Translations under genes and position numbers: made by a program
Source: Ginglymostoma cirratum
Taxonomy: Eukaryota
Direction of reading: 5' to 3'
Assembly (NCBI GenBank): GCA_024137785.1
Contig: JAHRHZ010000145.1
Coordinates: 35,729,435-35,793,434 of the forward strand
DNA: 64,000 bases
Notes under the pieces: model-generated
What the model saw: only the letters and a program-made list of their open reading frames with translations
What the model was told of the DNA's origin: nothing
Databases searched by the model: none
Shown: positions 1 through 64,000 of the stretch, piece by piece
Position numbering within the stretch: position 1 is the stretch's first letter
Layout of the letters: every line of letters starts with the position of its first letter

Positions 1-262
1 GATCGTTAGCAAGTCCTTTGTCTGTCCAACTGGCTTTCTCTCTCTTTGGGCTCTATCTTTTCATTTACTCCCTACCCCACCCACCTCCCTATTTTCTGCA
101 TATAATCTGATGTTTTCCCAGCCACCATCAGTTTTGAGGAAGGGTCACTGGACCCGAAATGTTAACTCTGTTTTCTCCTCCACCGATGCTGCCAGACCTG
201 CTGAGCTTTTCCAGCAACTTTGTTTTTGTTCCTGTTTTACAGCATCCGCAGTTCTTTTGGTT
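1..262 (+). mobile_element. Penelope-like element terminal repeat fragment with a degenerate hammerhead motif
   Basis: TTGAGGAAGGGTCACTGGACCCGAAATGTT at 134-163, followed by gatgctgccagacctgctgagcttttccagcaac; a near-identical inverted copy sits at 54721-54823. Confidence 0.7.
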
Positions 263-399
263 TTCATGATCAGAATGATGATATCCCATTACTCCTTACC
301 ACTATATTTCTTTACCACTCTATTTGCATATCATTGGTCACGCTGATTGTCCTGTGACCAGTCTTAGCTTGACAGAAGTTTTCTCCAGTTCCAAAATCT

Positions 400-1107
400 C
401 CATTCCTCGGCATCCAGTTCCATTCCTCCCTGACATTTGTCTGAGCCTGAACCAGATGATCACAACTCTGCATTCTGTTGAACCATGAGCCCAGTTCCTG
501 ATTCTATATCATCTTCCATCATCAAGACCACCTACTCCCAGTTTAATAATTACACTCTTCTTCATCCTTGTCTCTGCCCATCTACTGTTAGAACCCATAT
601 CGAGACTTAGATAAAGACTTCCCATGGAGTCACCCACCTCTAATCAGTGTAAATTTTAACATATCCAAAACTCTGTTGCTCATATCCTCGCAGAAAGTTT
701 AATTTTCCTGTTAACCTTTCTAGCAACACCTCTGATTTTAAATTTTCATATTGGCTCTCAAATCTTTTCATGTTGTCAACCTTCAATTTTTCTAACATCC
801 TCCATCGCTAAACCCTCCAAGGGCTCGATATTATCCCAAGCCTGGCCACTTTTGAAACTTTGATTTCCTTTGTTCTACCATTGGTAGCCCTGACTTCAGC
901 TGTCAGAATCTAAATCTTAACATTTGCCCCTAAAATAGACTACCTTTGTGATCGTCTTGAAAATGCTCCTTAAAATACTGTTCATATTTCCCAATATTGT
1001 CTCATGTGACTCAACATCACACACTTTCTTTCCTGATAACCCCCGTATGAAGTATCCTGTGACATTTAGCTATGTTAAAGATGCTATTTAAGTGCATGCT
1101 GTTGTTG
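400..1107 (+). mobile_element. Decayed L2-like LINE 3' fragment
   Basis: Ends in ctatgttaaagatgctatttaagtgcatgctgttgttg, resembling an L2/SINE-shared tail. Boundaries approximate. Confidence 0.45.
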
Positions 1108-1349
1108 ACTTATGCATAAATGGACTGATGCTGCGTTCATGCAGAGATCCCTATTCGGAATGCAAATTGGTTGAATAATTTATACCATGAGGGTGTAGCT
1201 CTATTTCTAGCCCATGCTTCTTCAAGCGTGCTTTCAGTTGAGGCGCTAGATTTCTGAATTTATTCCTTAATTGGATAATGTAAATCAGGATATGAAACAG
1301 TGCAACATGTAGTCATTTAAATTGTAACTTTTTTTCAATGTCCATATAG

Positions 1350-1616
1350 GTGCTCTTGTTGAATTCACCAAAGAGCTTGCAGATTTAGAAGTACCAGAAT
1401 TATTCTCAGGTGAATTAGAATGTGCTGTTTCGAGTGAAGATGCTGAGGGAAAATGGTACAAAGGAGATGTAGAGATCCAACCCAGCAGCAAATACTATAT
1501 TTCTTCTCGTCGTGGCCGGCACACTCTGACAGTTAAGGATGTTATCAAGGAAGACCAGGGCAGATACAGTTTTGTTGTTGAAGGAAAAAAGACAAGCTGC
1601 AATCTGAAGATGAAGC
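1350..1616 (+). CDS. TTN: Titin exon, Ig I3 (human exon 30 equivalent)
   Basis: atag acceptor, gtaagt donor, 267 nt; GALVEFTKELADLEVPELFSGELEC...KTSCNLKMK. Absent from the ORF track. Confidence 0.95.
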
Positions 1617-1773
1617 GTAAGTTAATTTTTTTTTAATGAGCAACTACATTCTGTTTTCTAATTCATACTTTTAACGAAGCATTTGGTTCAATACAACCAA
1701 TATCTGAATTTAACAGATTTAAGGACGTTGAAATGGGTTTTTTGACAATAGTCATCCTTGTTTCTTTTTGTAG

Positions 1774-2046
1774 CACGTGCTGTGACAATCCTTCAGGATC
1801 TTGAAGACCAGACCATTTGTGAAGGCGATATTGCCCAACTTGAAGTAAAATTCTCTCAGGAAAATGTTGAAGGTGTCTGGAAGAAGGATGGTCAAGAAAT
1901 CGAGGCCAACGAACGTGTTCACATTGTTATAGACAAAACATCACATATGTTGCTGATTGAAGATGCAACTAAAAAAGATGCTGGCAGATATTCATTCCAT
2001 GCCACTGATTTAGATCTTGTAACTTCCGGACGTTTAATTGTACAAT
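1774..2046 (+). CDS. TTN: Titin exon, Ig I4
   Basis: tag/gtaaat, 273 nt; PRAVTILQDLEDQTICEGDIAQLEVK. Confidence 0.95.
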
Positions 2047-2166
2047 GTAAATGTTAATACTTTTCATTCCTAATATTTCAGTTTTATAGTTTTTCATGCT
2101 ATTATAGGCAATATGTAGCCTATCCAAAGACTTCCAACTGACAACCATGTTTTCTTTATTTTCTAG

Positions 2167-2430
2167 CTATTGATATTGTGATCCCTCTTAAAGATGTTAC
2201 AGTTATTGAGGGAACAAAGGCAGTTTTAGAGTGCAAAGTCTCAGTTGCACATATCACTTCTGTGAAATGGTACCTCAATGATCAACCAATTCAACTTGGT
2301 GACAGGATACAGGCCATTGCAAAAGGAGCTAAACAGCGTTTGGTAATCAGCAAGTCATTTGCCTCAGATGAAGGTTGCTATAAACTTGTCATCGGTAAAA
2401 CTGAAACAAGCTGCAATCTATCGATTGAAC
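2167..2430 (+). CDS. TTN: Titin exon, Ig I5
   Basis: ctag/gtatgt, 264 nt; PLKDVTVIEGTKAVLECKVSV. Confidence 0.95.
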
Positions 2431-2525
2431 GTATGTGACCAATTACAATGAACTGATTTAAAAAACTTTTTTTTGTTTATTTGATTTCTGTTTTCTGAAG
2501 CTTGGGTTTGTGCCTTGCCTTACAG

Positions 2526-2786
2526 GAATTCAAATTATTAGAGGACTTAAAGATGTGACATGCACAGAGACTCAGAGTATTACTTTTGAAGCAGAGTTGT
2601 CTCATAGTGGAATCGATGTAGGCTGGGTATTTAGGAAGCAAGAGCTCAAAACAGGCCCCAAATACAAGATAGAGGCAAAGGGCAAAATTTACAGATTGAC
2701 TGTACTGAACATAATGAAAGATGAAGAAGGAGAGTATACATTTACTGCTGGTGAAAAGACATCAAAGGCAACCCTTACTGTTTCAG
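2526..2786 (+). CDS. TTN: Titin exon, Ig I6
   Basis: acag/gtatgg, 261 nt; IQIIRGLKDVTCTETQ. Confidence 0.95.
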
Positions 2787-3009
2787 GTATGGACAAACTA
2801 AATCCTACTCTGAACAAATAACCTTAAATAGAGTACTTTTTAATATTTGTTTGCATTAAAAATCATGGTGGCTGTTTATAAAAATAGACAGCAAGCTTAC
2901 ATCTAAATGAATATTTTAAATTATCTATAATCCATGTTTCATTAATTTTACTGTAAGATGGTATAAACACATGTGAGTGCTATTTTATGTCACAAGTTCA
3001 AAACGGTTG

Positions 3010-3560
3010 AAATCACAGAATTATTACAGTGCAGAAGGAAGCCATTTGGTCCGTGGTGCTTGCGCTGTTCCTGTTGCCTCCTGTCTTTTCGCCATATCTC
3101 TGTACACTATATTTCTATCTAAGTGATCATCCAATGGATGCCTCCCACTTGAATGTCTCATTGAACCTACCTCCAACAAATTTCCAGGCAGTCCATTTCA
3201 TACTCTAACTACTCACTGTATGGAAGAGTTTTTTTTTTCTCACATTGTCTTTGCTTTTATTTCACACTATTTTATATCTATACCCTCTTGTTCTTTTATC
3301 TTTTATGAGTGAGAGCAGCTTCTTCCTATGTACTCTGTCTAGTACTCTTATGATTTTGAAACTGTCCATCAAATCTCCTCTGGGTCTTCTCTCCAAGGAT
3401 TACAAACCAACTTCTTCGATCTATCCGCGTAATTGACGTTTCTCATTCCTGGAACCATTCTTGTAAATTGCTTCTGCAATCCCTGCAATGCATTCACATC
3501 TTAATGTGACAATCACAGCTGGACACAATACTCCAGCTGAGGCCTCACAAGTGTCTTGTT
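3010..3560 (-). mobile_element. CR1-like LINE 3' fragment
   Basis: Reverse-strand CR1 ORF2 end (LFSLEKRPRGDLMDSFKII-like) and 3' UTR. Boundaries approximate. Confidence 0.65.
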
Positions 3561-4470
3561 AAACAAGGCAAATCATTGCTCTGTGGTTGTGGTAATTAAC
3601 TAGATCACTCAAGGTTTTATTTTAACAAACCATCCACTTGTTATTTTTCTTTCTTACACTCGTATTTTCAGCACTTAAAAAGAAGCTTCAAGCACAGAAA
3701 ATTAAAAATGACATATTTCACAATTATGTGCTTATCAACAACTTAATTGCTTTTCAATATTTTTATCAACCCTTTACTTCAGATACCTCAGCCTCTTCTG
3801 AGATGGGGATTTTGTAATCTCCCTGTCTATGCTGACACCTTATCTGTTTTCCTTCTTACCACCATACATCCCATCATTTGATTATGATTTCAACTATGTT
3901 GATTCTTGTTTTGAAAATTTAAAAGCAACTTTTGTTTTTCAATGTATCCGTTAGCCATTGATCTCACCATTGTACAAGGGTGAATCAACGTATGACCTTC
4001 TACAATCACAACAGAAAGCTGTTGCCAATCTCTGACATCATTTTGTTACAACACGGAGACAAACGGTCAAATCAAATCAGCCTTCCTACCTCTGTATTCA
4101 CAACACAATAAAATTAAAACCTTCAAAGACCCTCAAAACTGACTCCAATTATTCCTAACCAGACTTTTTTAAAAAACCAATCCCAGACTCTGTGAATGAT
4201 CAATTCTAAAGACCAGGTTTCAGCGTAGGCAAAAAAACTGTAACTATTAATTAATAATACAGAATATTTTACATACGTTCATATTCATTGAGCAAGTTTA
4301 GTTTGTTCTTGAGATCTTCATCTAACTAAATTAGAGATTTAATCAGGATTAGAGATACTGTTAAATTTACACCAACAAGCTGCCATTGGATCAGTGTACA
4401 TGCAGATATATAAGTTTGTACTTGTCTTTTATTAGCTTTGGTTTATTCTAGTAATTTTATAAATCCTCAG

Positions 4471-4731
4471 GTGGTGCTATCAGCAAACCTCTTAAGGATC
4501 AGACGGTTCCAGAATCACAGCCAACTGTCTTTGAATGTATGGTGGCCAATGCAGACTCTGAGGGAATATGGTCAAAGGATGGCAAGCCAATAACCTTCGG
4601 TAATATTATCCGAAGTGAAGTAGATGGAGTTACCAGGCGTCTCATAATTGATATCACTAAATCAGAAGATGCAGCTGAATACTCATACCAAGTTGCAAAC
4701 TCCAAGACATCAGCTAAGCTGAAGGTTGAAG
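4471..4731 (+). CDS. TTN: Titin exon, Ig I7
   Basis: tcag/gtcagt, 261 nt; GGAISKPLKDQTVPESQ...SKTSAKLKVE. Confidence 0.95.
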
Positions 4732-5121
4732 GTCAGTATCACAATCAAGAAATGAAATACATTTATGTTTAGATACATAGCTGAAGAATAAGATTGCAGC
4801 CATTACAGTTTCATAGAAAAATAATAATGTAACATGAATAGAAACTGTAGAGTGTATTTGATATTATTTAACTATTAATAGAAAAACACCTTTTCCAGTA
4901 TTATAAGCACATAAAAACTGCCTTCTGGATAAATTTGAAATTTTTTAATCTAATTTGTATTAGGTAATGCAGTGTGTCTTACAGGCCAATGACAGATTGA
5001 GGTATTGGCATGGTATTGTAAATGGGGAGATTGTTTTTACCTCCCTTTACCTTCAAAATGAGTCACACAACTTGACAGAAGAGTGATATTGGAATTTAAC
5101 ATGCAAGAATAAAAAGAGTAT

Positions 5122-6411
5122 AAAGTTTTTGAGAAGATTTGTAGCTTGGGCTGTGTATGAGGTTGTAGACTTGCTCGCTGAGCCAGTGCTTTTAATTGCA
5201 GATGTTTCGACTCCTTGCTAGGTGATAACATCAGTGCGCCTCTGGTGAAGCATTAGTGTTCTGTCCTGCTTGTTATTTATATGCCTCAGTTTGCTGGGGT
5301 GGTTGGCATCACTTCTGGTTCTGTTTTTCAGTGGTTTGTATATCGGGTCCAGTTCAATGCATTTGTTGATGGGAGTGCTGGTTGGATTGCCAGGCCTCCA
5401 GGAATTCCCTGACATGTCTCTGTTTGGCTTATGCTATTATGGATGTGTAGTCCCAGTCGAATTCATGTCCTTTTTTGGCCGTGTGTGTTGAGGTCAATGA
5501 GAATTGGTCATGTCTCTTGGTGGCTAGTTGATGTTCGTGTATCCTTATGGCCAGTTTTCTACCAGTTTGGCCTATGTAATGTTTCTCGCGGTCCTTGCAT
5601 GGTATTTTGTATATTACGTTAATTTTATTGGTTGAGGATTTGGGATCCTTTACATTCGTCAGTAGCTGTCGCAGGGTGGTCGCTGGTTTGTGGGCTACCC
5701 TGATACCTCGGGGTTTGAGTAGTCGTGTGGTCATCTCTGAAATGGTCATCTCTGAAATGGTCATCTCTGCCTACAAGAAGACACAACATGACCAGACTCA
5801 CTAATCACCCTACCATACATCAAGGACAGTTCAGAGATGACCACAGCAGTACTCGGACCCCAAGGTATCAGGGTAGCCCACAAACCAACGACCACCCTGC
5901 GACAGCTACTGACGAATGTAAAGGATCCCAAACACACAACCAATAAAATTAATGTAATATACAAAATACCATGCAAGGACCGCGAGAAACATTACATAGG
6001 CCAAACTGGTAGAAAACTGGCTATAAGGATTCATGAACATCAACTAGCCACCTAGAGACACGACCAATTCTCACTGGTCTCAATACACATGGACAAAGAA
6101 GGACACCAATTCGACTGAGATGATACATCCACAATAGCACAAGCCAAACAGAGACATGCCAGGGAATTCCTGGAGGCCTGACATTCCAACTGGAACTCCA
6201 TCAACAAATGCATTGAACTGCACCCAATATACAAACCACTGTAAAACAGAACTGGAAGTGATGCCAATCACCCCAGCAAACCGAGGCATATAAATAACAA
6301 GCAGGACAGAACACCAATGCTTCACCGGAAGTGCACTGATGATGTGATCTAGCAGAGTGTCAAAACATCTGCAATCAAGCACACAGGCTCGGCAAGCAAG
6401 TCTACAACCTC
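5122..6411. mobile_element. Penelope-like retroelement insertion made of two inverted, truncated GIY-YIG endonuclease/pLTR arms
   Basis: Both strands encode NVIYKIPCKDREKHYIGQTGRKLAIRIHEH (GIY-YIG). Arms 5158-~5770 (-) and ~5770-6412 (+) are reverse complements. Flanked by the direct repeat AAAAAGAGTAT (5111-5121 and 6412-6422). Confidence 0.9.
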
Positions 6412-7597
6412 AAAAAGAGTATCCTAACATTTATGCATTACAAAATGAACAGTCGAATATCCCACTAGTTCTGTGATCAAGGAAGACTTAATAATTTGAA
6501 ACTGTTAAAAACTACTACTTACAAGTAAATGAATTAACTGTCCTTTATTCTCAGTTCATAACTTTAATTTGCAAAGTTTGACTTTTAATGAAATTAGACA
6601 AAATAGTACTATAACAGTGTACCAGGGAAAAAGTAGAACAGCTGTTTAATACTTTCATTTGAAGGACTTTTGCTTACATGTTATTGAATCATTCACATAT
6701 GGGAAAACTGACTGTTTTATTTCTCCCCAAAGTAGTGATGTAAATACATTCCAGAAAATGAAAATGCTGTTGCTTTTTTAATGGATGTTATTGGAAGCAT
6801 AGACAGAAGTTTAATATTTTCCATTATGTTAAGTGAGATATGTCTCTCTAGAGTTGACTGGAAATCTCTTACTATTAAAATCTTAAATTCATTTAATTCT
6901 ATTTTAAAAATACTGTGATATACAAATTATGGCATTAACATAACTAATTAGTCCTATTACTCTACACCTAGGTGAAAAATTAGAAATTTGACATCAGTTG
7001 AGGTATAAAACGAAATGGCTCTCATGTTCCATGGGGTCTTTACAGTTTCTAATGATTGTTAGGGGACACCAATGATTGGTCCAATACAATTAAAAGGATA
7101 CAAGAGTAGGGAGGAGGATGAAATAGAGAGTTATTTGGCAATATGATTAAGGAAAGACGTGATCAGGGAATAAGGTGGAAATGTCTATTTAAAGCCAAGG
7201 CAGCTAGTCAAGTGAACTTTTCGTGGCAGTATAAATTGACTGTACAAATGTTTTACTAGTAGAATCCCTGTGATCGTTCACAAGACTAGGACTTCTCCTT
7301 GTACACTCATAACTCAGAACAAGTCATCCAACTTTCCATGCATTTTTGGGTACCAGATCAAATCATCACCCATACAACATTAATACATGACTAGAAGCCT
7401 GTGGCTCAGCACAAGAAAGCAATCAGGCAAGTTATGGGGCTCATTAGATTGCAGAGTCTCACTTGATCTTCAGATCTTCAGTACAACTGAGAAGTCATAC
7501 TTTCCCCTCCTTTCAGGTAATTAATAATCTGAGTCAATGGATAATTGAGATTGCATTATTAATAAATAACCTTAATAAAATTGTTCTCTGAACCCAG

Positions 7598-7861
7598 CTG
7601 TCAAGATAAAGAAGACTCTGAAAAATCAGACAGTCACAGAAACACATGATGCAGTCTTCACCTTAGAGCTTACACATCCTGATGTGACTGGAGGCCAGTG
7701 GATTAAAAATGGGGAAGAAATCAAACCTAGTGACAAGTATGAGATTACCGTAGATGGTGCCATACATACTCTAAGAATTAAGAAGTGTGTAGTTTCAGAT
7801 GAATCTGTGTACAACTTCAAACTTGGCAGATTGTCAGCTAATGCTAGACTTCATGTGGAAG
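7598..7861 (+). CDS. TTN: Titin exon, Ig I8
   Basis: ccag/gtaagt, 264 nt; AVKIKKTLKNQTVTETHDAVF. Confidence 0.95.
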
Positions 7862-8356
7862 GTAAGTGCTGGAATTTATATCTTATATTGCTTAACAATA
7901 CAAATTATTAAAAACACATTACTGTAGGTAGTAATTCCTTAAAAACTTTTGAAACCATTTTTAACCATGCTAATAAGTACTAACCTATTCGTGTGTTATA
8001 CATTTTAAATATTTTTATACAAACTCTATGCAGACTTGCAGAATTGCCAAGCAAGTATTAATATCTTGGCTCGTTCACCTAAAAATGAGTTATTTTGGCA
8101 TTGAGAGCAACCTAATGACAAAACTCAATGTAATTTGAGTATTAGCTTAACACTTGTGACATATTACTGACTTTTCATGAATTATTTTCATATTTGCTAA
8201 CTGTAAATTAAGTTGCACATCTCATTACATTTTGTATCTTAAATTATGATGATGAAAATTTGCCTCCTTGAGCTTTCTTTTGGTAATTATTGTGGTGTCT
8301 AAAACGTTTATTTGAATGTTCAGAACTAAACACAATATTTTGTTTCATATTATTAG

Positions 8357-8617
8357 TTATCAAGGTAATTAAGAAACCAAAGGACATCACAGCTATGGAA
8401 AATGCCACTGCTACATTTGAACTAAGTGTATCACATGATAATGTGCCAGTAAAATGGATGTTCAACAATGTGGAACTTAAGACAAGTGACAAGTGCAAAG
8501 TTATTGCACAGAGGAAAGTTCACAAACTAGTATTGGAGAATGTCACTCCAGCGCAAGTTGGGGAGTATTCAGCTATTATTGGACAACTTGAATGCAAAGC
8601 AAAACTTTATGTTGAAT
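8357..8617 (+). CDS. TTN: Titin exon, Ig I9
   Basis: ttag/gtgagt, 261 nt; IKKPKDITAMENATATFELSVSHD. Confidence 0.95.
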
Positions 8618-8754
8618 GTGAGTGGATAATTTTATATTCTGCTCGTGATAGTACATTACAAAACAGCAATTTAATGTAAAATTGAAATAATCCATCATCC
8701 CAAAAGATAGAATGCAGAAAATAGATACTAATTTTTCAAAACTTTTTCATTTAG

Positions 8755-9015
8755 CTGTGCACATCACCAAGACTATGAAAAATGTCGAAGTTCCTGAGAC
8801 AAAAAATGCAACCTTTCAGTGCGAAGTGTCTCATTTCAATGTACCATCCACCTGGTTGAAGAATGGTGTGGAAATAGAAATGAGCGACAAGTTCAAAGTT
8901 GTTGTGCAGGGCAAACTCCACCAGCTAATTATAATGAACACAAGCAATGAGGACTCTGCAGAATACACCTTCATCTGTGGAAATAATAAAGTGTCAGCTA
9001 CTCTGACAGTAAAAC
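8755..9015 (+). CDS. TTN: Titin exon, Ig I10
   Basis: ttag/gtaaga, 261 nt; HITKTMKNVEVPETKNATFQCEVSHFNVPS. Confidence 0.96.
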
Positions 9016-9181
9016 GTAAGATTTCTTCATTTCAGTACCATATACCCATAATTCTGAGTTAACCTTCCGTAATTACAGATGACAAAGTAAGCACCCAGTA
9101 GTGTTTACGAATGTATACATTAGAATGTGTCCATTAATAATCATATTCCTCTGCAACTAAATTATTGTTTTCCTTCTTTAG

Positions 9182-9442
9182 CAATTTTAATAACATCCAT
9201 GCTAAAGGATATGAATGCACAAGAGAAAGATACAATTACCTTCGAAGTAACAGTGAATTATGAAGGTATTACTTACAAATGGCTCAAGAATGGCAAAGAA
9301 ATCAAGTCAACTGAGAGAACACAAATAAAGACCAAGCAATTAACACACACACTTTCAATCCGAAATATTCACTTTGGTGATGCAGCAGAGTACAGTTTTG
9401 TTGCTGGATCAGCATCATCTGCAGCAACTTTATATGTGGAAG
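9182..9442 (+). CDS. TTN: Titin exon, Ig I11
   Basis: ttag/gtaatt, 261 nt; ITSMLKDMNAQEKDTITFEVTVNYEGI. Confidence 0.96.
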
Positions 9443-9554
9443 GTAATTAACAAAATAATTTATTTGTGCGTTTGTTTATGTCACATAGTTCACTGTAAAA
9501 TTGTATGTTTAGTGTATGCAATAGAGTGTAAAATCAGCATATGTCCTTCTCTAG

Positions 9555-9696
9555 CTCGGCATATTGAATTTCGGAAGCACATCAAAGATATCAAAGTCAC
9601 TGAGAAGAAGAAAGCCACCTTTGAGTGTGAAGTTTCAGAACCAAATATTGAAATACAGTGGAGGAAGGATGGTGTGGAGCTCCAGCCTTCTGAAAG
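9555..9696 (+). CDS. TTN: Titin exon, N-terminal half of Ig I12
   Basis: ctag/gtaagt, 142 nt, phase 1 to 2; ARHIEFRKHIKDIKV. Confidence 0.95.
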
Positions 9697-9786
9697 GTAA
9701 GTGTTCGATCGACACAACATTTGATAAATGAACACAAGCAATGGCTTTGCATTTTCTTTTGCTATTTCTTTGCTTTTTTTTAACAG

Positions 9787-9955
9787 AATTAAGATGCACA
9801 GTGAGAAATTTATTCATCGCCTCACCATTCCTGTTACAAAAATGGCTGATTCCGGCCAGTATGCAGCGGTTGTGGGTGAAAATATTTCCACTGCTAATTT
9901 GTACGTGGAAGCACGACACATTGTCATTTCAAAACCTATTCATGCAGATATCCAG
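9787..9955 (+). CDS. TTN: Titin exon, C-terminal half of I12 and start of I13
   Basis: acag/gtatga, 169 nt, phase 2 to 0; IKMHSEKFIHRLTIP. Confidence 0.95.
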
Positions 9956-10088
9956 GTATGATGCATTTTCTTTTTATTTAAAATAATAGTTTTTGCAGTT
10001 ATCATGTAGAAATTGAAAACAGAAGAAAATCACTGAGTTTTATACTTTCCATACATTATTTTAACAAAACCTAATTTTCTGTAATCAG

Positions 10089-10320
10089 GTCATTGAGAAA
10101 AAGAAAGCCATATTTGAATTTGAAGTTGATGAAGATGATGTTGAAGCTCAATGGCTCAAAGATGGAACTGAGATCAACTTTCAGGTTGAAGAAAGATACA
10201 GATATATAATCCAAAGACGCGTACATCGCATGACCATCACTGAAACCAAAGTTTCTGATTCTGGCAAATACACCTTTGTGGCTGGCAGGAATCGAAGTTC
10301 TATGAAACTTCTTGTTAATG
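10089..10320 (+). CDS. TTN: Titin exon, remainder of Ig I13
   Basis: tcag/gtatgt, 232 nt, phase 0 to 1; VIEKKKAIFEFEVDEDDVEAQWLKDG. Absent from the ORF track. Confidence 0.95.
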
Positions 10321-10999
10321 GTATGTACAAAGCAACAACTACTTGCTATCATGAAATACCTTTATGGTACAAAAACTAGTGCTTCATAGAGTGTAATCAG
10401 ACAAAATGACTGCTGGACCAAAGCAGGAGGTATTAGGAGAATTGAGCAACAATTTTTGTTCAAAGTTGGGTGTTAATGAATGTCGAAAAGAAGAAACAAA
10501 TAATGAGGCAGTGATGTTAGGAAGAAAATTGCAGAACTTAGGGCTAAAAGTACAGCTATTAAAAGAAGTGGCATCATGAATTCAAGTTTAAGCGTTGGCC
10601 AGATGTCATACAAGTGTAATTGGAAGTAACTTGGCAGGCATTTTTAAAGAGTATATGGAATATATACGAGTATATGTGGATGGAATTTGATAAAAGAATG
10701 TGTGTGGTGAGGGATACAAGAAAATGGTTGATCATAATCTTGTTTTGAGCAAAAAAAAGGCCACGTAAAGCTGGGAATACATTGCGGGATTGACGGAGCT
10801 GATGTGAATATAAGGAGCAATGCTTTTGCAAGAGGGGAGGTTGACAGCGCCATGAAATCAGGAGAGAAGGGAAGATGAGTTGAAATAGAAACAGTGGTGA
10901 GGAGTCAACAAATGAGCAGGTTAAGGTTGGAAAGGAAAGGAAAGGAGATATTTTTGTAAGAAACTAGAGGTGCGGCTGATTTATTAAGGATGAGATTGC

Positions 11000-12293
11000 A
11001 AACTGCTTGGAAGTGCGTGATGAAATAGGGCTGAGTCAGCATGACTTCAACAAGGGGAAGTCATACCTGACAGATCTGTTTGAAATCTTTGAGGAGGTAA
11101 TGAGCAATTTAGACAAAAGAGAGCCAGTGGATATGATCTGTTTGGATTTGTAGAAGGTCTTTGACAAGTTGCCGCACAGGAAGTTGTTAACAAAAGATAA
11201 GAGCCCATGGTGACAGGGACAAGGTACTGGCATGGATAGAGGATTGGCTGACTGGCAGAAGGCAGAGAGTGGAGATAATAGAGTCTTTTTTTCAGGATAG
11301 CAGCCAGTGACTAGTGTAGTTCAGTAGAGGTCAGTGTTGAGATCACAACTATTCACATTATACATAAGCAATCTGGACAAAGGAACTGAGGGCATTATTG
11401 TTATGTTTGCAGATGACACAAAGATAAGTGGAGGGACAGATAGTGTTGGGGAAGCAGGAGACTGCAAAAGGACTTGAACAGGCTAGAAGAGTGGGCAAAA
11501 AAGTGGTAGATGGAATACATTCTGGGAAAGTGTGAGGTTCTGCATTTTCGTAGGAAGAATAGAGGCATAGACTGCTTTCTAAATGGGTAAAGACTTCAGA
11601 AATCTGAACCACAAAAGAATTTAGGAGTCCTAGTTCAGGACTCTCTTAAGTTTAACATGCAGGTTCAGTTGGAAGTTACAAAGGCAAATGCAATGTTAGC
11701 ATTCATTTCAAGAGGACTAAAATACAGGAGCTGAGATGTATAACTGAGGCAATGTAAGGCTCTGGTCAGACTGCATTTTGAATATTGTAAGCAGTTTTGG
11801 GCCCCATATCTAAGGAAGGATGTGCTGGCCTTGGAGGATGAAGGGCTTGTCATATACGGAGCAGTTGAGGATTCTGGGTCTGTACTTGAAGGAGTTTAGA
11901 AGGATGAGGGGTGTTCTTATTGAATCTTACAGAAAACTGAGAGGCTGGTTGGAGTGGATGTGGAGAATATGTTTCCACTAGTAGGAGAGTGCAGAACCTG
12001 TGGAGGCAGCCTCATAGTGAAGAGATGACTCTTTAGAACTGAGATGAGGAGGAATTTCTTCAACCAGAGAATAGAGAATCTGTGGAACTCATTGCCACTG
12101 AAGGCTGTGGAGTGTATGTAGAGAGTATTTAAACAGAGATAGATAGGTTCTTGATTAGTAAGGGGATCAATGGTTATGGGTGAAGGCAGGAGAGTAGCGT
12201 TGAGAAACGTATCAGCCATGATTGAATGGCGGAGCGGACATGATGGGTGAATGGCCTAGATCTGCCCTAATATGTTATGGTCTTATGGCCTTA
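11000..12293 (+). mobile_element. CR1 LINE 3' fragment (decayed reverse transcriptase)
   Basis: QHDFNKGKSYLT, DLxKVFDKLPH and FADDTKISG motifs with stops and frameshifts; tail tatgttatggtcttatgg. Confidence 0.85.
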
Positions 12294-13045
12294 GGTTGGT
12301 GGTAGACAGCAAGTAATTTCTAATAGAGGAAGGAGGGTGAGGTGGTCAAAGGGGAAGATACCATCAGAAATTAATAGCACCACCAACTGAGTTGAGAGCT
12401 GTTGATGTTAAAATGGTGACTGTGAGGACATGTGAAGAGAAGGTTATTTTTAATTTTTAAGACATTACAGCTAGTGAACTATGAAAATGGAGGGATAGCT
12501 ATGGCCTGCAGCTGTTTTTGATCTGGTTTTAATATCCATTATAGGTCCTGTGATTAACAATACTTGCCCTCAATTGGGCAACACAGAAATGACTTGTTCC
12601 GAAGGCAGCGTGATCAGTAACGGATAGATTCGGGTTCATAGTAGTTGTCAATGGTTCTAAATCGTGTACCTACCTACCTCCAATCTAGACACCAAACTAA
12701 CTTCAAACCCCCCAGTTAAATTTGAATTTCAGATTACTTTACTCAATAAGAAACCATATTTAAGAAGGTCTTAATTCTTTACTGCCAGCTATTTGATGCT
12801 AATGTTCAGTTCTTTGGCAAATGGAATCTTTCGAAGGAAGTTAACTTTTTGAGCTTTTATTCAAAAGTCCCTAATTATTTCTTTTCTTGGGATATTTTTA
12901 ATGTATTTCATGCTATTGGCTGGACAATTCACTATTGCTATGAAGAGAATGTATGTATGGCAACTGGACAGTAGATAACAGAAGTAATTAGTTTGTGGAA
13001 ATTGGAATCCAAGTGTTTTTATATTCTTCTTTGTTGTTATTTTAG

Positions 13046-13330
13046 CCCTTGAACCGCCTTCTTTTAAGTTGGAGTTGGAACCTTGCATTGTGAAAGCTGG
13101 CGAACCTGCTCGATTCTGTGCTGTAATAGTTGGCACACCAAAATTAGAAGTGTCTTGGTTCAAAGACGGCCAAAAACTTTCCTCAGGATTTAAACGCAAG
13201 TTACTTCATGACGAGAATCAGTATACCTTATTACTGATTGAGGCATTCCCTGAAGATGCAGGCACCTACAAATGTGAAGCAAGAAATGAAGTTGGGTTAG
13301 CTGTTAGTGGTGCTTCACTTGATGTTGAAG
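13046..13330 (+). CDS. TTN: Titin exon, Ig I14
   Basis: ttag/gtatac, 285 nt; PARFCAVIVG...YTLLLIEAFPEDAG. Confidence 0.95.
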
Positions 13331-13771
13331 GTATACCTGAAGTAATTTATTTATCTGCATGTACTTTAATATACATAACATCCTTGTGAAGAATACTGTC
13401 TACTTTTAGTTATATAAAGGAATGGGGGAACAAAAATTGGTCATCGCTTACGAAATGATATGAGCAATGGTGAATCAGTAGCCTATTTGAAAGCAATGGA
13501 AAAGAAAATTGGACCTATTGTAAATGTACCTTTTTTCTTAACACTCCTTTTGTGCTACAGTAGATATTTAATTTAATGCTGGGAACTTTCTATCAATAAA
13601 AACTTGAAGTTCATAATTTTGCTTTGCAACAAGCATCAATCATCTATTAACATTTTTGTCAAATGTAAATGTAGTGTTTCCATAGATTTGCTTCTACTTC
13701 ATATAATTTTCAAACGATACTTTCGATAAACTGAGATGTGATTGATTTACAAATTTATTTGTTATTTACAG

Positions 13772-13897
13772 TTCCAGAAGTTGTGTCTCCTGAGGTTGAA
13801 GCACCCGTTTATCCACCAACCGTCATAAGTCCAATACAGGACACTTCTACCACTGAAGGAAAATCTGCTCAATTTCAGTGCCGTGTTACTGGGACAG
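13772..13897 (+). CDS. TTN: Titin exon, linker and N-terminal part of Ig I15 (human exon 43 equivalent)
   Basis: acag/gtatgt, 126 nt; VPEVVSPEVEAPVYPP...FQCRVTGT. Confidence 0.95.
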
Positions 13898-14149
13898 GTA
13901 TGTTCCATGTTTACATTTCAGGGACACCTTTGCTTTTATTTCAATTTTCTCCTTCCACCAGATGGAGGTGATTTCTGGCGGCTTAGGATTCCAATGTTAT
14001 ATACAGTGTTCTTAAACTTCTCCCATTTAGTCATTCTGTATGTACGAACTCAGCTTATTGTGTCATAGACAGTGTCACAACTGAACTTCCCTTTGCTCAC
14101 TTAACATTTGTACAATAGAAGCATGAAAAGATCCGTGATTCAGAAGGAG

Positions 14150-15460
14150 AGAAAAATATTGTAGAATGTTAAGGGACTGAAAGCCAACAAATCCTGAAGA
14201 CCTGATGGCCTAAAATAGGTCTCAGCAGAAACATCAGAAAGTTGGTTATGATTCTTTCTTAAAAAAACCCTAGAATATGAAACAGTTCCAATGAACTGCA
14301 AGCTAGCAAGTGTTACTGCAATTCAAGAAAGGAGCAAGAGAGAACCCAAGAATCTACAGGGCAGTTAATCTAATGTAAGTCATCAGATGAATCTCAGTAA
14401 TGCACTTAGAAAATAAGGGTACAAGCAAACAGAATCAATGTGGTATTGTGAATGAGAAATTGTGTTTGGAGAAATGAAGAGTTATTGAAGGGTTCAATAA
14501 TAGTTAATTCAGTTCAGTTAAGATATGACTCATGGAGCTGATGATAATATTCTAACATGGCTGGATGTTTGGTTAATTGACTGGAAACAGAGGAGGAATC
14601 AAAATTTTAGACTTCGCAGGCTGAGACTAGTGGAATGCTGCAGTGTTCATTGTTGGGGTCTCAGCTATTTATGTTAAATATTTATATAAAGAAACCGAGA
14701 ATAACGTGTCCAAGTTTGATAACTGTGCAAAGCTATATGGGAATATAAAATACTGCAGAGACATGGAGAGGTTGAGTAGGTAACAAGCTGGATGAAGAAC
14801 GAAATGGGGACGTGTGAGATTCATTTTGGTAAGAAGAATAAAAAAAGCAGATTATTTTTAAAAAAGCATGAGATCTTTAATGTTATGCAAATTACTCTAT
14901 CCAGCTCGCACATGGTACTGAAAACCTCAATCAGATCTCCTCTCAGCTTTCTTCTCTCTGAGGAGAACAGTCCCAACTTCTTCAATCTATCCTTATAACT
15001 GAAGTTTCTCATCCCTGGAACCAATCAAGTATACTTCTTCTGCAGCCTCTTCAATGTGTTCATGTCCTTCACGTAATGTGACACCCAGAACTGTGCACAG
15101 CACTTTAGCTGAGGTCTAACAAATGCCTTATACAAGTTCAACATCACCTCCTTTCTCTTGTACTCTACACTCCTATTCATAATAAATTCATAATAATATT
15201 TATAAAGAATAAAGTATACTTTCTGCTCTCTCCGCCTGTCCTGCATTTTTAATGATTTGTGCATATAGATATCCAGATGGCCCTGCTTTTGTACCTCAGA
15301 ATTTTACCACCTAATTTATACTTTCAATGTTATTCCTTCCAAAACGCATCGCCTCTCTCCTTCTGCATTACTTCTCTTCATTAAAACTCATCTGCCTCCC
15401 ATCTGTCCACTCTACCAACTGGCCTATGTCCTCGAAATCCTTCTGGAGTTCTATCCTGTC
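14150..15460. mobile_element. Cluster of decayed CR1 fragments in both orientations
   Basis: + strand RT remnants at 14150-14870; - strand LYKAFVRPQLKCCAQFW and RLKKLGLFSSERRKLRGDLIEVF at 14880-15460. Confidence 0.75.
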
Positions 15461-16479
15461 CTTTTCATAAGAAAATGTTGACCTTGCCAGTGATGCCCAC
15501 ATCTACTGATTGAATTAAGAAAAAAAACTTCCGCTTGGTCTTCTTTGATTTGAAGGAAAGCAAACAGAACTTATGCAACTTTTCCTCATAGCTAAAATTC
15601 TTCATTCCTGCCAACGTTCTCATAACTCTCTTCTCCAGCTTGTGCAGTATAATTACTTCCTCCCATTGTCAAATGGGATGCAATACTGTAGCTGCAATTT
15701 AATTCATTTTTTAATAAAGCTATTAAAATTCCTTTGGCTTTACAAGGACCTCAGCTAATAAAAGGAAGTACCCTCCATTCCTTTCTGATCATCTTATTTA
15801 CCTGTTATATTTCTTTCAGGAACTTGTGGCATATCGCCCAAGTTGTTGTGTTTCTCTACATTTTTCAGAATTGTATTCCCTTGCCATGTTAGTCTTCCCC
15901 AAATACCTTGACTTCTCCAAATTGAATTTCAATTAACTAACAGATCCGTTGACAGCTTCCTGCATGCCATGGCTTTCTCCTGATCTTCTTCAGCATGCTC
16001 AATTTTTATTTTATAAATTTGTATGATTCATTCAGGCCTACAGCAAGGAGCCCAGTATAATAGTGACATTCAGAAGAGATGACTAGTGATTGAAAGTGGG
16101 ACCCTGATTGTTTTTCTCCTTCCTCAGCTGGGCTGAAAAGTCTACTCCTCCTATTTCTTATATCTGGTTTGAATAGTTCACTCATTTCTTAAAAATGAGG
16201 TTTCATGCTAATTTTCTCCTTATCCCTGCTAAAAATCTTGATTTCTTTCCATTGGAACCTGGTTCACAAATATAAGCAGCTTCTATTGTTTTAGAAAGGG
16301 GGAGTTCACCAAACTTACAAACACCATAGCAAGCAGGTTGCTGTAACATAAAAGTGTGAAAACAAGTGACTATCAAGCATCTGAGATGTTTAGATGTTAA
16401 TGGATCTTTGATGTAATTTCTGGAAATAAATGTGGGCATATTACTGGAGCCTCATTTATGAGCAGGTTTGTGCTTTATT

Positions 16480-17520
16480 CTGTGAATTTAACATATGTAG
16501 CATAGCTTGGCAGTTGGTTGGGTGACTAAGTGATAGAGTAGGGATAAAGGAACATTTTCAGAATCTGTGCTGTGTCAGTGACTTTCCAGAGATTTTTCAT
16601 GGGTCCTCAACTTTTCACTGTATATAAATGACTTGAGTGAGAGTTACGAATATTGGATTTTGCAGATAACAGCTAGTTGAGAGGTACAGTAAGTTATGTA
16701 GAGTCGATTAATAAGGGGCAGGCACTGTGTAAGTGCTGAAAGCTGTGGCCAATAGAGTTCAGTGTGGTGAAGTGAGTGGTTATCTACTTTGATATGAGAA
16801 GGACAAATTGGAATCTATTTTAATGGTAAAAGGCTAGGAACTATGAATCAGTAAGTAAATTTAGACTTCCATGCACACAAATTACAAATCCAAAACTGTA
16901 TTCAGTAATCCAAAAGGTAATACAATGTTGCCTGTTATTTCAGAGTGTTCAAATCATATACATTTTATATTTGATGGCACAGAAGGAGGTTATTCTGGTT
17001 GCTGTACCTGGACTGGCTCTTTTATAGGACAATTATGCTTAGTGCAATATCCTCATGTTTGCCAAAAGCCCTGTAGCTTCCAATCCTCAAATCCTTTTAG
17101 ACATTTTGTGGAATCAGCTTCCAATACAGTCAGAATGTTCTAGATCTTGACAACTGAGAGTGAAAACTATTCTCCCCATCTTCCCTCTGGACCTTTTGCC
17201 AGTGATTTTAGAGCCATCGGCTCTGGTTCTTGATTCACTTATCAGAAGGAAGCGCTTTACTTTCTCCCCAGTACTTGCGCTATCTTAAACCACAATTCCA
17301 TCACTTCATGATCTTCTTTGTCCGAGGAAAATAATTATTATCTTTGCAATTTATGTTCATCATTGAAGTCCCACACCCCTGATAAGCTACCCAATGTCTT
17401 TCTAAGGCTTTTGAATCCGTCCTGAAGTATGGTGACCAGTATTGCCTGCAGTACTCCTGTTGAGGGTGAACCAATGATTTATGAATGTCTATGTGGATTT
17501 TTTTCTTTGTTTTCATTAAT
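16480..17520. mobile_element. Decayed CR1 fragments
   Basis: HKSLVHPQQEYCRQYWSPYFR on the - strand; FADxS-like RT remnant on the + strand. Boundaries approximate. Confidence 0.6.
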
Positions 17521-17729
17521 CATCTCAAGGAACCAGCATGCCCTTTCCAAGTGACTGTTAACTTTGTCCTGGATTATTGTCTGCAAAAAACTTTTCCAGT
17601 GCTGCAATTCTCCAAATCTCTGGCATCGCCGTTCATCTTGGAAGGCTTGCGGCCAGTGCCTCTAAAATTTCCATCTGTATTTTATTTAGTACCTTTGGAT
17701 CCATCTAAAAACAGTAACATAGGAAGAAG

Positions 17730-17861
17730 AGATAAAAGGTACTGCAGATGCTGGAGAATCCGAGATAACAAGCATGGGGCTGGATGAACACAGCAGGTCA
17801 AGCAGCATCATAGGAGCAGGAAAACTCGACGTTTCGGGCCTAAACCCTTCATCAGAAAGGG
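17730..17861 (-). mobile_element. Penelope-like terminal repeat running into the assembly gap
   Basis: gctggatgaacacagcaggtcaagcagcatc...gacgtttcgggcctaaacccttcatcag; same family as 25835-26051. Confidence 0.75.
17828..17855 (-). ncRNA. Minimal hammerhead ribozyme core (Penelope type), apparently intact
   Basis: Minus strand reads CUGAUGA-A-GGGU-UUAG-GCCC-GAAAC-GUC: both catalytic boxes, stem II and a GUC cleavage triplet. Confidence 0.65.
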
Positions 17862-18261
17862 NNNNNNNNNNNNNNNNNNNNNNNNNNNNNNNNNNNNNNN
17901 NNNNNNNNNNNNNNNNNNNNNNNNNNNNNNNNNNNNNNNNNNNNNNNNNNNNNNNNNNNNNNNNNNNNNNNNNNNNNNNNNNNNNNNNNNNNNNNNNNNN
18001 NNNNNNNNNNNNNNNNNNNNNNNNNNNNNNNNNNNNNNNNNNNNNNNNNNNNNNNNNNNNNNNNNNNNNNNNNNNNNNNNNNNNNNNNNNNNNNNNNNNN
18101 NNNNNNNNNNNNNNNNNNNNNNNNNNNNNNNNNNNNNNNNNNNNNNNNNNNNNNNNNNNNNNNNNNNNNNNNNNNNNNNNNNNNNNNNNNNNNNNNNNNN
18201 NNNNNNNNNNNNNNNNNNNNNNNNNNNNNNNNNNNNNNNNNNNNNNNNNNNNNNNNNNNNN
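17862..18261. other. Assembly gap (400 N)
   Basis: Run of N. Confidence 1.
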
Positions 18262-18509
18262 AGTTTGATATTCGGCATCCTCTGTGTTTGTTTCAGGTTT
18301 TCAGCATCCACTGTGATTCGCCTTTAATACATCCATGGCAGTTCAACACACATACAGAGTGATGCATACCAAATACCATCTTGATGAATATGATAATGCG
18401 GGCGGTTCATGTGTGTAAAAGAAATATGGACAGAAGGCAGACCATGTTTGTTTACGTGTGACTCTGACGATGCCATCTATGTCATTTTGAATCTTGATGC
18501 TCCTTTCTC

Positions 18510-18962
18510 TCTTCATTCTTTCCGGGTATCACTAACAATTCCAGCATTTTTTACACTTCCCTAATTGCCCTTGAAGTAAATGGTTTGCTACGTCACTTCA
18601 GAGAACCATTAAGTGTCATTGCTATGGAGCCAGACTTCCATGTAGACAAGACCAAGTAATGACAACAGATTTCCTTCTTTAAAGGATATTATTGAATCAG
18701 ATGAGTTTTTATGACAGTTGATGGTGATTAATACTGGCACTAGCTTGCAATTCCAGATTTGTATTAATTGAATTTAAAATATGCTAATTGCCAGCTGTGT
18801 TCCGAAGAAGAGTCATATCAGACTTGAGACAATTACCTGTGTTTCTCTCTCCACTGCGAGACCTGCTGAGTTTCTGTAGCACTTTTTGTTTCCATCCACA
18901 GGAGATTAGCTGGTCCACTGGATTGCGAGTCTAGTGCCACTACTATTACACCACCATCTCCC
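18510..18962 (-). mobile_element. tRNA-derived Deu-type SINE with a nested Penelope-terminus fragment (~18797-18897)
   Basis: Reverse complement of the SINE at 26758-27118; interrupted by ccgaagaagagtcatatcagacttgagac...acctgctgagtttc. Confidence 0.65.
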
Positions 18963-19329
18963 CAAGTCATTTTCTTAAACACTCTCATTTAATATTGTGC
19001 TCAGTGGCATGAGAGGTATTCTCATCACTGCTATTGAAAGAGAACTTTAACATGTTACACTGGCCCTGTTTGAGTTTTTGAAAGTGCTGTGTATTTGGAG
19101 AAGTTGATAACAGTTGATAAAATCTGTAGAGTGTGCTGCATATGGAATAGGCATTACTTATAACTACAAGGTTCCGAGCACCAATTTCTCCCAACTGTGG
19201 GACAAGTTTCTCTGGGCTGCTGTGTGAGAGGGAGATGGTGTGGAGGCAACAGCAGTGAAAATAACCTACTCGCAGACAGAATTGGGAATAGGCTCTTAAC
19301 ACCTATGACTGACTAAGCCAGGAAGAGGA

Positions 19330-21810
19330 ATCTGCTGTTCTCCAAAGAGGTTGTCACAGAAGTGTGCGACTGCTTGGATCCCAAGCTGCAGCCTCCAATC
19401 AGGATGAGGCCAGTGTTTTCAGTGACCATGAAGGTGTCCATGGCACTCAGTTTGTTTGGGTCCAGATCCTTCCAGGCCAGAACAGGGGACACAGCTAACA
19501 TCTCCAGGCTGCCATTCAGTGCTCCATCAGAGAGGTGACAGAGGTTCTGTCTTCCATGGCTTTATTGTTTTTCTCTGAACTGAGAGAGACAGGAGGAGCA
19601 TGCGTATGGCGTCTGCAGGATAATGCACTTCTCGACAGTGCAGGGTGCAATCAACTGCACATTACTTCGTGAACACTGCACCCGGATGGTGATATGAACT
19701 GAAACCATTTAACTTTCCATTCATTCGCTACGGACTTGTTATGTAACCATACTCAACACACCACCCTAGTGAATGTCTTCTGTCCTGGGAGTAGTCATGA
19801 GACATTTATTCTACACTAGCCTTCAGTTGCAAGAATCTTTCAGCCAAAACAGAGATGGGAATCAAGGACAATAAGTTTTACATTGTTAATAACACCCTGG
19901 GCAAACCAGTCACACAAGGCCAACATACTGCTATGTGGACCATCTTCAGGCAGATAGCAGAGTACTAAAACAATGATTACCTTGTCTGGAGGAGGCTTGT
20001 ACTGGCCAGAGCAAGAATCCACCTTGTTTTGATCTGTTTCACCTTTTACATCCTGGTCATTATAAACACAGTCTTTAATTACCACCAGGGATACAGCAAA
20101 CACCTCAGAAGGAGGAGCAAGCAGATGGGAGAAAGGGAGCAAGAAGCCAGACCATCAATGTACAAGCTGGGCTTTGTTCATGTGCGTCATTTGACTTTTT
20201 TTCTCATGAATGAAACAACAAATCTCCATTGTTTTGAAGTTCCATGCCTTACCATCCATTTGTACTGGATCATCAGATTTTCCTCAATCCTAAAATAAAA
20301 GCCACCACGGAGTAATCATCTGATATCAACTTTATGCAACAGAGCATCAATGTTTGAATTAATCATCCTTGTGCATTTCCTTAGTGACTGTCTTCTGTGT
20401 GCCTTGGTCTGCCCTAGTGCAACAATTTAGTTCTACCCCAGTGGCTGCAGAATGCTTGATGGAAGAATGGTTGCTTGCAAGTGCCTTGTGGGGCAGTGTC
20501 AAGCAGCACTGGGATTTGAAAGCTTGGCTTCACACATACTACCTCAGCATGGTCAGTGGCAAACCTAACTGGCTGGTTGAAAGAGCAGCAGGGCCACTGA
20601 CAGAATGGTAGTGGTTGGAGCACAAACGCTGACATCCTGAGAGAGAGCAGCAGGTTTGTGCTGCACAGCCCGGCGCCACTCCCTTGGATTGGTGCCTAGG
20701 CAATCATCTGGCTGTGCTGGAAGGCGGATTGCTAGATTGGGAGACTCTGCAAAACCCTTTGAGTACCAGTACCTGTAGTTGTGATGGCGGCTTTCCGAAC
20801 CTTTGTGACGAAAGCTAAGATTTGCTGATCTCAGTTTGAGTTTCCATTGCAGCACTGATTGGCTGGGTGTAGCCTTCTTGTGCTGCCATGGAAACCACAG
20901 TTCACGGTTGGGCCCACAGGTTTGCTACCACTTCCCCTTTGGAAAGAATATGATGCAAGCTCTGCTCACAGCTTGAGTCAGCCTGGAGTCCAACTTCTGC
21001 ATGTTTCTTGACATTGGCAATGGGAGTGTGGCAGGCGCTCATACATGAATAATTTTTGTCTGCATGACCTTCAACCTTTTTGGTTGAGGGTAAAGTATGA
21101 ATTTAGAAGGTAATACGTAGGAACTTACCGTCAGCTTCAGTGGGCGACTGTTCACTGGTCACAGCCTCTATGACCACTGCTGCAATGGTGGAAAGCACTG
21201 TCTCCTCTATGGAGATGAGCAGATGCAGCATTGCACACAGCCCACAGCCCTCACCCCTCACCCAAGCAGTGAGTTGCTTTCTTATCAATTCAAGGCCACC
21301 TCGTCCTGTAAAGAGTGGGAAGTGTGTTTTTGAGTGTAGTACTAACCATTTGAAAGTTTTGCATGCCAGAATCACATAGCTGGCAGTATGTGCAAGCTGT
21401 GAGGTATGAGTATGTGGTCTGTGGCACTTCAGAGTGTATGAAGGTTAGCTCACATTGTGAATGTGGGGTATGACTTCAAGTTAATCATGATTGTTGTTAG
21501 GCAAGTGAAAGAAATGTGCTAAAAGGAAAATTGTGTGAAGCTAATGGTACTTAGGAAATGACATTTGAAGATGCATTCTCCAACCCTAACTATGAATGTA
21601 TGAGACCATTAGATTTGTTTTGGCACTGATTCCAAATGCTCAAGGCTAGATTGTTGCCACTTACCATAATGGCTATTTGTTCTCGCTGACTTTGCAGTTT
21701 GTTTGAGTGTGAACTGAGCCGCTCCAAAAGAAGAGGATCTATCTCCAATGTAGCTCCAAAACCAAGGCCTCCAGCATGGTGTCTGAGAGTCTTGGGGCAC
21801 ACTGTCTGGC
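19330..21810. mobile_element. Fossil PIF/Harbinger DNA transposon (DDE transposase on +, Myb/SANT-like gene on -)
   Basis: + strand: LFSKEVVTEVCDCL...KVSMALSLFGSRSFQARTGDTANIS...VQGAINCT...CPGSSHETFIL. - strand at ~21600-21810: APRLSDTMLEALVLE...EQIAIMVS...NQCQNKSNGL. Many frameshifts; ends not defined. Confidence 0.8.
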
Positions 21811-22199
21811 CTGTTGTACTATATTTATTGATGCTGCCTGATCTCTGACTATTATTTAACCAGTTCAAGCTCCTACTGCAGTCAAAATAGTGCAGATTAG
21901 GTTTAGATTATGGCCTGTACTGAGGCATACAGCCCCCCAATAGTACATTCAGCATTGGATTGCATGCCACAATCATTAAAATTACAGTGAGAAATGTGCC
22001 TACTTCCTGTATTGTTTTTGATGGTTACAGGATAAACATTAAGATCATGATCCCTGCACCCAGTTTCAAAGGTATTCCATTTTAATGGCTAATGTAGCTG
22101 CAGTTATGTTTTATTTCTTTTAATACCATTTTCTAACTTCTACCAGCTGGTTCAATGTTGCTTTGCTTTTTATGTACACGACAACCTAAAATCTGTAAA

Positions 22200-23000
22200 T
22201 GGCAACAATTTATTTGTACCGTGCCTGTGATGCAGCAAAATCTGCCAAGGCACTTAACAGGAGAATTATAAAAAAATATACTAAGCCACCTCAAAAAAAA
22301 ATTAGAACAGATGGTTTAAAGCTTTGCCAAAGTGGTAGTTTTTAAAGGAAGAAAACAAAGATAAGATGATTGGTGAGGGGATTTTAGAGCTTATGTGCTG
22401 GAAGCTGAAGGCACCAGCACTGATGAACGAACCATTAAAAATGAGGATGCTCAAAAAGTCAGAATTGAAAGACCACAGATGTTTCAGAGGATCATAGGAC
22501 TGGAGAAAATTACAGAGGTATCGGAGGAGCAAAACCATGGATGGATTTGATAATGAGGATGAGGATTTAAAGATCAAAGTATAGCTCATCAAGGAGACAT
22601 AGAAGGTTGGTGAGCACAGGTGTCAGTTAGGACATAGATAGTAGACAATTGGATGAATGTTTATGGAGACTTGTGGAAGAATGGTCCAGAGTGCATTGGA
22701 ATGGTGAAGTCTACAGAACAGCTTCCCAAATGGACTTTGGAGATTCTTGAGGTCATGAACACTAAGGCAGTAATGGCTGCCATGGTAGTTCTGACCACAT
22801 TATAGCAACTGGGTACAGGCCCATTCCTCCCGCTCCCACTCTCCCATGTCTCCCCAACCTTGTGCTCTCTGTTTTCCGTGAAGGCTCACAGAAATCATCA
22901 AGCATTGAAGTGGGGTCTCAGTAGGAAAATGTTTCAAGAAGCGCTGATCTAGAGGTAACAAGAGAATAAATAACGGAGGGTTTCCACAGCAAGTGAGCTA
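22200..23000 (-). mobile_element. Decayed L2-like fragment with a possible nested hAT/Charlie-type MITE (~22719-22946)
   Basis: MITE ends CAGCTTCCCAAA...TTTCAAGAAGCGCTG next to an ATCTAGAG-like target; L2-like flanks similar to 10390-10620. Confidence 0.4.
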
Positions 23001-23454
23001 AGGCAGTGGTAGAATAGAATAGAAGAGAAACTTATTGTCACTTGTACTTTTATTTGAAAAATACAGTGAAAAGTTTTATTAGTTGCCCTACCATGACACC
23101 TATGTTAATGACAGAAGTCATAGGTAATAAGAAAACAAATATAAAAAAAGTTCATCACAGTTCAGTTAAAGGCTCCTAGGCTAGGGAAAAGTCAATTTAA
23201 GGAACAATGGAATATTTGGAATTCGCAGCCAGGAAGAGACCGCCACATTGGGCCACTGGAATATTGGGCTGGAAGCCTCCACTAGAGAAGATTGCCATTC
23301 TGGGCCAAGACCACCAGTTGGACCATTGAAGTACCTCAAAGCTGACACCAAAGCAGGCCTCCACACGGGAACAAAACCTCCGTGCATGGACAAGACTGCC
23401 TCACCGGGAGACTGCCATGCCGGGCCGAGGTGTTGAGTGCTGTAATGGAGCGCA

Positions 23455-25083
23455 GGCATCAGTATTGGAACAGGAGGGATCTGTACCATTGGGATGGTCT
23501 CCACCTGACCCAAGCTGGGACCAATGTTCTAGCGAAAAGGCTAAATAAAGTGGTCAATGGGACTTTAAACTAGAAAGTGGAGGGTAGGGAAGGATAATAC
23601 TCCGAGGAGTATAATGGCCAATGGGAAACAAAGCAGAAGGTTAACACCTGTGGGGGTGGATTCAACTGCATGGAAAAGTATATAGTAAAAAAAAAGGAAA
23701 ACTCAGGAAAGATTACGAAAGTCTCCAGAACACAAAATAGGACAGTGTTTGTAAAGGGTCAGGAGTCAAACTTCAAGCACACAGGATAAAGGGAAGACAA
23801 AGAGAAGAGGGACGGTAAATACAGGACTGAAGGTGTTGTATGTGAATGCACACAGTATACGAAATAAGGTAAATGAACTGTGGCACAGATTGAAATTGGC
23901 AGGTATGATGTGATGGGCATCACGGAGACGTGGCTGCAAGGGGCTCAGGACTGGGAGCTAAATATCTAAGGATGCACATCCTATCGAAAAGACAGGCAAG
24001 TGGGCAGAGGGAGTGGAGTTACCTTATTAGTAAGAAATGAATAAATCAATAGTGAGGAACAATGTAGGGTCAGATGGTGTAGAATCTGTGTGGGTAGAGT
24101 TGAGGAACTGCAAAGGTGAAAAAAAGAACATAATGTGAGTTACGTACAGGTCTCCAAATGGTAGTCAGGAGCTGGTGCACAAGGTACACCAGGAGATGGA
24201 AAAGGCGTGTGAAAAAGGCAAGGTTACAGTGATCATGGGAGATTTCAATATGCAGGTGGACTGGGAAAATCCGGTTGGTAGTGGATCACAAGAAAAGGAA
24301 TTTGTGGAATGTCCATGAGATGACATTTTGGAGATAAGGGAGCTTACGGTAAATTCTATCATGTTATGGTCACTGCCTCCTAAAGGTTCTAGTCCAGGAT
24401 TCCCTTAAGGTAAACTTGCAGGTTGAGAAGGCAGATACAATGTTGGCATTTATTTTGAGAGGACTAGAATATAAAAGCAGGGGGATGTACCTCTGAGGTT
24501 TTATGAGGCTCTGGTCAGACCACATTTAGAATATTGCGAGCAATTTTGGGCCGTATACCTCAGGAAGGATATACTGGCCCTGGAGCACATCCCACGGAGG
24601 TTCATGAGAATGATGCCAGGATTGAAAATCTTAACATATGAGGAATGGTTGAGGACTCTGGGTCTATACTTGATAGAGTTTAGAAGAATGGAGGAGATTT
24701 AATTGAAACTCACAGAATATTGAATAGCCTGGACAGAGTGGACGTTGGGAAGATGTTTCCATTAGCGGGAGAGACTAGGATTCGAGGCACAACCTTAGTG
24801 TCCTAAGGACTGTAAGAGAGAGACCCTTTAGAATGGAGATGAGGAGAAACATCACCAATCAGAGAGTGGTGAGTCTATGGAACTCACTCCTTCAGAAGGC
24901 TATGGAAGTCAGGTCATTGAGTATATTTAGGACAGAGATAGCTAGGTTCTTGATTGTCAAGGGCATCAAAGGTTACAGGCAGAAAGTGGGAGAATGGGGT
25001 TGAGAAACTTATCAGATGTAATTGAATGGCTGAGCAGACCTAATGGGCCAAATAGCTTAATTTCTGCTCCAATGTCTTATGGT
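23455..25083 (+). mobile_element. Internally deleted CR1 LINE
   Basis: ORF1 esterase-like DLYHWDGLHL; ORF2 endonuclease NAHSIRNK and IMGDFNM; then a jump to the ORF2 C-terminus and the tail tgtcttatggt. Confidence 0.85.
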
Positions 25084-25834
25084 TTAAATAGGCATTCCTT
25101 GTGATGATATGGCTATGTGATTAAAAGCTAACAATACTGAGGTTGCAAGCAGACTGGGCCACATTCAGACTATTACTAAGAAAGGGGATGAGGCTGACTA
25201 TGTCCGTTCTTTTATTAATACAGTTACGTTTCATTTATTCCTTTAAAATCTAGTTTCACTTTATGAATTGCCTCTAGGTTCCTAGTTTTGTTTGGGATAC
25301 TATATATGTTGCTGAAGTCATAGTTTAATTTGTTTTTTTTCCTCTTGCTCTAATTTTAATTTATTTTATGCTGATATAATTGTATTTTAAAGTCTGTAAC
25401 TTTATCTGTTCCTGACCATTTATATAATCTTTACTACTTTCCTTTTATCTGACCTCTCCTCTCAGTTCCTTCACCCACCTGCTCAAGTGCAGTTAGGGAT
25501 GTGCAACCTGTGAATGAATAAGCAAAAAGTTGTTGGTGGCAGTATACCATTTAAATGAGACCTCTTCTTTCCTTCACCACTCTTCAGCCATTCACGTATC
25601 TTCCTGATCTGGTAACCTAAATGTCAAGTCAGCCTCAAATTGCAATCCTGAAATTTGCATCTTTGAAGTTTTGCTTCTTAACTCAATCCCTGATACTAAT
25701 TTAGCAGGGAACCTCAGTGACCTTTGGTGTGACATGGGAAGAACTAGGTCTTTCTGCTGCAAATTCTTCTCCAGCTGCACCTAAAAAAATCCTTTAAGAT
25801 ATAGACAACACACTCTTTTTGACAGAGATACTAG

Positions 25835-26051
25835 GAACTGCCGATGCTGGAGAATCTGAGATAAAACGTTGTGGAGCTGGATGAACACAGAAGGCTGAGC
25901 AGCATCAGAGGAGCAGGAAAGTTGATGTTTCGGGTCGAGACCCTTCTTCAGAAAAATTTCAGAACAATCTCGACCCGAAATGTCAACTTTCCTGCTCCTC
26001 TGAAGCTGCTCGGCCTGCTGTGTTCATCCAGCTCCACAACGTTTTATCTCA
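25835..26051. mobile_element. Palindromic Penelope-terminus element
   Basis: 25857-25940 is the reverse complement of ~25968-26051; hammerhead-like CTGAAGAAGGGTCTCGACCCGAAACATC on the - strand (25924-25951). Confidence 0.8.
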
Positions 26052-26757
26052 CATTCTTTTTGACTGTCGGTTATGATCATGGAAGATTCTGCTATTTCCT
26101 ACTTATCAATTACCCTCTGATGATGATTTTTCCTGTTTTACTTGCTACCTTTTGAAATTTCCTGCTTCATGACAGCACAGTTAGCATTCTGGCATTTGCT
26201 ACTGCAGCCTTCATCTCTACGACTTGTAGCAGATATGTTGTAATGTTGAATGCCACTATTTTCAGAGTGCATCCTCTCTGTTTCCCCTACATTCCCCCTT
26301 CCATGCTAACTGAAAATGATACAGTTGTCGTTCTACTTGAGTACTTTTTTCTGATCAGTGACTGGCTCCGTCGTGAAATTCCTAACCCTCCCTGTGTCTC
26401 AGCCTGGACTCTGCAGTCACGCTCAGAGAATCTGAGCTGGAAGATCTCATGATGGATACATTTCCTATATCGTTCAGGCCAATGTTAATGGCCGTAATTT
26501 CCCACATCCTGCAGTTTCAACACCCAGTCTGTGCTGCAACAATCTTTATTCATTATTGTCAGAAATGATTTGTTTTTAGTATGAATTACCTTTACTAATG
26601 TTTAGATTATGATAAGTTGATGCATTCAGTTTGACTTCAACTTGTTAATTATTTATTTTAATGAAGCAAGTATTTATCTCTTGTTTAAATGTGTCAGCCA
26701 TTTATTCCATACGAATTGGATTCCGGTAATGTTGGTTTTACTCCACCTAATTTATTT

Positions 26758-27118
26758 AGTGGAGGTGGTGGTGTAGTGATAGTGTCTCTGACCTACTAAT
26801 CTGCAGCTTTTTTTTTTTTTAATGCCAATACTCTTGAAACATGGGTTCAAATCCCATCATAGCAGATGGTGAAAGTTGAATTCAACCGAAATCTGGAGCT
26901 AAAAGCTGGCCTAATGGTGTCTATGTGTCAATGGTCATAAAAACCCATCTGGTTTACTGACGTCTTTCGGGGTAGGGAGTCTGCCATCTTTGTGATCTGA
27001 CCTACATGTGACTGTAGACCCTCAGAAATGTGGTTTGCTCTTAACTACAGAAATGGTCTATTGAGACTAAACAAATATCAGCCTTACAGTGACACCCGCA
27101 TGCCATGAAGGAATAAAA
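26758..27118 (+). mobile_element. tRNA-derived SINE (Deu-domain / SacSINE1-like)
   Basis: Pol III A box tggtgtagtgat, B box ggttcaaatccc, central ctggtttactga...cctacatgtgactgtagaccc, A-rich end. Confidence 0.75.
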
Positions 27119-27598
27119 TGAGAAAAGCCTTGATTAAGGCTATTTGGCCGTCTTCTTTTAAAACTTCAATTGTTTTGTTAAAGACTTAAATACCACAGGA
27201 AACACCAGACTGTAATTGTAGGGCTTCAGTGCAATTTACTCTGTGTTGGCTATAATGTCAATTTTGTGTTCTTTCTTCTGTTTGTCTGCCATTTATATAG
27301 TTCTTTTTTAATGTGCTTGTCTCTGCCCCACAATTTTTTTGCTGCCACAGTTCCCATTGTTTTTATGGGGCGCTGCTTTCTGCCCTTGCTTCCTTTACAT
27401 AGACAGCAGATTTTTGTGATACACATACTCTATTTATGTTTCAGCTCCAATATTTCAAATTATATGTAGTCTACTAGTTTATTGAGTTTAAGTCTGACAC
27501 ATTTACGCTTATTACTCACAAAGTTAGAATTTGTTAACAAGATCAACTTGGAACAATTTTTTTTGATGAAATTGCATTTCTTTTTAAAACACGTTTAG

Positions 27599-27787
27599 AT
27601 CTGAAGGTTACATGGTATAGTAAGCAGAAGGAGATCAAACAATCACGGTTCTTCAAGATGGTTCAGTTTGAAGATACTTATCAGCTGGAAATTGCTGAAG
27701 TCTACCCGGAGGATGAAGGAATCTATAAATGTGTGGCATCCAACTCTGCTGGCGAAGTGTCATGTACTGCAAACTTAAAACTGGAAG
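27599..27787 (+). CDS. TTN: Titin exon, C-terminal part of Ig I15 (human exon 44 equivalent)
   Basis: ttag/gtaagt, 189 nt; DLKVTWYSKQKEIKQSRFFKMVQFEDTYQLEIAEVYPEDEG. Absent from the ORF track. Confidence 0.95.
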
Positions 27788-28492
27788 GTAAGTTAGCTTA
27801 AATCACTATGTTTGGCTTTACATTGCTACATTTGTCATTATTTTCACACATCTGTTTTCCTGGTATGAACTCTGAAGCATTCTTCTGCCTGCAGTTGTTC
27901 TCGCTGTTTTGACATTGCCTGCGTCATTCATTTCTAAACATCGTCACAATTCGGCCAGCAACTGTGTTCACTTCTCGGGACAGCATGTGCATTTTGTGCT
28001 TGTACTGCTGAACACCATTTGTTGAAGCATTTTCATCAGCTTTAGACCTCATCAAGCAACTCACCTAGTCTGCACATCTTTTCATATCTATTGTATCTCA
28101 TGGCCAGTTCTTTCATCCACCTCTGAAGTAAACAATAGAGGCCATCTTATGTGCACTGTGGAATTCCACCATAACACAATCATCCTTTATCATTAAATAC
28201 GTTTATTTTGTTTAAAGGATCGTAATGTGTTACAACTGTAAATTATATAAGGAATAAAGTTTTTTTTATTTAATCATTCTGTTTGGATTTTTGATTAAGG
28301 TTAGGTCTTCTCTTGCAGTGGTTTCAATTTTAAGATTTTTCCAGAGAACTAAAAAATAAGATGAAAGTTTTTATCAAATGCACCTAAGTAATTCAAACAT
28401 AGAAGGACTTTTTTTTAAATGTTGCACGTCTGTGCTTTGGCTTTTCGTTTGTAATGCCAGTCATACAGTTCAAACCCTGATTTCCTTTCCAG

Positions 28493-28840
28493 GATATAAA
28501 AAGGTTGATTACATCAAAGACTCAGTATCTTATGTATGTCCTCGTTTGGTTCTTCTGAAGGAGCATCATAAAAAATTGCCTACTTTTATTAACAGCGTTT
28601 TAAGTAGGCAAGTACACAATAGGGCAGCGATCAAATTTTATGTGATAGTTTCTGGTGTCCCCAAATCAGAGACCTTAGGACTGCATAATGGACAGTTAAT
28701 GAAGCCAAGAAAAGTCCTGGTACTTCATTTTGATAATTCTGAGAACGATGCCACCCTTTTATTGATGCAAGAATAAAATTAGGATAGTGTTAACTGATTC
28801 AGCAATTTCAGCAAAGTACAGTTCAATAACTGCACACAAA
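28493..28840 (+). pseudogene. TTN: Decayed novex-1 (exon 45-like) pseudo-exon of titin
   Basis: Good acceptor tttcctttccag in phase 1. LPTFINSVLSRQVHNRAAIKFYVIVSGVPKSETLGLHNGQLMKPRKVLVLHFD resembles the human novex-1 Ig, but the core Trp is lost, there is a frameshift near 28760, a TAA at 28774-28776, and no clear donor. Confidence 0.75.
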
Positions 28841-29325
28841 ATAAATGATGCTGCTGAAAAATCTAGTGCTACTACATGTACAATAATTGAAGTTCAAACA
28901 ATTTATCCTCCATCTGCGACTTGCTGTGCTACTTTTGATGGCATATTTTATCCTTGATTTTTTTCTATTCCTCTTTGGTTTCACACGTCCTATAACTTCA
29001 TGTTTCTAAAATCTGATCACTTTTATGCACCACTTAAAAAACCTTTCATCTTCATTTATATAGATGCATTCATCTTCATCTTGAGAATTTGCAAGAGAAG
29101 AACTAAATCTTCATTTTTTTCCATGAATGCTGTTTTCTCCTATAGAATGTAGCAGATGTTATTGAGGAAAAGGACATGGGAGTTTTCCTCAATCAAGTGA
29201 ATTGCACTTCTTTAGCATGTGGCTCGCATGCTGGGTTGCCCTTTGGACAACATGAGCTGTTGCTTTTGTTATTTTGCCAGTCATGATTTAATATCATGAT
29301 TAATATTTTGTCTTTTGTTACTCAG

Positions 29326-30198
29326 ATTACAAAGTGCAAAGCATAGATAGTCAGAGCATAACAACTTCTGGAAAAGCTGTAGACGAATCCATCGTTTCAA
29401 AGACTTTTGAAGTATCAAAAATGCATGTGGAGTCCCCTGTGACCATAAAGCATACAAAGAACTATGCAAAAGAAATCAGTTCACAGCAAGAACATACATA
29501 CAGTGTTCAGATGTTTGAAAGTGTTTCCATGAGTTCATCGAGCAAGACCGTTTCTTCTGAAAGATGGGAAGAAAGCCAAAAAATTGCCAAGACAGAAACA
29601 ATCAGAAGTGGCTGCCAATGTCCACCAAAAATTCTGCAAGATATGGATAATGTCACAGTTTTGTTAGGTGAAACGGCATCTCTAAAATGTCAAGTCTTAG
29701 CATTCCCAAGACCTGAAATAAAATGGTACAGAGAAGACCAAGAACTTGTGGAAGTTAAGAGATTAAAAATTGTCACTATAACAGAGGATGAAGTCTTGAC
29801 GTCATCAGAATTAATTATACGAGAAGTTCAAGAAAAAGACACAGGGACCTATAGATGTAAAGCTTTAAATCTTTATGGTGAGGTTAAATGTGAAGCTGAA
29901 ATAACTGTTACTGCCCTTGAGGTTCCCAGGATTCTGCTTGAACTTAGTGATCTGAGGGTGAAAGCTGGTCAGGTGGCACAATTCATCTGTTCTTTTAGTG
30001 GGCAATCTTTCTCAGAGGTCATTTGGAGTCACAGAAGCAAAAGACTGCGAGAATCAGAAAGACTGAAGATTTCTCAGAATGGAAATGTCATGTCACTCAC
30101 AATCCTTAATGTGCATTTAGAAGATCAGGGACAGTACAGCTGTACTGCAAGAAATGAAGGTGGTGAAATGAAGACTACAGCTATACTAATAGTTGAAG
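29326..30198 (+). CDS. TTN: Titin novex-2-like exon (unique sequence plus two Ig domains)
   Basis: ctcag acceptor, gtggtt donor, 873 nt, phase 1-1; VQSIDSQS, YSVQMFESVSMSS and ESERLKISQNGN match human novex-2 motifs as recalled. Confidence 0.9.
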
Positions 30199-30498
30199 GT
30201 GGTTGTTTCTAATTTTATTTACAATCAAAATCCTGATCTATCCACTTCATTGTTTCGTTTCCAAAATAAGTCTAGTATCATGTTAAGAAGATCCTAAATT
30301 TACCATTTAATAGTAAAATATTGAGTTAAACATGTTTAGTTAGTGATTTATATAAAACTTAACACTAGATATTTCATCACACCAATCTGCATGTGTTATT
30401 CAAAACACTGAGTCTTGCTGTTATAAAATTGTACAAATATTTACTTTGCTGAAATTGATAAGACAGTTAACATTTATCCTAATTTTATTCTTGCATAG

Positions 30499-31014
30499 CT
30501 GAAGAATCAAAACCCAAAACAGGTGCAAAAATTCCCACTGATAGCAATTCAGATAGCACTAAAACTGAACAAAGACCACATATTGCATCTGATAGCAAAC
30601 TAGAAGTACTAACGAAGCCATCAAGTCCACCACCATCTTCAACAAAAAGGCCAATTCAAAGAGAGAAGCCAAGGAGCCATGATTATTATCCTGACATAGT
30701 GCCCTTCGATGAGCTGATAGACACTGGAGCCATAGCACCGACTTTCTTAGAAAAGTTGCCACCAGAAGTCATTGTACAAAGCGGAGAAGATGTTTTACTG
30801 TTTTGCCTTGTAAAAGGTGTACCATCACCCTGTGTACTTTGGCTGTACAACCAACGCATAGTTGAAGAATCTTCATTGTGTTCCATTAAACATGATGGGT
30901 TGCTATGCAGTTTAAAGTTACAGAAAGTCAGCCAGAGTCACAGTGGCACTTATTCATGCAAAGCGGTTAACTCTGCTGGAGAAACAGCGTGCAACACACT
31001 ACTTAGAGTGACAG
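30499..31014 (+). CDS. TTN: Additional titin exon (Ser/Pro/Lys-rich linker plus one Ig) between novex-2 and the exon-47 homolog
   Basis: gcatag acceptor, gttggc donor, 516 nt open in phase 1-1; APTFLEKLPPEVIVQSGEDVLLFCLVKGVPSPCVLWLYN...SGTYSCKAVNSAGE. Confidence 0.88.
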
Positions 31015-31446
31015 GTTGGCAATTGCATGCTTTGGTCCTTCCCAATGTGACTCTATCATGCATCTCAGCACATCTCATTGAAAGATTCTTTGCAGAAAGT
31101 CATCTTTTGACCTGTGGATTATTGCATTTCTTTTTTCCTGAAATCAGAATAGGCATGTTGAGGCATGTTTGATGGTTTGATACAGAACAAAATGGAAAAT
31201 GAACTTTTTTTTTGTAAAATCCTGGATGGTCTGAATTCACTTTGTAAATCGACCAGTTGCCTGGTACAGCCTTCTGGAAATCATAATTAGCAACTACACT
31301 TTAATGGTTTTGCATGTATGTTTCGGATGTCTTTGCATATTCCATGTATTCCTGCTTTCATTTTCTTACTTTGCATTTTTAATATAAGAATGGAAAATAG
31401 TATTTTATTCTTGCTATGATATTCAATATTATTCATTTCCATGCAG

Positions 31447-31497
31447 CTCCAAAGATTCAAGACAAAATTGAACAGCAAATAGAAATGGAAGTGAGAG
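31447..31497 (+). CDS. TTN: Titin micro-exon (human exon 47 equivalent)
   Basis: tgcag/gtaata, 51 nt; APKIQDKIEQQIEMEVR versus recalled human APESILHERIEQEIEMEMK. Confidence 0.9.
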
Positions 31498-32740
31498 GTA
31501 ATATTTTTATCATTATTCGATAAAAATTTCTTGAATTTTATATCAATTTTAAGTTCCAATTACTGCCCTGTATGCATTGGTATTTTGCCATCATAGTAAG
31601 TTGTGTTGCATTGCAAAATATCAAAATCGCATGTTATCTGTTTCTATCTGATTTGTTCACAAGTCTGGTTTGTTGTCATCATTTTCATATTGGTGTAAAT
31701 AAAATAATCCTTTAACCTCAATATTTATTTTACAGGCAACTTTACTTTTTTAACATGTATTAGTTCCTCACAATTCAGTCGAATTTCAATTTTGAATTGC
31801 TTATAATCGTAATTGATATGCTGCAACAGGAACATATAGAGATGCATTTTAGATTCTATTAAGAAGTATATAATGAGGTGTTTAAATCAATTGTCAATTA
31901 TTTGCCATTTCATAATTGAATGCTAGACGTATATATTTATTTTATGATTACTAGAATCAGTACTTCTGTTTGCATCGTGCATTTCTGCGTTTCCATTAAG
32001 GTTTACCATACTAATTGCATCTGGTATTTAGGAGGACTTGTAGGGTGCATTTTGCTAAAGAAACTTGGTCAGGGTATTTTTCATTTTTGTGTCTAGTTTT
32101 TCCATTTACATGACATCAGTCTATCTTCATGTATTCACACTGGCTTGCAGATAGCAGTATGTGTTCATGTACGCTGGCATTTTTGCGTAACATTGTGAAT
32201 CTAGCAACTATATTAGTTCGAATAAACGCCTTCTCATGCAAATTAGAAGGATTACTGTTACGGATAAATTTATTTCCTTCTATTTATTAAAATTTTTAAA
32301 TTATTTACCAAACTTGCTATACAATTTACCTATGCTGCAAGGATCAGAAAGGGCGTTTATTCTGCTGTCTGCAAGTCAGGTAAGAGCTTGTAATAATCTA
32401 GCTATCCCCCAATCATTATAGGGACAGATTTTACATTGCAAAACAAAACAAAATTCTGTCATGAGATCACTTTATGTTTCTTTGAAAACATATACTCTAA
32501 TGATTTTTGAGAAGAAATTGCTACAGTCTGAAGAAGGAACAAAGAACGAGCGATTTTCCTGCTCAGAATCTTTAAAAAAGAAAATGGTCTTGCGTTTATT
32601 CGAACAAATATGGTGAGTGAATTTTTATAGTACTTGTGAAAAAGCTTATGGATTACATTCATCATTTCATTGTATTACAGATTTGTGCTGAATTTAATTC
32701 TTATAATGTTTGAACTGAAACTTCATGCTTTTTTTTGCAG

Positions 32741-35700
32741 AATTATTTTTTGATGACGGGAGAGAACATTTGGAGAACAGAGAAAATATGCGGGAAGCGT
32801 TTTCTGATGCTGAAGATTATTTAGATCAGGGACTTGTTTCTGCTGATCGTTGTGCAAGCAGAACATCTTCTATAAGTTCCTGGTCTGAGAATTTCAGGCC
32901 ATCTTTTACTGAAAAGCTAAAATTCAAATCTGTAATGGAAGGAGAGCAAGCTATTTTTAGATGCAAACTTGTTGCCAGTCCTGCACCAAAGGTTGCATGG
33001 TTTCATAACAACAGACCCGTACATAAAGATTCAAGAAGGATTATTAAAATAGATAGCGCGATGCACATTCACAACTCAAGTTTGGAAATCAATAATGTAG
33101 AAGAGAAAGATTCAGGAAGTTACAGAATATTTGCAATAAACTCTGAGGGTTCAGCAGAAGCAACTGCATCTTTACTTGTTGCCCTTAAAGAAGAGCAAAA
33201 TGCAAATTATATCAGTTTTGTGAAAAGATCAGAAATGGCTCACAAGAGCATAGACTCTTTAGTTAAAAAACGTAATGCAAGACTTAGAGTTGATCTCCGA
33301 CATGTTGGATCTCCTTTTGATAAGAAATATCAGGTTCCAGGAATTTTGCATAAACAGCCAAATTCTAAAAGCAAACTGATGCGTACAATGTATTTTGAAA
33401 GAATGCCAATAAAACATGATCTGTTTAGTGATGATTCTGTAGAAATGCAGTCATCTAGGTTGTATGGGAGGATTCACAGCAAGGATAGTTTGATTGATGA
33501 AGACATTAAAATTAAATTACAGCTTTTACGAGAAGCTAAAAGGAGGAAAAGGTTTTCTCTTGCATTTTCTGAAGCATCATTTGACTTGGGCACAGCATCA
33601 ACTGAAGGCAATATGAAGTACAATTATGCTGACTTAGACAGAGGGCGCAGCAGAAGCATGGGGGACCTTGACCACATGGATTTTGATTGTTGTCAGCCTT
33701 ATTTTGTGCAAGGACATGAATTGTCATCTGGTAAATATTTGCAGAGAGAATATCCTGAATTTAAATATCGAATGGAATGGATATTAGGACTTCCTTCACA
33801 TGAAGTAGAACCTCAGAGAGCCCCTGAAGACAATATTATTGAGCAATCTTACAGAACAAAAGATATACATTCATTAAAAGAGCAAGTTCTGAAAGATAAT
33901 TTAACTCAAGAGACAGAACAGTCACAGAAAAATCAACACTGGCTAGAAGAACAAGAAACTGATGAATACTATTTTCAGAAAGAATATGATACAAGAAAAG
34001 AACTAGAGAGTGAACATTGTGAAGAACCACAGGCGCCGTCTAACCAATGGTTTGGATCCACCTCTGGTAAGCAGAGGACTTCACTAACTAAAGGGAAAGG
34101 AGTTATGCTTGAACCTTCCAAGTTTGAAGAAACAAAGTTACTTAAAGAAATACCACAATCTGAAGACAGTGATTGTACGGAAATGCTATTGAAGAAAGAA
34201 TTCCCAACATTCACCAGAACACTGATAAAACAAATTCCTGTGCCATTAAAGAAATATCCAAGTAAGTCTGACTTCAAGGAAGACCATGACTTACTTTCTG
34301 CTAAGTGGTCTGAAAGTTTAATGAGTATGCAGAGTTCACCAGCAAAGGAGACTGAAACTGACCAGTCAATGGTTGATGGTTCCAAAGCAACTGAAGTCAA
34401 TGTATCCAGGTTTGATGAAAAAGCTGAGATAATGAGAGAACGTACACAAAAGCCAAAGCCTTCTCCCTTAGAGGAAGAAGAAATCGCAACCATTTTCAGA
34501 GCAGCATTAGAAGATAACACGTTAGGAAGAAGCAAAACATGTCAAGTTGAAATCAAAGAACATCCAAATGCATTTCAAGACCAAAGGGCTGGGAATGTGT
34601 CAGTAAAACAAACATCTGGATTTGACCATATAACCTTTGATCAAATGAAACCAGTATCCAAGGATAGTGTGACAAGTATCTCTAAAGTCCACCATGAAGC
34701 CATACAATATGAAAATCAAGTTAAAGATTATACCCATATGATGACATCCTCTATTTTACCAGAGCAAAAAGCAACCTCAGGTTTTATCAGTTCTTTGGTG
34801 AAAGAAATACCAGAAGAAGTAAAAGATACTTCTTATAAATCCAGTAAGGTAGACCATGAGACACCTCTGGGACAACAGCCTGAGAGATTCATTCATGTAC
34901 AGAGAGATTTACCAACTCAGAGACCTGAGAGCCATCATATAATGTCTGATCAATCTGAATCATCAGTTAGCCAGGAAGAGATAATTAGTACACCCCAAAT
35001 CAAGCAAAATAAAACACAAGGTGAAGGACAGTTTATATTTTCCATCCATTCTTTGAGACATTCTCCCTTGACAGCAAAAACCAGAGAGAGTGCAACTTTT
35101 GCCAGAACAGTGATAAAACAAAAGCCAATGGAAACAAAAGACTTTCCAAATGAATTTAATGTTAAAGAAGAAAGTGAGCCAATTTCTGATAAAAGGCTTG
35201 AAAGTATTAATCATGCAGAGGAAGACACTCCAGCAGTAACATCTGAAGATATCCATGCAATCCAAATGCCTGGTCAATTTAGATCAACAGTAAATTTAGA
35301 TCAACAGTACAGAAAACATACAGAGGTGATTGGTGCATCTAAACTCAGCCAAAAAGAACAGTATGAAAGCAAGGTTAAAGACTTCACTTCAACGCCGAAC
35401 CCTTATAAATTTAACAAAGAAGAACACTCAACATTTGTCAGTTCATCAACAAGTGAAACAGCAGTAGAAGCAAAAGAATTTCGTTATGAATCCGAAGTTG
35501 AGGAGAGTGGCACAAAACCTCCAGATCAATTTGTTGGAGATTTTGTTAGTATGATGAGAGAGTTTGGAACAGAGCTATCTCCAGCTGCCCATCCTGCACC
35601 CGACAGAGATTTTGTAACAGAAATATCTAAAGATGTCCATGTTGTACCTAACGGAGATTTTGTGGCAGAGGTATCTGAAGATGTCCATGGAATACCTACT

Positions 35701-37888
35701 CGGGATTTTGTAACAGAAATATCTGCAGATGCCTATATTGTGCACAACAAAGATCTTCTGGCAGAAATATCCAAAGATTTCCATCCTGCAGCCGACAGAG
35801 ATTATGTAACAATAACATCTAAAGATGTCCATACAGTGCCCAATACAGATTTTGTAACAGAAATATCTAAAGATGTCCCTATGATACCTGACAGAGATTT
35901 TGTAACAAAAATATCTGCAGATGCCCATCCTGCACCCGACCAAGATTTTATAACAGAACAATCTAAAGATGTCTATGTTGTACCTGAAAGAGATTATGCA
36001 ACAGAAATATCTGAAGATGTCCAAACAATATCTGACAGAGATTTTGTAACAGAAATATCTAAAGATGTTCATGCTGTATCTGACAGAGATTTTGTAACAG
36101 AAATATCCAAAGAAGTCCATACAGTACCCGATAGAGATTTTGAAACAGAAATATCTGAAGATGTCCATACGATACCTGACAGAGATTTTGTAACAAAAAT
36201 ATCAGAAGATATCCATGCTGCATCTGACAGAGATTTTGTAATAGAAATATCTAAAGATGTCCATGCCGCATCTGACAGAGATTTTGTAACAGAATTATCT
36301 AAAGATGTTCATGCTGCATTTGACAGAAATTTTGTAACAGAAATATCTAAAGATGTTCATGCTATACCTGACAGAGATTTTGTAACAGAAGTATCCAAAG
36401 AAGTCCATACAGTACCCGATACAGATTTTGAAACAGAAATATCTGCAGATGCCCGTCCTGCACCCGACCAAGACTTTGTAACAGAAAAATCTAAAGACGT
36501 CTATATTGTACCTGAAAGAGATTATGTAACAGAAATATCTGAAGATGTCCAAACAATACCTGACAGAGATTTTGTAACAGAAATATCTAAAGACGTTCAT
36601 GGTGTACCTGATAGAGATTTTGTAACAGAAATATCTAAAGATGTCCATGCTGCATCTGACAGAGACTTTGTAACAGAAATATCTGCAGATGTCCATGCTG
36701 CACCGAACATCAATTTTGTAACGGAAGTATCTAAAGATGCCCAGCCTGTGCCTGACAGGTCAAAACCAATGGTAAAACAAATAGAGATAACCACCTTTTC
36801 TAAAGTCTCCCATAAAGAGTTACAACCTGCAGATACAACAGTAAGCACTGTTCAAGTAGTACATCCTTCTTCGCCAGATGGCAAACTTGAGCCAACCTCT
36901 TTTAGTTCATTGATAAGAGAAACAGCAATAGATACAAAAGAGCCTGGATATGGATTTGAACTTATGGAAGAACATGAAACAGATTTTGACCAGCAGTGTA
37001 CAGGTTTTGACCGTGTACAAAAGGATGTGCAGTTAGGGAAACCTGAAGAAGGTCATGAGCAAACCAAATTGGCAGAAAATCACATTGAAATAATAAGTGT
37101 AGCTAAAATCAAACAGAAAGAGCCACAATATGAAGCAAAGCTTGTGAGCTCCCCCTGGATGGTAAAGCCTTCTCCTTTACCAGAGGAAATGGAAACTTTA
37201 ACTTATGTCAGTGCATTGAAAAAGCCATCTCCAATTGGCAAAATAGGATCAGGTGACAAAGCAGAATTTAGGGAAAGCCATGAGACAGCTCTTGTCAGTG
37301 CTACCAGAATGCACAAAGACTTCCTGAAAGAAAATCAAGAAGACAGCCATGGAACATCTGATCAATCAACAGATGGAGAAACAGCAATGATTAGCACATC
37401 TGAAAGTATCCAGAAAGAATCACAACAAAAATGGAAAGTTGAAAATAACATCCAAACAGCAAAAATGCCTTCCTTAACTGAGGAAAACAAAACATCAGGT
37501 TTCATCAGTTCGTTCATGGAAGAGACACCAACAGAAGTACCAAGCAGCCAATATGAATTTGTAGCTACAAAAGGGCCTCTGAAACAAGAGACTCCTGCAG
37601 TCAAACATTGCCCACCTACGTTTTTCCATCATATTGCATCTTCTGAAATTAAGCAAGGAGAATCATGTGTGCTTGAGTGCCAGTTTTATGGGCACCCACT
37701 ACCGACTGTAGTTTGGTACAAGGATGAACGCCCAATTTCTCGAAATAGGGACTATCATATTCACTCCACAGAAAACAGCTCTACATTGAGTATTGGGTGC
37801 ACTTGCAAAGAACATGAAGGAGTATATGCATGTGTAATATTCAACCAATATGGAACTGCATCTACATTTGGGACCGTTGTAATACAAG
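32741..37888 (+). CDS. TTN: Titin novex-3, first part (two Ig domains plus a long repetitive unique region)
   Basis: ttttgcag acceptor, gtaaga donor, 5148 nt, phase 1-1; ELFF...AFSDAED...RPSFTEKLKFKSVMEGE...AINSEGSAE matches the start of novex-3. Confidence 0.93.
35590..36741 (+). repeat. Coding minisatellite: 24 x 48 bp (16 aa, consensus HxxPDRDFVTEISKDV) inside novex-3
   Basis: 24 indel-free units counted directly (24 x 48 = 1152 bp); recurring DNA core gacagagattttgtaacagaaatatctaaagatgtccat. Confidence 0.97.
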
Positions 37889-37998
37889 GTAAGATTCACC
37901 ATTCTTTACTGATGAATTTTTTAAAATTAAAGTATGTTGCAATTAGATATTTATGAATTAGGATTTTCAATTAAGATAAAATAACATTTATTTTCCAG

Positions 37999-40900
37999 AA
38001 CCAGAACCAAAGTTGTTTGAAGAGTCTTTGGAAAGGTTTGATATACGTGTGACGGAGGCACCAGAGAACAAGACTGAAGAAGATAATGTTGATCAGCTGA
38101 TTGAAAACGAGATGGAGTCGTATTTTCCAGAATTTGCTGTAACAAGATCCACATTACAATTACCAAAAGTTTCAGCACCCCAAACATGTCCCAGAGGTTT
38201 TTCTTTACTTCCTTCCCCTGTTGAAATTAAAATAACTGCTCCAACCCCAACACCAGAGCAAGATGAGGAACGTAAAGAGTTACTGCAAGAAGATGAATTT
38301 GATTCCAAGGATTCATCTCAGGAACCGCTGTCACAGACTGCAAAGCATAAATTTACTTTCTCTTTTGACGTAATTTCTGAACCGCCACAAGTCGTGAAAG
38401 AACTAGATAGGATTTGTTGTGCAGAAGGAGAATCCGTAATGTTTGAATGTTTAATTTCTGGAGAGCCAACACCTGTTGTTTCATGGATCCAAAATGACAG
38501 AGTTTTAACTGGTGATAATAGCAAGCACCGATTTGAAGAGAGTGGAGGCAAATATAGATTGTACATTGAAACTGTCTCAGCATCTGATATGGGGAACTAT
38601 AAGTGTGTTGCTAAAAATAAAGCAGGAGAAGTACAAAGTATATCAAGTCTTACAGTACAGCCTGTAGTGCATAGTTTTATTTGCCATCTGAAGGATACTG
38701 AGTCATCTGATGAGGAAGCAGAGTTGTCAGTTAGCCGTTTTCTATTCAATCTAAGTAAAACAGAACAGGTTGAAGACATTGAGCAGCAAAAGCAATTATC
38801 AGTACAGGAAGGGCACAGGGATGCTTCTCCTTTATTTAGCATTAAAGAACAAGCACTTAATTTTATTCCTGAAGATGAAGGTTCTGTGACTTGCATTGGT
38901 GATGAATTTTCAAGTAAAGTTTCATCTTTAAGGGAAGGGAACAATAAAGCAAAACTGAGCTCATTGAATTCCTTTTCTGAAGAAGTTTCATCTTTAAGGG
39001 AGGAGGGTGATAAAAAATTCACAGATTCAGCAATGCCCTTTGGTGAATTTTCAAGCAAATGCTCATCTTCAGTGAAGGCTGGTAATAACATTGCCGCAGA
39101 CTTTGAACAGATAGATCAAAAAGTGTCAAATAACACAGTAGAAGAGACATGTTCTATCAGCGAATATTTACGGTCTTTTGATGCAAACCAGAAGTTATCT
39201 AAAGATTGGAAAACGGGAAGGGAAATAGAACAAAATGGGGACAAATGTGCCTCGGAAGGTGAAATGTATGAGGATAGCGTATTTTCAGAAAGTGTAATTC
39301 AGCAAGTCGCTAAAAGTAATGGGGCAGAAACAACAGAAAATGTGTCCAAGATGGAGTTAAGTGGTAACTTAGCATCTCCTAAACCTGACTATGATGTTAG
39401 TGTAGATCCAATAGGAACAACCACAAATAAAGATGAGGGGAGTGAAAATGAGGGGGTTTCAATTGCACAGTATCTCCTTTCCGCAAGACAGGAAGAAGCA
39501 CAGATTCACGAAGAGGCAAATAATGAGACATTTGGCTACGATGAATCTGGAATAACTTCGATGGAGGTTGAGGAAGTAACATTTGCTGCTGTTTATGACT
39601 ACTATAATCAAAATGAAGAGTGGACACGGTCTCTTTCTCCAGAATCTGAAATGTCGATTGAAATTAGCAGTACAATTAGTGATGATGTTTCGGAGAATGA
39701 AAGATTTTATACACCACCTTTGGCTTCTGAAAACTACCGATCTGCTGTGTCTGCAGAGGCTTTCCATACCCCACCTCAGTCTCCTGGCTATGCCACTCCT
39801 CCAGAAATATTGCCTTTACTTAATGTGGGTCGATCTTCTGGTGCTTTACTAGAGAGGTTTCATACACCACCAGAATTTTTCAGAACTCCAATAGACGAGG
39901 GTATTGAAACAACTCCTCTTGAGTCTGTAAGTCTTGCTACTGAAGAGCAAAGATCAGAGTTATTTTCCACACCACCACAAGAAACTGAAGCAAAAGGAAA
40001 TGAAATGCCACCTGCATTTATCAAACCTCTTGTTAGAAAAAGAATTCACGAAGGAGGCACACTTACATTTATCATTGAGGTAATTGGTTGCCCAACTCCA
40101 AATGTTAAGTGGTATAGAAAAAGGTCATTATTAGAGCCAAACCATAGAACTAGACTTGAGAGAGAGGGAGGTTTGTGTTTATTGGTAATCCATAGTATTC
40201 AGAGAGAAGATGAAGGAGAATACACTTGCAGTGCTGTAAACATCGTAGGGGAAGCCAAAAGTGTTACTCGGGTAGATGTTTTACCTCAGGATGGAAGGTC
40301 AATTGCATTGCCACTCCCAGTGACTCATCAACACGTTATAGAGTTTGATGTGCAGCAAGGCCAAACATCAAGGTCTCCTTCACCTCAAGAAATTCTTCTG
40401 GAAGTTGAACTTGATGAACATGAAGTGAAAGAATTTGAAAAACAGATAAAGATTGTTACAATTCCCGAATTCACTCCTGACAATAAAAACATGGTTATCT
40501 CCCTGGATGTTCTTCCTTTGATGATGTCTGATGAACATAACGTTGACTTTTTAATAAAAGATAATGAAGATGTGAAAATTGACTTTGAGGTCACAGAAAT
40601 GCCCCCACGATTTATTAGCCATATTTTTGACTTTGAGATTCCAGAAAACACTGATGCAGTCTTTGAATGCTCAGTAACAGGTATTCCTAAGCCTGAGGTA
40701 ATGTGGTTCAGAAATGATTCACTTATAACATTCGATGGCAAGAAATACATTAGAACAGATACCCCTAATCATAGTCTTAAAATAACCAATGTTTGTCCTT
40801 CTGACAGCGGCACATACACTTGCAAAATAGTGAATAGTGTTGGAGAAACAACATGTAGAGGCTATCTTACAGTAACAAATGCATGTATGGCACTGACAAA

Positions 40901-41510
40901 AGCAGGTGGTAGAGCTGTTGCTGCTATATCATTAACTCGTGCTCAGGAACGTCCCCAGGAATTAGATGTTGATATTGGTAATCCTTTACTGCAGAGCAAT
41001 CAGGGTTCTGAAATCGAGGTTGAGTTTGACATTGAACAAGGTAGAGATGATTCTCAGAAATCAGTGAAGCTCGTAGCCTTGACAGAGAATGCAAATGAAG
41101 ATAAAGGAGAGAAAAGTGTGAACATTAGTTTTGACGTATTTGCTGAGCCTGCCAAGGAGGAGACTATTCAATTTAAGGGAGAAGCTTCTGAAAACTGTTC
41201 ATTTGAATTTCAAGTGACAGAAACTCCTCCAAGATTTGTAATATCCCTCCTTGACTGTATCACCAGCATTGGGAGCATGGCATCTTTTCAGTGTGTTGTG
41301 ACTGGTACTCCAAAACCCAATGTGATTTGGTATATGAATGACCAAGTACTTGAAGATGGCAACTGCATCATTGAGGAAAAAGACTCTGGGCATCATTATT
41401 TGAACATTGCACATGTTACAGAAAGTGATGCTGGAGTATATAAATGCAAAGCTGTTAACAAAGCTGGGGAAGCAGTTTCAGAAGCAGTTTTAAAAGTGTT
41501 GTATTTGTAA
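37999..41510 (+). CDS. TTN: Titin novex-3, second (terminal) part: four Ig domains and stop codon
   Basis: ttttccag acceptor in phase 1; KHKFTFSFDV, ITSMEVEEVTFAAVYDYY, SPSPQEILLEVELDE motifs; ends TAA at 41508-41510. Confidence 0.93.
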
Positions 41511-41548
41511 AATAGTACTTTCTGAATGTCCTGTGACATAGTTTGAAT

Positions 41549-41554
41549 AATAAA
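41549..41554 (+). terminator. Candidate polyadenylation signal of the novex-3 isoform
   Basis: AATAAA 38 nt after the novex-3 stop, followed by T/GT-rich sequence. Confidence 0.55.
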
Positions 41555-44500
41555 AAATGATTTTTGTTTTAGATTTATGGTACATTTATGAATTTGCTCA
41601 TTTCAAACATGAAAATTGAATTGGTCTTACTGAACGGAACATTTATATCTTCTTAATTGATGTTCCTGAAAAGATGGGTCATTTATAGTGGATGTATGTT
41701 GATTTAAAGCAATTTTACTGTGCAGTGGTTTCTCAGTAGTGGAGCTTTGATTTTATTATGATTGATGTATTAGCTGGAAAACAACTATTGCAAAAATAGT
41801 GATTGTTTGGAATAGGAATTTAAAATGGCCTGGCTGAGGTCAAACATAGGATTATGATAAATATTGATATCTTGAGGGGTTTTATATCAAGCAGGTTAAC
41901 CAAGACTGACTTGATAGGCATATTTATACTGAAAACATAATGTCCTATCTATGCAAGTGGTTATGCTAAAGGCCAAACCTGTTGAATTAGCATGATAACT
42001 TTGAAGGAAACTTAATGAAGGTCCTCAACCTGCTTGTAATTAATATTTTGCCTTTTTTTCCAAGTATGTCACCTTTTGATTATGACTTTCCCCAATTAAT
42101 TGTATTATCTGCTTTCAAAAACACTGTCTAAACTCCTCTAAAATTGTTGTAGTGATACAGGAAAATTCTGTCATTCTGAATTCCTTTCTTTTACCCCAAT
42201 ACCTAGCTTCTGCATGAAGCTGTGTCTGACAACTCAGTTGAGTTGCACAATTCTCTACATGCAGAGGCCCAGGAACTAATGTCAACAGAGGTTTGCATTC
42301 AAACACAGATTCTTCAGTGATAGGTACCAGCGATATGCTTTTTGGAGATACTTACTTCATACTGCATGCATGTTTTTCGTTGAAAGATTAATCAAGATAT
42401 TGAAATACTTTAAAGAGAGTATTTATCCCAATTGGTATACAACCACTGAATATTTTTGTTAACATTTAACCTAACTGAAGATGTGAACTGACATACAAAG
42501 ATCGTTAACTCTTTGAATGCTATAATTCTTCACTGTGCAATTATTTCTTGGTGCATGTTGGCTTGAAAATTTAGTTAAGAGGAAATACAGAGCGAAAAAA
42601 TATTTTCCAGATCCTACTTTACAGTTTTCAGAAGTAAATGTGTAGTTTGACAGTAGTACTGAGTATATTGCAGAGTCCTGTTTGATGCAAAATGCATTTG
42701 ACTAATTGACACTCAAGACTAGCTCACACAAGTAGCTCAAGTTGTTGAGTTACAAAACCAAATAGCTGAAATGTTTAGAGTTGTCCTTTCCTGCTTGGTA
42801 TCATTACCGATTTGGACAAAGGTGCAATTTAGGAAATGTTTTAATTTAGGCTAAAAAAATTCATGTGAGTGATCCTAGAGTAAATTCACTAAACGCACTC
42901 ATATGGCATTCCTCTGGCCAATTTTTTAATTAGGATCATTAATCCCAATTATTTACTGCTGCAGTGCCACAATGAAAATCCCCTGAGCAAAGTCAGATAA
43001 GTGTTTTAAACAATTATTTGCTCACATCATGAACATCAATTTCTTTCCTAATATTTTACTGTTGTATAATTGGTGCTGATAATTTTGAGCTGTGTGAAAT
43101 TATCATCTCTGGAAACTGCCTAATACTTTGGAAGGAAGACAAAGCTGAGGGATTGTGATAGAGGAAGCTGAAAATGATACCAATTGTCATATGAAGGACT
43201 AGGATGCATACTTTCATGATTATTAGTCACAGTTCTTGATTGGATATATCAGGACAAGAACTATTGCAGTAGACATGACAGAATAGTTGTGTTGGTTATG
43301 ATTCAGAGGATTTTTATTTGTAGGTTGACTTCATTTATTATATGCTTCTGTTTTTATTCATTATTTGCTTATTTACTTTTAGATCCCTCTTGTATTTACT
43401 GTTTCTCAGCAAATGTAGAAGAGAAGTATCTGGCCCCAGAATCTTTTAACCAGAAAGCACATAGAGCCCACTCAACTCTTTTCATAAATTTCTTATCGTG
43501 TAAATCAGAACATCCTTGGCATTCCTCATTCGTCGTATGTTATCTTTTTCAATTGAGCTCAGAAACTTGTATCGGGAATTCCCATATAGAAACCACATCA
43601 TGTGACATAGTTCATTGGAGCACCTATGTGTTACATCAGCACACAGGTTGGACGTTCAAAATTTGGTCTATTTATTGTGCGCTTGTCATTCTATTGTTAA
43701 TTTTAATGGCGTTGCTTGGAGGCCAAGAGGGCTTGAGAGATTGTTCAGGTTCAGGATTAAGAGTACACTCGACAGAGGTGCAGAACTTACTGATGCGTAT
43801 TACCAGAGTTGCTTCTGGATGAAGTAGTCTGTGTGGCACAATAGATCTTGATGTAGTGCTGAGAAAGATTATCCAGTCTGTCAGGTAAATCTTTTGAGCA
43901 GTTTCCATAATTATGGAAGTAGAGTAATAAGAACATATATTCATTGTGTCCAGAGATTACCACCATGACATAATATGGATGATTTCAGAGTTATAGTAAA
44001 GCTACAAAGGAAACTGAGTTCTGTGGTGAGTTTGCAAATAATCATATTCTATGTTTGTGGATCATTATTTTGATTATCACTAGCATTTTGACATTTGCTT
44101 TCTAATTTGTTAATTATACATTAAAAATGTATAATTTCCATTGTAGTCAATGTTTAATATTTGTCCAACACGTATAAATTACTTGGTTATGAAGAATAGA
44201 CTCTAGTGGTTTGAATGCTACAAATTCCAATTCTTTTTCAAAATTATGTCCTTCATGCCATAAACATAAATTAATATTTTGGTCACTATGTTTATCAGTT
44301 ATGTTTTCACAAGTACAACTATCTGGTTGTGTGAAAGCATAAGTTGTCTTCCATGATTTACTTGCCCCATTTGACATGATTTAAGACATGATGTAAGACA
44401 TGATGTTTGGGAAAAAGGGGTTAGACTTCCATCTTTTATGAGAAGTTGCTTAACACAGACATCATTCATTCCTTGTACAGGTTTCTGTTGCTGTATACTG

Positions 44501-44757
44501 TGAATATATCATGTTCTGCTGCTGTATTGAGTAGTGAATGATAGTACTTCTGGTTTTATTTTCAAGTAATAATGCGATTGATACATAAGGCATAATTTCT
44601 TTCACTTATCTCTTAAAACAAAAGAGCTATTCCAAAGATATGGCTCCACAGGTAGTAAAGGTCATTTCACAGTGGTCTGTGAACATTGTTAAATCATTTG
44701 AGTGTGGAATCAACATGGTAAATGTTATCCTGCACTTAAGAGATGTCCACAAAAGCT

Positions 44758-45469
44758 AGGCTGAATTTATCAGGCCCTGAGTGACAACAAGAGGTGAGGA
44801 AATGGGTGAGGTTAACTGGTAAAGTAGCAGGGAGTTATGTTAGCATGACTGTCTTTGATTGTCCTGCTGCTAGGAAAGTTTTACATTGGCGAGTTGCAGA
44901 ATGTGTTACTATCTACTCCATGGAGGGAGATGTTCAATGACATAATTTAAGGGTTCAAGTGTGAACTAATTTATGGATCTGCCAGCATGTATTGTGCCTC
45001 TTTCATGGGTCCACCAGCTTCATGGAGATGGCTATACTGAATTAGCATAGTAATGAGGCAGATGCATCATAGCCCGAGGGTCAATGCCCCAGTAGGCTCG
45101 AAAGACAACCTCCACATACCCAAAGATCCATTGACGAGTTTTCTCTGCGATTGGTGTGGCCTATCTCCCTCAGCCATCCAGAATTTTAGTTTTCGCTTGA
45201 GGGTCTGAGGTTCCTGTATATCCAGGGGTCTTATTGTCCCTCAGCAGCGGTGGCCTCACACAGTGTATTGTTGGGACTTCAGGTCTGCTAGTCCAGTGGC
45301 CCGGCAACATCAGGAAACCGGCCACCCACTATTCATAATTAGATGGTGGACCCTCAAGTACAGCCAATTGAAAGATTGCCACCAGTAAAAATCACTGAAC
45401 CAGTCCCATCTTTGCAAGTGGGTTTCACCCTGAAGTTAGGGTCCCAAAGACAACCGTAAAATTCAGCCT
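44758..45469. mobile_element. Putative non-autonomous Harbinger/Tourist-like MITE
   Basis: Perfect 11-bp terminal inverted repeat AGGCTGAATTT...AAATTCAGCCT enclosing a GC-richer island. Confidence 0.5.
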
Positions 45470-46486
45470 TACGTTCTTTATGGATTGCTAGACAGCGATC
45501 ACGAACAGGAACTCCTGATTTTCTTTTGCTATTGCCTGAGGATGTTAAAGCCAATGTCAGGACATCATTGCTACTAAGTTAAGAGCAGATTAGCAGGGAT
45601 CAGGCTTTGAGTGGAATGGTGCTACAGAAGTGTTGCATCTATCCTCCGAACCACTGGACCAGGCCCTAGCTTATTAAGTTGCTTTTAAAACATGTAAACC
45701 AAGGTTCACTATTGGTTTGACAACATTGGGTTTCCAAAAGATTAACAGGGTTTACAAATGATATCTGGGTTATTTTTCAGTCTGAAGCTTAGCAGTCTAT
45801 GAAACTCTTTGTTTTGATAGTGTTGTTAATAAAGTAAAAGTAGGAAGACATTTTATTTCAGCTCGCTTATGATACAAATACTGCTCGAATATGATTTATT
45901 TGATTGAAAAATATGTATTTCAGTAACAGAATAAAGTTTATATTAGAAATTATTTGAGCCTTAAGACAATTTTTAACATGCAATACATTTTTTGTGCGGT
46001 AATAAATTGTATCAACGTGCCTCTCCTGGAATGTCGTCATGGCAGAATGTATCTCCACCAGCAGCAAACATCAAACTGCAAAGTCCCTTTTTACTCACTT
46101 TGATTAGGAAATGGAGAATATAGATTTGACATTAAAATTATCTGTAAATAATTGTTCTGGTTTTTCAAAAGTCACACATTTAGCACCAACAAATCTCAAT
46201 AAAGTTGAAGTTAAATAGTTCAATTTTAGTTTGAAACATGACAGCAAGTCTTTATTTATGTAATGAGATGTTCAAAGTAGCAGAAAAACACCATCCTGCC
46301 TTTTCTGACTATTTCTATCTACTTTGGATCGCAGACTATTATAGAAACTGTATTTGTATTATTTTGAAGCAACTTGAGTTTATCATGCAAACATCTTATC
46401 ATTATATTTTGTAATTTTCTTCTAATTTCCAGTATTACTCACATTCAATACGTTTTCTAAAGTTAAGCATCTTATTTTTTATACAG

Positions 46487-49400
46487 AATTTTCTAGCTCT
46501 GTTACCATTGCTGCTGAAGATAAGAGGGAAGATTTCTACAGTAGTGAACTTCATGTGTCAGACAAAACATTTGAACTCAAGCCTGAAACTGCGACCCTTT
46601 CTAGCGTTTTGGAAATAACCACTGATGCTAAGCCTCTACAAACAGTGCCAGTATTCATTAAGCGCATTTCTAGTATAGAGGTAGTTGTGGAAGATGTAGC
46701 TAAATTCTCTGTCACTGTTACTGGATTCCCAAAGCCCTCTATTCAGTGGTTTCATAACAGTAAAAAATTGACTCCTTCGTCAAACTTCAAATTTGTTTAT
46801 GATAGGGATGAATATAGCCTAATCATACCTTATGCAAAATTTACAGATGAGGGAGAATATAGTTGCTCTGCTACTAATACACTTGGAGAGACTTCATGTA
46901 GTGCATACCTGAAGATCAAACCAAAGGAAGGGTTTAAGAAATCTTCTGCAAAGCCCCCACTTGCAAAATTAGCAGATAGAAAAATGCCAGTGATGCCAAC
47001 AGAAATCATACATCCACCTAGGGGTCAGCCACCACATTTTTTCCAGGAACTTAAGTCTTTGCAGTGCCCAGAAGGCCTGCCCGCTGTATTTGAGTACGTA
47101 GTGATAGGCGAACCAATACCAGAAGTTTTTTGGTACAAGGAAAACAACCAAATTCATCAGAGTTTGCATTGCAGCCTTAGTTCTAACTCTGACGGCTCTG
47201 GTTCATTAACTATTAATAAAGCACAGAAAGAGGACAGTGGCTTGTATTTCTGCAAAGCATTTAATCAGTTTGGGGAAACAACTTGCACTGCAGAGCTAAT
47301 TGTGTTCAGTGGTACGTTTGTTACCACTGAACATACAAAACAGGAAGTTGCTCATAAGCAGACATATAAAAAGTCTGTAAGTGACCATGCCACAGAGTCA
47401 CGTCTGTTCATGGTAACATTGCCTGGTGATGCTCAGGCTGAGTTACAAGACAGAGATCAACTGGTCTATACGATAGCTTCTGAAGATAAACATTCTGTTC
47501 ACAGTGAACAGACAGGCATGTTGCATGAGGTAACAGTCTCTGCTGCTGAAGCAACAATTGCAGGGAAGAGTCAGATAGTAATGCATTCACAAACTACTCA
47601 AGAGAGTCTAGGATATGTAGAGCAACATTATGAACCTATTAAAAGTCCACCAATACTTGAATTGTCAAGCACTGAAGTACGGTTAGACGCTGCCCTTCGT
47701 TTGCCCACAGTTGAGGAGCAAACAGTCATTCCGAAGGAAAGTAGCTTTAGCATTAGAGATTCACCTACTATAACGGCTAAAACAAAAAGAAAAGAAACAA
47801 GCATCTTATCTGAGGAAAAGCATCTAATTCCTAGCTCCGGGACTTCAACTCTTGACATTGTAGAAAAAGAAATATCAAAAACAGAGCCTGCATATCCTTT
47901 ACACAGGTACAAGATTGAGGGACATCAAGAACCTCCCAAAGAAGCATTGTTTGCTTTTGAAATTCCCGACGGACAGAAATGTGAAATACAAAGAGAAAGA
48001 AAAATGGAGGTTCATACAGCCGTAGCAACAGAGAACAAAAGAGTAAGACATGAAATGACAAAAGACATACAAACATTAGATGCAGCAAGAAAGGCAAAGT
48101 TGTCAAAGGAGTTGCCAAAACCATTCTTGACGTCTGTTACTGAAAGCCAGAAATCACTGCCAAAGGAATCTCTGTTTGAAGTGCAAAATGGTGACATACG
48201 GCAAGCTTCCTTGATGAAAGATAAGTTTGTTAAAACTGCTTTAACTACAGAAGAAAAGCAACAGCTCATGGGTGAACATGCTGATATAATAATTGGTTTA
48301 GATAGTGCAATCTCAATAACGTCAAAAAAAGAAGAAAAGAAACCTTTGCATTTACAAATTGTGCAGGGACAGGACACTCTGCCCAAAGAGACAACTTTTA
48401 CTTTTGAAGTACCTATAGAAGAGAAAGCTGACACCAGAAGAAGCCCAACTTTGCTACATTCCTTACTATCAGAAGAGCAACATCTTATACCTCAAGAACA
48501 TACAACTCCGTTATCTGATGCAAAAGATACCACAATAATTAAACCTACAAAAGAACATATGCCTATTTTTTGTCCTCATTCTGTGATGACTGCATGCATT
48601 CTTCACAAGGAAGATCTTCTACCTTATGAGAAACCAGCTACTCGTATGGCAGGACACAGACTTGAGAAAGCATATAGCTATGCTGCTGTTGTAGAAGAGA
48701 AACCAGAATTGCTAGCTGAACAAACTAAAATGCTTGTAATGGAAATTAAAAGTTCAAAGGCTGAAGCCAAAACTGAGCTTCTGCCACAAGAGTCTCTTCC
48801 ATCTGTAACTGTACCAATGCACATAGCAAAGGAGAAAATGCTTACCATTGAGGGTAAAGAACAGCGTGCAATCATAAATAAATTGGATGACACAGTCAAA
48901 CAGTTCAGTACTATAACCGAGAACAAGGTAGTGGAAGATGGTTCTGTTGCCATGTTTGAAGGCTTAGATGCAGCAAGCTGTGAAGACAAATATGAATCGA
49001 AACTCCCTTCAATTTCTGTTCAGGTTAAAGAAAAGCCTGTAGCTATTGAAAGCACCACAATGTTAGAAGCTGCAGAAAAGGATTTTGCAGCAAGAATCCA
49101 ACAGGGACAGTCAGTAAGATTTCCATTGTTGCTTCAAGAAAAACACCTCATTGAAGAAGAACATTCTTCAGCAATCGCAAGATCGGAAAGGAAAGTTCTA
49201 AAGGTAGAAAAGCAACCAAAAGAGAAATTTCTCACTCATGTAATACAAGAAAGTGAGGTACTCCAAAAAGAAAAAGTACTTAATGTTGAAGTTCCCCAAG
49301 CAGCCACCTTAGATGTTGGTGTACAGATTAGAAAAGCATTGCAATCTGCTCTGGCAAGTGAGCAATGTGTTCTTTCATCTATCTCATTGGGTGGCATAGA

Positions 49401-50347
49401 AGAGATGGAGATTAAGGAATTAAAAGTTCAAAAAGAACCCAAGTGCATTTTATATACATATCAAGTTACTAATGTCAATCCTCCAATAGACATAACTCTG
49501 TCATTTGAAGGAGAATATCCTCAGAAAGCTGACTTAAGAAAAGAATTGACAGCTGCTTTCCATGCTATTACTCATGAACAATGGCGTGCTTTTCTGGCTG
49601 AACAACTGGATACAATCCGTCCACCAACTGATATGTTAGAAAAATTACACATTAGCATTACTCCTGCTAAAGAGATTTTCTCACCTGAGGCTGTCACCAT
49701 TTCTGAAAGCACCTTTGAGGCCGGGATGCAGTTGACTGAACAGAAACTCCAGACAAATGTTACAGTTTCCCAAGATTATTCTGTAATCTCAAAGAAGGCA
49801 GCTGTTCAAGAAATGACAACAACCACTGAATCAGAGGGTTTTACTCAGGATTTTAAATCTGTGGAAACTGTTGAAGAAGTGACAATAGTGAGTCACATGA
49901 GAGATGTTGGTGGTACAATAATTACTACAGATGCCCCTTCAGCACCTGTTCCAATCGAACAGCCAACAGAAATTCTCAAAAAAGAGAAGGAAATGGAAGA
50001 AGTTATAGGTACTCATATTTCTAAACCAAGAAAGCTAGGTGAAACACCAATAAAGCCCCCCAAAGACAAACCAGTAATTGTTAAAGGACTGACAGACATC
50101 ACTGTTGATGAAGATAGTGAAGTAAAGTTGAGCACAGTCATAACTAAAGTTAACAAGGTAAATTGGTATATCAATGGGAAACGAATCACTTCAAAAAATG
50201 AGTTCAAATGTTTGCAAGAACGTGACACTTACTCACTTATAATCAACAAAGTACAGAAAGAGGAGCATCAAGGAGAATATGTCTGTGAGGCACTGAATGA
50301 AGCTGGAAAAGCAACTACTTCTGCAAAACTCACAGTTATTATAAGAG
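46487..50347 (+). CDS. TTN: Titin N2B exon (I24, I25, N2B unique sequence, I26; human exon 49 equivalent)
   Basis: tacag/gttgga, 3861 nt, phase 1-1; EFSSS start, KALQSALASEQ, and FKCLQERDTYSLII...HQGEYVCEALN of I26. Confidence 0.95.
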
Positions 50348-51311
50348 GTTGGATTATGGGGATAAAATCTTTGTTAATATAAACTTCAAAAGCTAATATA
50401 AACTAACTGCGTAGTAATTTCTCAAAACCCAAATCAGTTTACTATAACAAATTAACATGACTAGATACCTCCTTTTGCTCCTTCCCTTCCTTCCTGTCTT
50501 CCTTCTTTCCTTCCTTACTTTAAAAGTAAAAGAATGGTTGCATAACCTAGTTGTCTATCTACTGTGCAGTCAAAGCCTGAAAAGATTGTATCAGTTTATT
50601 CCATGAATATTTAACAAGTTGTTAAAAATTAGCATCATTACTTTAGAAAGAACGTTTCAGCTGATTTTGTGTTAATTTAAATGAAAATCCATTCCGATTT
50701 GATGTAATCTTCACATGCTTTCACTGCTGATAATGTGTAACTTTGAAAGCTTAATGCTATGTTTAAACCTTACTGTGAATATATTTTCTTTATTGCCCTC
50801 GGTACTTTAACATTACCTATTAATTCGCATCAGCCATGGTATTTTAAATTTCTACTAACTGACATAATATTCTTTTCATCCCCATATCCACATCTGAAGA
50901 GTTGCTGAATTTTATCATTGTCACCACTTTTGTCATAACGAAAAGTCAACTGAACATTGCATTTCTTCCTAAACCTTAATATCACCTTTTATCATCTACT
51001 TTTTTCTAGGAAAAAAACATTTCATAGATGTACCAATTATTTGCATGCTTCTGGGCACCACACATGTCAATAAATCGTGAATTTCATTCATTGAATTCTT
51101 ACCATTTATTGTGTTGAGCACAACTACTGGTCAGCTAACATCTGTTAACAATCATTTCTTCTCCACAGTCACCCTTTGGATTGTTAGTTTCTTTCACCCT
51201 CCCTCCACCATCCTTGAGCTTCCGAGGGCCATGTCTAGAACCTGTGCTAAAGAAATATGGTTTACTGTTGCTATCTTCTCACAATTTTTAATTTACATTT
51301 TAAATCTGTAG

Positions 51312-51590
51312 TGCCTCCATCTTTTAAGAGGAAGGTCGAATCACTGGAGGTGATAGTTGGGCAGCCTACTCAGTTTGAATGTGAAGTTGACCCCATTCCT
51401 GATGTAAGGTTCCAGTGGTTCCGAGCAAGAGCTGAACTTCGTGACAGTGAAAAGTACAGCATTGTGACCGAGAAATATACCTCCATCTTGAAACTTTTGA
51501 AACCCCAGCTAATTGACTGCGGTGACTACACGTGTAGAGCATCAAACAGGTGTGGCAGTGTGAGCAGCACAGCTAAACTGATTGTGATTG
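51312..51590 (+). CDS. TTN: Titin exon, Ig I27 (human exon 50 equivalent)
   Basis: gtag/gtaagt, 279 nt; PPSFKRKVESLEV...VRFQWF. Confidence 0.95.
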
Positions 51591-52708
51591 GTAAGTCATT
51601 TGTGGTAAAACTGTGTTTCATTTTAGCAAGTCACTTTCAACTTGATTGTCCTGAAAGTTTGGGTGGTTTTGCATCTATATTTACTTTAAGTATATCCTGA
51701 ATGATTGCTCACTTCCAGCAGTAACAATGTGTGTCTAGATTTTTATATAGTTTGATTATCAAAAATGTTTACTTTTGTAAAAGCTATTTAAGTATCTATA
51801 GTTCTGGCCATCATCTTCTCGGCTTTAGAAAATCATTGCAGTGTTATACTGACAAAAATCTCTGCTTCATTCATGAGACAGAATGGGTTGAATTTTTCCA
51901 TTTGGTTGTGATTCTGACATTAACTTCAATCCAGGTTGAGGACCCCGGTAGCCCAATAGGTGGGCTATCACTCAGGATCTTCCCAGAGGCAGCCAGTTCA
52001 CCTCTCAGACTCCTGTCCAACTGAATGTAGCAAAAGGGCTATTGAAATGGGGAGCCCAATGGAAGGGTGTGCAACATTGTCTGCCCAGTGGTTCCACTGG
52101 AGGGATGGATACTGTTGAGATGAGCAAGAGACTACAAGGGCTCTCCTTAAAACTGAAGTGCTCCCTGGAAAATTGTCAAATGGTCATAATCTCTCATGGC
52201 TCCACCTATAAGGCCATCAGGGTGATTCACCTCAACAGGATGGCTTACAGCTGACAGGCTGTTTCCAGTTAATCATGGGCTTTGACCTCAGTGGATGCCC
52301 TGGCTGTTTACTGGAACATCACAATGGTGGCATTGCTTCCCTGAATTGATCCCAATATGTATTTAACTCGAAAATTAAGCTAGAAAACAAACATTATCTT
52401 TCTTTTTTTCATCTTTAGAAGAAAAATATTTCATTCTGAATTTGTGCATCGCTTAAGTTATCATAAAGTTACACAATGTAGTGCTAAGACACCCAAGTGA
52501 AATAAGAGTGTCTTGTAATTTATTTAAAAATGGCGAATTATATGAATTCTCCAACACATGCTGCAGACAGTATTAGTGCCTTTATTTTTGTTGCCTTTCC
52601 TACTTTCTTTCAAATAAATTGTGACAATATACCGGTCCTAAGTTGGCGCTGGCTGAAAACCTAATTCCTTAAAAACTGAAAATCCTAACCAAGTTGTTTC
52701 TTTTGTAG

Positions 52709-53272
52709 AACTTACCCCACCAAGCTTCATAACGAGACTGCAATCAGTTACAACCTTTGTGGGTAAGACAGCAAAACTTCAGTGCACAGTGGCAGGATCA
52801 CCCGTGATCCATACCACTTGGCAGAAGAATGGTGTCGATATTATTGATGAAGAGAACTACAAAATATCAGTCAAGGACAACAAGCGTATTTTAGAAATTC
52901 ATGACCTAAAGGTTCAGAACAAAGGAACCTATTCTTGCAAAGTGACCAATGACTGTGGTACTGATATTTGCAGTGCTGACCTAACAATACTTGACAAACC
53001 ACATTTCACTAAGACTCTTGAACCTACTCAGACAATACTTAACTGCGGTACGCATCTTGAATGTCAAGTAGATGAAGACACAGCAGTTAAAATCTCATGG
53101 AAAAAAGATGGTATAGAACTTCATGCTGGCAAAGATTACAAAATTACATTTGAAGATAAGACAGCAGTTTTAGAAATCCCGAAAACCAAACTGAAGGATG
53201 CAGGAAATTATGTATGTATAGCTTCAAATGAAGCTGGAAGCGATTCCTGTTCAGCAGCATTAACAGTAAAAG
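52709..53272 (+). CDS. TTN: Titin exon, Ig I28-I29
   Basis: gtag/gtaagg, 564 nt; TTFVGKTAKLQC...DKPHF...HLECQVDED. Confidence 0.95.
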
Positions 53273-53929
53273 GTAAGGAAAGTTATTGATCGCAAACCTC
53301 TGGTAAGGAAAGATGTCATGGTTGCTTTGTATGAAACTAGTTATGGTTTTTAAAATTTTTCTGGGAGGCAGTGTCTCTTGCTGCAGTTTAAACAAATAAC
53401 ACTATTTCTAATTCATTCTTAATTTTGGTTTGCATATTTTACATTTGTGCAGTCATACTTACTGCATAATACTTCCATTAAAATATCTTGATTAAAGGCT
53501 GTTTTGTAATGCAGCCGATTCTTAGCACCATTTTCTAACTTTTATCATTTATTTGAGAGCAAATATATCTTAAATATCTTATTTTATATTGTGAAATTAG
53601 ACATAATACAATTCTTATTACATGTATTACTTGGTATATCATAGGTATATTTCGATTTTCTTTTAAGTGAAAATATACATGGATGTATTTCAATCACAGC
53701 AGCCTTCTTTTCATTTAATTAAATAGCTGTTTATCTTAGATATTCTGTTTTTCGAAACCATATGACTTTAAACTTGTCTAAAAATAATCTTGATCTGAAT
53801 TAAACATCTCTGTCTTAACATGATGAGAACTGTCAAATGAAAAGAGGACCAGTTAGTAACTAAACATTTGGAATGCAGTCAAGCTAATTATAACATTATT
53901 GTGCAATTAGGATTGGACATCATTTGTTT

Positions 53930-55085
53930 CATTTGGATTTAAGTTCATATGTAACACCAATGTGTTGTAAATAAGATTGATGATTGCAAATGCAGATAAC
54001 CTCATGGACATATGCTGTGAGGCGGTAACAGAGATCTGATTCAAAGAAGGGAAGGACTGGTTATTAAATTCTCCTGGGTACAGGGAGTTCAGAAAAGAAA
54101 GGGAAGGAAGAAGGAATGCAGTATTGATGAAGGAGAGACATTTCAGTGCTGGAATAAGAAGATGTACCAGTGAGACCAAAGACAGAATTTATTTGGCTAG
54201 AGCTAAGGAACTAATGTAAATATGTAATTACATTGTTTGGTGTAGTCTGTAAGTCTTCAACTATTTGGAAAAATGTCAAGAGAAAACAGTGAGTTATCAC
54301 AGGGCCCTTTAATTACCAACTTAAAAACTGAAGGGCAGAGAGGGACAGGAGTTTCAAGAATTGTGTACTTGAAAAATTTCTACAGTAGTTTGTTTCTAGT
54401 CCAAAGTGGGAGGATGCATTGCTCGACCTGCTTCTTGGGAATGAAGGGGGCCAACTGGATCAAATATCAGTAGAGTAATTTATAGGGCCAGTAGTATTCC
54501 ATCATAAAGTGTGGGTTGGCTATGAGAAAGGACAGAAAGCTTGTGTAAGAATAACTAACTGGGGGATGCAACTTCAACATGGCTAAGAATGGATCTGGCC
54601 CAAATAAATTAGAATCAAGGATTAGAGGTTACAAATGTACCTGAACAATGGGCATGAGGAGAAAGCTCATGTATGGGCAAGGTATATTTCATGCAGATGT
54701 AAGGTAGACAAACAAATCCTGAACAAAAACAAAGTTGCTGGAAAAGCTCAGCAGGTCTGGCAGCACCTGTAAAGATAAAAATCAGAGTTAACGTTTCGGG
54801 TCCGGTGACCCTTCTCCAGAACTCACAAATCCAGAACTCCCTGGACAAAGAAAGAGGTAAAGATTAAGATGAAGCAGAGTGCGAAATATAAATATAGAAT
54901 GGACTGCTTGAGAATGGGTTAGATAAAGGTACATTAAAACATTCGAAAGCAAATTAGATCTTTAATTGTAAAGGACAATTTTGCAGGGCTATGAGGAAAA
55001 GGCATGAAGTGAATTGCTTCCTCAGAGAGCTAGCACAGACATAATAGCTCAGATGGTCTGTTGTGCTGTAACCACTCTAGACAAA
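53930..55085 (+). mobile_element. Decayed CR1 fragments with a nested Penelope terminus (54721-54823, -)
   Basis: CR1 endonuclease-region remnants; nested copy reads CTGGAGAAGGGTCACCGGACCCGAAACGTT on the - strand. Confidence 0.6.
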
Positions 55086-55663
55086 TATGTGACACTTACT
55101 GCTCTAAATTAGCTGCAATGACCCTAAATGACCATAAATGGCCTGGGGATGGGAAAACAAGCCTTAAATACAATCTTAGTTTTCCCCAGCGTTGACTTAA
55201 TCAAGAAGGGAATCAGTAAAGTGAACATCTCTCCATCATTCTCACCCATATCCCAAATTCCTGAGGGTTGGAGAAATTAAATTCTGCTCTTAATGTTTCT
55301 TTTATCCTTTGCTTATCTCTGTTGATTTAATTGAATTTTACAGCAGAAAAATTGTATTTTGCAAAAAGAATATCTGGAAGTGAGATGCTAAGTAGTTATT
55401 ATGTGAAGGATTCTGTTGATTACATAGATTTTTAAAACAATGCACATCTAACTCAAAAAATGTTTCAGTTGTCAATTTAATAAATAATATATTGTCTTTA
55501 CCTTTCTTGAAGTAAGTTGAAAAATTAAAGAATTCAACATTTTCTTAATTATCAATAATATCTTAGTTAATATTGATTAATATCTTATGTGTTACATCTT
55601 TCTCTTCATGTAAATGCCTACCCTTTGGCATCACTTAAAATGTTGCTTCAAACCTTCCTTCAG

Positions 55664-55945
55664 AGCCACCATCGTTCCTTAAGAAGCTAGAACCAACATT
55701 GCTGTTGAAACAAGGTGATTCAGCACACTTGAAGTGCCAAGTGAAAGGGTCACCTGAAATCAATTTTACCTGGTACAAGAACAATAAGGTTCTCCATTCT
55801 TCAGAAAAATTCAAGATATCATTTGTTGCTTCTACAACTGTTCTTGAAATTAATAATCTAAATGTAGAAGATAGCGGGGATTATGTGTGTGAAGCACAAA
55901 ATGAAGCTGGTGCTGATACTTGCAGCTCTGTCGTCACAATCAAAG
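55664..55945 (+). CDS. TTN: Titin middle-Ig exon (I30)
   Basis: tcag/gtgtgt, 282 nt. Confidence 0.93.
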
Positions 55946-56068
55946 GTGTGTATGATGTTGAGGTTGGTTTCATATCAGGCAACATCTTTGTTACTTTCTT
56001 CTTCTACCTTTTACAGTCAAAATTATCAGAACTTAATTTTAGCATGAGATTTTTGTGTTCCTTTGTAG

Positions 56069-56347
56069 AGCCTCCCTCTTTTATCAAAGCATTTGAACCT
56101 ACTGAAGTGGTAAAAGGATTTGGTTGCACTCTTGAATGTGAGCTGTCTGGCACAGCTCCATTTGAAGTCCTCTGGCATAAAGACAGAAAGCCAATTCGCA
56201 CCAGCAGGAAGTACAAGATGGTTTCCCAAGATGCTCATGTTTCACTCCATGTTAGCTTCTTCGAGTCCTCAGATGTTGGTGATTATCAGTGCACTGTTTC
56301 AAATGAATTAGGGAAATGTGTCTGTGGTGCAACTGTAAAGTTGAAAG
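56069..56347 (+). CDS. TTN: Titin middle-Ig exon (I31)
   Basis: gtag/gttagt, 279 nt. Confidence 0.93.
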
Positions 56348-56480
56348 GTTAGTAATGCTTTCAAAAAGTGAGAGAACTATGTTCATAATTACAGTCTTAA
56401 ACAGATCTTTAAATATTAACAAAGATCATTTTTTTGGACGAACCGTAAGATGCATATTCTGTATGTTCACCTTAAATTAG

Positions 56481-56759
56481 AACCACCATCATTTGTGAAG
56501 AAGATTGAAAATACTACTGCACTTCTAGGAAGCTCAGCTGTATTTCAGTGCGGCATCAAAGGCTCACCTCCCATCACTTTAACTTGGCTGAAAGATAAAG
56601 ATGTTGTCACAGAGAGTAATAATGTCAAAATGACTTATGAGAATAATATCGGTACTCTTCAAATTGCTGCTGTTGAAATGAACAATGGTGGAAAGTACAC
56701 CTGTATTGCAGAAAATGAAGCAGGAAGTCAAAAATGTTTGGCAACATTAGTTGTAAAAG
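56481..56759 (+). CDS. TTN: Titin middle-Ig exon (I32)
   Basis: ttag/gttagt, 279 nt. Confidence 0.93.
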
Positions 56760-56867
56760 GTTAGTTTGAGAATATGTTGGCACATTGCATGCAATATTCT
56801 TATTTTATATCACAATGATGAGCTATGAGTTTTGTTAATGGTAACCAACCATTTCATTTTGCCACAG

Positions 56868-57146
56868 AGCCTGCAAATATCCTAGAGAAAGCAGAGCCAA
56901 TTAGTGTGACTGCAGGGGACCCAGCAACTTTGGAATTCACAGTAGCTGGTACACCGGAACTAAAAATTAAATGGTTCAGGAATGGCAAAGAACTGATATC
57001 CAGTAGAAAATATAAAATGACCTTTTCAAAAAACGTCGCCAGTCTAAGGATTATTTCTGCAGAAAGTGAGGATAGTGGTGAATACTCCTTTGAGGTCAAA
57101 AATGATGTGGGCAGTTGCAGTTGCAAAACATTTATTAATGTACTGG
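56868..57146 (+). CDS. TTN: Titin middle-Ig exon (I33)
   Basis: acag/gttagt, 279 nt; VTAGDPATLEFTVAGTPELK. Confidence 0.93.
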
Positions 57147-57249
57147 GTTAGTATGTCTAATTTTATTCTCCCCTTGCTCATTGTAATGCTAAGGTTAGTT
57201 TTAATTTTATTTTGGTAACCTTATTGATTTATTGTTCTGTCTTGGACAG

Positions 57250-57537
57250 ATCGTATGATTGCACCCTCCTTCACTAAAAAGTTACGAAAGATGACCAGCA
57301 TCTTGGGTGCTACTTTTCACATGGAATGCAAATTTTCTGGTTCTATGCCAGTCAGCGTTTATTGGTATAAAGATGACAAAGAGTTAACAGCCAGTGATAA
57401 ATACAGAATACTTTGTCAAGACAACACAGCTACTTTGACAGTTGATCAGTTAGAGATTGCAGATGGTGGAACTTACTACTGCAAAGTTACTAATCCAGCA
57501 GGAAGTGATGAATGCAGTGGAGTCTTAAGTATAAAAG
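57250..57537 (+). CDS. TTN: Titin middle-Ig exon (I34)
   Basis: acag/gtttga, 288 nt. Confidence 0.93.
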
Positions 57538-58332
57538 GTTTGAACAAATACTTGAATTTTACCTCTGCACGATATTTTGTCTCTTGCTATTTCAATTTGC
57601 ATTCAAGGTGCATTCTTCATTGATAATTGGTTCAAGTTTGGCCAACTTTTTTGTTGCATATGTTTGAAATTTAATCTGATGATTTGATGTGTAATTGTAA
57701 GAAGTGCTCAAGTATTAACTTACACACGTCGGCATTTCTAAGATTTTTGGGGCATCTTCTTTTGCTGTCTTTCTCTCTTGAAGTTGTTGGTTTCTTATCA
57801 AAATATAATTTTTGTATTTTGTCCAAATGCCCATTATTTATGTATAAAGCTCAGCAGAGAATGTTGTTGGGATGCTCACTACAGGAATTGTTATTATAGA
57901 GCCACACCTTTTCTTTGCTAAATTCCCATGCACACACATTTATACCATGAGGTTGTGGACAAGAACGTTATGTAATTTTGCCTTGCTAATGATGATGCTC
58001 AGATCGATGGTAATTAAATAATGGTTACTATGGCTATGAACTGCTAATTCAACACAAATTGGGAATTGAACCTTTTTTGTTTCTGGTCTCTACTTATTTA
58101 CTGAGCAATCATGGGAGCCCATTCAATGTCTGAGACTTAATTGCTGGAATGCTTTGAGTTTGCTGATCTCAATTTAGTTACCAGCAGACTGTTAGGACCC
58201 TAGCATTATACGCCAACTTTAGTCAATGCAAATTGAAATGGAAGAAAGAAATGGTGTGAATGTTTACTTGTTCTATACTTATATTCATTCATGATGCATA
58301 ATTCTTATGCTTTATGTCTGAATGTCTTTTAG

Positions 58333-58611
58333 AGCCTCCGAGCTTTATTATGAAGCCTGCATCTGAGTGTGTTCTGCCAGGTTCAACTGTGAAATTTAAG
58401 ACTGTGGTGAATGGAACGCCTCCAATGTCAATGAAGTGGTTCAAGGATAACACAGAACTTGTGACTGGTGGCACCTGTTTTATAATGAAGGATATTTCTA
58501 CAACTTGTCTTGAGATTTTTTCAGCTAAACCTTCTGACAAGGGCGATTACATTTGTGAAATTAGTAATGATGCTGGAGTCATTTCCTGTAGCACAAACCT
58601 TTTTGTAAAAG
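58333..58611 (+). CDS. TTN: Titin middle-Ig exon (I35)
   Basis: ttag/gtgata, 279 nt. Confidence 0.93.
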
Positions 58612-58826
58612 GTGATACTTTTTTATATATGGTCTGTTCAGTTACATTCAGCATGCTTAACACTTTCTCTGTTATTTCTATTAAAATATCAGTAGAGAAT
58701 AACTTTTCTTAATACCATGAATTGAAGATATCTTAACTGTGAAGTGCCATGCATTGACTTTATCTTTTGATCTTCATTTATGAATCTCTTATAAATTCAA
58801 TCTTTATGACATCTTGACTTTTGTAG

Positions 58827-59108
58827 AACCACCAGTGTTTTTACGGAAACCAGAGCCATCAAAGTTACTGAAAAGTGGTGATTCAGCTCGGCTTGAATGT
58901 GAAGTGACCGGCACACCTGAAATTAAAATTACCTGGTTTAGGGAAGACAAGCAAATTCACCCGAGTGAGAAGTATAGAATGTCATTTGTTGACTCTGTGG
59001 CCATTCTTGAAATTCTTGAAAGTGATGTGGAAGACAGTGGAGAATACAGTTGTGAAGCTAAGAATGAAGTTGCTAGTGAGAGTTGCAGTGTTTCTGTAAC
59101 AATTAAAG
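58827..59108 (+). CDS. TTN: Titin middle-Ig exon (I36)
   Basis: gtag/gtccgt, 282 nt. Confidence 0.93.
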
Positions 59109-59242
59109 GTCCGTGAAGATTTCAAGCTTCCACTTTTACAAACCTAGGCTGCATGTACAAGAAATTTCTGACATTTCAAGTTTTGCATCTAAAGTATAGA
59201 ATTATATTTTATAGATTGAATTTATTATCCATTCTCTTGTAG

Positions 59243-59521
59243 AACCACCGTCTTTCAGAAAAGAACTTGAATCTCTTAAGGTGCTCAAAACCTCTGATAT
59301 TATTCTTGAGTGTGAAGTGGCTGGTACACCTCCGTATGATGTTTATTGGTATAAGGACAATAAACCAATTAGGCCTAGCAAAAAGTACAAGGCGGTCTGT
59401 CAAAACTCACTAGTTAGTTTACAAGTCCTTAAATTTGATGCCATAGACGTTGGTGAATATCAATGCAAGGTATCTAACGAAGTGGGAGAGTGTTGCTGCA
59501 GTTCTACAGTTACTTTGAAAG
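59243..59521 (+). CDS. TTN: Titin middle-Ig exon (I37)
   Basis: gtag/gtcagt, 279 nt. Confidence 0.93.
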
Positions 59522-59655
59522 GTCAGTAAAGACAGAGCAAATGTTTCTTTTCCATCAAATTACATGACGCTTTCTTTTTCTGACTAATTTTCAGATGATT
59601 CTGCAGTGATTAGTCAGTGAAATCCAATGTTTATAATATTTCATTTCCCAAACAG

Positions 59656-59934
59656 AACCTCCATCATTTGTTAAGAAGATTGAAAATGTTACTGTGCTTT
59701 TGGGAACTCCTGCTGTGTTTCAATGCACCGTGAAAGGTGCAAGCCCAATTTCTATAACCTGGCAAAAAGATAAAGATGATGTCACAGAAAATGATAACTT
59801 TAAATTATCCTTTGAGAACGATATAGCTACGCTGCACATTGCTTCTGTTGAAAATACTCACGCTGGGAAGATCATTTGCCAGGCAAAGAATGATGCAGGA
59901 GTCACAAAATGTATGGCGAATTTGATAGTGAAAG
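59656..59934 (+). CDS. TTN: Titin middle-Ig exon (I38)
   Basis: acag/gttagt, 279 nt. Confidence 0.93.
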
Positions 59935-60169
59935 GTTAGTTTTAAAAATGTCTTAAAACTTAAATTATTTTTAAAACTTAATTTATTTGTTTTCATTTAT
60001 TTTAACTTAATTAATGCCATTTTAAAGCAGCTGAATCAAGTTATGCACACTACATGCTGAAATATTCAGATCATGGACTTAAAAATTTAGGGTTCAGAAA
60101 AAATTGGAATTATAACAGCAAATTTGTTGCATCTGCCATTATTACTGTCTTTAAAACCCAGCTTACGAA

Positions 60170-61810
60170 TGTACAAATATACAAAATAGGAACAGCCGTA
60201 TACGATTTGGCTCCTCAAGCCTGCTCTGCCATTCAATAAGATCAAAGACAAACTGTTTGTCTTTCAAATTCCAGATTCCCTTCTATCTTCAATAACATTT
60301 GATTCCAATTCTGTTGCCTTGCCAGAATTTATCCACTTCTGTCTGAAAATATTCACTGACCACACCCCCCACCCCCCAACCTCCACAGCCCCATAAGATG
60401 CTCCGTTTCAAAGTCACACAACCGCCTGAAAGAAAAGAATGGTCCTAAGTATTAGTCCTCTGAACCACCTCCAATGCATTTTCAACTTTCCTTAAATAAC
60501 AAGACCAAAACGTTACACAGTATTTGAGATGTGGTCTCACCAATGCTCTGTATAACCGAAGCATCAGTACAGTACTTTTATGTTCAGTTCCTCTTGTAAT
60601 AGACCAAAGTATCCCATTGGCCTCCTTGATTACTTTCTGAATACTAAATTTTTGTGACTCATGTACCAGTGTTGCTGAATGCCTCTACATCTCGGAATTT
60701 TGTAGTCATTCTCTGTTCGAGTAAAATTCTACTTTTTTTTACTCTCCCAATTTCACATTATACACTGTCTGCCAAATATCTTTTCATTCTCTCAACCTGC
60801 CTATTGCCTATCTGCCACTTGCTTACATCATCCTAATGACCAGCATTCCTATTAATTTTCTTTTCTTCTGTGTGGACCTCAGGGGTCTTGAATGGAAGCA
60901 TCTGACAGAACTGGGCTTCAGTGCTGTAAATGGCATCGATAAATGTGTACAGTCCCATGGAGCTTAGAAGGAGCATTGCTTATGACCTCCCTACCTACTT
61001 TGGTGTCAGTTACAAATTTAGTCAGCCTTTGCTCCCCTCGTCTATGTCATTGATGCAAATTCTTAAAGAGTTGAGACTCCAGTACAGATTTCTTTAGGAC
61101 TCCATCATCACATCCTGCCAATCATACAAAGACCTGGATTCTAGCATTTTCCCCATTGGCACTATTTCTTTGTCCATCCTTAAGTGAATTTGGCTACTGA
61201 GACAGACTAAGATGTCCCAAATGCCCTGCTGACATTACTACACAATTTTAATTTGCATTTCTCACATTTGTGTGACAAAAGTAATATGGTCTGAAGGGTA
61301 CAGTCATACAGCACAGAAACAGACCCTTCAGTCCAACTCAGGCATGCCAACCAGGTTTCCTAAACTGAACTGGTCCCATTTGCAAGTGTTTGGCCCATAT
61401 CCTTCTAAACCTTTCCTTATCTGTGTACCTGTCCAAATGCCTTTTTAAATGTTGTAATTGTACCCACCTCTACCACTTCCTTTGGCAGCTTGTTCCATAT
61501 ATGCTGCACCCTCTGTGTGAACAAAATTATCCTCAGGTCCCTTTCAAGTCTTTCCCATCTCATCTTAAAACTGTGCCCTCCAGTTTCCTACCCAGGGAAA
61601 AAAAATTCCTTGGCTATTCACCTTATCTATGCCCCTCATGATTTTCTAAACCTCCATAAGGTCACCCTTCAACCTCCTACTCACCAGGGAAAAAAGTCCC
61701 AGCCTATCCAGCCTCTGCTTAATCAAACCTTCCAGTCTGCGTATCAGAGTTGTAAATCTTTTTTGCACCCTATCCAGTTTAATAACACCCTTCCTAAAAC
61801 AAGGTGACAC
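60170..61810 (-). mobile_element. CR1 3' fragments (at least two)
   Basis: KLDRVQKRFTTLI...RLDRLGLFSLVSRRLKGDLMEV on the - strand; CR1-type 3' ends near 60175 and 61300. Confidence 0.75.
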
Positions 61811-62016
61811 CAGGATGTGTAAAAAGGAACACATTTGCTCCAAGTTTGTCACTCCAGCAATTTCAGGACCATTCTCCATAGAAAAGAGAAAATTGAAGAG
61901 GAATGTTATGCAAGAGTATTTGAAATCATGAGAATAACTAAGCAAATTAACATGGAATTGAAAATGTTGCTGTAGAAGTGGGTCCAAAAGAAAACATAGC
62001 TGAAGGAATTTAGACC

Positions 62017-62205
62017 AACAAAAGTGCTGGAGAAACTCCACAATCTGGCAGCATCTGTGGAGAGAAAAACTGAGTTAACATTTCAAGTCGAACATGACAC
62101 TTCTTTGGAACTGTTCTCTCCACAGATGCTGCCAGGCATGCTGAGTTTCTGTAGTATTTTCTGTGTTTGTTTCAGATTTCCAGCATCCATATTATTTTGC
62201 TTTTA
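62017..62205. mobile_element. Degenerate palindromic Penelope-terminus fragment
   Basis: ctggcagcatctgtggagaga ... tctctccacagatgctgccag inverted pair. Confidence 0.6.
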
Positions 62206-62500
62206 TTCAAATGAACTTAGATACCTAGATAAAATGAAAAATTACAATTAATGCATTTTTAGGTTTAACGTGAAATGAGATTAGTGTGAAATTGAACAGT
62301 TGTGCACCTGGAATTTTCCAGGACTTGAAAATGGTATTTATAAATGGTATAGTTTTTGGAAGGCACGCTGTGCAATTATATGTACATTTGTGTGGTAGAT
62401 TCAATAGCTTGGCATAGGGAAAGAAAATTACAAGAGCCAAAATGGCCTATTCTTATTATTTATTTCCTTCTTCTATTCTAACATTCTTTTTCTTTCACAG

Positions 62501-62779
62501 AACCTGCAAATATTATTGAGAAAGCAGAATCTATTAGTGTAACTGTAGGAGAGCCAGCAACATTGGACTGCAGTTTTACAGGAACACCAGAAATTAAAGC
62601 AAGATGGTTTAAGGATGGCACAGAGCTGGTGACTGGTAGAAGATATAAAATCAGTGTTACTAATAAAGTGACAAGTTTAAAGATCCGGACTACTGAGAAG
62701 GAGGATAGCGGTGAATATACTTGTGAGGTTGCGAATGATGTTGGAAGCAACAGTTGCAAAGCTTCTATTACAATATTGG
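62501..62779 (+). CDS. TTN: Titin middle-Ig exon (I39)
   Basis: acag/gttggt, 279 nt. Confidence 0.93.
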
Positions 62780-62890
62780 GTTGGTACCCTTGTTCTTCCA
62801 TTTTATTGCATTTACTGCAATACTAAAAAATAAAATGTAAATATCTTGCACAAGATTATAGCTTTTTCTTTCCCACTATGTGTTGGACAG

Positions 62891-63178
62891 ATCGCATAGT
62901 TCCACCATCATTCAAAAGAAACTTGAAAAATATGGATGGCATGAAAACATCTTTTGTTAAGATGGAATGCAAAATTGCTGGCTCTCTTCCAATGAGTGTG
63001 TTATGGTATAAGGATAACCAAGAGATAATCGCTAACCAAAAATACAAACTCTCTTATCATGATAATACCGCACAGTTGGAGATTCATCAATTAGAGATGG
63101 CAGATGGTGGAACTTACGTTTGCAGAGCAACAAATGCGGCAGGAACTGATCAAAGTAGTGGTGTCTTGACAGTGAAAG
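62891..63178 (+). CDS. TTN: Titin middle-Ig exon (I40)
   Basis: acag/gttgga, 288 nt. Confidence 0.93.
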
Positions 63179-63424
63179 GTTGGAAATGTTATCTTAAATA
63201 TCTTAATTGTTATGCTAATTAACCAGTTAACCTAGTTTTATTTAGCCATCACAAGCATTAATTTTATCCAACTTAGTTTGTTATATTGACAAACATTCTG
63301 AGAATATAATGAGTTATACTTAGAGTTATTGATGGACTCTTGTCTTGCCATATCTTTTCAAAGATGCTTCTTCTCCTTTTATTTTCTTGCCATAACAACT
63401 GCAGTTTTCCTCTGGTAATTTCAG

Positions 63425-63703
63425 AGCCTCCATCTTTCACTGTGAAACCATTGTCCCAGGATGTTGTGCCTGGTTCCAAAGTACAATTTAGAAGTGTTAT
63501 GAGTGGAACACCTCCAATGACAATAAAATGGTTCAAGGACAGTAAGGAGTTGACATCAAGTAATTTATATTACATTTCAAAAGAAGGCTCATCAAGTTTG
63601 CTACAAATACATTCAGCAAAAGTATCTGATACTGGTGACTATACTTGTCAAGTCAGAAATGAAGTTGGCACAGAATCATGTTCTGCTACTCTTTTTGTCA
63701 AAG
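63425..63703 (+). CDS. TTN: Titin middle-Ig exon (I41)
   Basis: tcag/gtgggg, 279 nt. Confidence 0.93.
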
Positions 63704-64000
63704 GTGGGGATTTTCTTGATAGCATTTCTATGAGACATTGTATACTGAGCCTTATTTTACAGTATGTCTTTCTTTGATGGCTTATGCACTCTCCTAGCTT
63801 CATTTTTGTAAATTCATCTTTATATTAATTGTTTCATTATTTTTCCCCATTGACAATCTGAATATTCTTTCAACACTTTTACTACTACGTTCATCTTATT
63901 TCTCTTAATGCAATTAGAAATGGAATGTTGTTGTTTCCAAAGTTCTATTTTATGGTCATGATGTGAGAGTTGGCTACAATAATTTATTTTAATTGGGAAT

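Follow-up and report, generated by a model that had tools for sequence, protein, structure and literature searches.

Our findings favour, with reasonable confidence, a view of the shark titin novex/N2B cassette in which novex-2 and an extra Ig exon are used as a coupled block in a related shark, novex-1 is dead, removal of the intron that divides novex-3 is probably constitutive, and long-range RNA helices probably guide the selection of exons. The window analysed, a 64-kb stretch of the Ginglymostoma cirratum genome, is the I-band part of the titin gene. Within it, paired RNA stretches would likely decide the use of the optional exons, and the cassette itself likely represents the ancestral jawed-vertebrate layout of the novex/N2B region.

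Splice sites, lengths and phases of the modules were read directly off the window sequence and Ig domains were assigned by Pfam (Table 1). Both coordinates and phases bear out the preliminary description in that seven modules lie between I15 and I27, all entered in phase 1, and that every one save novex-1 and novex-3b is also left in phase 1. Its statement that any subset splices in frame stands for these seven modules, but is limited to them because an eighth exon that it had overlooked, exon 48', breaks the frame and carries a stop codon 81 nt before the exon end. The phase symmetry had also been taken as the mark of a combinatorial toolkit. In this regard, among the other Ig open reading frames of the window, a motif was called in 20 of 23, and the best donor is in phase 1 in 19 of these 20; the cassette lengths modulo three are the same in a bird locus (L001) as in the shark. 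Phase-1 symmetry is therefore generic for titin and lends no support to such a toolkit. In the bird contig, the exons measure 375 nt (novex-1), 582 nt (novex-2), 519 nt (extra exon), 57 nt (exon 47) and 83/98 nt (exon 48'), all bounded by AG and GT, and the exon 44 equivalent has the same length in shark, bird and human (PMC5852582 Table 1). Since exons 47 and 48' and the extra exon all occur there, a locus re-organised specially in the shark lineage, as had been supposed, finds no support. L001 is the only titin novex locus among five metagenome loci; the others (L002-L005) encode other Ig proteins and were dropped.

Table 1. Features of the novex/N2B region of shark titin, in window positions.
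Feature	Position	Strand	Remarks
Exon 44 equivalent (second half of I15, I15b; common upstream donor)	27599..27787	+	189 nt
Novex-1 (exon 45) remnant, dead	28493..28897 (3' end approximate)	+	AG acceptor homologous to bird exon
Inverted copy of extra-exon acceptor region (5' duplex arm, in dead novex-1)	28765..28818	+	54 nt
Novex-2 (exon 46 equivalent)	29326..30198	+	873 nt, two I-set domains (Pfam)
Branch-point/pyrimidine region of extra exon (3' duplex arm)	30442..30496	+	pairs with the novex-1 copy
Extra Ig cassette exon	30499..31014	+	516 nt; 80-aa linker and one I-set domain
Intron with four GCATG motifs, kept just after the extra-exon donor	31015..31446	+	motif count
Exon 47 (micro-exon)	31447..31497	+	51 nt
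Conserved stem-loop H1+H2, closing on a conserved 5' splice-site-like sequence at 32379	32140..32379	+	fold
H1 arms	32140-32156 x 32363-32379	+	17 bp
'Docking' stretch, pairing in H2 or in H3	32207..32229	+	H3 partner 32592-32614
H2 arms	32220-32235 x 32347-32362	+	15 bp
Exon 48' (poison exon)	32512..32612 or 32527..32612	+	101 / 86 nt
Novex-3a: I18, 1475-aa spacer, I19	32741..37888	+	5148 nt = 1716 codons, two I-set domains
Tandem repeat in novex-3a	35557..36758	+	25 x 48 nt (16 aa), TRF score 1224
Phase-1 intron dividing novex-3 at the end of I19	37889..37998	+	110 nt, GT-AG, frame-breaking
Novex-3b: I20-I23, stop codon	37999..41510	+	four I-set domains; AATAAA at 41549
N2B exon (exon 49): I24, I25, unique sequence, I26	46487..50347	+	3861 nt, three I-set domains
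I27 exon (exon 50)	51312..51590	+	279 nt

Two splice routes are seen in contigs from a related shark species (run X1). I15 is joined either directly to exon 47 (27787->exon 47, depth 20.4) or to novex-2 (27787->29326, depth 7.8), which continues into the extra exon (30198->30499, depth 11.3) and from there into exon 47 (31014->exon 47, depth 11.3), adding three Ig domains. In the related shark, novex-2 and the extra exon are thus either included together, as a unit of three Ig domains, or both omitted. X1 is one run of unspecified tissue, available as contigs only, so that rare joints are lost and depth is a poor measure; it was taken as RNA from its alignment behaviour, none of the runs listed as matches being on record as RNA. 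Of two further runs, X6 gave no alignment and X4 short chance pieces only, so that neither contributes evidence. The comparison of these contigs, and of those of X2, a DNA run of another species (B), extends to position 32570. The predicted junction of I15 to the extra exon (27787->30499) was not found in this one run of contigs, nor was novex-2 joined directly to exon 47 (30198->exon 47), a joint which could escape if rare. The notion that any subset is used is hence not reflected in X1, whose contigs display two routes only, while the expectation of an isoform that the human exon list cannot match is borne out by the three-Ig insertion. It is very improbable that novex-2 and the extra exon instead end a short separate transcript by read-through of the extra-exon donor: X1 joins 31014 to exon 47 and has no cover of 31033-31378, and neither AATAAA nor ATTAAA occurs in 31015-31446, even though the stand-alone Heptranchias model XP_067843003.1 passes this donor into a conserved stretch and then stops, and truncated novex-2 forms with retained introns occur in tetrapods (PMC5852582).

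Novex-1 of this shark is a remnant and no working exon. The remnant is the first exon after exon 44 and is homologous to I16; it shares 43% identity over 63 aa with lizard novex-1, its top matches are lizard and teleost novex-1, and its acceptor can be aligned with that of the bird exon. The homology ends at 28767 and, compared with the bird exon, there is a stop at 28774, a net insertion of about 30 nt and no GT at the homologous end. The open 375-nt novex-1 frame with its donor is thus absent in the shark, and the X1 joints skip novex-1. At the point where the homology stops begins a stretch that repeats the acceptor region of the extra exon in inverted orientation (89% over 55 columns, E=4e-12); this pair is the strongest inverted self-match lying wholly within 28493..50347. 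The predicted duplex between both arms spans the extra-exon acceptor, ending 2 nt short of the AG, with an energy of -65.8 kcal/mol (none of 60 shuffles being equally strong) and a mean pairing probability of 0.87 in a fold of 1860 nt. X2 shares the 5' arm without indel, in a comparison that covers indels and the 5' arm only, X2 having no long piece over 29465-32570.

A template switch may have put the inverted acceptor copy into novex-1, thereby breaking it. In the pre-mRNA, the copy would pair with the extra-exon acceptor, looping out novex-2 and hiding the extra exon, and both would be skipped; if I15 were spliced to novex-2 first, excision of that intron would take the copy away and free the acceptor, and the extra exon would be spliced in. 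The X1 routes are the two routes that this duplex would predict in a species carrying the copy. The duplex has 5-6 mismatches (11% between the arms) and may be a decaying scar. A corresponding duplex was sought in the bird and not found (-26.5 kcal/mol, 12 of 40 shuffles equally strong); the bird retains the extra exon all the same.

Shark novex-2 (83% to Heptranchias XP_067843003.1) follows novex-1 with a unique N-terminal part and I17. It has two I-set domains and not one, and in X1 it leads into the extra exon and not directly into exon 47. The 582-nt bird exon carries the second Ig alone, to which the second shark Ig stands at 55%, and the 5' part of novex-2 gives a match at DNA level. As for the extra exon, its I-set domain is recognized by Pfam with E=1.5e-16. 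The intact bird orthologue shows 49% amino acid identity and codon-position identities of 76/81/53% over the last 93 codons, and the exon is also contained in a gecko model (P0030) that shortens the Ig and comes from a record flagged UNVERIFIED_CONTAM. Its presence in the bird contig and the gecko model implies that it is not shark-specific and suggests that it is likely ancestral and was lost from mammals. The exon, located in 'intron 46', is absent from a table of eight species (PMC5852582). A HMMER search with it gave no orthologue among the 150 matches listed, in which multi-Ig proteins dominate; an earlier homolog search had Heptranchias as its sole match, and an Atlas search returned generic I-set clusters only. 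The GCATG motifs downstream of its donor, which we take to be RBFOX-type sites, reach 9.3 per kb in 31015-31446 versus 0.7-1.3 per kb in two background segments of 12-13 kb, and the counterpart intron of the bird holds four within 422 nt. The micro-exon that follows is exon 47; its length, 51 nt in this shark and in zebrafish, is 57 nt in human, bird and the X1 species (zebrafish and human from PMC5852582 Table 1).

Between exons 47 and 48, a conserved 85/100-nt exon with a 15-nt alternative part and a frameshift, exon 48', has been described (PMC5852582), and the shark exon agrees with that description in its length and its 15-nt alternative acceptor. Out of 124 related proteins, 18 start in or read through exon 48', and it is found spliced to novex-3 in automatic models for other species; X1 provides one 169-nt piece from 32445 that begins in the intron and contains no joint. 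Eight runs of at least 9 nt in intron 47 are identical with the bird, five of them being helix arms and two the 48' acceptors. The H1+H2 stem-loop (z = -4.62; 0 of 200 shuffles) has pair probabilities of 0.99 for H1 and 0.95 for H2 in the shark, and 0.93 and 0.86 in the bird. The H3 partner of the docking stretch covers the exon 48' donor. When 10.6 kb were scanned for partners of the docking stretch, the best two sites of the shark turned out to be the orthologues of the best two of the bird, each pairing being matched by none of 200 shuffles. The core of H1-H3 is identical in both species; one outer H1 pair is broken in the bird, and H3 has undergone two one-sided changes from A-U to G-U with pairing kept. 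No compensatory double change was found in H1, H2 or H3 between these two species. The region presents these hallmarks of competing long-range pairing: conserved complementary stretches, mutually exclusive docking partners and overlap with splice signals. In the global fold, H1+H2 is more stable than H3, by 7 kcal/mol in the shark and by 12 kcal/mol in the bird, which contradicts H3 as the main fold and implies that H3 would need help. Rfam gave no match in 27500-32500, and a candidate exon at 32151-32379 was considered, its 'acceptor' being an H1 arm and X1 having no cover there.

In the H1+H2 state, the exon 48' donor would be free, the poison exon included and the novex-3 message degraded; in the H3 state, the docking stretch would lie over the donor, exon 48' would be skipped and productive novex-3 would result, so that the choice between the two would set the novex-3 dose. 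We propose tentatively that a two-state RNA structure, kept from shark to bird, gates exon 48' and thereby sets novex-3, and that in sharks dead novex-1 acts as an antisense lock by which novex-2 and the extra exon, a fourth and overlooked novex exon, are coupled into a single three-Ig unit of the spring that is switched on or off. Somewhat unlikely, in our judgement, is an account with the same exons and routes in which the novex-1 copy is a mere mutation scar, the conservation in intron 47 reflects protein-binding sites, and splicing factors, acting for example at the GCATG cluster, and splice-site strength set the coupling. Such an account would fit the divergence of the arms, the lack of compensatory double changes, the bird extra exon that persists without a duplex and the conserved GCATG cluster. 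However, the conserved intron-47 runs can pair with one another to form three helices (0 of 200 shuffles), a 54-nt duplex of -66 kcal/mol over the branch region should affect splicing whether selected or not, and the X1 routes match both duplex predictions.

Novex-3 has been defined by six Ig domains (I18-I23), a stop and a polyA signal (PMC13649281, accessible part), and all of these are found in the shark (2 + 4 I-set domains), spread over two exons and not contained in a single one. The dividing intron is also present in rays, with 3b of Mobula hypostoma forming a separate model, and the unspliced open reading frame P0011 ends within it. Splicing of 3a to 3b across this intron would yield an ordinary six-Ig terminal novex-3. 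In line with this notion, 115 of 116 I19-bearing proteins run on into 3b sequence and the remaining one stops in the intron, and I19 is followed by 3b in each of the six named models from cartilaginous fishes; a lamprey model had no I19 match. The 16-aa repeat of novex-3a was found, among 126 proteins, only in Stegostoma and Chiloscyllium. In the N2B exon, three Ig domains flank a long unique sequence, as expected.

The preliminary description had proposed that the modules combine freely, with novex-3a either serving as an internal element of 1716 aa (junctions 37888->46487 or 37888->51312) or left out, in which case novex-3 would be short (31497->37999). Every such join would be in frame, novex-3a ends at an Ig border with a strong GTAAG donor, and the spacer resembles the N2B unique sequence (P+E+V+K 0.32 versus 0.34); a teleost model (P0062, Genypterus) even joins part of novex-3 to N2B. 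Yet that single automatic model is without I19 and its join is not at the 3a border, while no I19-bearing protein of the 116 joins I19 to N2B or I27, a weak test given that the search reached proteins of up to 5000 aa. Moreover, the 3b acceptor is 110 nt from the 3a donor and N2B is 8.6 kb off, I18-I19 spacers of 786-2011 aa are usual in teleosts and most frogs without any split of novex-3, and the upstream exons are not combined freely in X1. We therefore regard free combination as improbable, and retain novex-3 as a terminal unit from which the intron is likely always removed.

In the adult heart, novex-3 accounts for 20-25% of titin protein, and it declines in heart failure, according to the accessible part of PMC13649281. 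The choice of novex exons is independent of RBM20 and its regulators are unknown, and the exon 48' region is conserved in human (PMC5852582). A function of the helices in the titin novex region is what we infer from sequence; a conserved switch between helices near exon 48' would be a concrete, mutable candidate regulator of novex-3 and, if true, the one that RBM20 is not. The extra exon, in turn, indicates that the exon map of non-mammalian titin has gaps and makes the loss of an Ig module in mammals likely; in databases, this exon appears under a wrong gene name. The novex-1 inverted copy would be a rare exon-killing mutation turned splicing regulator.

Exons 44-50 of human and tetrapod TTN comprise novex-1 (45), novex-2 (46), 47, 48', novex-3 (48) and N2B (49) (PMC5852582). 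The shark locus resembles them in exon order, homology and the lengths of exons 44 and 50, as well as in the 15-nt alternative acceptor and frameshift of 48', the terminal six-Ig novex-3 and cassette lengths divisible by three; it differs in its dead novex-1, two-Ig novex-2, extra Ig exon in 'intron 46' and two-exon novex-3. RNA helices are not mentioned in the accessible part of that text. Elephant shark connectin is likewise a cartilaginous-fish titin with Novex-I, II and III and N2B, with N2BA in heart, N2A in muscle and a novex segment alternatively included in full-length N2A titin (PMC12241362, accessible part). Its Novex-I is reported there as expressed, whereas that of the nurse shark is dead, and the same part of the text names three novex exons and no extra exon, 48' or split novex-3.

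The proposed helices share with known long-range-pairing systems a duplex that would loop out an exon and hide a splice site. Drosophila Dscam1 relies on RNA pairing between a docking site and selector sequences, and the docking stretch of the shark region similarly has two partners that exclude each other. Poison exons of BRD2/BRD3 are controlled by conserved long-range RNA pairing (PMC10789245, accessible part) and, in like manner, the frameshifting exon of the shark adjoins conserved complementary stretches. Unlike in Dscam1 and BRD2/BRD3, the shark partners, known here from sequence, lie at 5' splice sites and not before tandem duplicated exons, and one shark duplex was seemingly born of mutation in a formerly coding exon.

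A single vertebrate titin gene lies on the + strand, and the window spans its proximal and middle I-band; at its start, novex-3 shares 97% identity with Stegostoma proteins and 93% with those of Chiloscyllium, which makes the animal a carpet-shark-like shark. Checked directly in the sequence, the seven modules of the preliminary description hold in all their coordinates and phases, one exon (48') having been overlooked. Pfam counts two Ig domains in novex-2, one in the extra exon, two in novex-3a, four in novex-3b, three in N2B and none in the novex-1 remnant, and novex-3b ends in a stop codon followed 39 nt further on by AATAAA. The phase pattern of the cassette is nothing special, since the best donor is phase 1 in 19 of the 20 Ig ORFs with a motif call outside the cassette (23 ORFs, three without a call), human exons 44, 45, 46, 47, 49 and 50 all have lengths divisible by three (PMC5852582, Table 1), and the corresponding exons of L001, a bird titin contig, are likewise multiples of three.

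Elsewhere in the window, a palindrome at 5158-6412 consists of two inverted mobile-element fragments (86% over 1263 nt), within which frames 5432-5770 (-) and 5792-6052 (+) resemble a GIY-YIG endonuclease of Penelope-type elements; a second, smaller palindrome built of a short repeat occupies 25851-26057. Intron 43 (13898-27598) interrupts I15 and measures 13.7 kb, including a 400-N gap at 17862-18261; it is 5.0 kb in human and 0.6 kb in frog and zebrafish (PMC5852582).

The proposal that the cassette is fully in frame fails because of exon 48', a conserved frameshifting exon located between exons 47 and 48, whose length is 85 or 100 nt depending on a 15-nt alternative portion (PMC5852582), and which is present here and shifts the frame. 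Sequence matching it stands upstream of I18 in 18 of 124 related proteins; these come from chimaera, sharks, rays, frogs, a turtle, teleosts and birds. In databases, novex-3 models (P0005-P0130) appear as genes of their own under the names unc-89-like, obscurin or uncharacterized, and several begin inside exon 48', in the frame disrupted by an additional base in the window.

Coordinates of the exon and paired elements at the novex locus
Feature	Position	Strand	Remarks
Inverted copy	28765-28818 vs 30442-30496		89% over 55 columns, E=4e-12
Exon 48'	32527 or 32512 to 32612	+	86/101 nt; joined to exon 47, stop 81 nt before exon end
H1	32140-32156 x 32363-32379		intron 47
H2	32220-32235 x 32347-32362		intron 47
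H3	32207-32229 x 32592-32614		covers exon 48' donor

Splice routes were read from sequencing runs, four of the seven listed being compared with 27400-32570 and none of the seven being recorded as RNA. In X1, from a related shark of another species, exons are 94-96% alike, coverage is exonic apart from one short piece, and the joints are GT..AG: 27787 to 29326 (depth 7.8), 30198 to 30499 (11.3), 31014 to exon 47 (11.3) and 27787 to exon 47 (20.4). A titin isoform without human counterpart is therefore spliced in X1 (tissue not recorded), in the form of a three-Ig block which, if depth means anything, is a sizeable minority. The idea that any subset is used does not fare as well, as only two of the possible routes appear; joints 27787 to 30499 and 30198 to exon 47, and use of novex-1, were not seen in this single run, whose contigs drop rare forms. 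Cassette use upstream of exon 47 looks two-state. Compared with the species of X1, 12 nt between the novex-2 Igs (29910; present in Heptranchias) and 6 nt where exon 47 begins (31447-31450) are missing from the window.

A metagenome scan with the novex-3 alignment returned five loci, of which only L001 is titin, its novex-3 matching the closest named bird proteins at 80-89% identity. Its exons, all bounded by AG..GT, comprise exon 44 (189 nt), an intact novex-1 (375), a one-Ig novex-2 (582), an open extra exon (519), exon 47 (57) and exon 48' (83/98). Between window and bird, the protein encoded by the extra exon shows 49% identity, and in its last 93 codons the three codon positions agree at 76/81/53%, which is the pattern of purifying selection. 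Its donor and the motif directly after it are conserved between the two, and the following intron contains in both four GCATG motifs, sites of the RBFOX type. The extra exon also occurs in gecko model P0030 (record flagged UNVERIFIED_CONTAM) and, with a two-Ig novex-2, in a Heptranchias model named 'myosin light chain kinase-like'. No exon is given between 46 and 47 in any of eight species (PMC5852582, Table 1). The extra exon is thus likely ancestral, and lost or unannotated in mammals; a re-organisation special to the shark lineage is not supported, the layout being largely ancestral. By eye, the one Ig of bird novex-2 opens like shark Ig 1 and goes on like Ig 2 (L001 3180-3200 vs window 29622 and 29919); such a hybrid would fit deletion-type loss of one Ig in bony vertebrates. 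The text of PMC12241362, on elephant shark, names Novex-I, II and III and places Novex-I in muscle N2A. The literature searched yielded nothing about the extra exon, the division of novex-3 or novex-region helices; subscription-only work, including the first description of the human gene and studies of titin in zebrafish and chicken, lay outside this scope, and published figures may already draw the extra exon.

The novex-1 remnant finds its best matches in lizard and teleost novex-1 (35-43% over 63-91 aa), but homology stops at 28767, a stop codon follows at 28774, and there is no donor where the bird donor aligns. The inverted copy starts at the end of this homology and stands in place of about six codons, an arrangement suggesting that a template switch may have put it into novex-1. 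X2, a DNA run from another species, spans it, all 34 gap letters falling elsewhere. The 3' arm takes in the branch-point and pyrimidine stretch before the extra exon, reaching 2 nt short of its AG, and the duplex is predicted at -65.8 kcal/mol vs -26.2 +/- 2.3 in shuffles (0/60 as strong), with a pairing probability of 0.87 in a 1860-nt fold. As the arms flank novex-2, the duplex would hide the extra-exon acceptor, leaving either both off or novex-2 first and then the extra exon; this prediction, made from the window's own sequence, agrees with the two routes seen in X1's species. No comparable duplex was found in L001, where 12/40 shuffles were as strong. By eye, Heptranchias model P0001 (XP_067843003.1, residues 1-32) begins in novex-1 and changes frame at another place than the lesion of the window, a hint that this distant shark acquired its frameshift independently.

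Among 126 novex-3 proteins, five were dropped (four not titin novex-3, one ending at I18). I19 is present in 116 of the remaining 121, of which 113 run into the 3b start, two into I20 and one ends; none joins I19 to N2B or I27, a weak test given that proteins >5000 aa were outside the search. Against a terminal novex-3 count teleost model P0062, with mid-novex-3 joined to N2B, and three models with I23 joined to N2B. Use of novex-3a as an internal spring of full-length titin is unsupported and, in our view, improbable. The 110-nt intron between 3a and 3b is shared with rays, because the unspliced, ray-like P0011 terminates 9 residues inside it and 3b of Mobula hypostoma forms a gene model of its own. 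In bony vertebrates a single exon of 6-8 kb encodes novex-3 (PMC5852582, Table 1), and unspliced ORFs read straight through. Long I18-I19 spacers are common: 1475 aa in the window, 901-1840 in other cartilaginous fish, 786-2011 in 18 named teleosts and 303-1358 in frogs, vs 312-361 in mammals and 165-181 in birds. The 25 x 16-aa repeat of the window's novex-3a occurs, within the 126 proteins, only in the two carpet sharks (Stegostoma, Chiloscyllium). The 110-nt intron contains an ATTAAA hexamer (37926), and another AG lies 6 nt beyond that of the 3b acceptor (38004). Lamprey P0097, P0284 and P0285 are novex-3 homologues matching I18 and the 3b portion, I19 being without match, so novex-3 would predate jawed vertebrates.

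Within intron 47, eight runs of at least 9 nt are identical with bird, five being arms of H1, H2 or H3 and two the exon 48' acceptors. H2 and H3 have a docking stretch in common, and its two top-ranking partners lie at matching sites in shark and bird (each 0/200 shuffles as strong). The H1+H2 region folds with z = -4.62, and global folds favour H1+H2 by 7 (shark) and 12 (bird) kcal/mol. As no compensatory double change separates shark from bird in H1, H2 or H3, the putative structure rests on complementarity and conservation in two species; Rfam gave no match within 27500-32500. At the base of H1, a strong 5' splice-site-like sequence (32379; L001 6318) with no known exon lies within 21 nt that shark and bird have unchanged, candidates being a decoy donor, a recursive site or a second poison exon (32151-32379, with stop). 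The RNA helices are the strongest new leads at the novex locus, docking-site splicing being known from Dscam.

What the first reader, a model, noticed from the sequence alone, without database searches (positions are those of the whole stretch)
35590..36759. 24 x 16-aa coding tandem repeat (HxxPDRDFVTEISKDV) in novex-3
Seen: 24 exact-length 48-bp units plus a partial unit. There is higher-order structure: units 8-10 (PAPDQDF/YVVPERDY/QTIS) recur as units 19-21, and units 11-12 recur as 17-18, indicating block duplications. The unit is acidic, with hydrophobic F,V,I,V at i, i+1, i+4, i+8 and frequent Pro between units. I do not recognise it from mammalian titin. Inference: a lineage-specific extensible element or a multivalent binding array. 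The rotated unit KDVHTVPDRDFETE only loosely recalls the 16-aa Xin actin-binding motif GDVxxxRWLFETxPLD and lacks the W/L and PLD, so that link is speculative.
Basis: partly seen in the sequence, partly recalled or inferred. Interest (0 to 1): 0.75.

Follow-up and report, generated by a model that had tools for sequence, protein, structure and literature searches.

The report
Carpet-shark-specific 16-residue repeat in titin novex-3
A short 16-amino-acid piece of the small titin isoform (novex-3) has been copied head to tail 24 times in this shark and 21 to 47 times in two other carpet sharks, while other sharks, rays and a chimaera keep at most one copy; it looks like a young, fast-changing stretch of flexible linker rather than a new kind of protein domain.

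Summary
In detail: 24 exact 48-bp in-frame units plus a partial one at 35590-36759, with no indels and the block duplications described.

- **Location.** The array lies in the titin novex-3 region. Here that region is split by a 110-nt intron into a 5148-nt phase 1-1 exon (32741-37888) and a terminal exon (37999-41510).
- **Origin.** The insertion between the first two Ig domains holds nine ~94-aa super-repeats, conserved across cartilaginous fishes. The 16-aa unit is the amplified tail of copy 6.
- **Distribution.** Stegostoma has 21 units, this window 24 and Chiloscyllium 47, all Orectolobiformes. Basking shark and sawshark have one clear copy, three batoids a weaker one, and the chimaera none recognisable.
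- **Evolution.** It behaves as a coding minisatellite, with a shared 6-unit higher-order repeat, homogenisation in Chiloscyllium and inter-unit pN/pS of about 0.76.
- **Expression.** RNA contigs of a relative contain array units. One contig joins exon 47 directly to the terminal exon, skipping the array exon.
- **Function.** An acidic flexible spacer is my inference only. The Xin link is not supported.

Another note of this scan (s1-879888) covers the same stretch.

The parts
35590..36741 (+). 24 full 48-bp (16-aa) tandem units, consensus HAVPDRDFVTEISKDV
36742..36759 (+). partial 25th unit (QPVPDR) that runs into the single-copy sequence SKPMVKQIE
35542..35589 (+). degenerate 'unit 0' (FVSMMREFGTELSPAA), the upstream edge of the amplified segment
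32741..37888 (+). array-bearing novex-3 exon ('48a'): 5148 nt = 1716 codons, phase 1-1, AG acceptor at 32739-40, GT donor at 37889-90
32899..33180 (+). first Ig (I-set) domain of the novex-3 region (aa 53-146 of the exon translation)
34000..35574 (+). super-repeat copies 1 (partial) to 6, about 94 aa each; copy 6 (35320-35574) lacks its tail, which is replaced by the array
36784..37578 (+). super-repeat copies 7, 8 and 9 (partial)
37612..37845 (+). second Ig domain (aa 1624-1701)
37889..37998 (+). 110-nt GT..AG intron that splits the novex-3 coding region
   Evidence: the Stegostoma model P0001 joins the two exons at exactly this point
37999..41510 (+). terminal novex-3 exon ('48b'): four Ig domains plus insertion sequences, ending in a stop codon
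41549..41554 (+). AATAAA polyadenylation signal 39 nt after the stop
31447..31497 (+). 51-nt phase 1-1 mini-exon, counterpart of titin exon 47; in an RNA contig of a related species it is joined directly to 37999
   Evidence: exon 47 sizes of 45-57 nt in Table 1 of PMC5852582

Best explanation
The array is a lineage-specific coding minisatellite in the novex-3 (Nx3) isoform region of titin.

Origin. The long insertion between the first and second Nx3 Ig domains is built from nine ~94-aa super-repeats in cartilaginous fishes. In the carpet-shark lineage (Orectolobiformes), the 16-residue tail of super-repeat 6 was amplified in frame. That tail is single-copy in the basking shark (RDFVTEKSEDAHGTTSR) and the sawshark.

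Remodelling. Unequal crossing-over or replication slippage has since reshaped the array. A 6-unit (288-bp) higher-order repeat arose before this species and Stegostoma split. Later came block duplications, a local triplication, and strong homogenisation with doubling in Chiloscyllium.

Why it stays open. A frameshift would cut off the five downstream Ig domains, so the frame is maintained.

Protein-level effect (inferred, not shown). The array adds about 390 residues of acidic chain (net charge -56), punctuated by proline and probably mostly disordered. That is roughly 140-148 nm of extra contour length between the two Ig domains. It would act as a flexible spacer or entropic spring, and it also multiplies a weakly amphipathic motif. 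Because the exon that carries it is symmetric and can be skipped, the spacer is probably optional.
For: Shown:
- The array is real and in frame.
- The locus layout matches titin novex-3: a 51-nt exon 47, a 1.2-kb intron, about 8.7 kb of coding sequence with 3+3 Ig domains, a stop and AATAAA, then a 3.8-kb exon with three Ig domains. This fits Table 1 of PMC5852582 and the Nx3 description in PMC13649281.
- NCBI names the orthologous models 'titin-like'.
- A super-repeat HMM built only from array-less species finds 9 copies in the window. Copy 6 is truncated at HMM position 86 of 94, exactly where the array starts.
- In basking shark and sawshark, the upstream and downstream flanks are separated by only one unit.
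- Copy numbers are 21, 24 and 47 in three orectolobiforms.
- Edge units are orthologous between this window and Stegostoma (81 of 96 residues in units 1-6). The interior shares the same order of unit types.
- 38 of 47 Chiloscyllium units match their own species better than any other species.
- RNA contigs of a related species include 208 nt of array.

Basis for the spacer inference:
- Composition: net charge -56 over 384 aa, and mean hydropathy below the charge-hydropathy boundary.
Against: - No RNA of the window's own species was seen.
- Contigs cannot show how often the array exon is included. The one junction seen into the terminal exon skips it.
- pN/pS between units is 0.76. Old edge units are no better conserved between species (84%) than the surrounding insertion (87-88%), so there is no clear sign that selection acts on the unit sequence.
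- The disorder call is marginal (mean hydropathy 0.445 against a boundary of 0.466). The hydrophobic moment peaks at a helical angle, so the units may form short helices rather than a random coil.
- No structure prediction or nucleotide-level comparison with relatives could be run.
Confidence: 0.6

Rival explanations
1. Multivalent binding array. Each unit is a short amphipathic helix capped by P-D-R-D that binds a sarcomeric ligand or Ca2+, and amplification turns one site into 21-47 sites.
For: The hydrophobic positions F8, V9, I12 and V16 fall on one helical face, and the hydrophobic moment peaks at 90-100 degrees (0.5-0.68). The same tail motif, [KR]D[FLV]...[ED][ED].H, recurs in other super-repeat copies and in all cartilaginous fishes examined. 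The core residues T10, E11, S13 and D15 are kept in 80-84 of 92 units pooled from three species. No unit among the 92 has a length change.
Against: pN/pS between units is 0.76 in the core as well as the linker. Position 8 is F in two species but V in most Chiloscyllium units. No partner is known, no Pfam family matches and no structure was obtained. Conservation within a species can be explained by recent duplication alone.
Confidence: 0.2
2. The array is not part of the protein. It is removed as a cryptic intron, or the exon that holds it is normally skipped.
For: A contig of run X15 joins exon 47 directly to 37999 and skips 32741-37888. Its 24-nt overhang matches 31470-31493 exactly, with 0 of 100 shuffles giving a match. 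The exon is symmetric (phase 1-1, 5148 nt), so skipping keeps the frame.
Against: The same run has contigs over much of the exon at similar word depth (about 200-314), including 208 nt inside the array. No joint inside the array was reported. The frame has stayed open over 1152 nt here and over 21 and 47 units in two other species, while the other + frames hold 22 and 34 stops. The NCBI models of Stegostoma and Chiloscyllium include the array.
Confidence: 0.07
3. Xin-type actin-binding repeats, which also have 16 aa.
Against: No Xin family among the Pfam hits of the exon at E<=0.01 or of the array at E<=10. There is no W, no L and no PLD in the unit profile. The unit derives from the tail of a titin-specific super-repeat.
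Confidence: 0.02
4. Assembly artefact: a collapsed or inflated repeat.
For: Short-read contigs of related runs break up inside the array, so the copy number cannot be verified from them.
Against: Independent gene models from two other species carry arrays in the same place. X14 contigs identical to the window cover units 8-15. The units are diverged enough (77% mean identity) to assemble.
Confidence: 0.02

Closest known systems
Titin novex-3 (Nx3) region, exon 48 of tetrapods and zebrafish
   Same: Position after a 45-57-nt exon 47 and before the N2B exon. It has its own stop codon and polyadenylation signal. It holds six Ig domains arranged 3+3 with long insertion sequences.
   Different: Here the coding region is split by a 110-nt intron into a skippable exon and a terminal exon. 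The first insertion also holds a 24 x 16-aa array that I found in no other group. No tetrapod or teleost protein reached E<=1e-3 with the insertion as query, so homology of the insertion itself to tetrapod Nx3 is not shown.
Titin PEVK and other tandem-repeat elastic segments of titin-like proteins (invertebrate TTN-1 and I-connectin repeats are recalled, not tested)
   Same: Short units repeated head to tail in a non-globular stretch between Ig domains of a giant muscle protein. Copy number differs between lineages.
   Different: P+E+V+K make up 32% of the array, against about 70% quoted for PEVK (PMC12241362 passage). The unit is 16 aa, acidic and Asp-rich, with one Pro per unit. It lies within one exon, not one unit per exon.
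Coding minisatellites with higher-order repeats and concerted evolution
   Same: Exact period, block duplications, copy-number change between related species and homogenisation of interior units while edge units stay diverged.
   Different: It is embedded in an older, protein-level ~94-aa super-repeat and derived from its tail.
Xin repeats
   Same: 16-residue unit length.
   Different: No profile match and no W/L or PLD motif.

Membership tests
Titin novex-3 region | Lies between a ~50-nt exon 47 and the N2B exon | tested here: met
   A 51-nt exon at 31447-31497, then a 1243-nt intron. A 3.8-kb ORF with three Ig domains at 46555-50382 follows. Compared with Table 1 of PMC5852582.
Titin novex-3 region | Own stop codon and polyadenylation signal | tested here: met
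   Stop at 41508-41510 and AATAAA at 41549-41554.
Titin novex-3 region | Six Ig domains (3 N-terminal, 3 C-terminal) with long insertion sequences | tested here: met
   Pfam I-set finds 2 stretches in the first exon and 4 in the second. The long gaps lie after Ig 1 and after Ig 3. Description taken from PMC13649281.
Titin novex-3 region | Encoded by one exon | tested here: not met
   A 110-nt GT..AG intron at 37889-37998 carries in-frame stops. The Stegostoma model is spliced exactly there.
Titin novex-3 region | Sequence homology of the insertion to tetrapod Nx3 | tested here: inconclusive
   Only chondrichthyan proteins matched the flanks: P0001, P0002, P0003 and P0012 of 46 hits. The representative library may not hold the Nx3 isoform of tetrapods.
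Xin repeat | Match to the family profile; conserved W/L and PLD | tested here: not met
No Xin hit at E<=10. The column profile has no W and no PLD.
PEVK-type segment | P, E, V and K make up about 70% of residues | tested here: not met
   P 5.5% + E 8.3% + V 13.3% + K 4.9% = 32%. Criterion from a PMC12241362 passage.
Coding minisatellite with concerted evolution | Exact head-to-tail period, copy-number change between species, interior homogenisation | tested here: met
   0% indels. 21, 24 and 47 units. 38 of 47 Chiloscyllium units are closest to their own species.
Proline-punctuated amphipathic helical repeats | Each unit forms an amphipathic helix | not testable with these tools

The most novel reading that the evidence does not exclude
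The tail motif of the Nx3 super-repeat is a conserved ligand-binding amphipathic helix. Carpet sharks have turned one such site into a 21-47-valent scaffold carried on a regulated cassette exon. This would give them a tunable Z-disc/I-band cross-linker that no other vertebrate has. It would also reveal the function of the nine-fold super-repeat that makes up the least understood part of novex-3.
Probability: 0.15. Interest if true: 0.65.

Novelty: new variant of a known kind. Interest (0 to 1): 0.4.

Why it matters
Novex-3 is the least understood titin isoform, and its long insertion sequences have no assigned structure. Three things here make it more tractable.

1. The first insertion is not featureless in cartilaginous fishes. 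It consists of nine ~94-aa super-repeats, conserved from chimaera (seven found) to sharks and rays.
2. One 16-residue piece of that super-repeat has been amplified to 21, 24 and 47 copies in three carpet sharks. This is a natural series of linker lengths in an otherwise conserved protein.
3. In these fishes the novex-3 coding region is split, so the part carrying the first two Ig domains and the array can be left out without breaking the frame.

None of this overturns what is known about titin. It is a clear case of a young coding repeat in a disordered linker, useful mainly to people who study titin evolution or want natural length variants of Nx3.

Tried and rejected
- **Xin repeat link.** Rejected: no Pfam hit at E<=10 and the motif residues are absent.
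- **The 42 hits P0004-P0011 and P0013-P0046 of the representative search.** They align only to the array part of the query (best stretches within query residues 506-931, against the array at 531-920). The 15 whose matched stretch I printed (P0005-P0011, P0013-P0020) and P0004 (printed in full) are unrelated short-period repeat proteins; for example, P0004 is a protein with ESNKDLDT repeats. The other 26 (P0021-P0046) I judged only from where they align. None of the 42 has the D[FY]V[TA]E[IVL]S core, which occurs in 1 of the 46 hits, P0001. I dropped them as compositional matches.
- **DUF2192 Pfam hit on the array** (E 1.1e-4, 22.3 bits, no single stretch passing). I treated it as inflated by repetition.
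- **PDB searches with the Ig parts**. They gave generic I-set matches with titin near the top. They do not identify novex-3 specifically, and I do not use them for that.
- **Selection from paralogous units.** Differences from the consensus are spread 64/46/49 over codon positions 1/2/3. pN/pS is about 0.76 in both the variable linker (residues 1-6) and the core (7-16). The core is less diverged at synonymous sites too (pS 0.19 against 0.41). This gives no clean evidence of protein-level constraint.
- **Structure prediction and fold search.** The Atlas could not read the sequence.
- **Wider species sampling.** Three word searches returned only five distinct proteins, from five species: Stegostoma, Chiloscyllium, Cetorhinus, Pristiophorus plus the query itself. 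Longer or shorter models are invisible to that tool. Whale shark, nurse shark, wobbegongs, carcharhiniforms and heterodontiforms therefore remain unsampled.
- **Literature.** Searches found no description of this array or of a novex-3 super-repeat. PMC12241362 left the Novex-III exon out of its model (passages). I did not ask for the supplementary files of any paper. The supplementary figures of PMC12241362, PMC13649281 and PMC6098106 could hold novex-3 domain maps that bear on the novelty claim.
- **Joined model.** The exons were searched apart.
Full report
**1.

Tandem Repeats Finder finds one array at 35557-36758 with period 48, 25.0 copies, 76% matches, no indels and score 1224. From 35590 it reads as 24 full units and a partial 25th, all in the frame of the long ORF. 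The coding frame has no stop in the 1152 nt of full units, while the other two + frames have 22 and 34.

The consensus is HAVPDRDFVTEISKDV. Residues 7-16 are the conserved part: S13 in 24 of 24 units, D7 and D15 in 22 of 24, T10 and E11 in 21 of 24. Residues 1-6 vary.

Units 8, 9 and 10 match 19, 20 and 21 at 43, 46 and 46 of 48 nt. Units 11 and 12 match 17 and 18 at 45 and 45 of 48. The mean over all pairs is 37.2 of 48.

**2. Gene context.**

The array lies in an exon at 32741-37888. This exon is 5148 nt, or 1716 codons, in phase 1-1, with an AG acceptor and a GTAAGA donor. It encodes an I-set Ig domain at each end and 1477 non-Ig residues between them.

A 110-nt intron (37889-37998) follows. 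After it comes an exon (37999-41510) with four more Ig domains. That exon ends in a stop codon, with AATAAA 39 nt later.

Upstream is a 51-nt phase 1-1 exon at 31447-31497. Downstream, a 3.8-kb ORF carries three Ig domains.

This is the layout of titin around novex-3. Table 1 of PMC5852582 gives exon 47 as 45-57 nt, the next intron as about 1.0-1.1 kb, exon 48 as 6.1-8.0 kb and the N2B exon as 2.5-3.8 kb. PMC13649281 describes exon 48 as encoding over 2000 residues, six Ig domains (three N-terminal and three C-terminal) and long insertion sequences (abstract and passages). NCBI names the orthologous models of other species 'titin-like', 'unc-89-like' or 'uncharacterized'.

The one departure from tetrapods is that novex-3 is split here by the 110-nt intron. 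The Stegostoma model is spliced exactly there. I did not build or search a joined protein; the exons were searched apart.

**3. Relatives.**

A full HMMER scan of 1.84 billion representatives used 1200 non-Ig residues around the array and gave 46 hits at E<=1e-3. Four are true relatives:
- Stegostoma tigrinum XP_059503180.1 (81% identity)
- Mobula birostris
- an Amblyraja radiata cluster
- Callorhinchus milii

The other 42 align only to the array part of the query. The 16 whose matched sequence I looked at are unrelated short-period repeat proteins. None of the 42 has the unit's core motif.

Word searches added Cetorhinus maximus, Pristiophorus japonicus and Chiloscyllium punctatum.

Arrays in the same position:

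| Species | Units |
|---|---|
| Stegostoma | 21 units plus a partial one |
| This window | 24 units plus a partial one |
| Chiloscyllium | 47 units plus a partial one, all in exact 16-residue register; 11 of 47 are identical |

Both Stegostoma and Chiloscyllium are Orectolobiformes.

In the basking shark (Lamniformes) and the sawshark (Squalomorphii), the two flanks are separated by a single unit...FVSKRRDFVTEKSEDAHGTTSRPIPVFKQIE... and its sawshark equivalent. Mobula, Hemitrygon and Amblyraja have a weaker single copy. In Callorhinchus it is not recognisable.

The array is therefore present in 3 of 3 orectolobiform sequences and in 0 of 7 others. By identity, the window's species is closest to Stegostoma: the terminal exon is 94.0% identical. 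Its pre-array insertion is 88.1% identical to Stegostoma and 77.7% to Chiloscyllium. I was not given its name.

**4. Where the unit came from.**

Self-comparison showed that residues 636-916 of the exon, before the array, are paralogous to 1341-1605, after it (27% identity over 285 residues, E 6e-18). Further hits lie at offsets about 100 residues apart.

I built a profile only from the five array-less species. It finds nine copies of a ~94-residue super-repeat in the window, at exon residues:
- 420-450 (partial)
- 465-543
- 550-623
- 643-734
- 746-840
- 860-944
- 1348-1439
- 1449-1537
- 1547-1612 (partial)

E-values run from 9e-5 to 2e-31. An iterated profile gave nine copies in each array-less elasmobranch tested and seven in Callorhinchus. 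In Stegostoma and Chiloscyllium it gave the same nine super-repeat copies plus further partial matches inside the array.

Copy 6 stops at profile position 86 of 94, which is exactly where the array begins. The profile's tail (...KDLLTEKPEEDHEI) is the counterpart of the unit. The other copies in the window keep recognisable tails: QRDLPTQRPESHH, EEDTPAVTSEDIHAI, QKDVQLGKPEEGHE and HKDFLKENQEDSHG.

The array is therefore the amplified tail of super-repeat 6. This agrees with the scan's other note on this stretch (s1-879888), which I tested here.

**5. How the array evolves.**

Between the window and Stegostoma, the first six units and the last one are one-to-one orthologues: 81 of 96 and 14 of 16 residues identical.

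The interior shares an ordered set of six unit types, read from the listings and the matrix:
- one ending SKEV
- HTVPD.DFETE
- .IPDRDFVTKI..ADA
- PAP.QDF
- .VPERD
- QTI.DRD

This is a 6-unit higher-order repeat that predates their split. Each species then has its own block duplications. The window has a local triplication (units 14-16) and a hybrid unit 18 that suggests an unequal exchange; that reading is inference.

In Chiloscyllium the interior is homogenised to HFVPDRDVVTEISKDV. There, 38 of 47 units are closer to a unit of their own species than to any unit of the other two. The figures are 8 of 24 for the window and 9 of 21 for Stegostoma.

Divergence between the window's units gives pN/pS 0.76, in the variable linker and in the core alike. 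The old edge units are 84% identical between species, against 87-88% for the surrounding insertion and 95-98% for the Ig domains.

I read this as a repeat kept open because a frameshift would remove everything downstream, with little extra constraint on its sequence. The absence of any length change in 92 units is compatible either with unit-wise recombination or with a constraint on unit length. I cannot separate the two.

**6. Expression.**

No run on record as RNA holds the stretch. Run X15 comes from a related organism about 4-7% diverged. It has only 48 million letters, yet its contigs lie on both exons at word depths of 200-314, and nothing covers the 110-nt intron.

One of its contigs runs from 37997 into 26 letters that do not fit the intron. 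Twenty-four of those letters match 31470-31493 exactly, at the end of exon 47, and 0 of 100 shuffles gave any match. The contig therefore shows exon 47 spliced to the terminal exon, which keeps the frame.

This shows two things. The run is RNA, and the array-bearing exon can be skipped.

The same run has contigs over 33200-34063, 34266-34538, 34977-35497 and 37142-37804, plus 208 nt inside the array (35931-36138, 20 differences). The exon and at least part of the array are therefore transcribed. No joint inside the array was listed.

Contigs cannot give isoform ratios, and holes prove nothing. I saw no 48a-48b junction in reads, only in the NCBI model.

**7. Likely role (inferred).**

The 384 residues of full units have 93 acidic and 37 basic residues, giving net charge -56, and 5.5% Pro. 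Their mean hydropathy of 0.445 is just under the charge-hydropathy boundary of 0.466. The hydrophobic moment peaks at 90-100 degrees.

The array would add about 140-148 nm of contour length to the linker between the first two Nx3 Ig domains. In mammals the proximal part of the exon-48 region is reported to bind laterally at the Z-disc/I-band junction, while the C-terminus stays near it (PMC13649281, abstract and discussion passage).

My best reading is a tolerated, optional, acidic flexible spacer. The rival reading is that each unit is a short amphipathic binding helix and the array a multivalent scaffold. That reading is not excluded.

**8. Comparison and novelty.**

The array is not a Xin repeat and not PEVK-like in composition (against the passage). 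It matches no Pfam family.

My literature searches found no description of it. The one paper on cartilaginous-fish connectin left the Novex-III exon out of its model (PMC12241362, abstract and passages). I did not open the supplementary files of these papers, and they could bear on this.

I class the finding as a new variant of a known kind: a lineage-specific coding minisatellite inside a known titin isoform region. Interest is moderate. It is a clean evolutionary case and offers natural length variants of Nx3, but it poses no mechanistic surprise.

**9. Limits.**

- There is therefore no nucleotide comparison with relatives and no structural model.
- Species sampling is limited to the models that the length-restricted word search could see.

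Noticed in passing
window 31447-31497, 32741-37888, 37999: The first novex-3 exon is a symmetric (phase 1-1) 5148-nt cassette. It holds Ig 1, nine super-repeats, the array and Ig 2. An RNA contig of a related species joins exon 47 directly to the terminal exon. A short Nx3 form lacking all of this therefore probably exists in these sharks.
   Followed up: partly
window 34000-35574 and 36784-37578: The insertion between the first two Nx3 Ig domains consists of nine ~94-aa super-repeats. An iterated profile found nine in each array-less shark, ray and skate tested and seven in the chimaera. It matches no Pfam family, and I found no paper describing it.
   Followed up: yes
window 32500-32612: A conserved element lies about 130 nt upstream of the array exon. 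The gene models of chimaera, rays, basking shark and sawshark start with its ORF (MIFEKKLLQSEEGTKNERFSCSESL...) and splice it to the array exon. The segment 32527-32612 (86 nt, with an alternative acceptor 15 nt upstream) fits the conserved 85/100-bp exon 48' of PMC5852582. Read in two frames, the window appears to have one extra A in an A-run near 32574-32579. That would break the ORF relative to the other species. The Stegostoma and Chiloscyllium models also start further downstream. I did not check this against reads.
   Followed up: partly
window 35276-35309: A 17-bp direct duplication coincides with a 21-nt, 7-residue (VNLDQQY) insertion that only the window has. Runs X15 and X6 lack it, and so do all other species aligned.
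   Followed up: partly
window 37889-37956: Reading through the 110-nt intron gives GKIHHSLLMNF... and then a stop. A skate contig ORF (P0003) ends in the same GKIHH read-through. The intron therefore appears to be shared with batoids, and retaining it would give a truncated product.
   Followed up: no
window 36985-37053: The DNA contig of run X6, from a related organism, has about 23 extra letters at 36985-36997 and a 9-nt insertion after 37053. These are small in-frame length differences in super-repeat 7.
   Followed up: no
window 17862-18261: A 400-base run of N.
   Followed up: no

Follow-up and report, generated by a model that had tools for sequence, protein, structure and literature searches.

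Analysis of a 64,000-nt stretch of the Ginglymostoma cirratum genome (the window in the following) revealed that the novex-3 unit of shark titin is split by an ordinary major-spliceosome intron of 110 nt (37889-37998; this and all features given below are located on the forward strand). We consider it probable, at roughly 70%, that this intron marks an ancestral boundary between Ig modules, which is routinely spliced and was lost in bony vertebrates, thereby fusing two exons into the giant novex-3 exon.

The synteny within the window is that of titin: exon 44 is followed by two cassette exons of novex type, exon 47 with 51 nt, an intron of 1243 nt, novex-3 and an N2B-type exon. The exon 47 equivalent (31447-31497), recognized by its AG/GT ends and its length, is a short constitutive exon and the presumed upstream splice partner of novex-3; titin exon 47 is reported to measure 45-57 nt (PMC5852582 Table 1). 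Novex-3 exon A (32741-37888, 5148 nt) is frame-symmetric, with phase 1 at both ends, and encodes Ig I18, a long unique sequence with an array of 48-nt repeats and Ig I19. The latter (I19 equivalent, 37612-37888) has its F-strand cysteine codon at 37831, and the exon ends at the first base of the codon 19 positions further on (Cys+19). The coding part of exon B (37999-41510, 3512 nt) encodes four Ig domains (I20-I23 equivalents) up to the terminal stop at 41508-41510, followed after 39 nt by the first AATAAA (41549-41554) as a candidate poly(A) signal. Further downstream, the N2B-type exon (46487-50347, the 3' end being approximate at a donor-like GT at Cys+21) hosts three Ig domains and opens with a phase-1 acceptor, frame-compatible with exon A. 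Pfam I-set stretches, two in the upstream and four in the downstream frame, corroborated the assignment to titin novex-3 with 2+4 Ig domains made in a preliminary description of this DNA. The best protein match of the window was a zebra shark "titin-like" protein, with 91% in the part searched and 94% in exon B, and exons A and B are colinear with the novex-3 isoforms of bat and Xenopus, reaching 42-52% to bat in conserved blocks. For the stretch of the Xenopus isoform following exon 44, no match above cut-off was obtained in the window. Since mammalian exon 48 encodes I18-I23 (PMC13649281), the intron follows I19. Judged by its sequence and domain order, the locus is the titin novex-3 region, orthologous to tetrapod exon 48 and arranged in two exons rather than one.

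Several further features of the locus were observed. Exon A contains a coding tandem array at 35557-36758 with a period of 48 nt (16 residues), 25 copies and 76% matches. About 1 kb of this array is unmatched in the basking shark model, the alignment breaking between 35649 and 36712, and the zebra shark model is ~56 residues shorter across exon A; the array represents a lineage-specific expansion of the novex-3 spacer. Intron 47 harbors a small exon-like element at 32512-32612 with two AG acceptors 15 nt apart (the second at 32527) and a single donor; the resulting lengths of 101 or 86 nt both shift the frame. Exon 48' has been described with 100 or 85 nt and the same 15-nt choice (PMC5852582), and the element is likely its shark counterpart. 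Database models from shark, ray, chimaera and one frog start inside this exon-48'-like element. The two novex-type cassette exons preceding exon 47 (29326-31015) comprise ~870 nt with two Ig domains and ~516 nt with one, both ending at a Cys+19 donor. A run of 400 N at 17862-18261 is far from the novex-3 intron.

Regarding the intron itself, the preliminary description had proposed a phase-1 intron at 37889-37998 with a strong donor and a ttttccag acceptor, bypassing a stop at 37954-37956 and joining exons of 5148 and 3512 nt, and all of these coordinates hold. The upstream frame (32719-37956) terminates at that stop, located 21 residues past the Gly at Cys+19 and reached only upon intron retention, while the downstream frame spans 37980-41510; all three reading frames of the 110 nt carry stops. 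The GC content drops to 21%, compared with 41% and 40% in the two flanking 300-nt stretches. The U1-type donor, AAG/GTAAGA at 37888/37889 (5' splice site GTAAGA at 37889-37894), matches the consensus at 8 of 9 positions and shares the best score among 415 GT dinucleotides of the 8.7-kb region. Towards the acceptor (TTCCAG at 37998/37999), the segment 37972-37998 combines candidate branch-point adenosines (TAA at 37972, TAA at 37977, TAAC at 37982; 16-26 nt from the intron end) with a T-rich tract and the 3' splice site CAG, the pyrimidine content at -22 to -3 being only moderate (55%). As 103 frame-restoring GT..AG pairs exist nearby, restoration of the frame alone is a weak argument for the intron. 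A U12-type intron was rejected based on the donor GTAAGA, which is neither GTATCC nor ATATCC. The search for traces of insertion yielded neither a target-site duplication nor a terminal repeat, the two ends sharing AG only (2 nt); the best terminal inverted match is 3 nt, there is no AG/G context on the 3' side, and a second copy was not found within the 64-kb window (best other match E 0.31). Lacking target-site duplication, terminal repeats and window copies, a recent origin from a transposon or a tandem duplication was rejected.

Of five sequencing runs listed for this stretch, none of them recorded as RNA, the contigs of four were aligned to window positions 36900-39500. Run X1 (another species, <90% alike, 133 Mb of contigs, considered as RNA only by guess from the assembly size) provided one 8232-nt contig at depth 36, skipping exactly the 110 nt from GT to AG. 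Runs X2 and X3 (~97% alike, 2.6 Gb of contigs each, probably DNA; from the same study with equally long contigs, thus possibly one data set) each contributed an 18,066-nt contig passing ungapped, as unspliced DNA, across the intron, and contigs of run X4 gave no alignment to 36900-39500. The intron bases consequently exist as genuine DNA in a second species, and a third species removes them at the predicted sites. The 37888/37999 joint predicted in the preliminary description was thereby recovered exactly, namely from one contig of one run with guessed RNA status and from a species other than G. cirratum. The X1 contig extends ~6.2 kb beyond 39500, i.e., roughly 4.2 kb beyond the terminal stop if colinear, possibly representing a long 3' UTR or nascent RNA; an AATAAA cluster is situated at 45828-46198, downstream of the novex-3 stop. 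Relatives carry a 9-nt insertion after 37053 (X1, X2, X3), and X2/X3 contain a small additional piece that includes a 13-nt repeat at 36985-36997 (36 nt altogether, preserving the frame). In-frame indels are thus tolerated in exon A.

Outside the window, two types of data were distinguished. Database models, being spliced products, were given no weight on whether the intron is present; this was judged from ORFs predicted on raw contigs, since such ORFs end where an intron begins to break the frame. The I19 domain runs straight into the exon-B linker in seven chondrichthyan database models (Stegostoma XP_059503180.1, Cetorhinus XP_078408137.1, Carcharodon XP_041057456.1, Pristiophorus, Mobula birostris XP_072117880.1, Hemitrygon XP_072900809.1, and Callorhinchus XP_042192252.1). 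Among the raw-contig ORFs, the Logan ORF P0068 (1299 aa), one of 12 matches, is ray-like, with 62-63% to the Hemitrygon and Mobula models and 48-54% to sharks. Its start resembles intron 47; at Cys+19 it carries Gly, continues with the first four read-through residues of the window and stops 8 residues past the Gly. Because this ray-like ORF breaks at the same codon, the intron dates back at least to the shark-ray ancestor, which excludes, at the level of species or order, the intron gain confined to this lineage that had been offered as one explanation. In agreement with this, the Mobula hypostoma model P0028 opens with the first Met behind the junction, one of the 32 Met of the full ray model, although models also start at arbitrary Met. 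Across fish, frogs, lizards and birds, novex-3 is widely entered as a gene of its own, named "titin-like", "unc-89-like", "obscurin" or uncharacterised, as seen in database models P0004-P0007, P0011, P0013 and P0038-P0047.

Bony vertebrates show a different arrangement. Exon 48 is listed as a single exon of 6077-8039 nt in all eight species covered, ranging from frog to human plus zebrafish (PMC5852582 Table 1). Every listed length leaves a remainder of 2 on division by three, as do the spliced 8660 nt of the shark but not the unspliced 8770 nt; this includes the in silico figure of 6866 nt for zebrafish (PMC5852582). Teleost raw-contig ORFs read through I18 or I19 into the linker, which measures 55-68 residues versus 71-74 in sharks and rays. 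Two of them, P0036 and P0037 (the latter on a 16.8-kb contig), start in intron-47-like sequence as P0068 does, yet read through; further read-through ORFs are P0052 (23.7-kb contig) and P0050 (JGI/IMG contig). These teleost contigs possibly represent RNA that still contains intron 47, and P0052 might derive from an mRNA with the frameshifting exon 48'. A teleost-like fragment of 124 aa (P0057) starts shortly after the junction and says nothing on the intron. At Cys+19, a residue with a G-first codon was found in 6 of 7 chondrichthyan models versus 1 of 13 tetrapod sequences, and Asp or Glu in 10 of 12 teleost sequences, mostly after Ser, Thr or Ala. Near-identical sets were counted once (P0011/36, P0013/37, P0040/62/63, P0043/64/66, and P0049/67), and sequences with an uncovered or unanchored I19 end were excluded from these counts (P0014, P0028, P0030-P0033, P0035, P0056, P0057, P0059, P0065, and P0071). 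Absence of the intron in the sampled teleosts is highly probable. The suggestion of an intron loss particular to mammals is excluded, considering the one exon in chicken, lizard, frog and zebrafish (PMC5852582 Table 1) and the read-through of teleost ORFs. No lamprey, hagfish, bichir, sturgeon, gar, coelacanth or lungfish was among the 23 identified of 26 protein matches, and when metagenome contigs were screened twice for vertebrate sequence in the vicinity of the junction, 114 and 161 pattern matches resulted, none of which was confirmed.

Presence in elasmobranchs and absence in bony vertebrates cost one step in either direction and no outgroup was found, so that the position of the donor decides between gain and loss. 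In order to compare positions, Ig ends were measured from the F-strand cysteine. A long-form Ig motif caught 28 domains in the window, 27 of them besides I19. Among these 27, 17 show a G/GT at Cys+19 in phase 1, one has its donor at Cys+21, one ends in the novex-3 stop and eight are internal to long frames. The predicted donors thus lie at Cys+19 in phase 1 in 17 out of 18 other exon-ending Ig domains, and the novex-3 intron shares both offset and phase. Canonical Ig-end sites of this kind account for 5 of 8660 coding positions (0.06%) or, should a gain require a preceding AG, for at most 5 of 764 AG sites (0.7%). As a random gain would rarely hit this offset, loss is favored over gain. Located at the Cys+19 site and free of insertion traces, the intron most likely marks the original end of an Ig exon. 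For cartilaginous fish, few intron changes are described (PMC3964593); no branch-specific counts of intron gain and loss were found in its supplement, and PMC12198301 mentions neither novex nor lamprey. At a second site in the window (52657-53289), two Ig domains share one frame, the first having Asp at Cys+19 (52936) with G as first base and no donor, which looks like an earlier precise loss of a similar Ig-end intron.

The ancestral boundary would fit a titin I-band that grew from Ig exons whose phase-1 donor has a constant position, as that of exon A does. The intron may have been lost precisely and only once, in the stem of the bony vertebrates, or else independently in the ray-finned fish and tetrapod lines. 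Recombination with cDNA is the usual route of precise intron loss.

Variants of this history differ in where and when the intron was lost or acquired. An ancestral intron that still survives in some or all ray-finned fishes, having been lost only in the tetrapod (or lobe-finned) line, is unlikely. The frequent Asp/Glu at Cys+19 of teleosts would be the expected relic of a living splice junction, set against the single G-first residue in tetrapods; teleost database models, as spliced products, are silent on introns, and several Logan contigs of 8.3-9.0 kb have the size of the exon plus UTR. On the other side, P0036 and P0037 read through despite their intron-47-like N-termini, whereas the matching ray ORF stops in the intron; the contigs of P0037 and P0052 clearly exceed that size range, and the zebrafish exon length has the remainder of a spliced form. 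The donor-less Asp at 52936 furthermore implies that this residue can persist once an intron has gone, or be conserved in the interest of the protein. Even less probable is a single exon in the jawed-vertebrate ancestor with an intron gained at the I19 end in the elasmobranch or chondrichthyan stem. Such a gain requires as many steps as one loss, and the intron has been documented directly only in sharks and in a single ray-like ORF. It would improve if Callorhinchus had no intron, since chimaeras without it would imply two losses versus one gain; the elephant shark paper indeed refers to "the Novex-III exon" in the singular in its text (PMC12241362). The Arg-Glu at Cys+18/+19 of the Callorhinchus model is nevertheless compatible with a junction, the site matches the canonical Ig-exon donor to the base at the above chance level of 0.06-0.7%, and neither target-site duplication, terminal repeat nor AG/G context on the 3' side points to an insertion, even though such traces would have decayed.

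Two further explanations question the routine removal of the intron or its very existence. The preliminary description had suggested that retention would give a truncated mini-titin, and its arithmetic stands, with Gly plus 21 residues preceding the stop, but no sign of retention was seen. A regulated switch, by which retention or cleavage inside the intron yields a mini-titin ending just after I19 and devoid of I20-I23, is very improbable in our assessment. The stop would lie in what is then the last exon, leaving no downstream junction to mark the transcript for decay; the first four read-through residues are identical in shark and ray, an ATTAAA is present at 37926, and mammalian novex exons show intron retention (PMC5852582). 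Against this, X1 contained the spliced contig only, with no retained contig, loose end or other joint at the junction, in contigs that drop rare forms. The tails also differ (21 versus 8 residues), their shared residues being partly forced by the donor consensus, and an ATTAAA is expected in DNA of 79% A+T and here precedes the stop. An assembly artefact or a broken gene, finally, is hardly conceivable and was rejected for practical purposes. The X2/X3 contigs of a close relative pass independently through the same bases, which rules out an artefact of the window assembly as contemplated in the preliminary description; the ray ORF breaks at the same place, and the GT-AG skipping is exact.

With routine splicing, exon 47 would be joined to exon A, as its synteny suggests, and the strong donor right after I19 to the acceptor 110 nt further on, as seen in the contig of one relative. 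Exon B would then supply I20-I23, the stop and the poly(A) site, so that the mature protein should be laid out with six Ig domains just like mammalian novex-3. Being short and rich in A+T, the intron would fit intron-definition splicing between two very long exons. A more far-reaching idea, which we regard as rather doubtful, is that novex-3 is a fusion of two ancestral units still separately usable in cartilaginous fishes, with exon A acting as a frame-symmetric cassette in the manner of its novex-type neighbours. The length of exon A is a multiple of three with phase 1 at both ends, and exon B as well as the N2B exon open in phase 1. Since all Ig exons in the window are of phase 1-1, this compatibility is expected and provides no evidence of cassette use, and the one X1 contig, probably RNA, shows the A-to-B joint only. 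If true, splicing of exon A to the N2B exon would extend full-length titin by ~1700 residues with two Ig domains, skipping of exon A would give a four-Ig mini novex-3 running from exon 47 to exon B, and bony vertebrates, by losing the intron, would have tied I18-I19 permanently to the short isoform.

Compared with exon 48 of human and mouse, the shark unit is orthologous and likewise located between exon 47 and the N2B exon, with six Ig domains, long insertions and a stop of its own; it differs by its division into two exons and by its ~2890 codons versus ~2150 in human, partly owing to the 48-nt array. The intron resembles the phase-1 introns closing titin I-band Ig exons in its Cys+19 position, its phase and an AAG/GT context as in most of the 17 other donors. 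Unlike these, it separates two multi-kilobase exons of an alternative terminal unit and is without a tetrapod counterpart. The text on the elephant shark connectin gene (PMC12241362) names one Novex-III exon, which was left out of the cDNA work, and describes no internal intron. NCBI models of the isolated novex-3 region in sharks and rays (e.g., XP_059503180.1) contain the same junction in spliced form; they are listed as genes in their own right, either "titin-like" or uncharacterised, and carry no evolutionary interpretation. The text of the open-access literature searched contained no account of a split novex-3 exon; the joined halves already exist in database models.

For the annotation of shark and ray titin, these data entail a correction, and the novex-3 intron provides a clean phylogenetic character for jawed vertebrates. 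The protein is unchanged by the intron unless the halves are used separately. In mammals, lateral contacts of the Z/I-band were assigned to the proximal part of novex-3 and Pin1/TBC1D4 binding to I21-I23 (PMC13649281). The "giant terminal exon" of novex-3 is probably composite and falls naturally into two halves, I18-I19 and I20-I23, and the shark intron offers a modest clue to how this giant exon was assembled.
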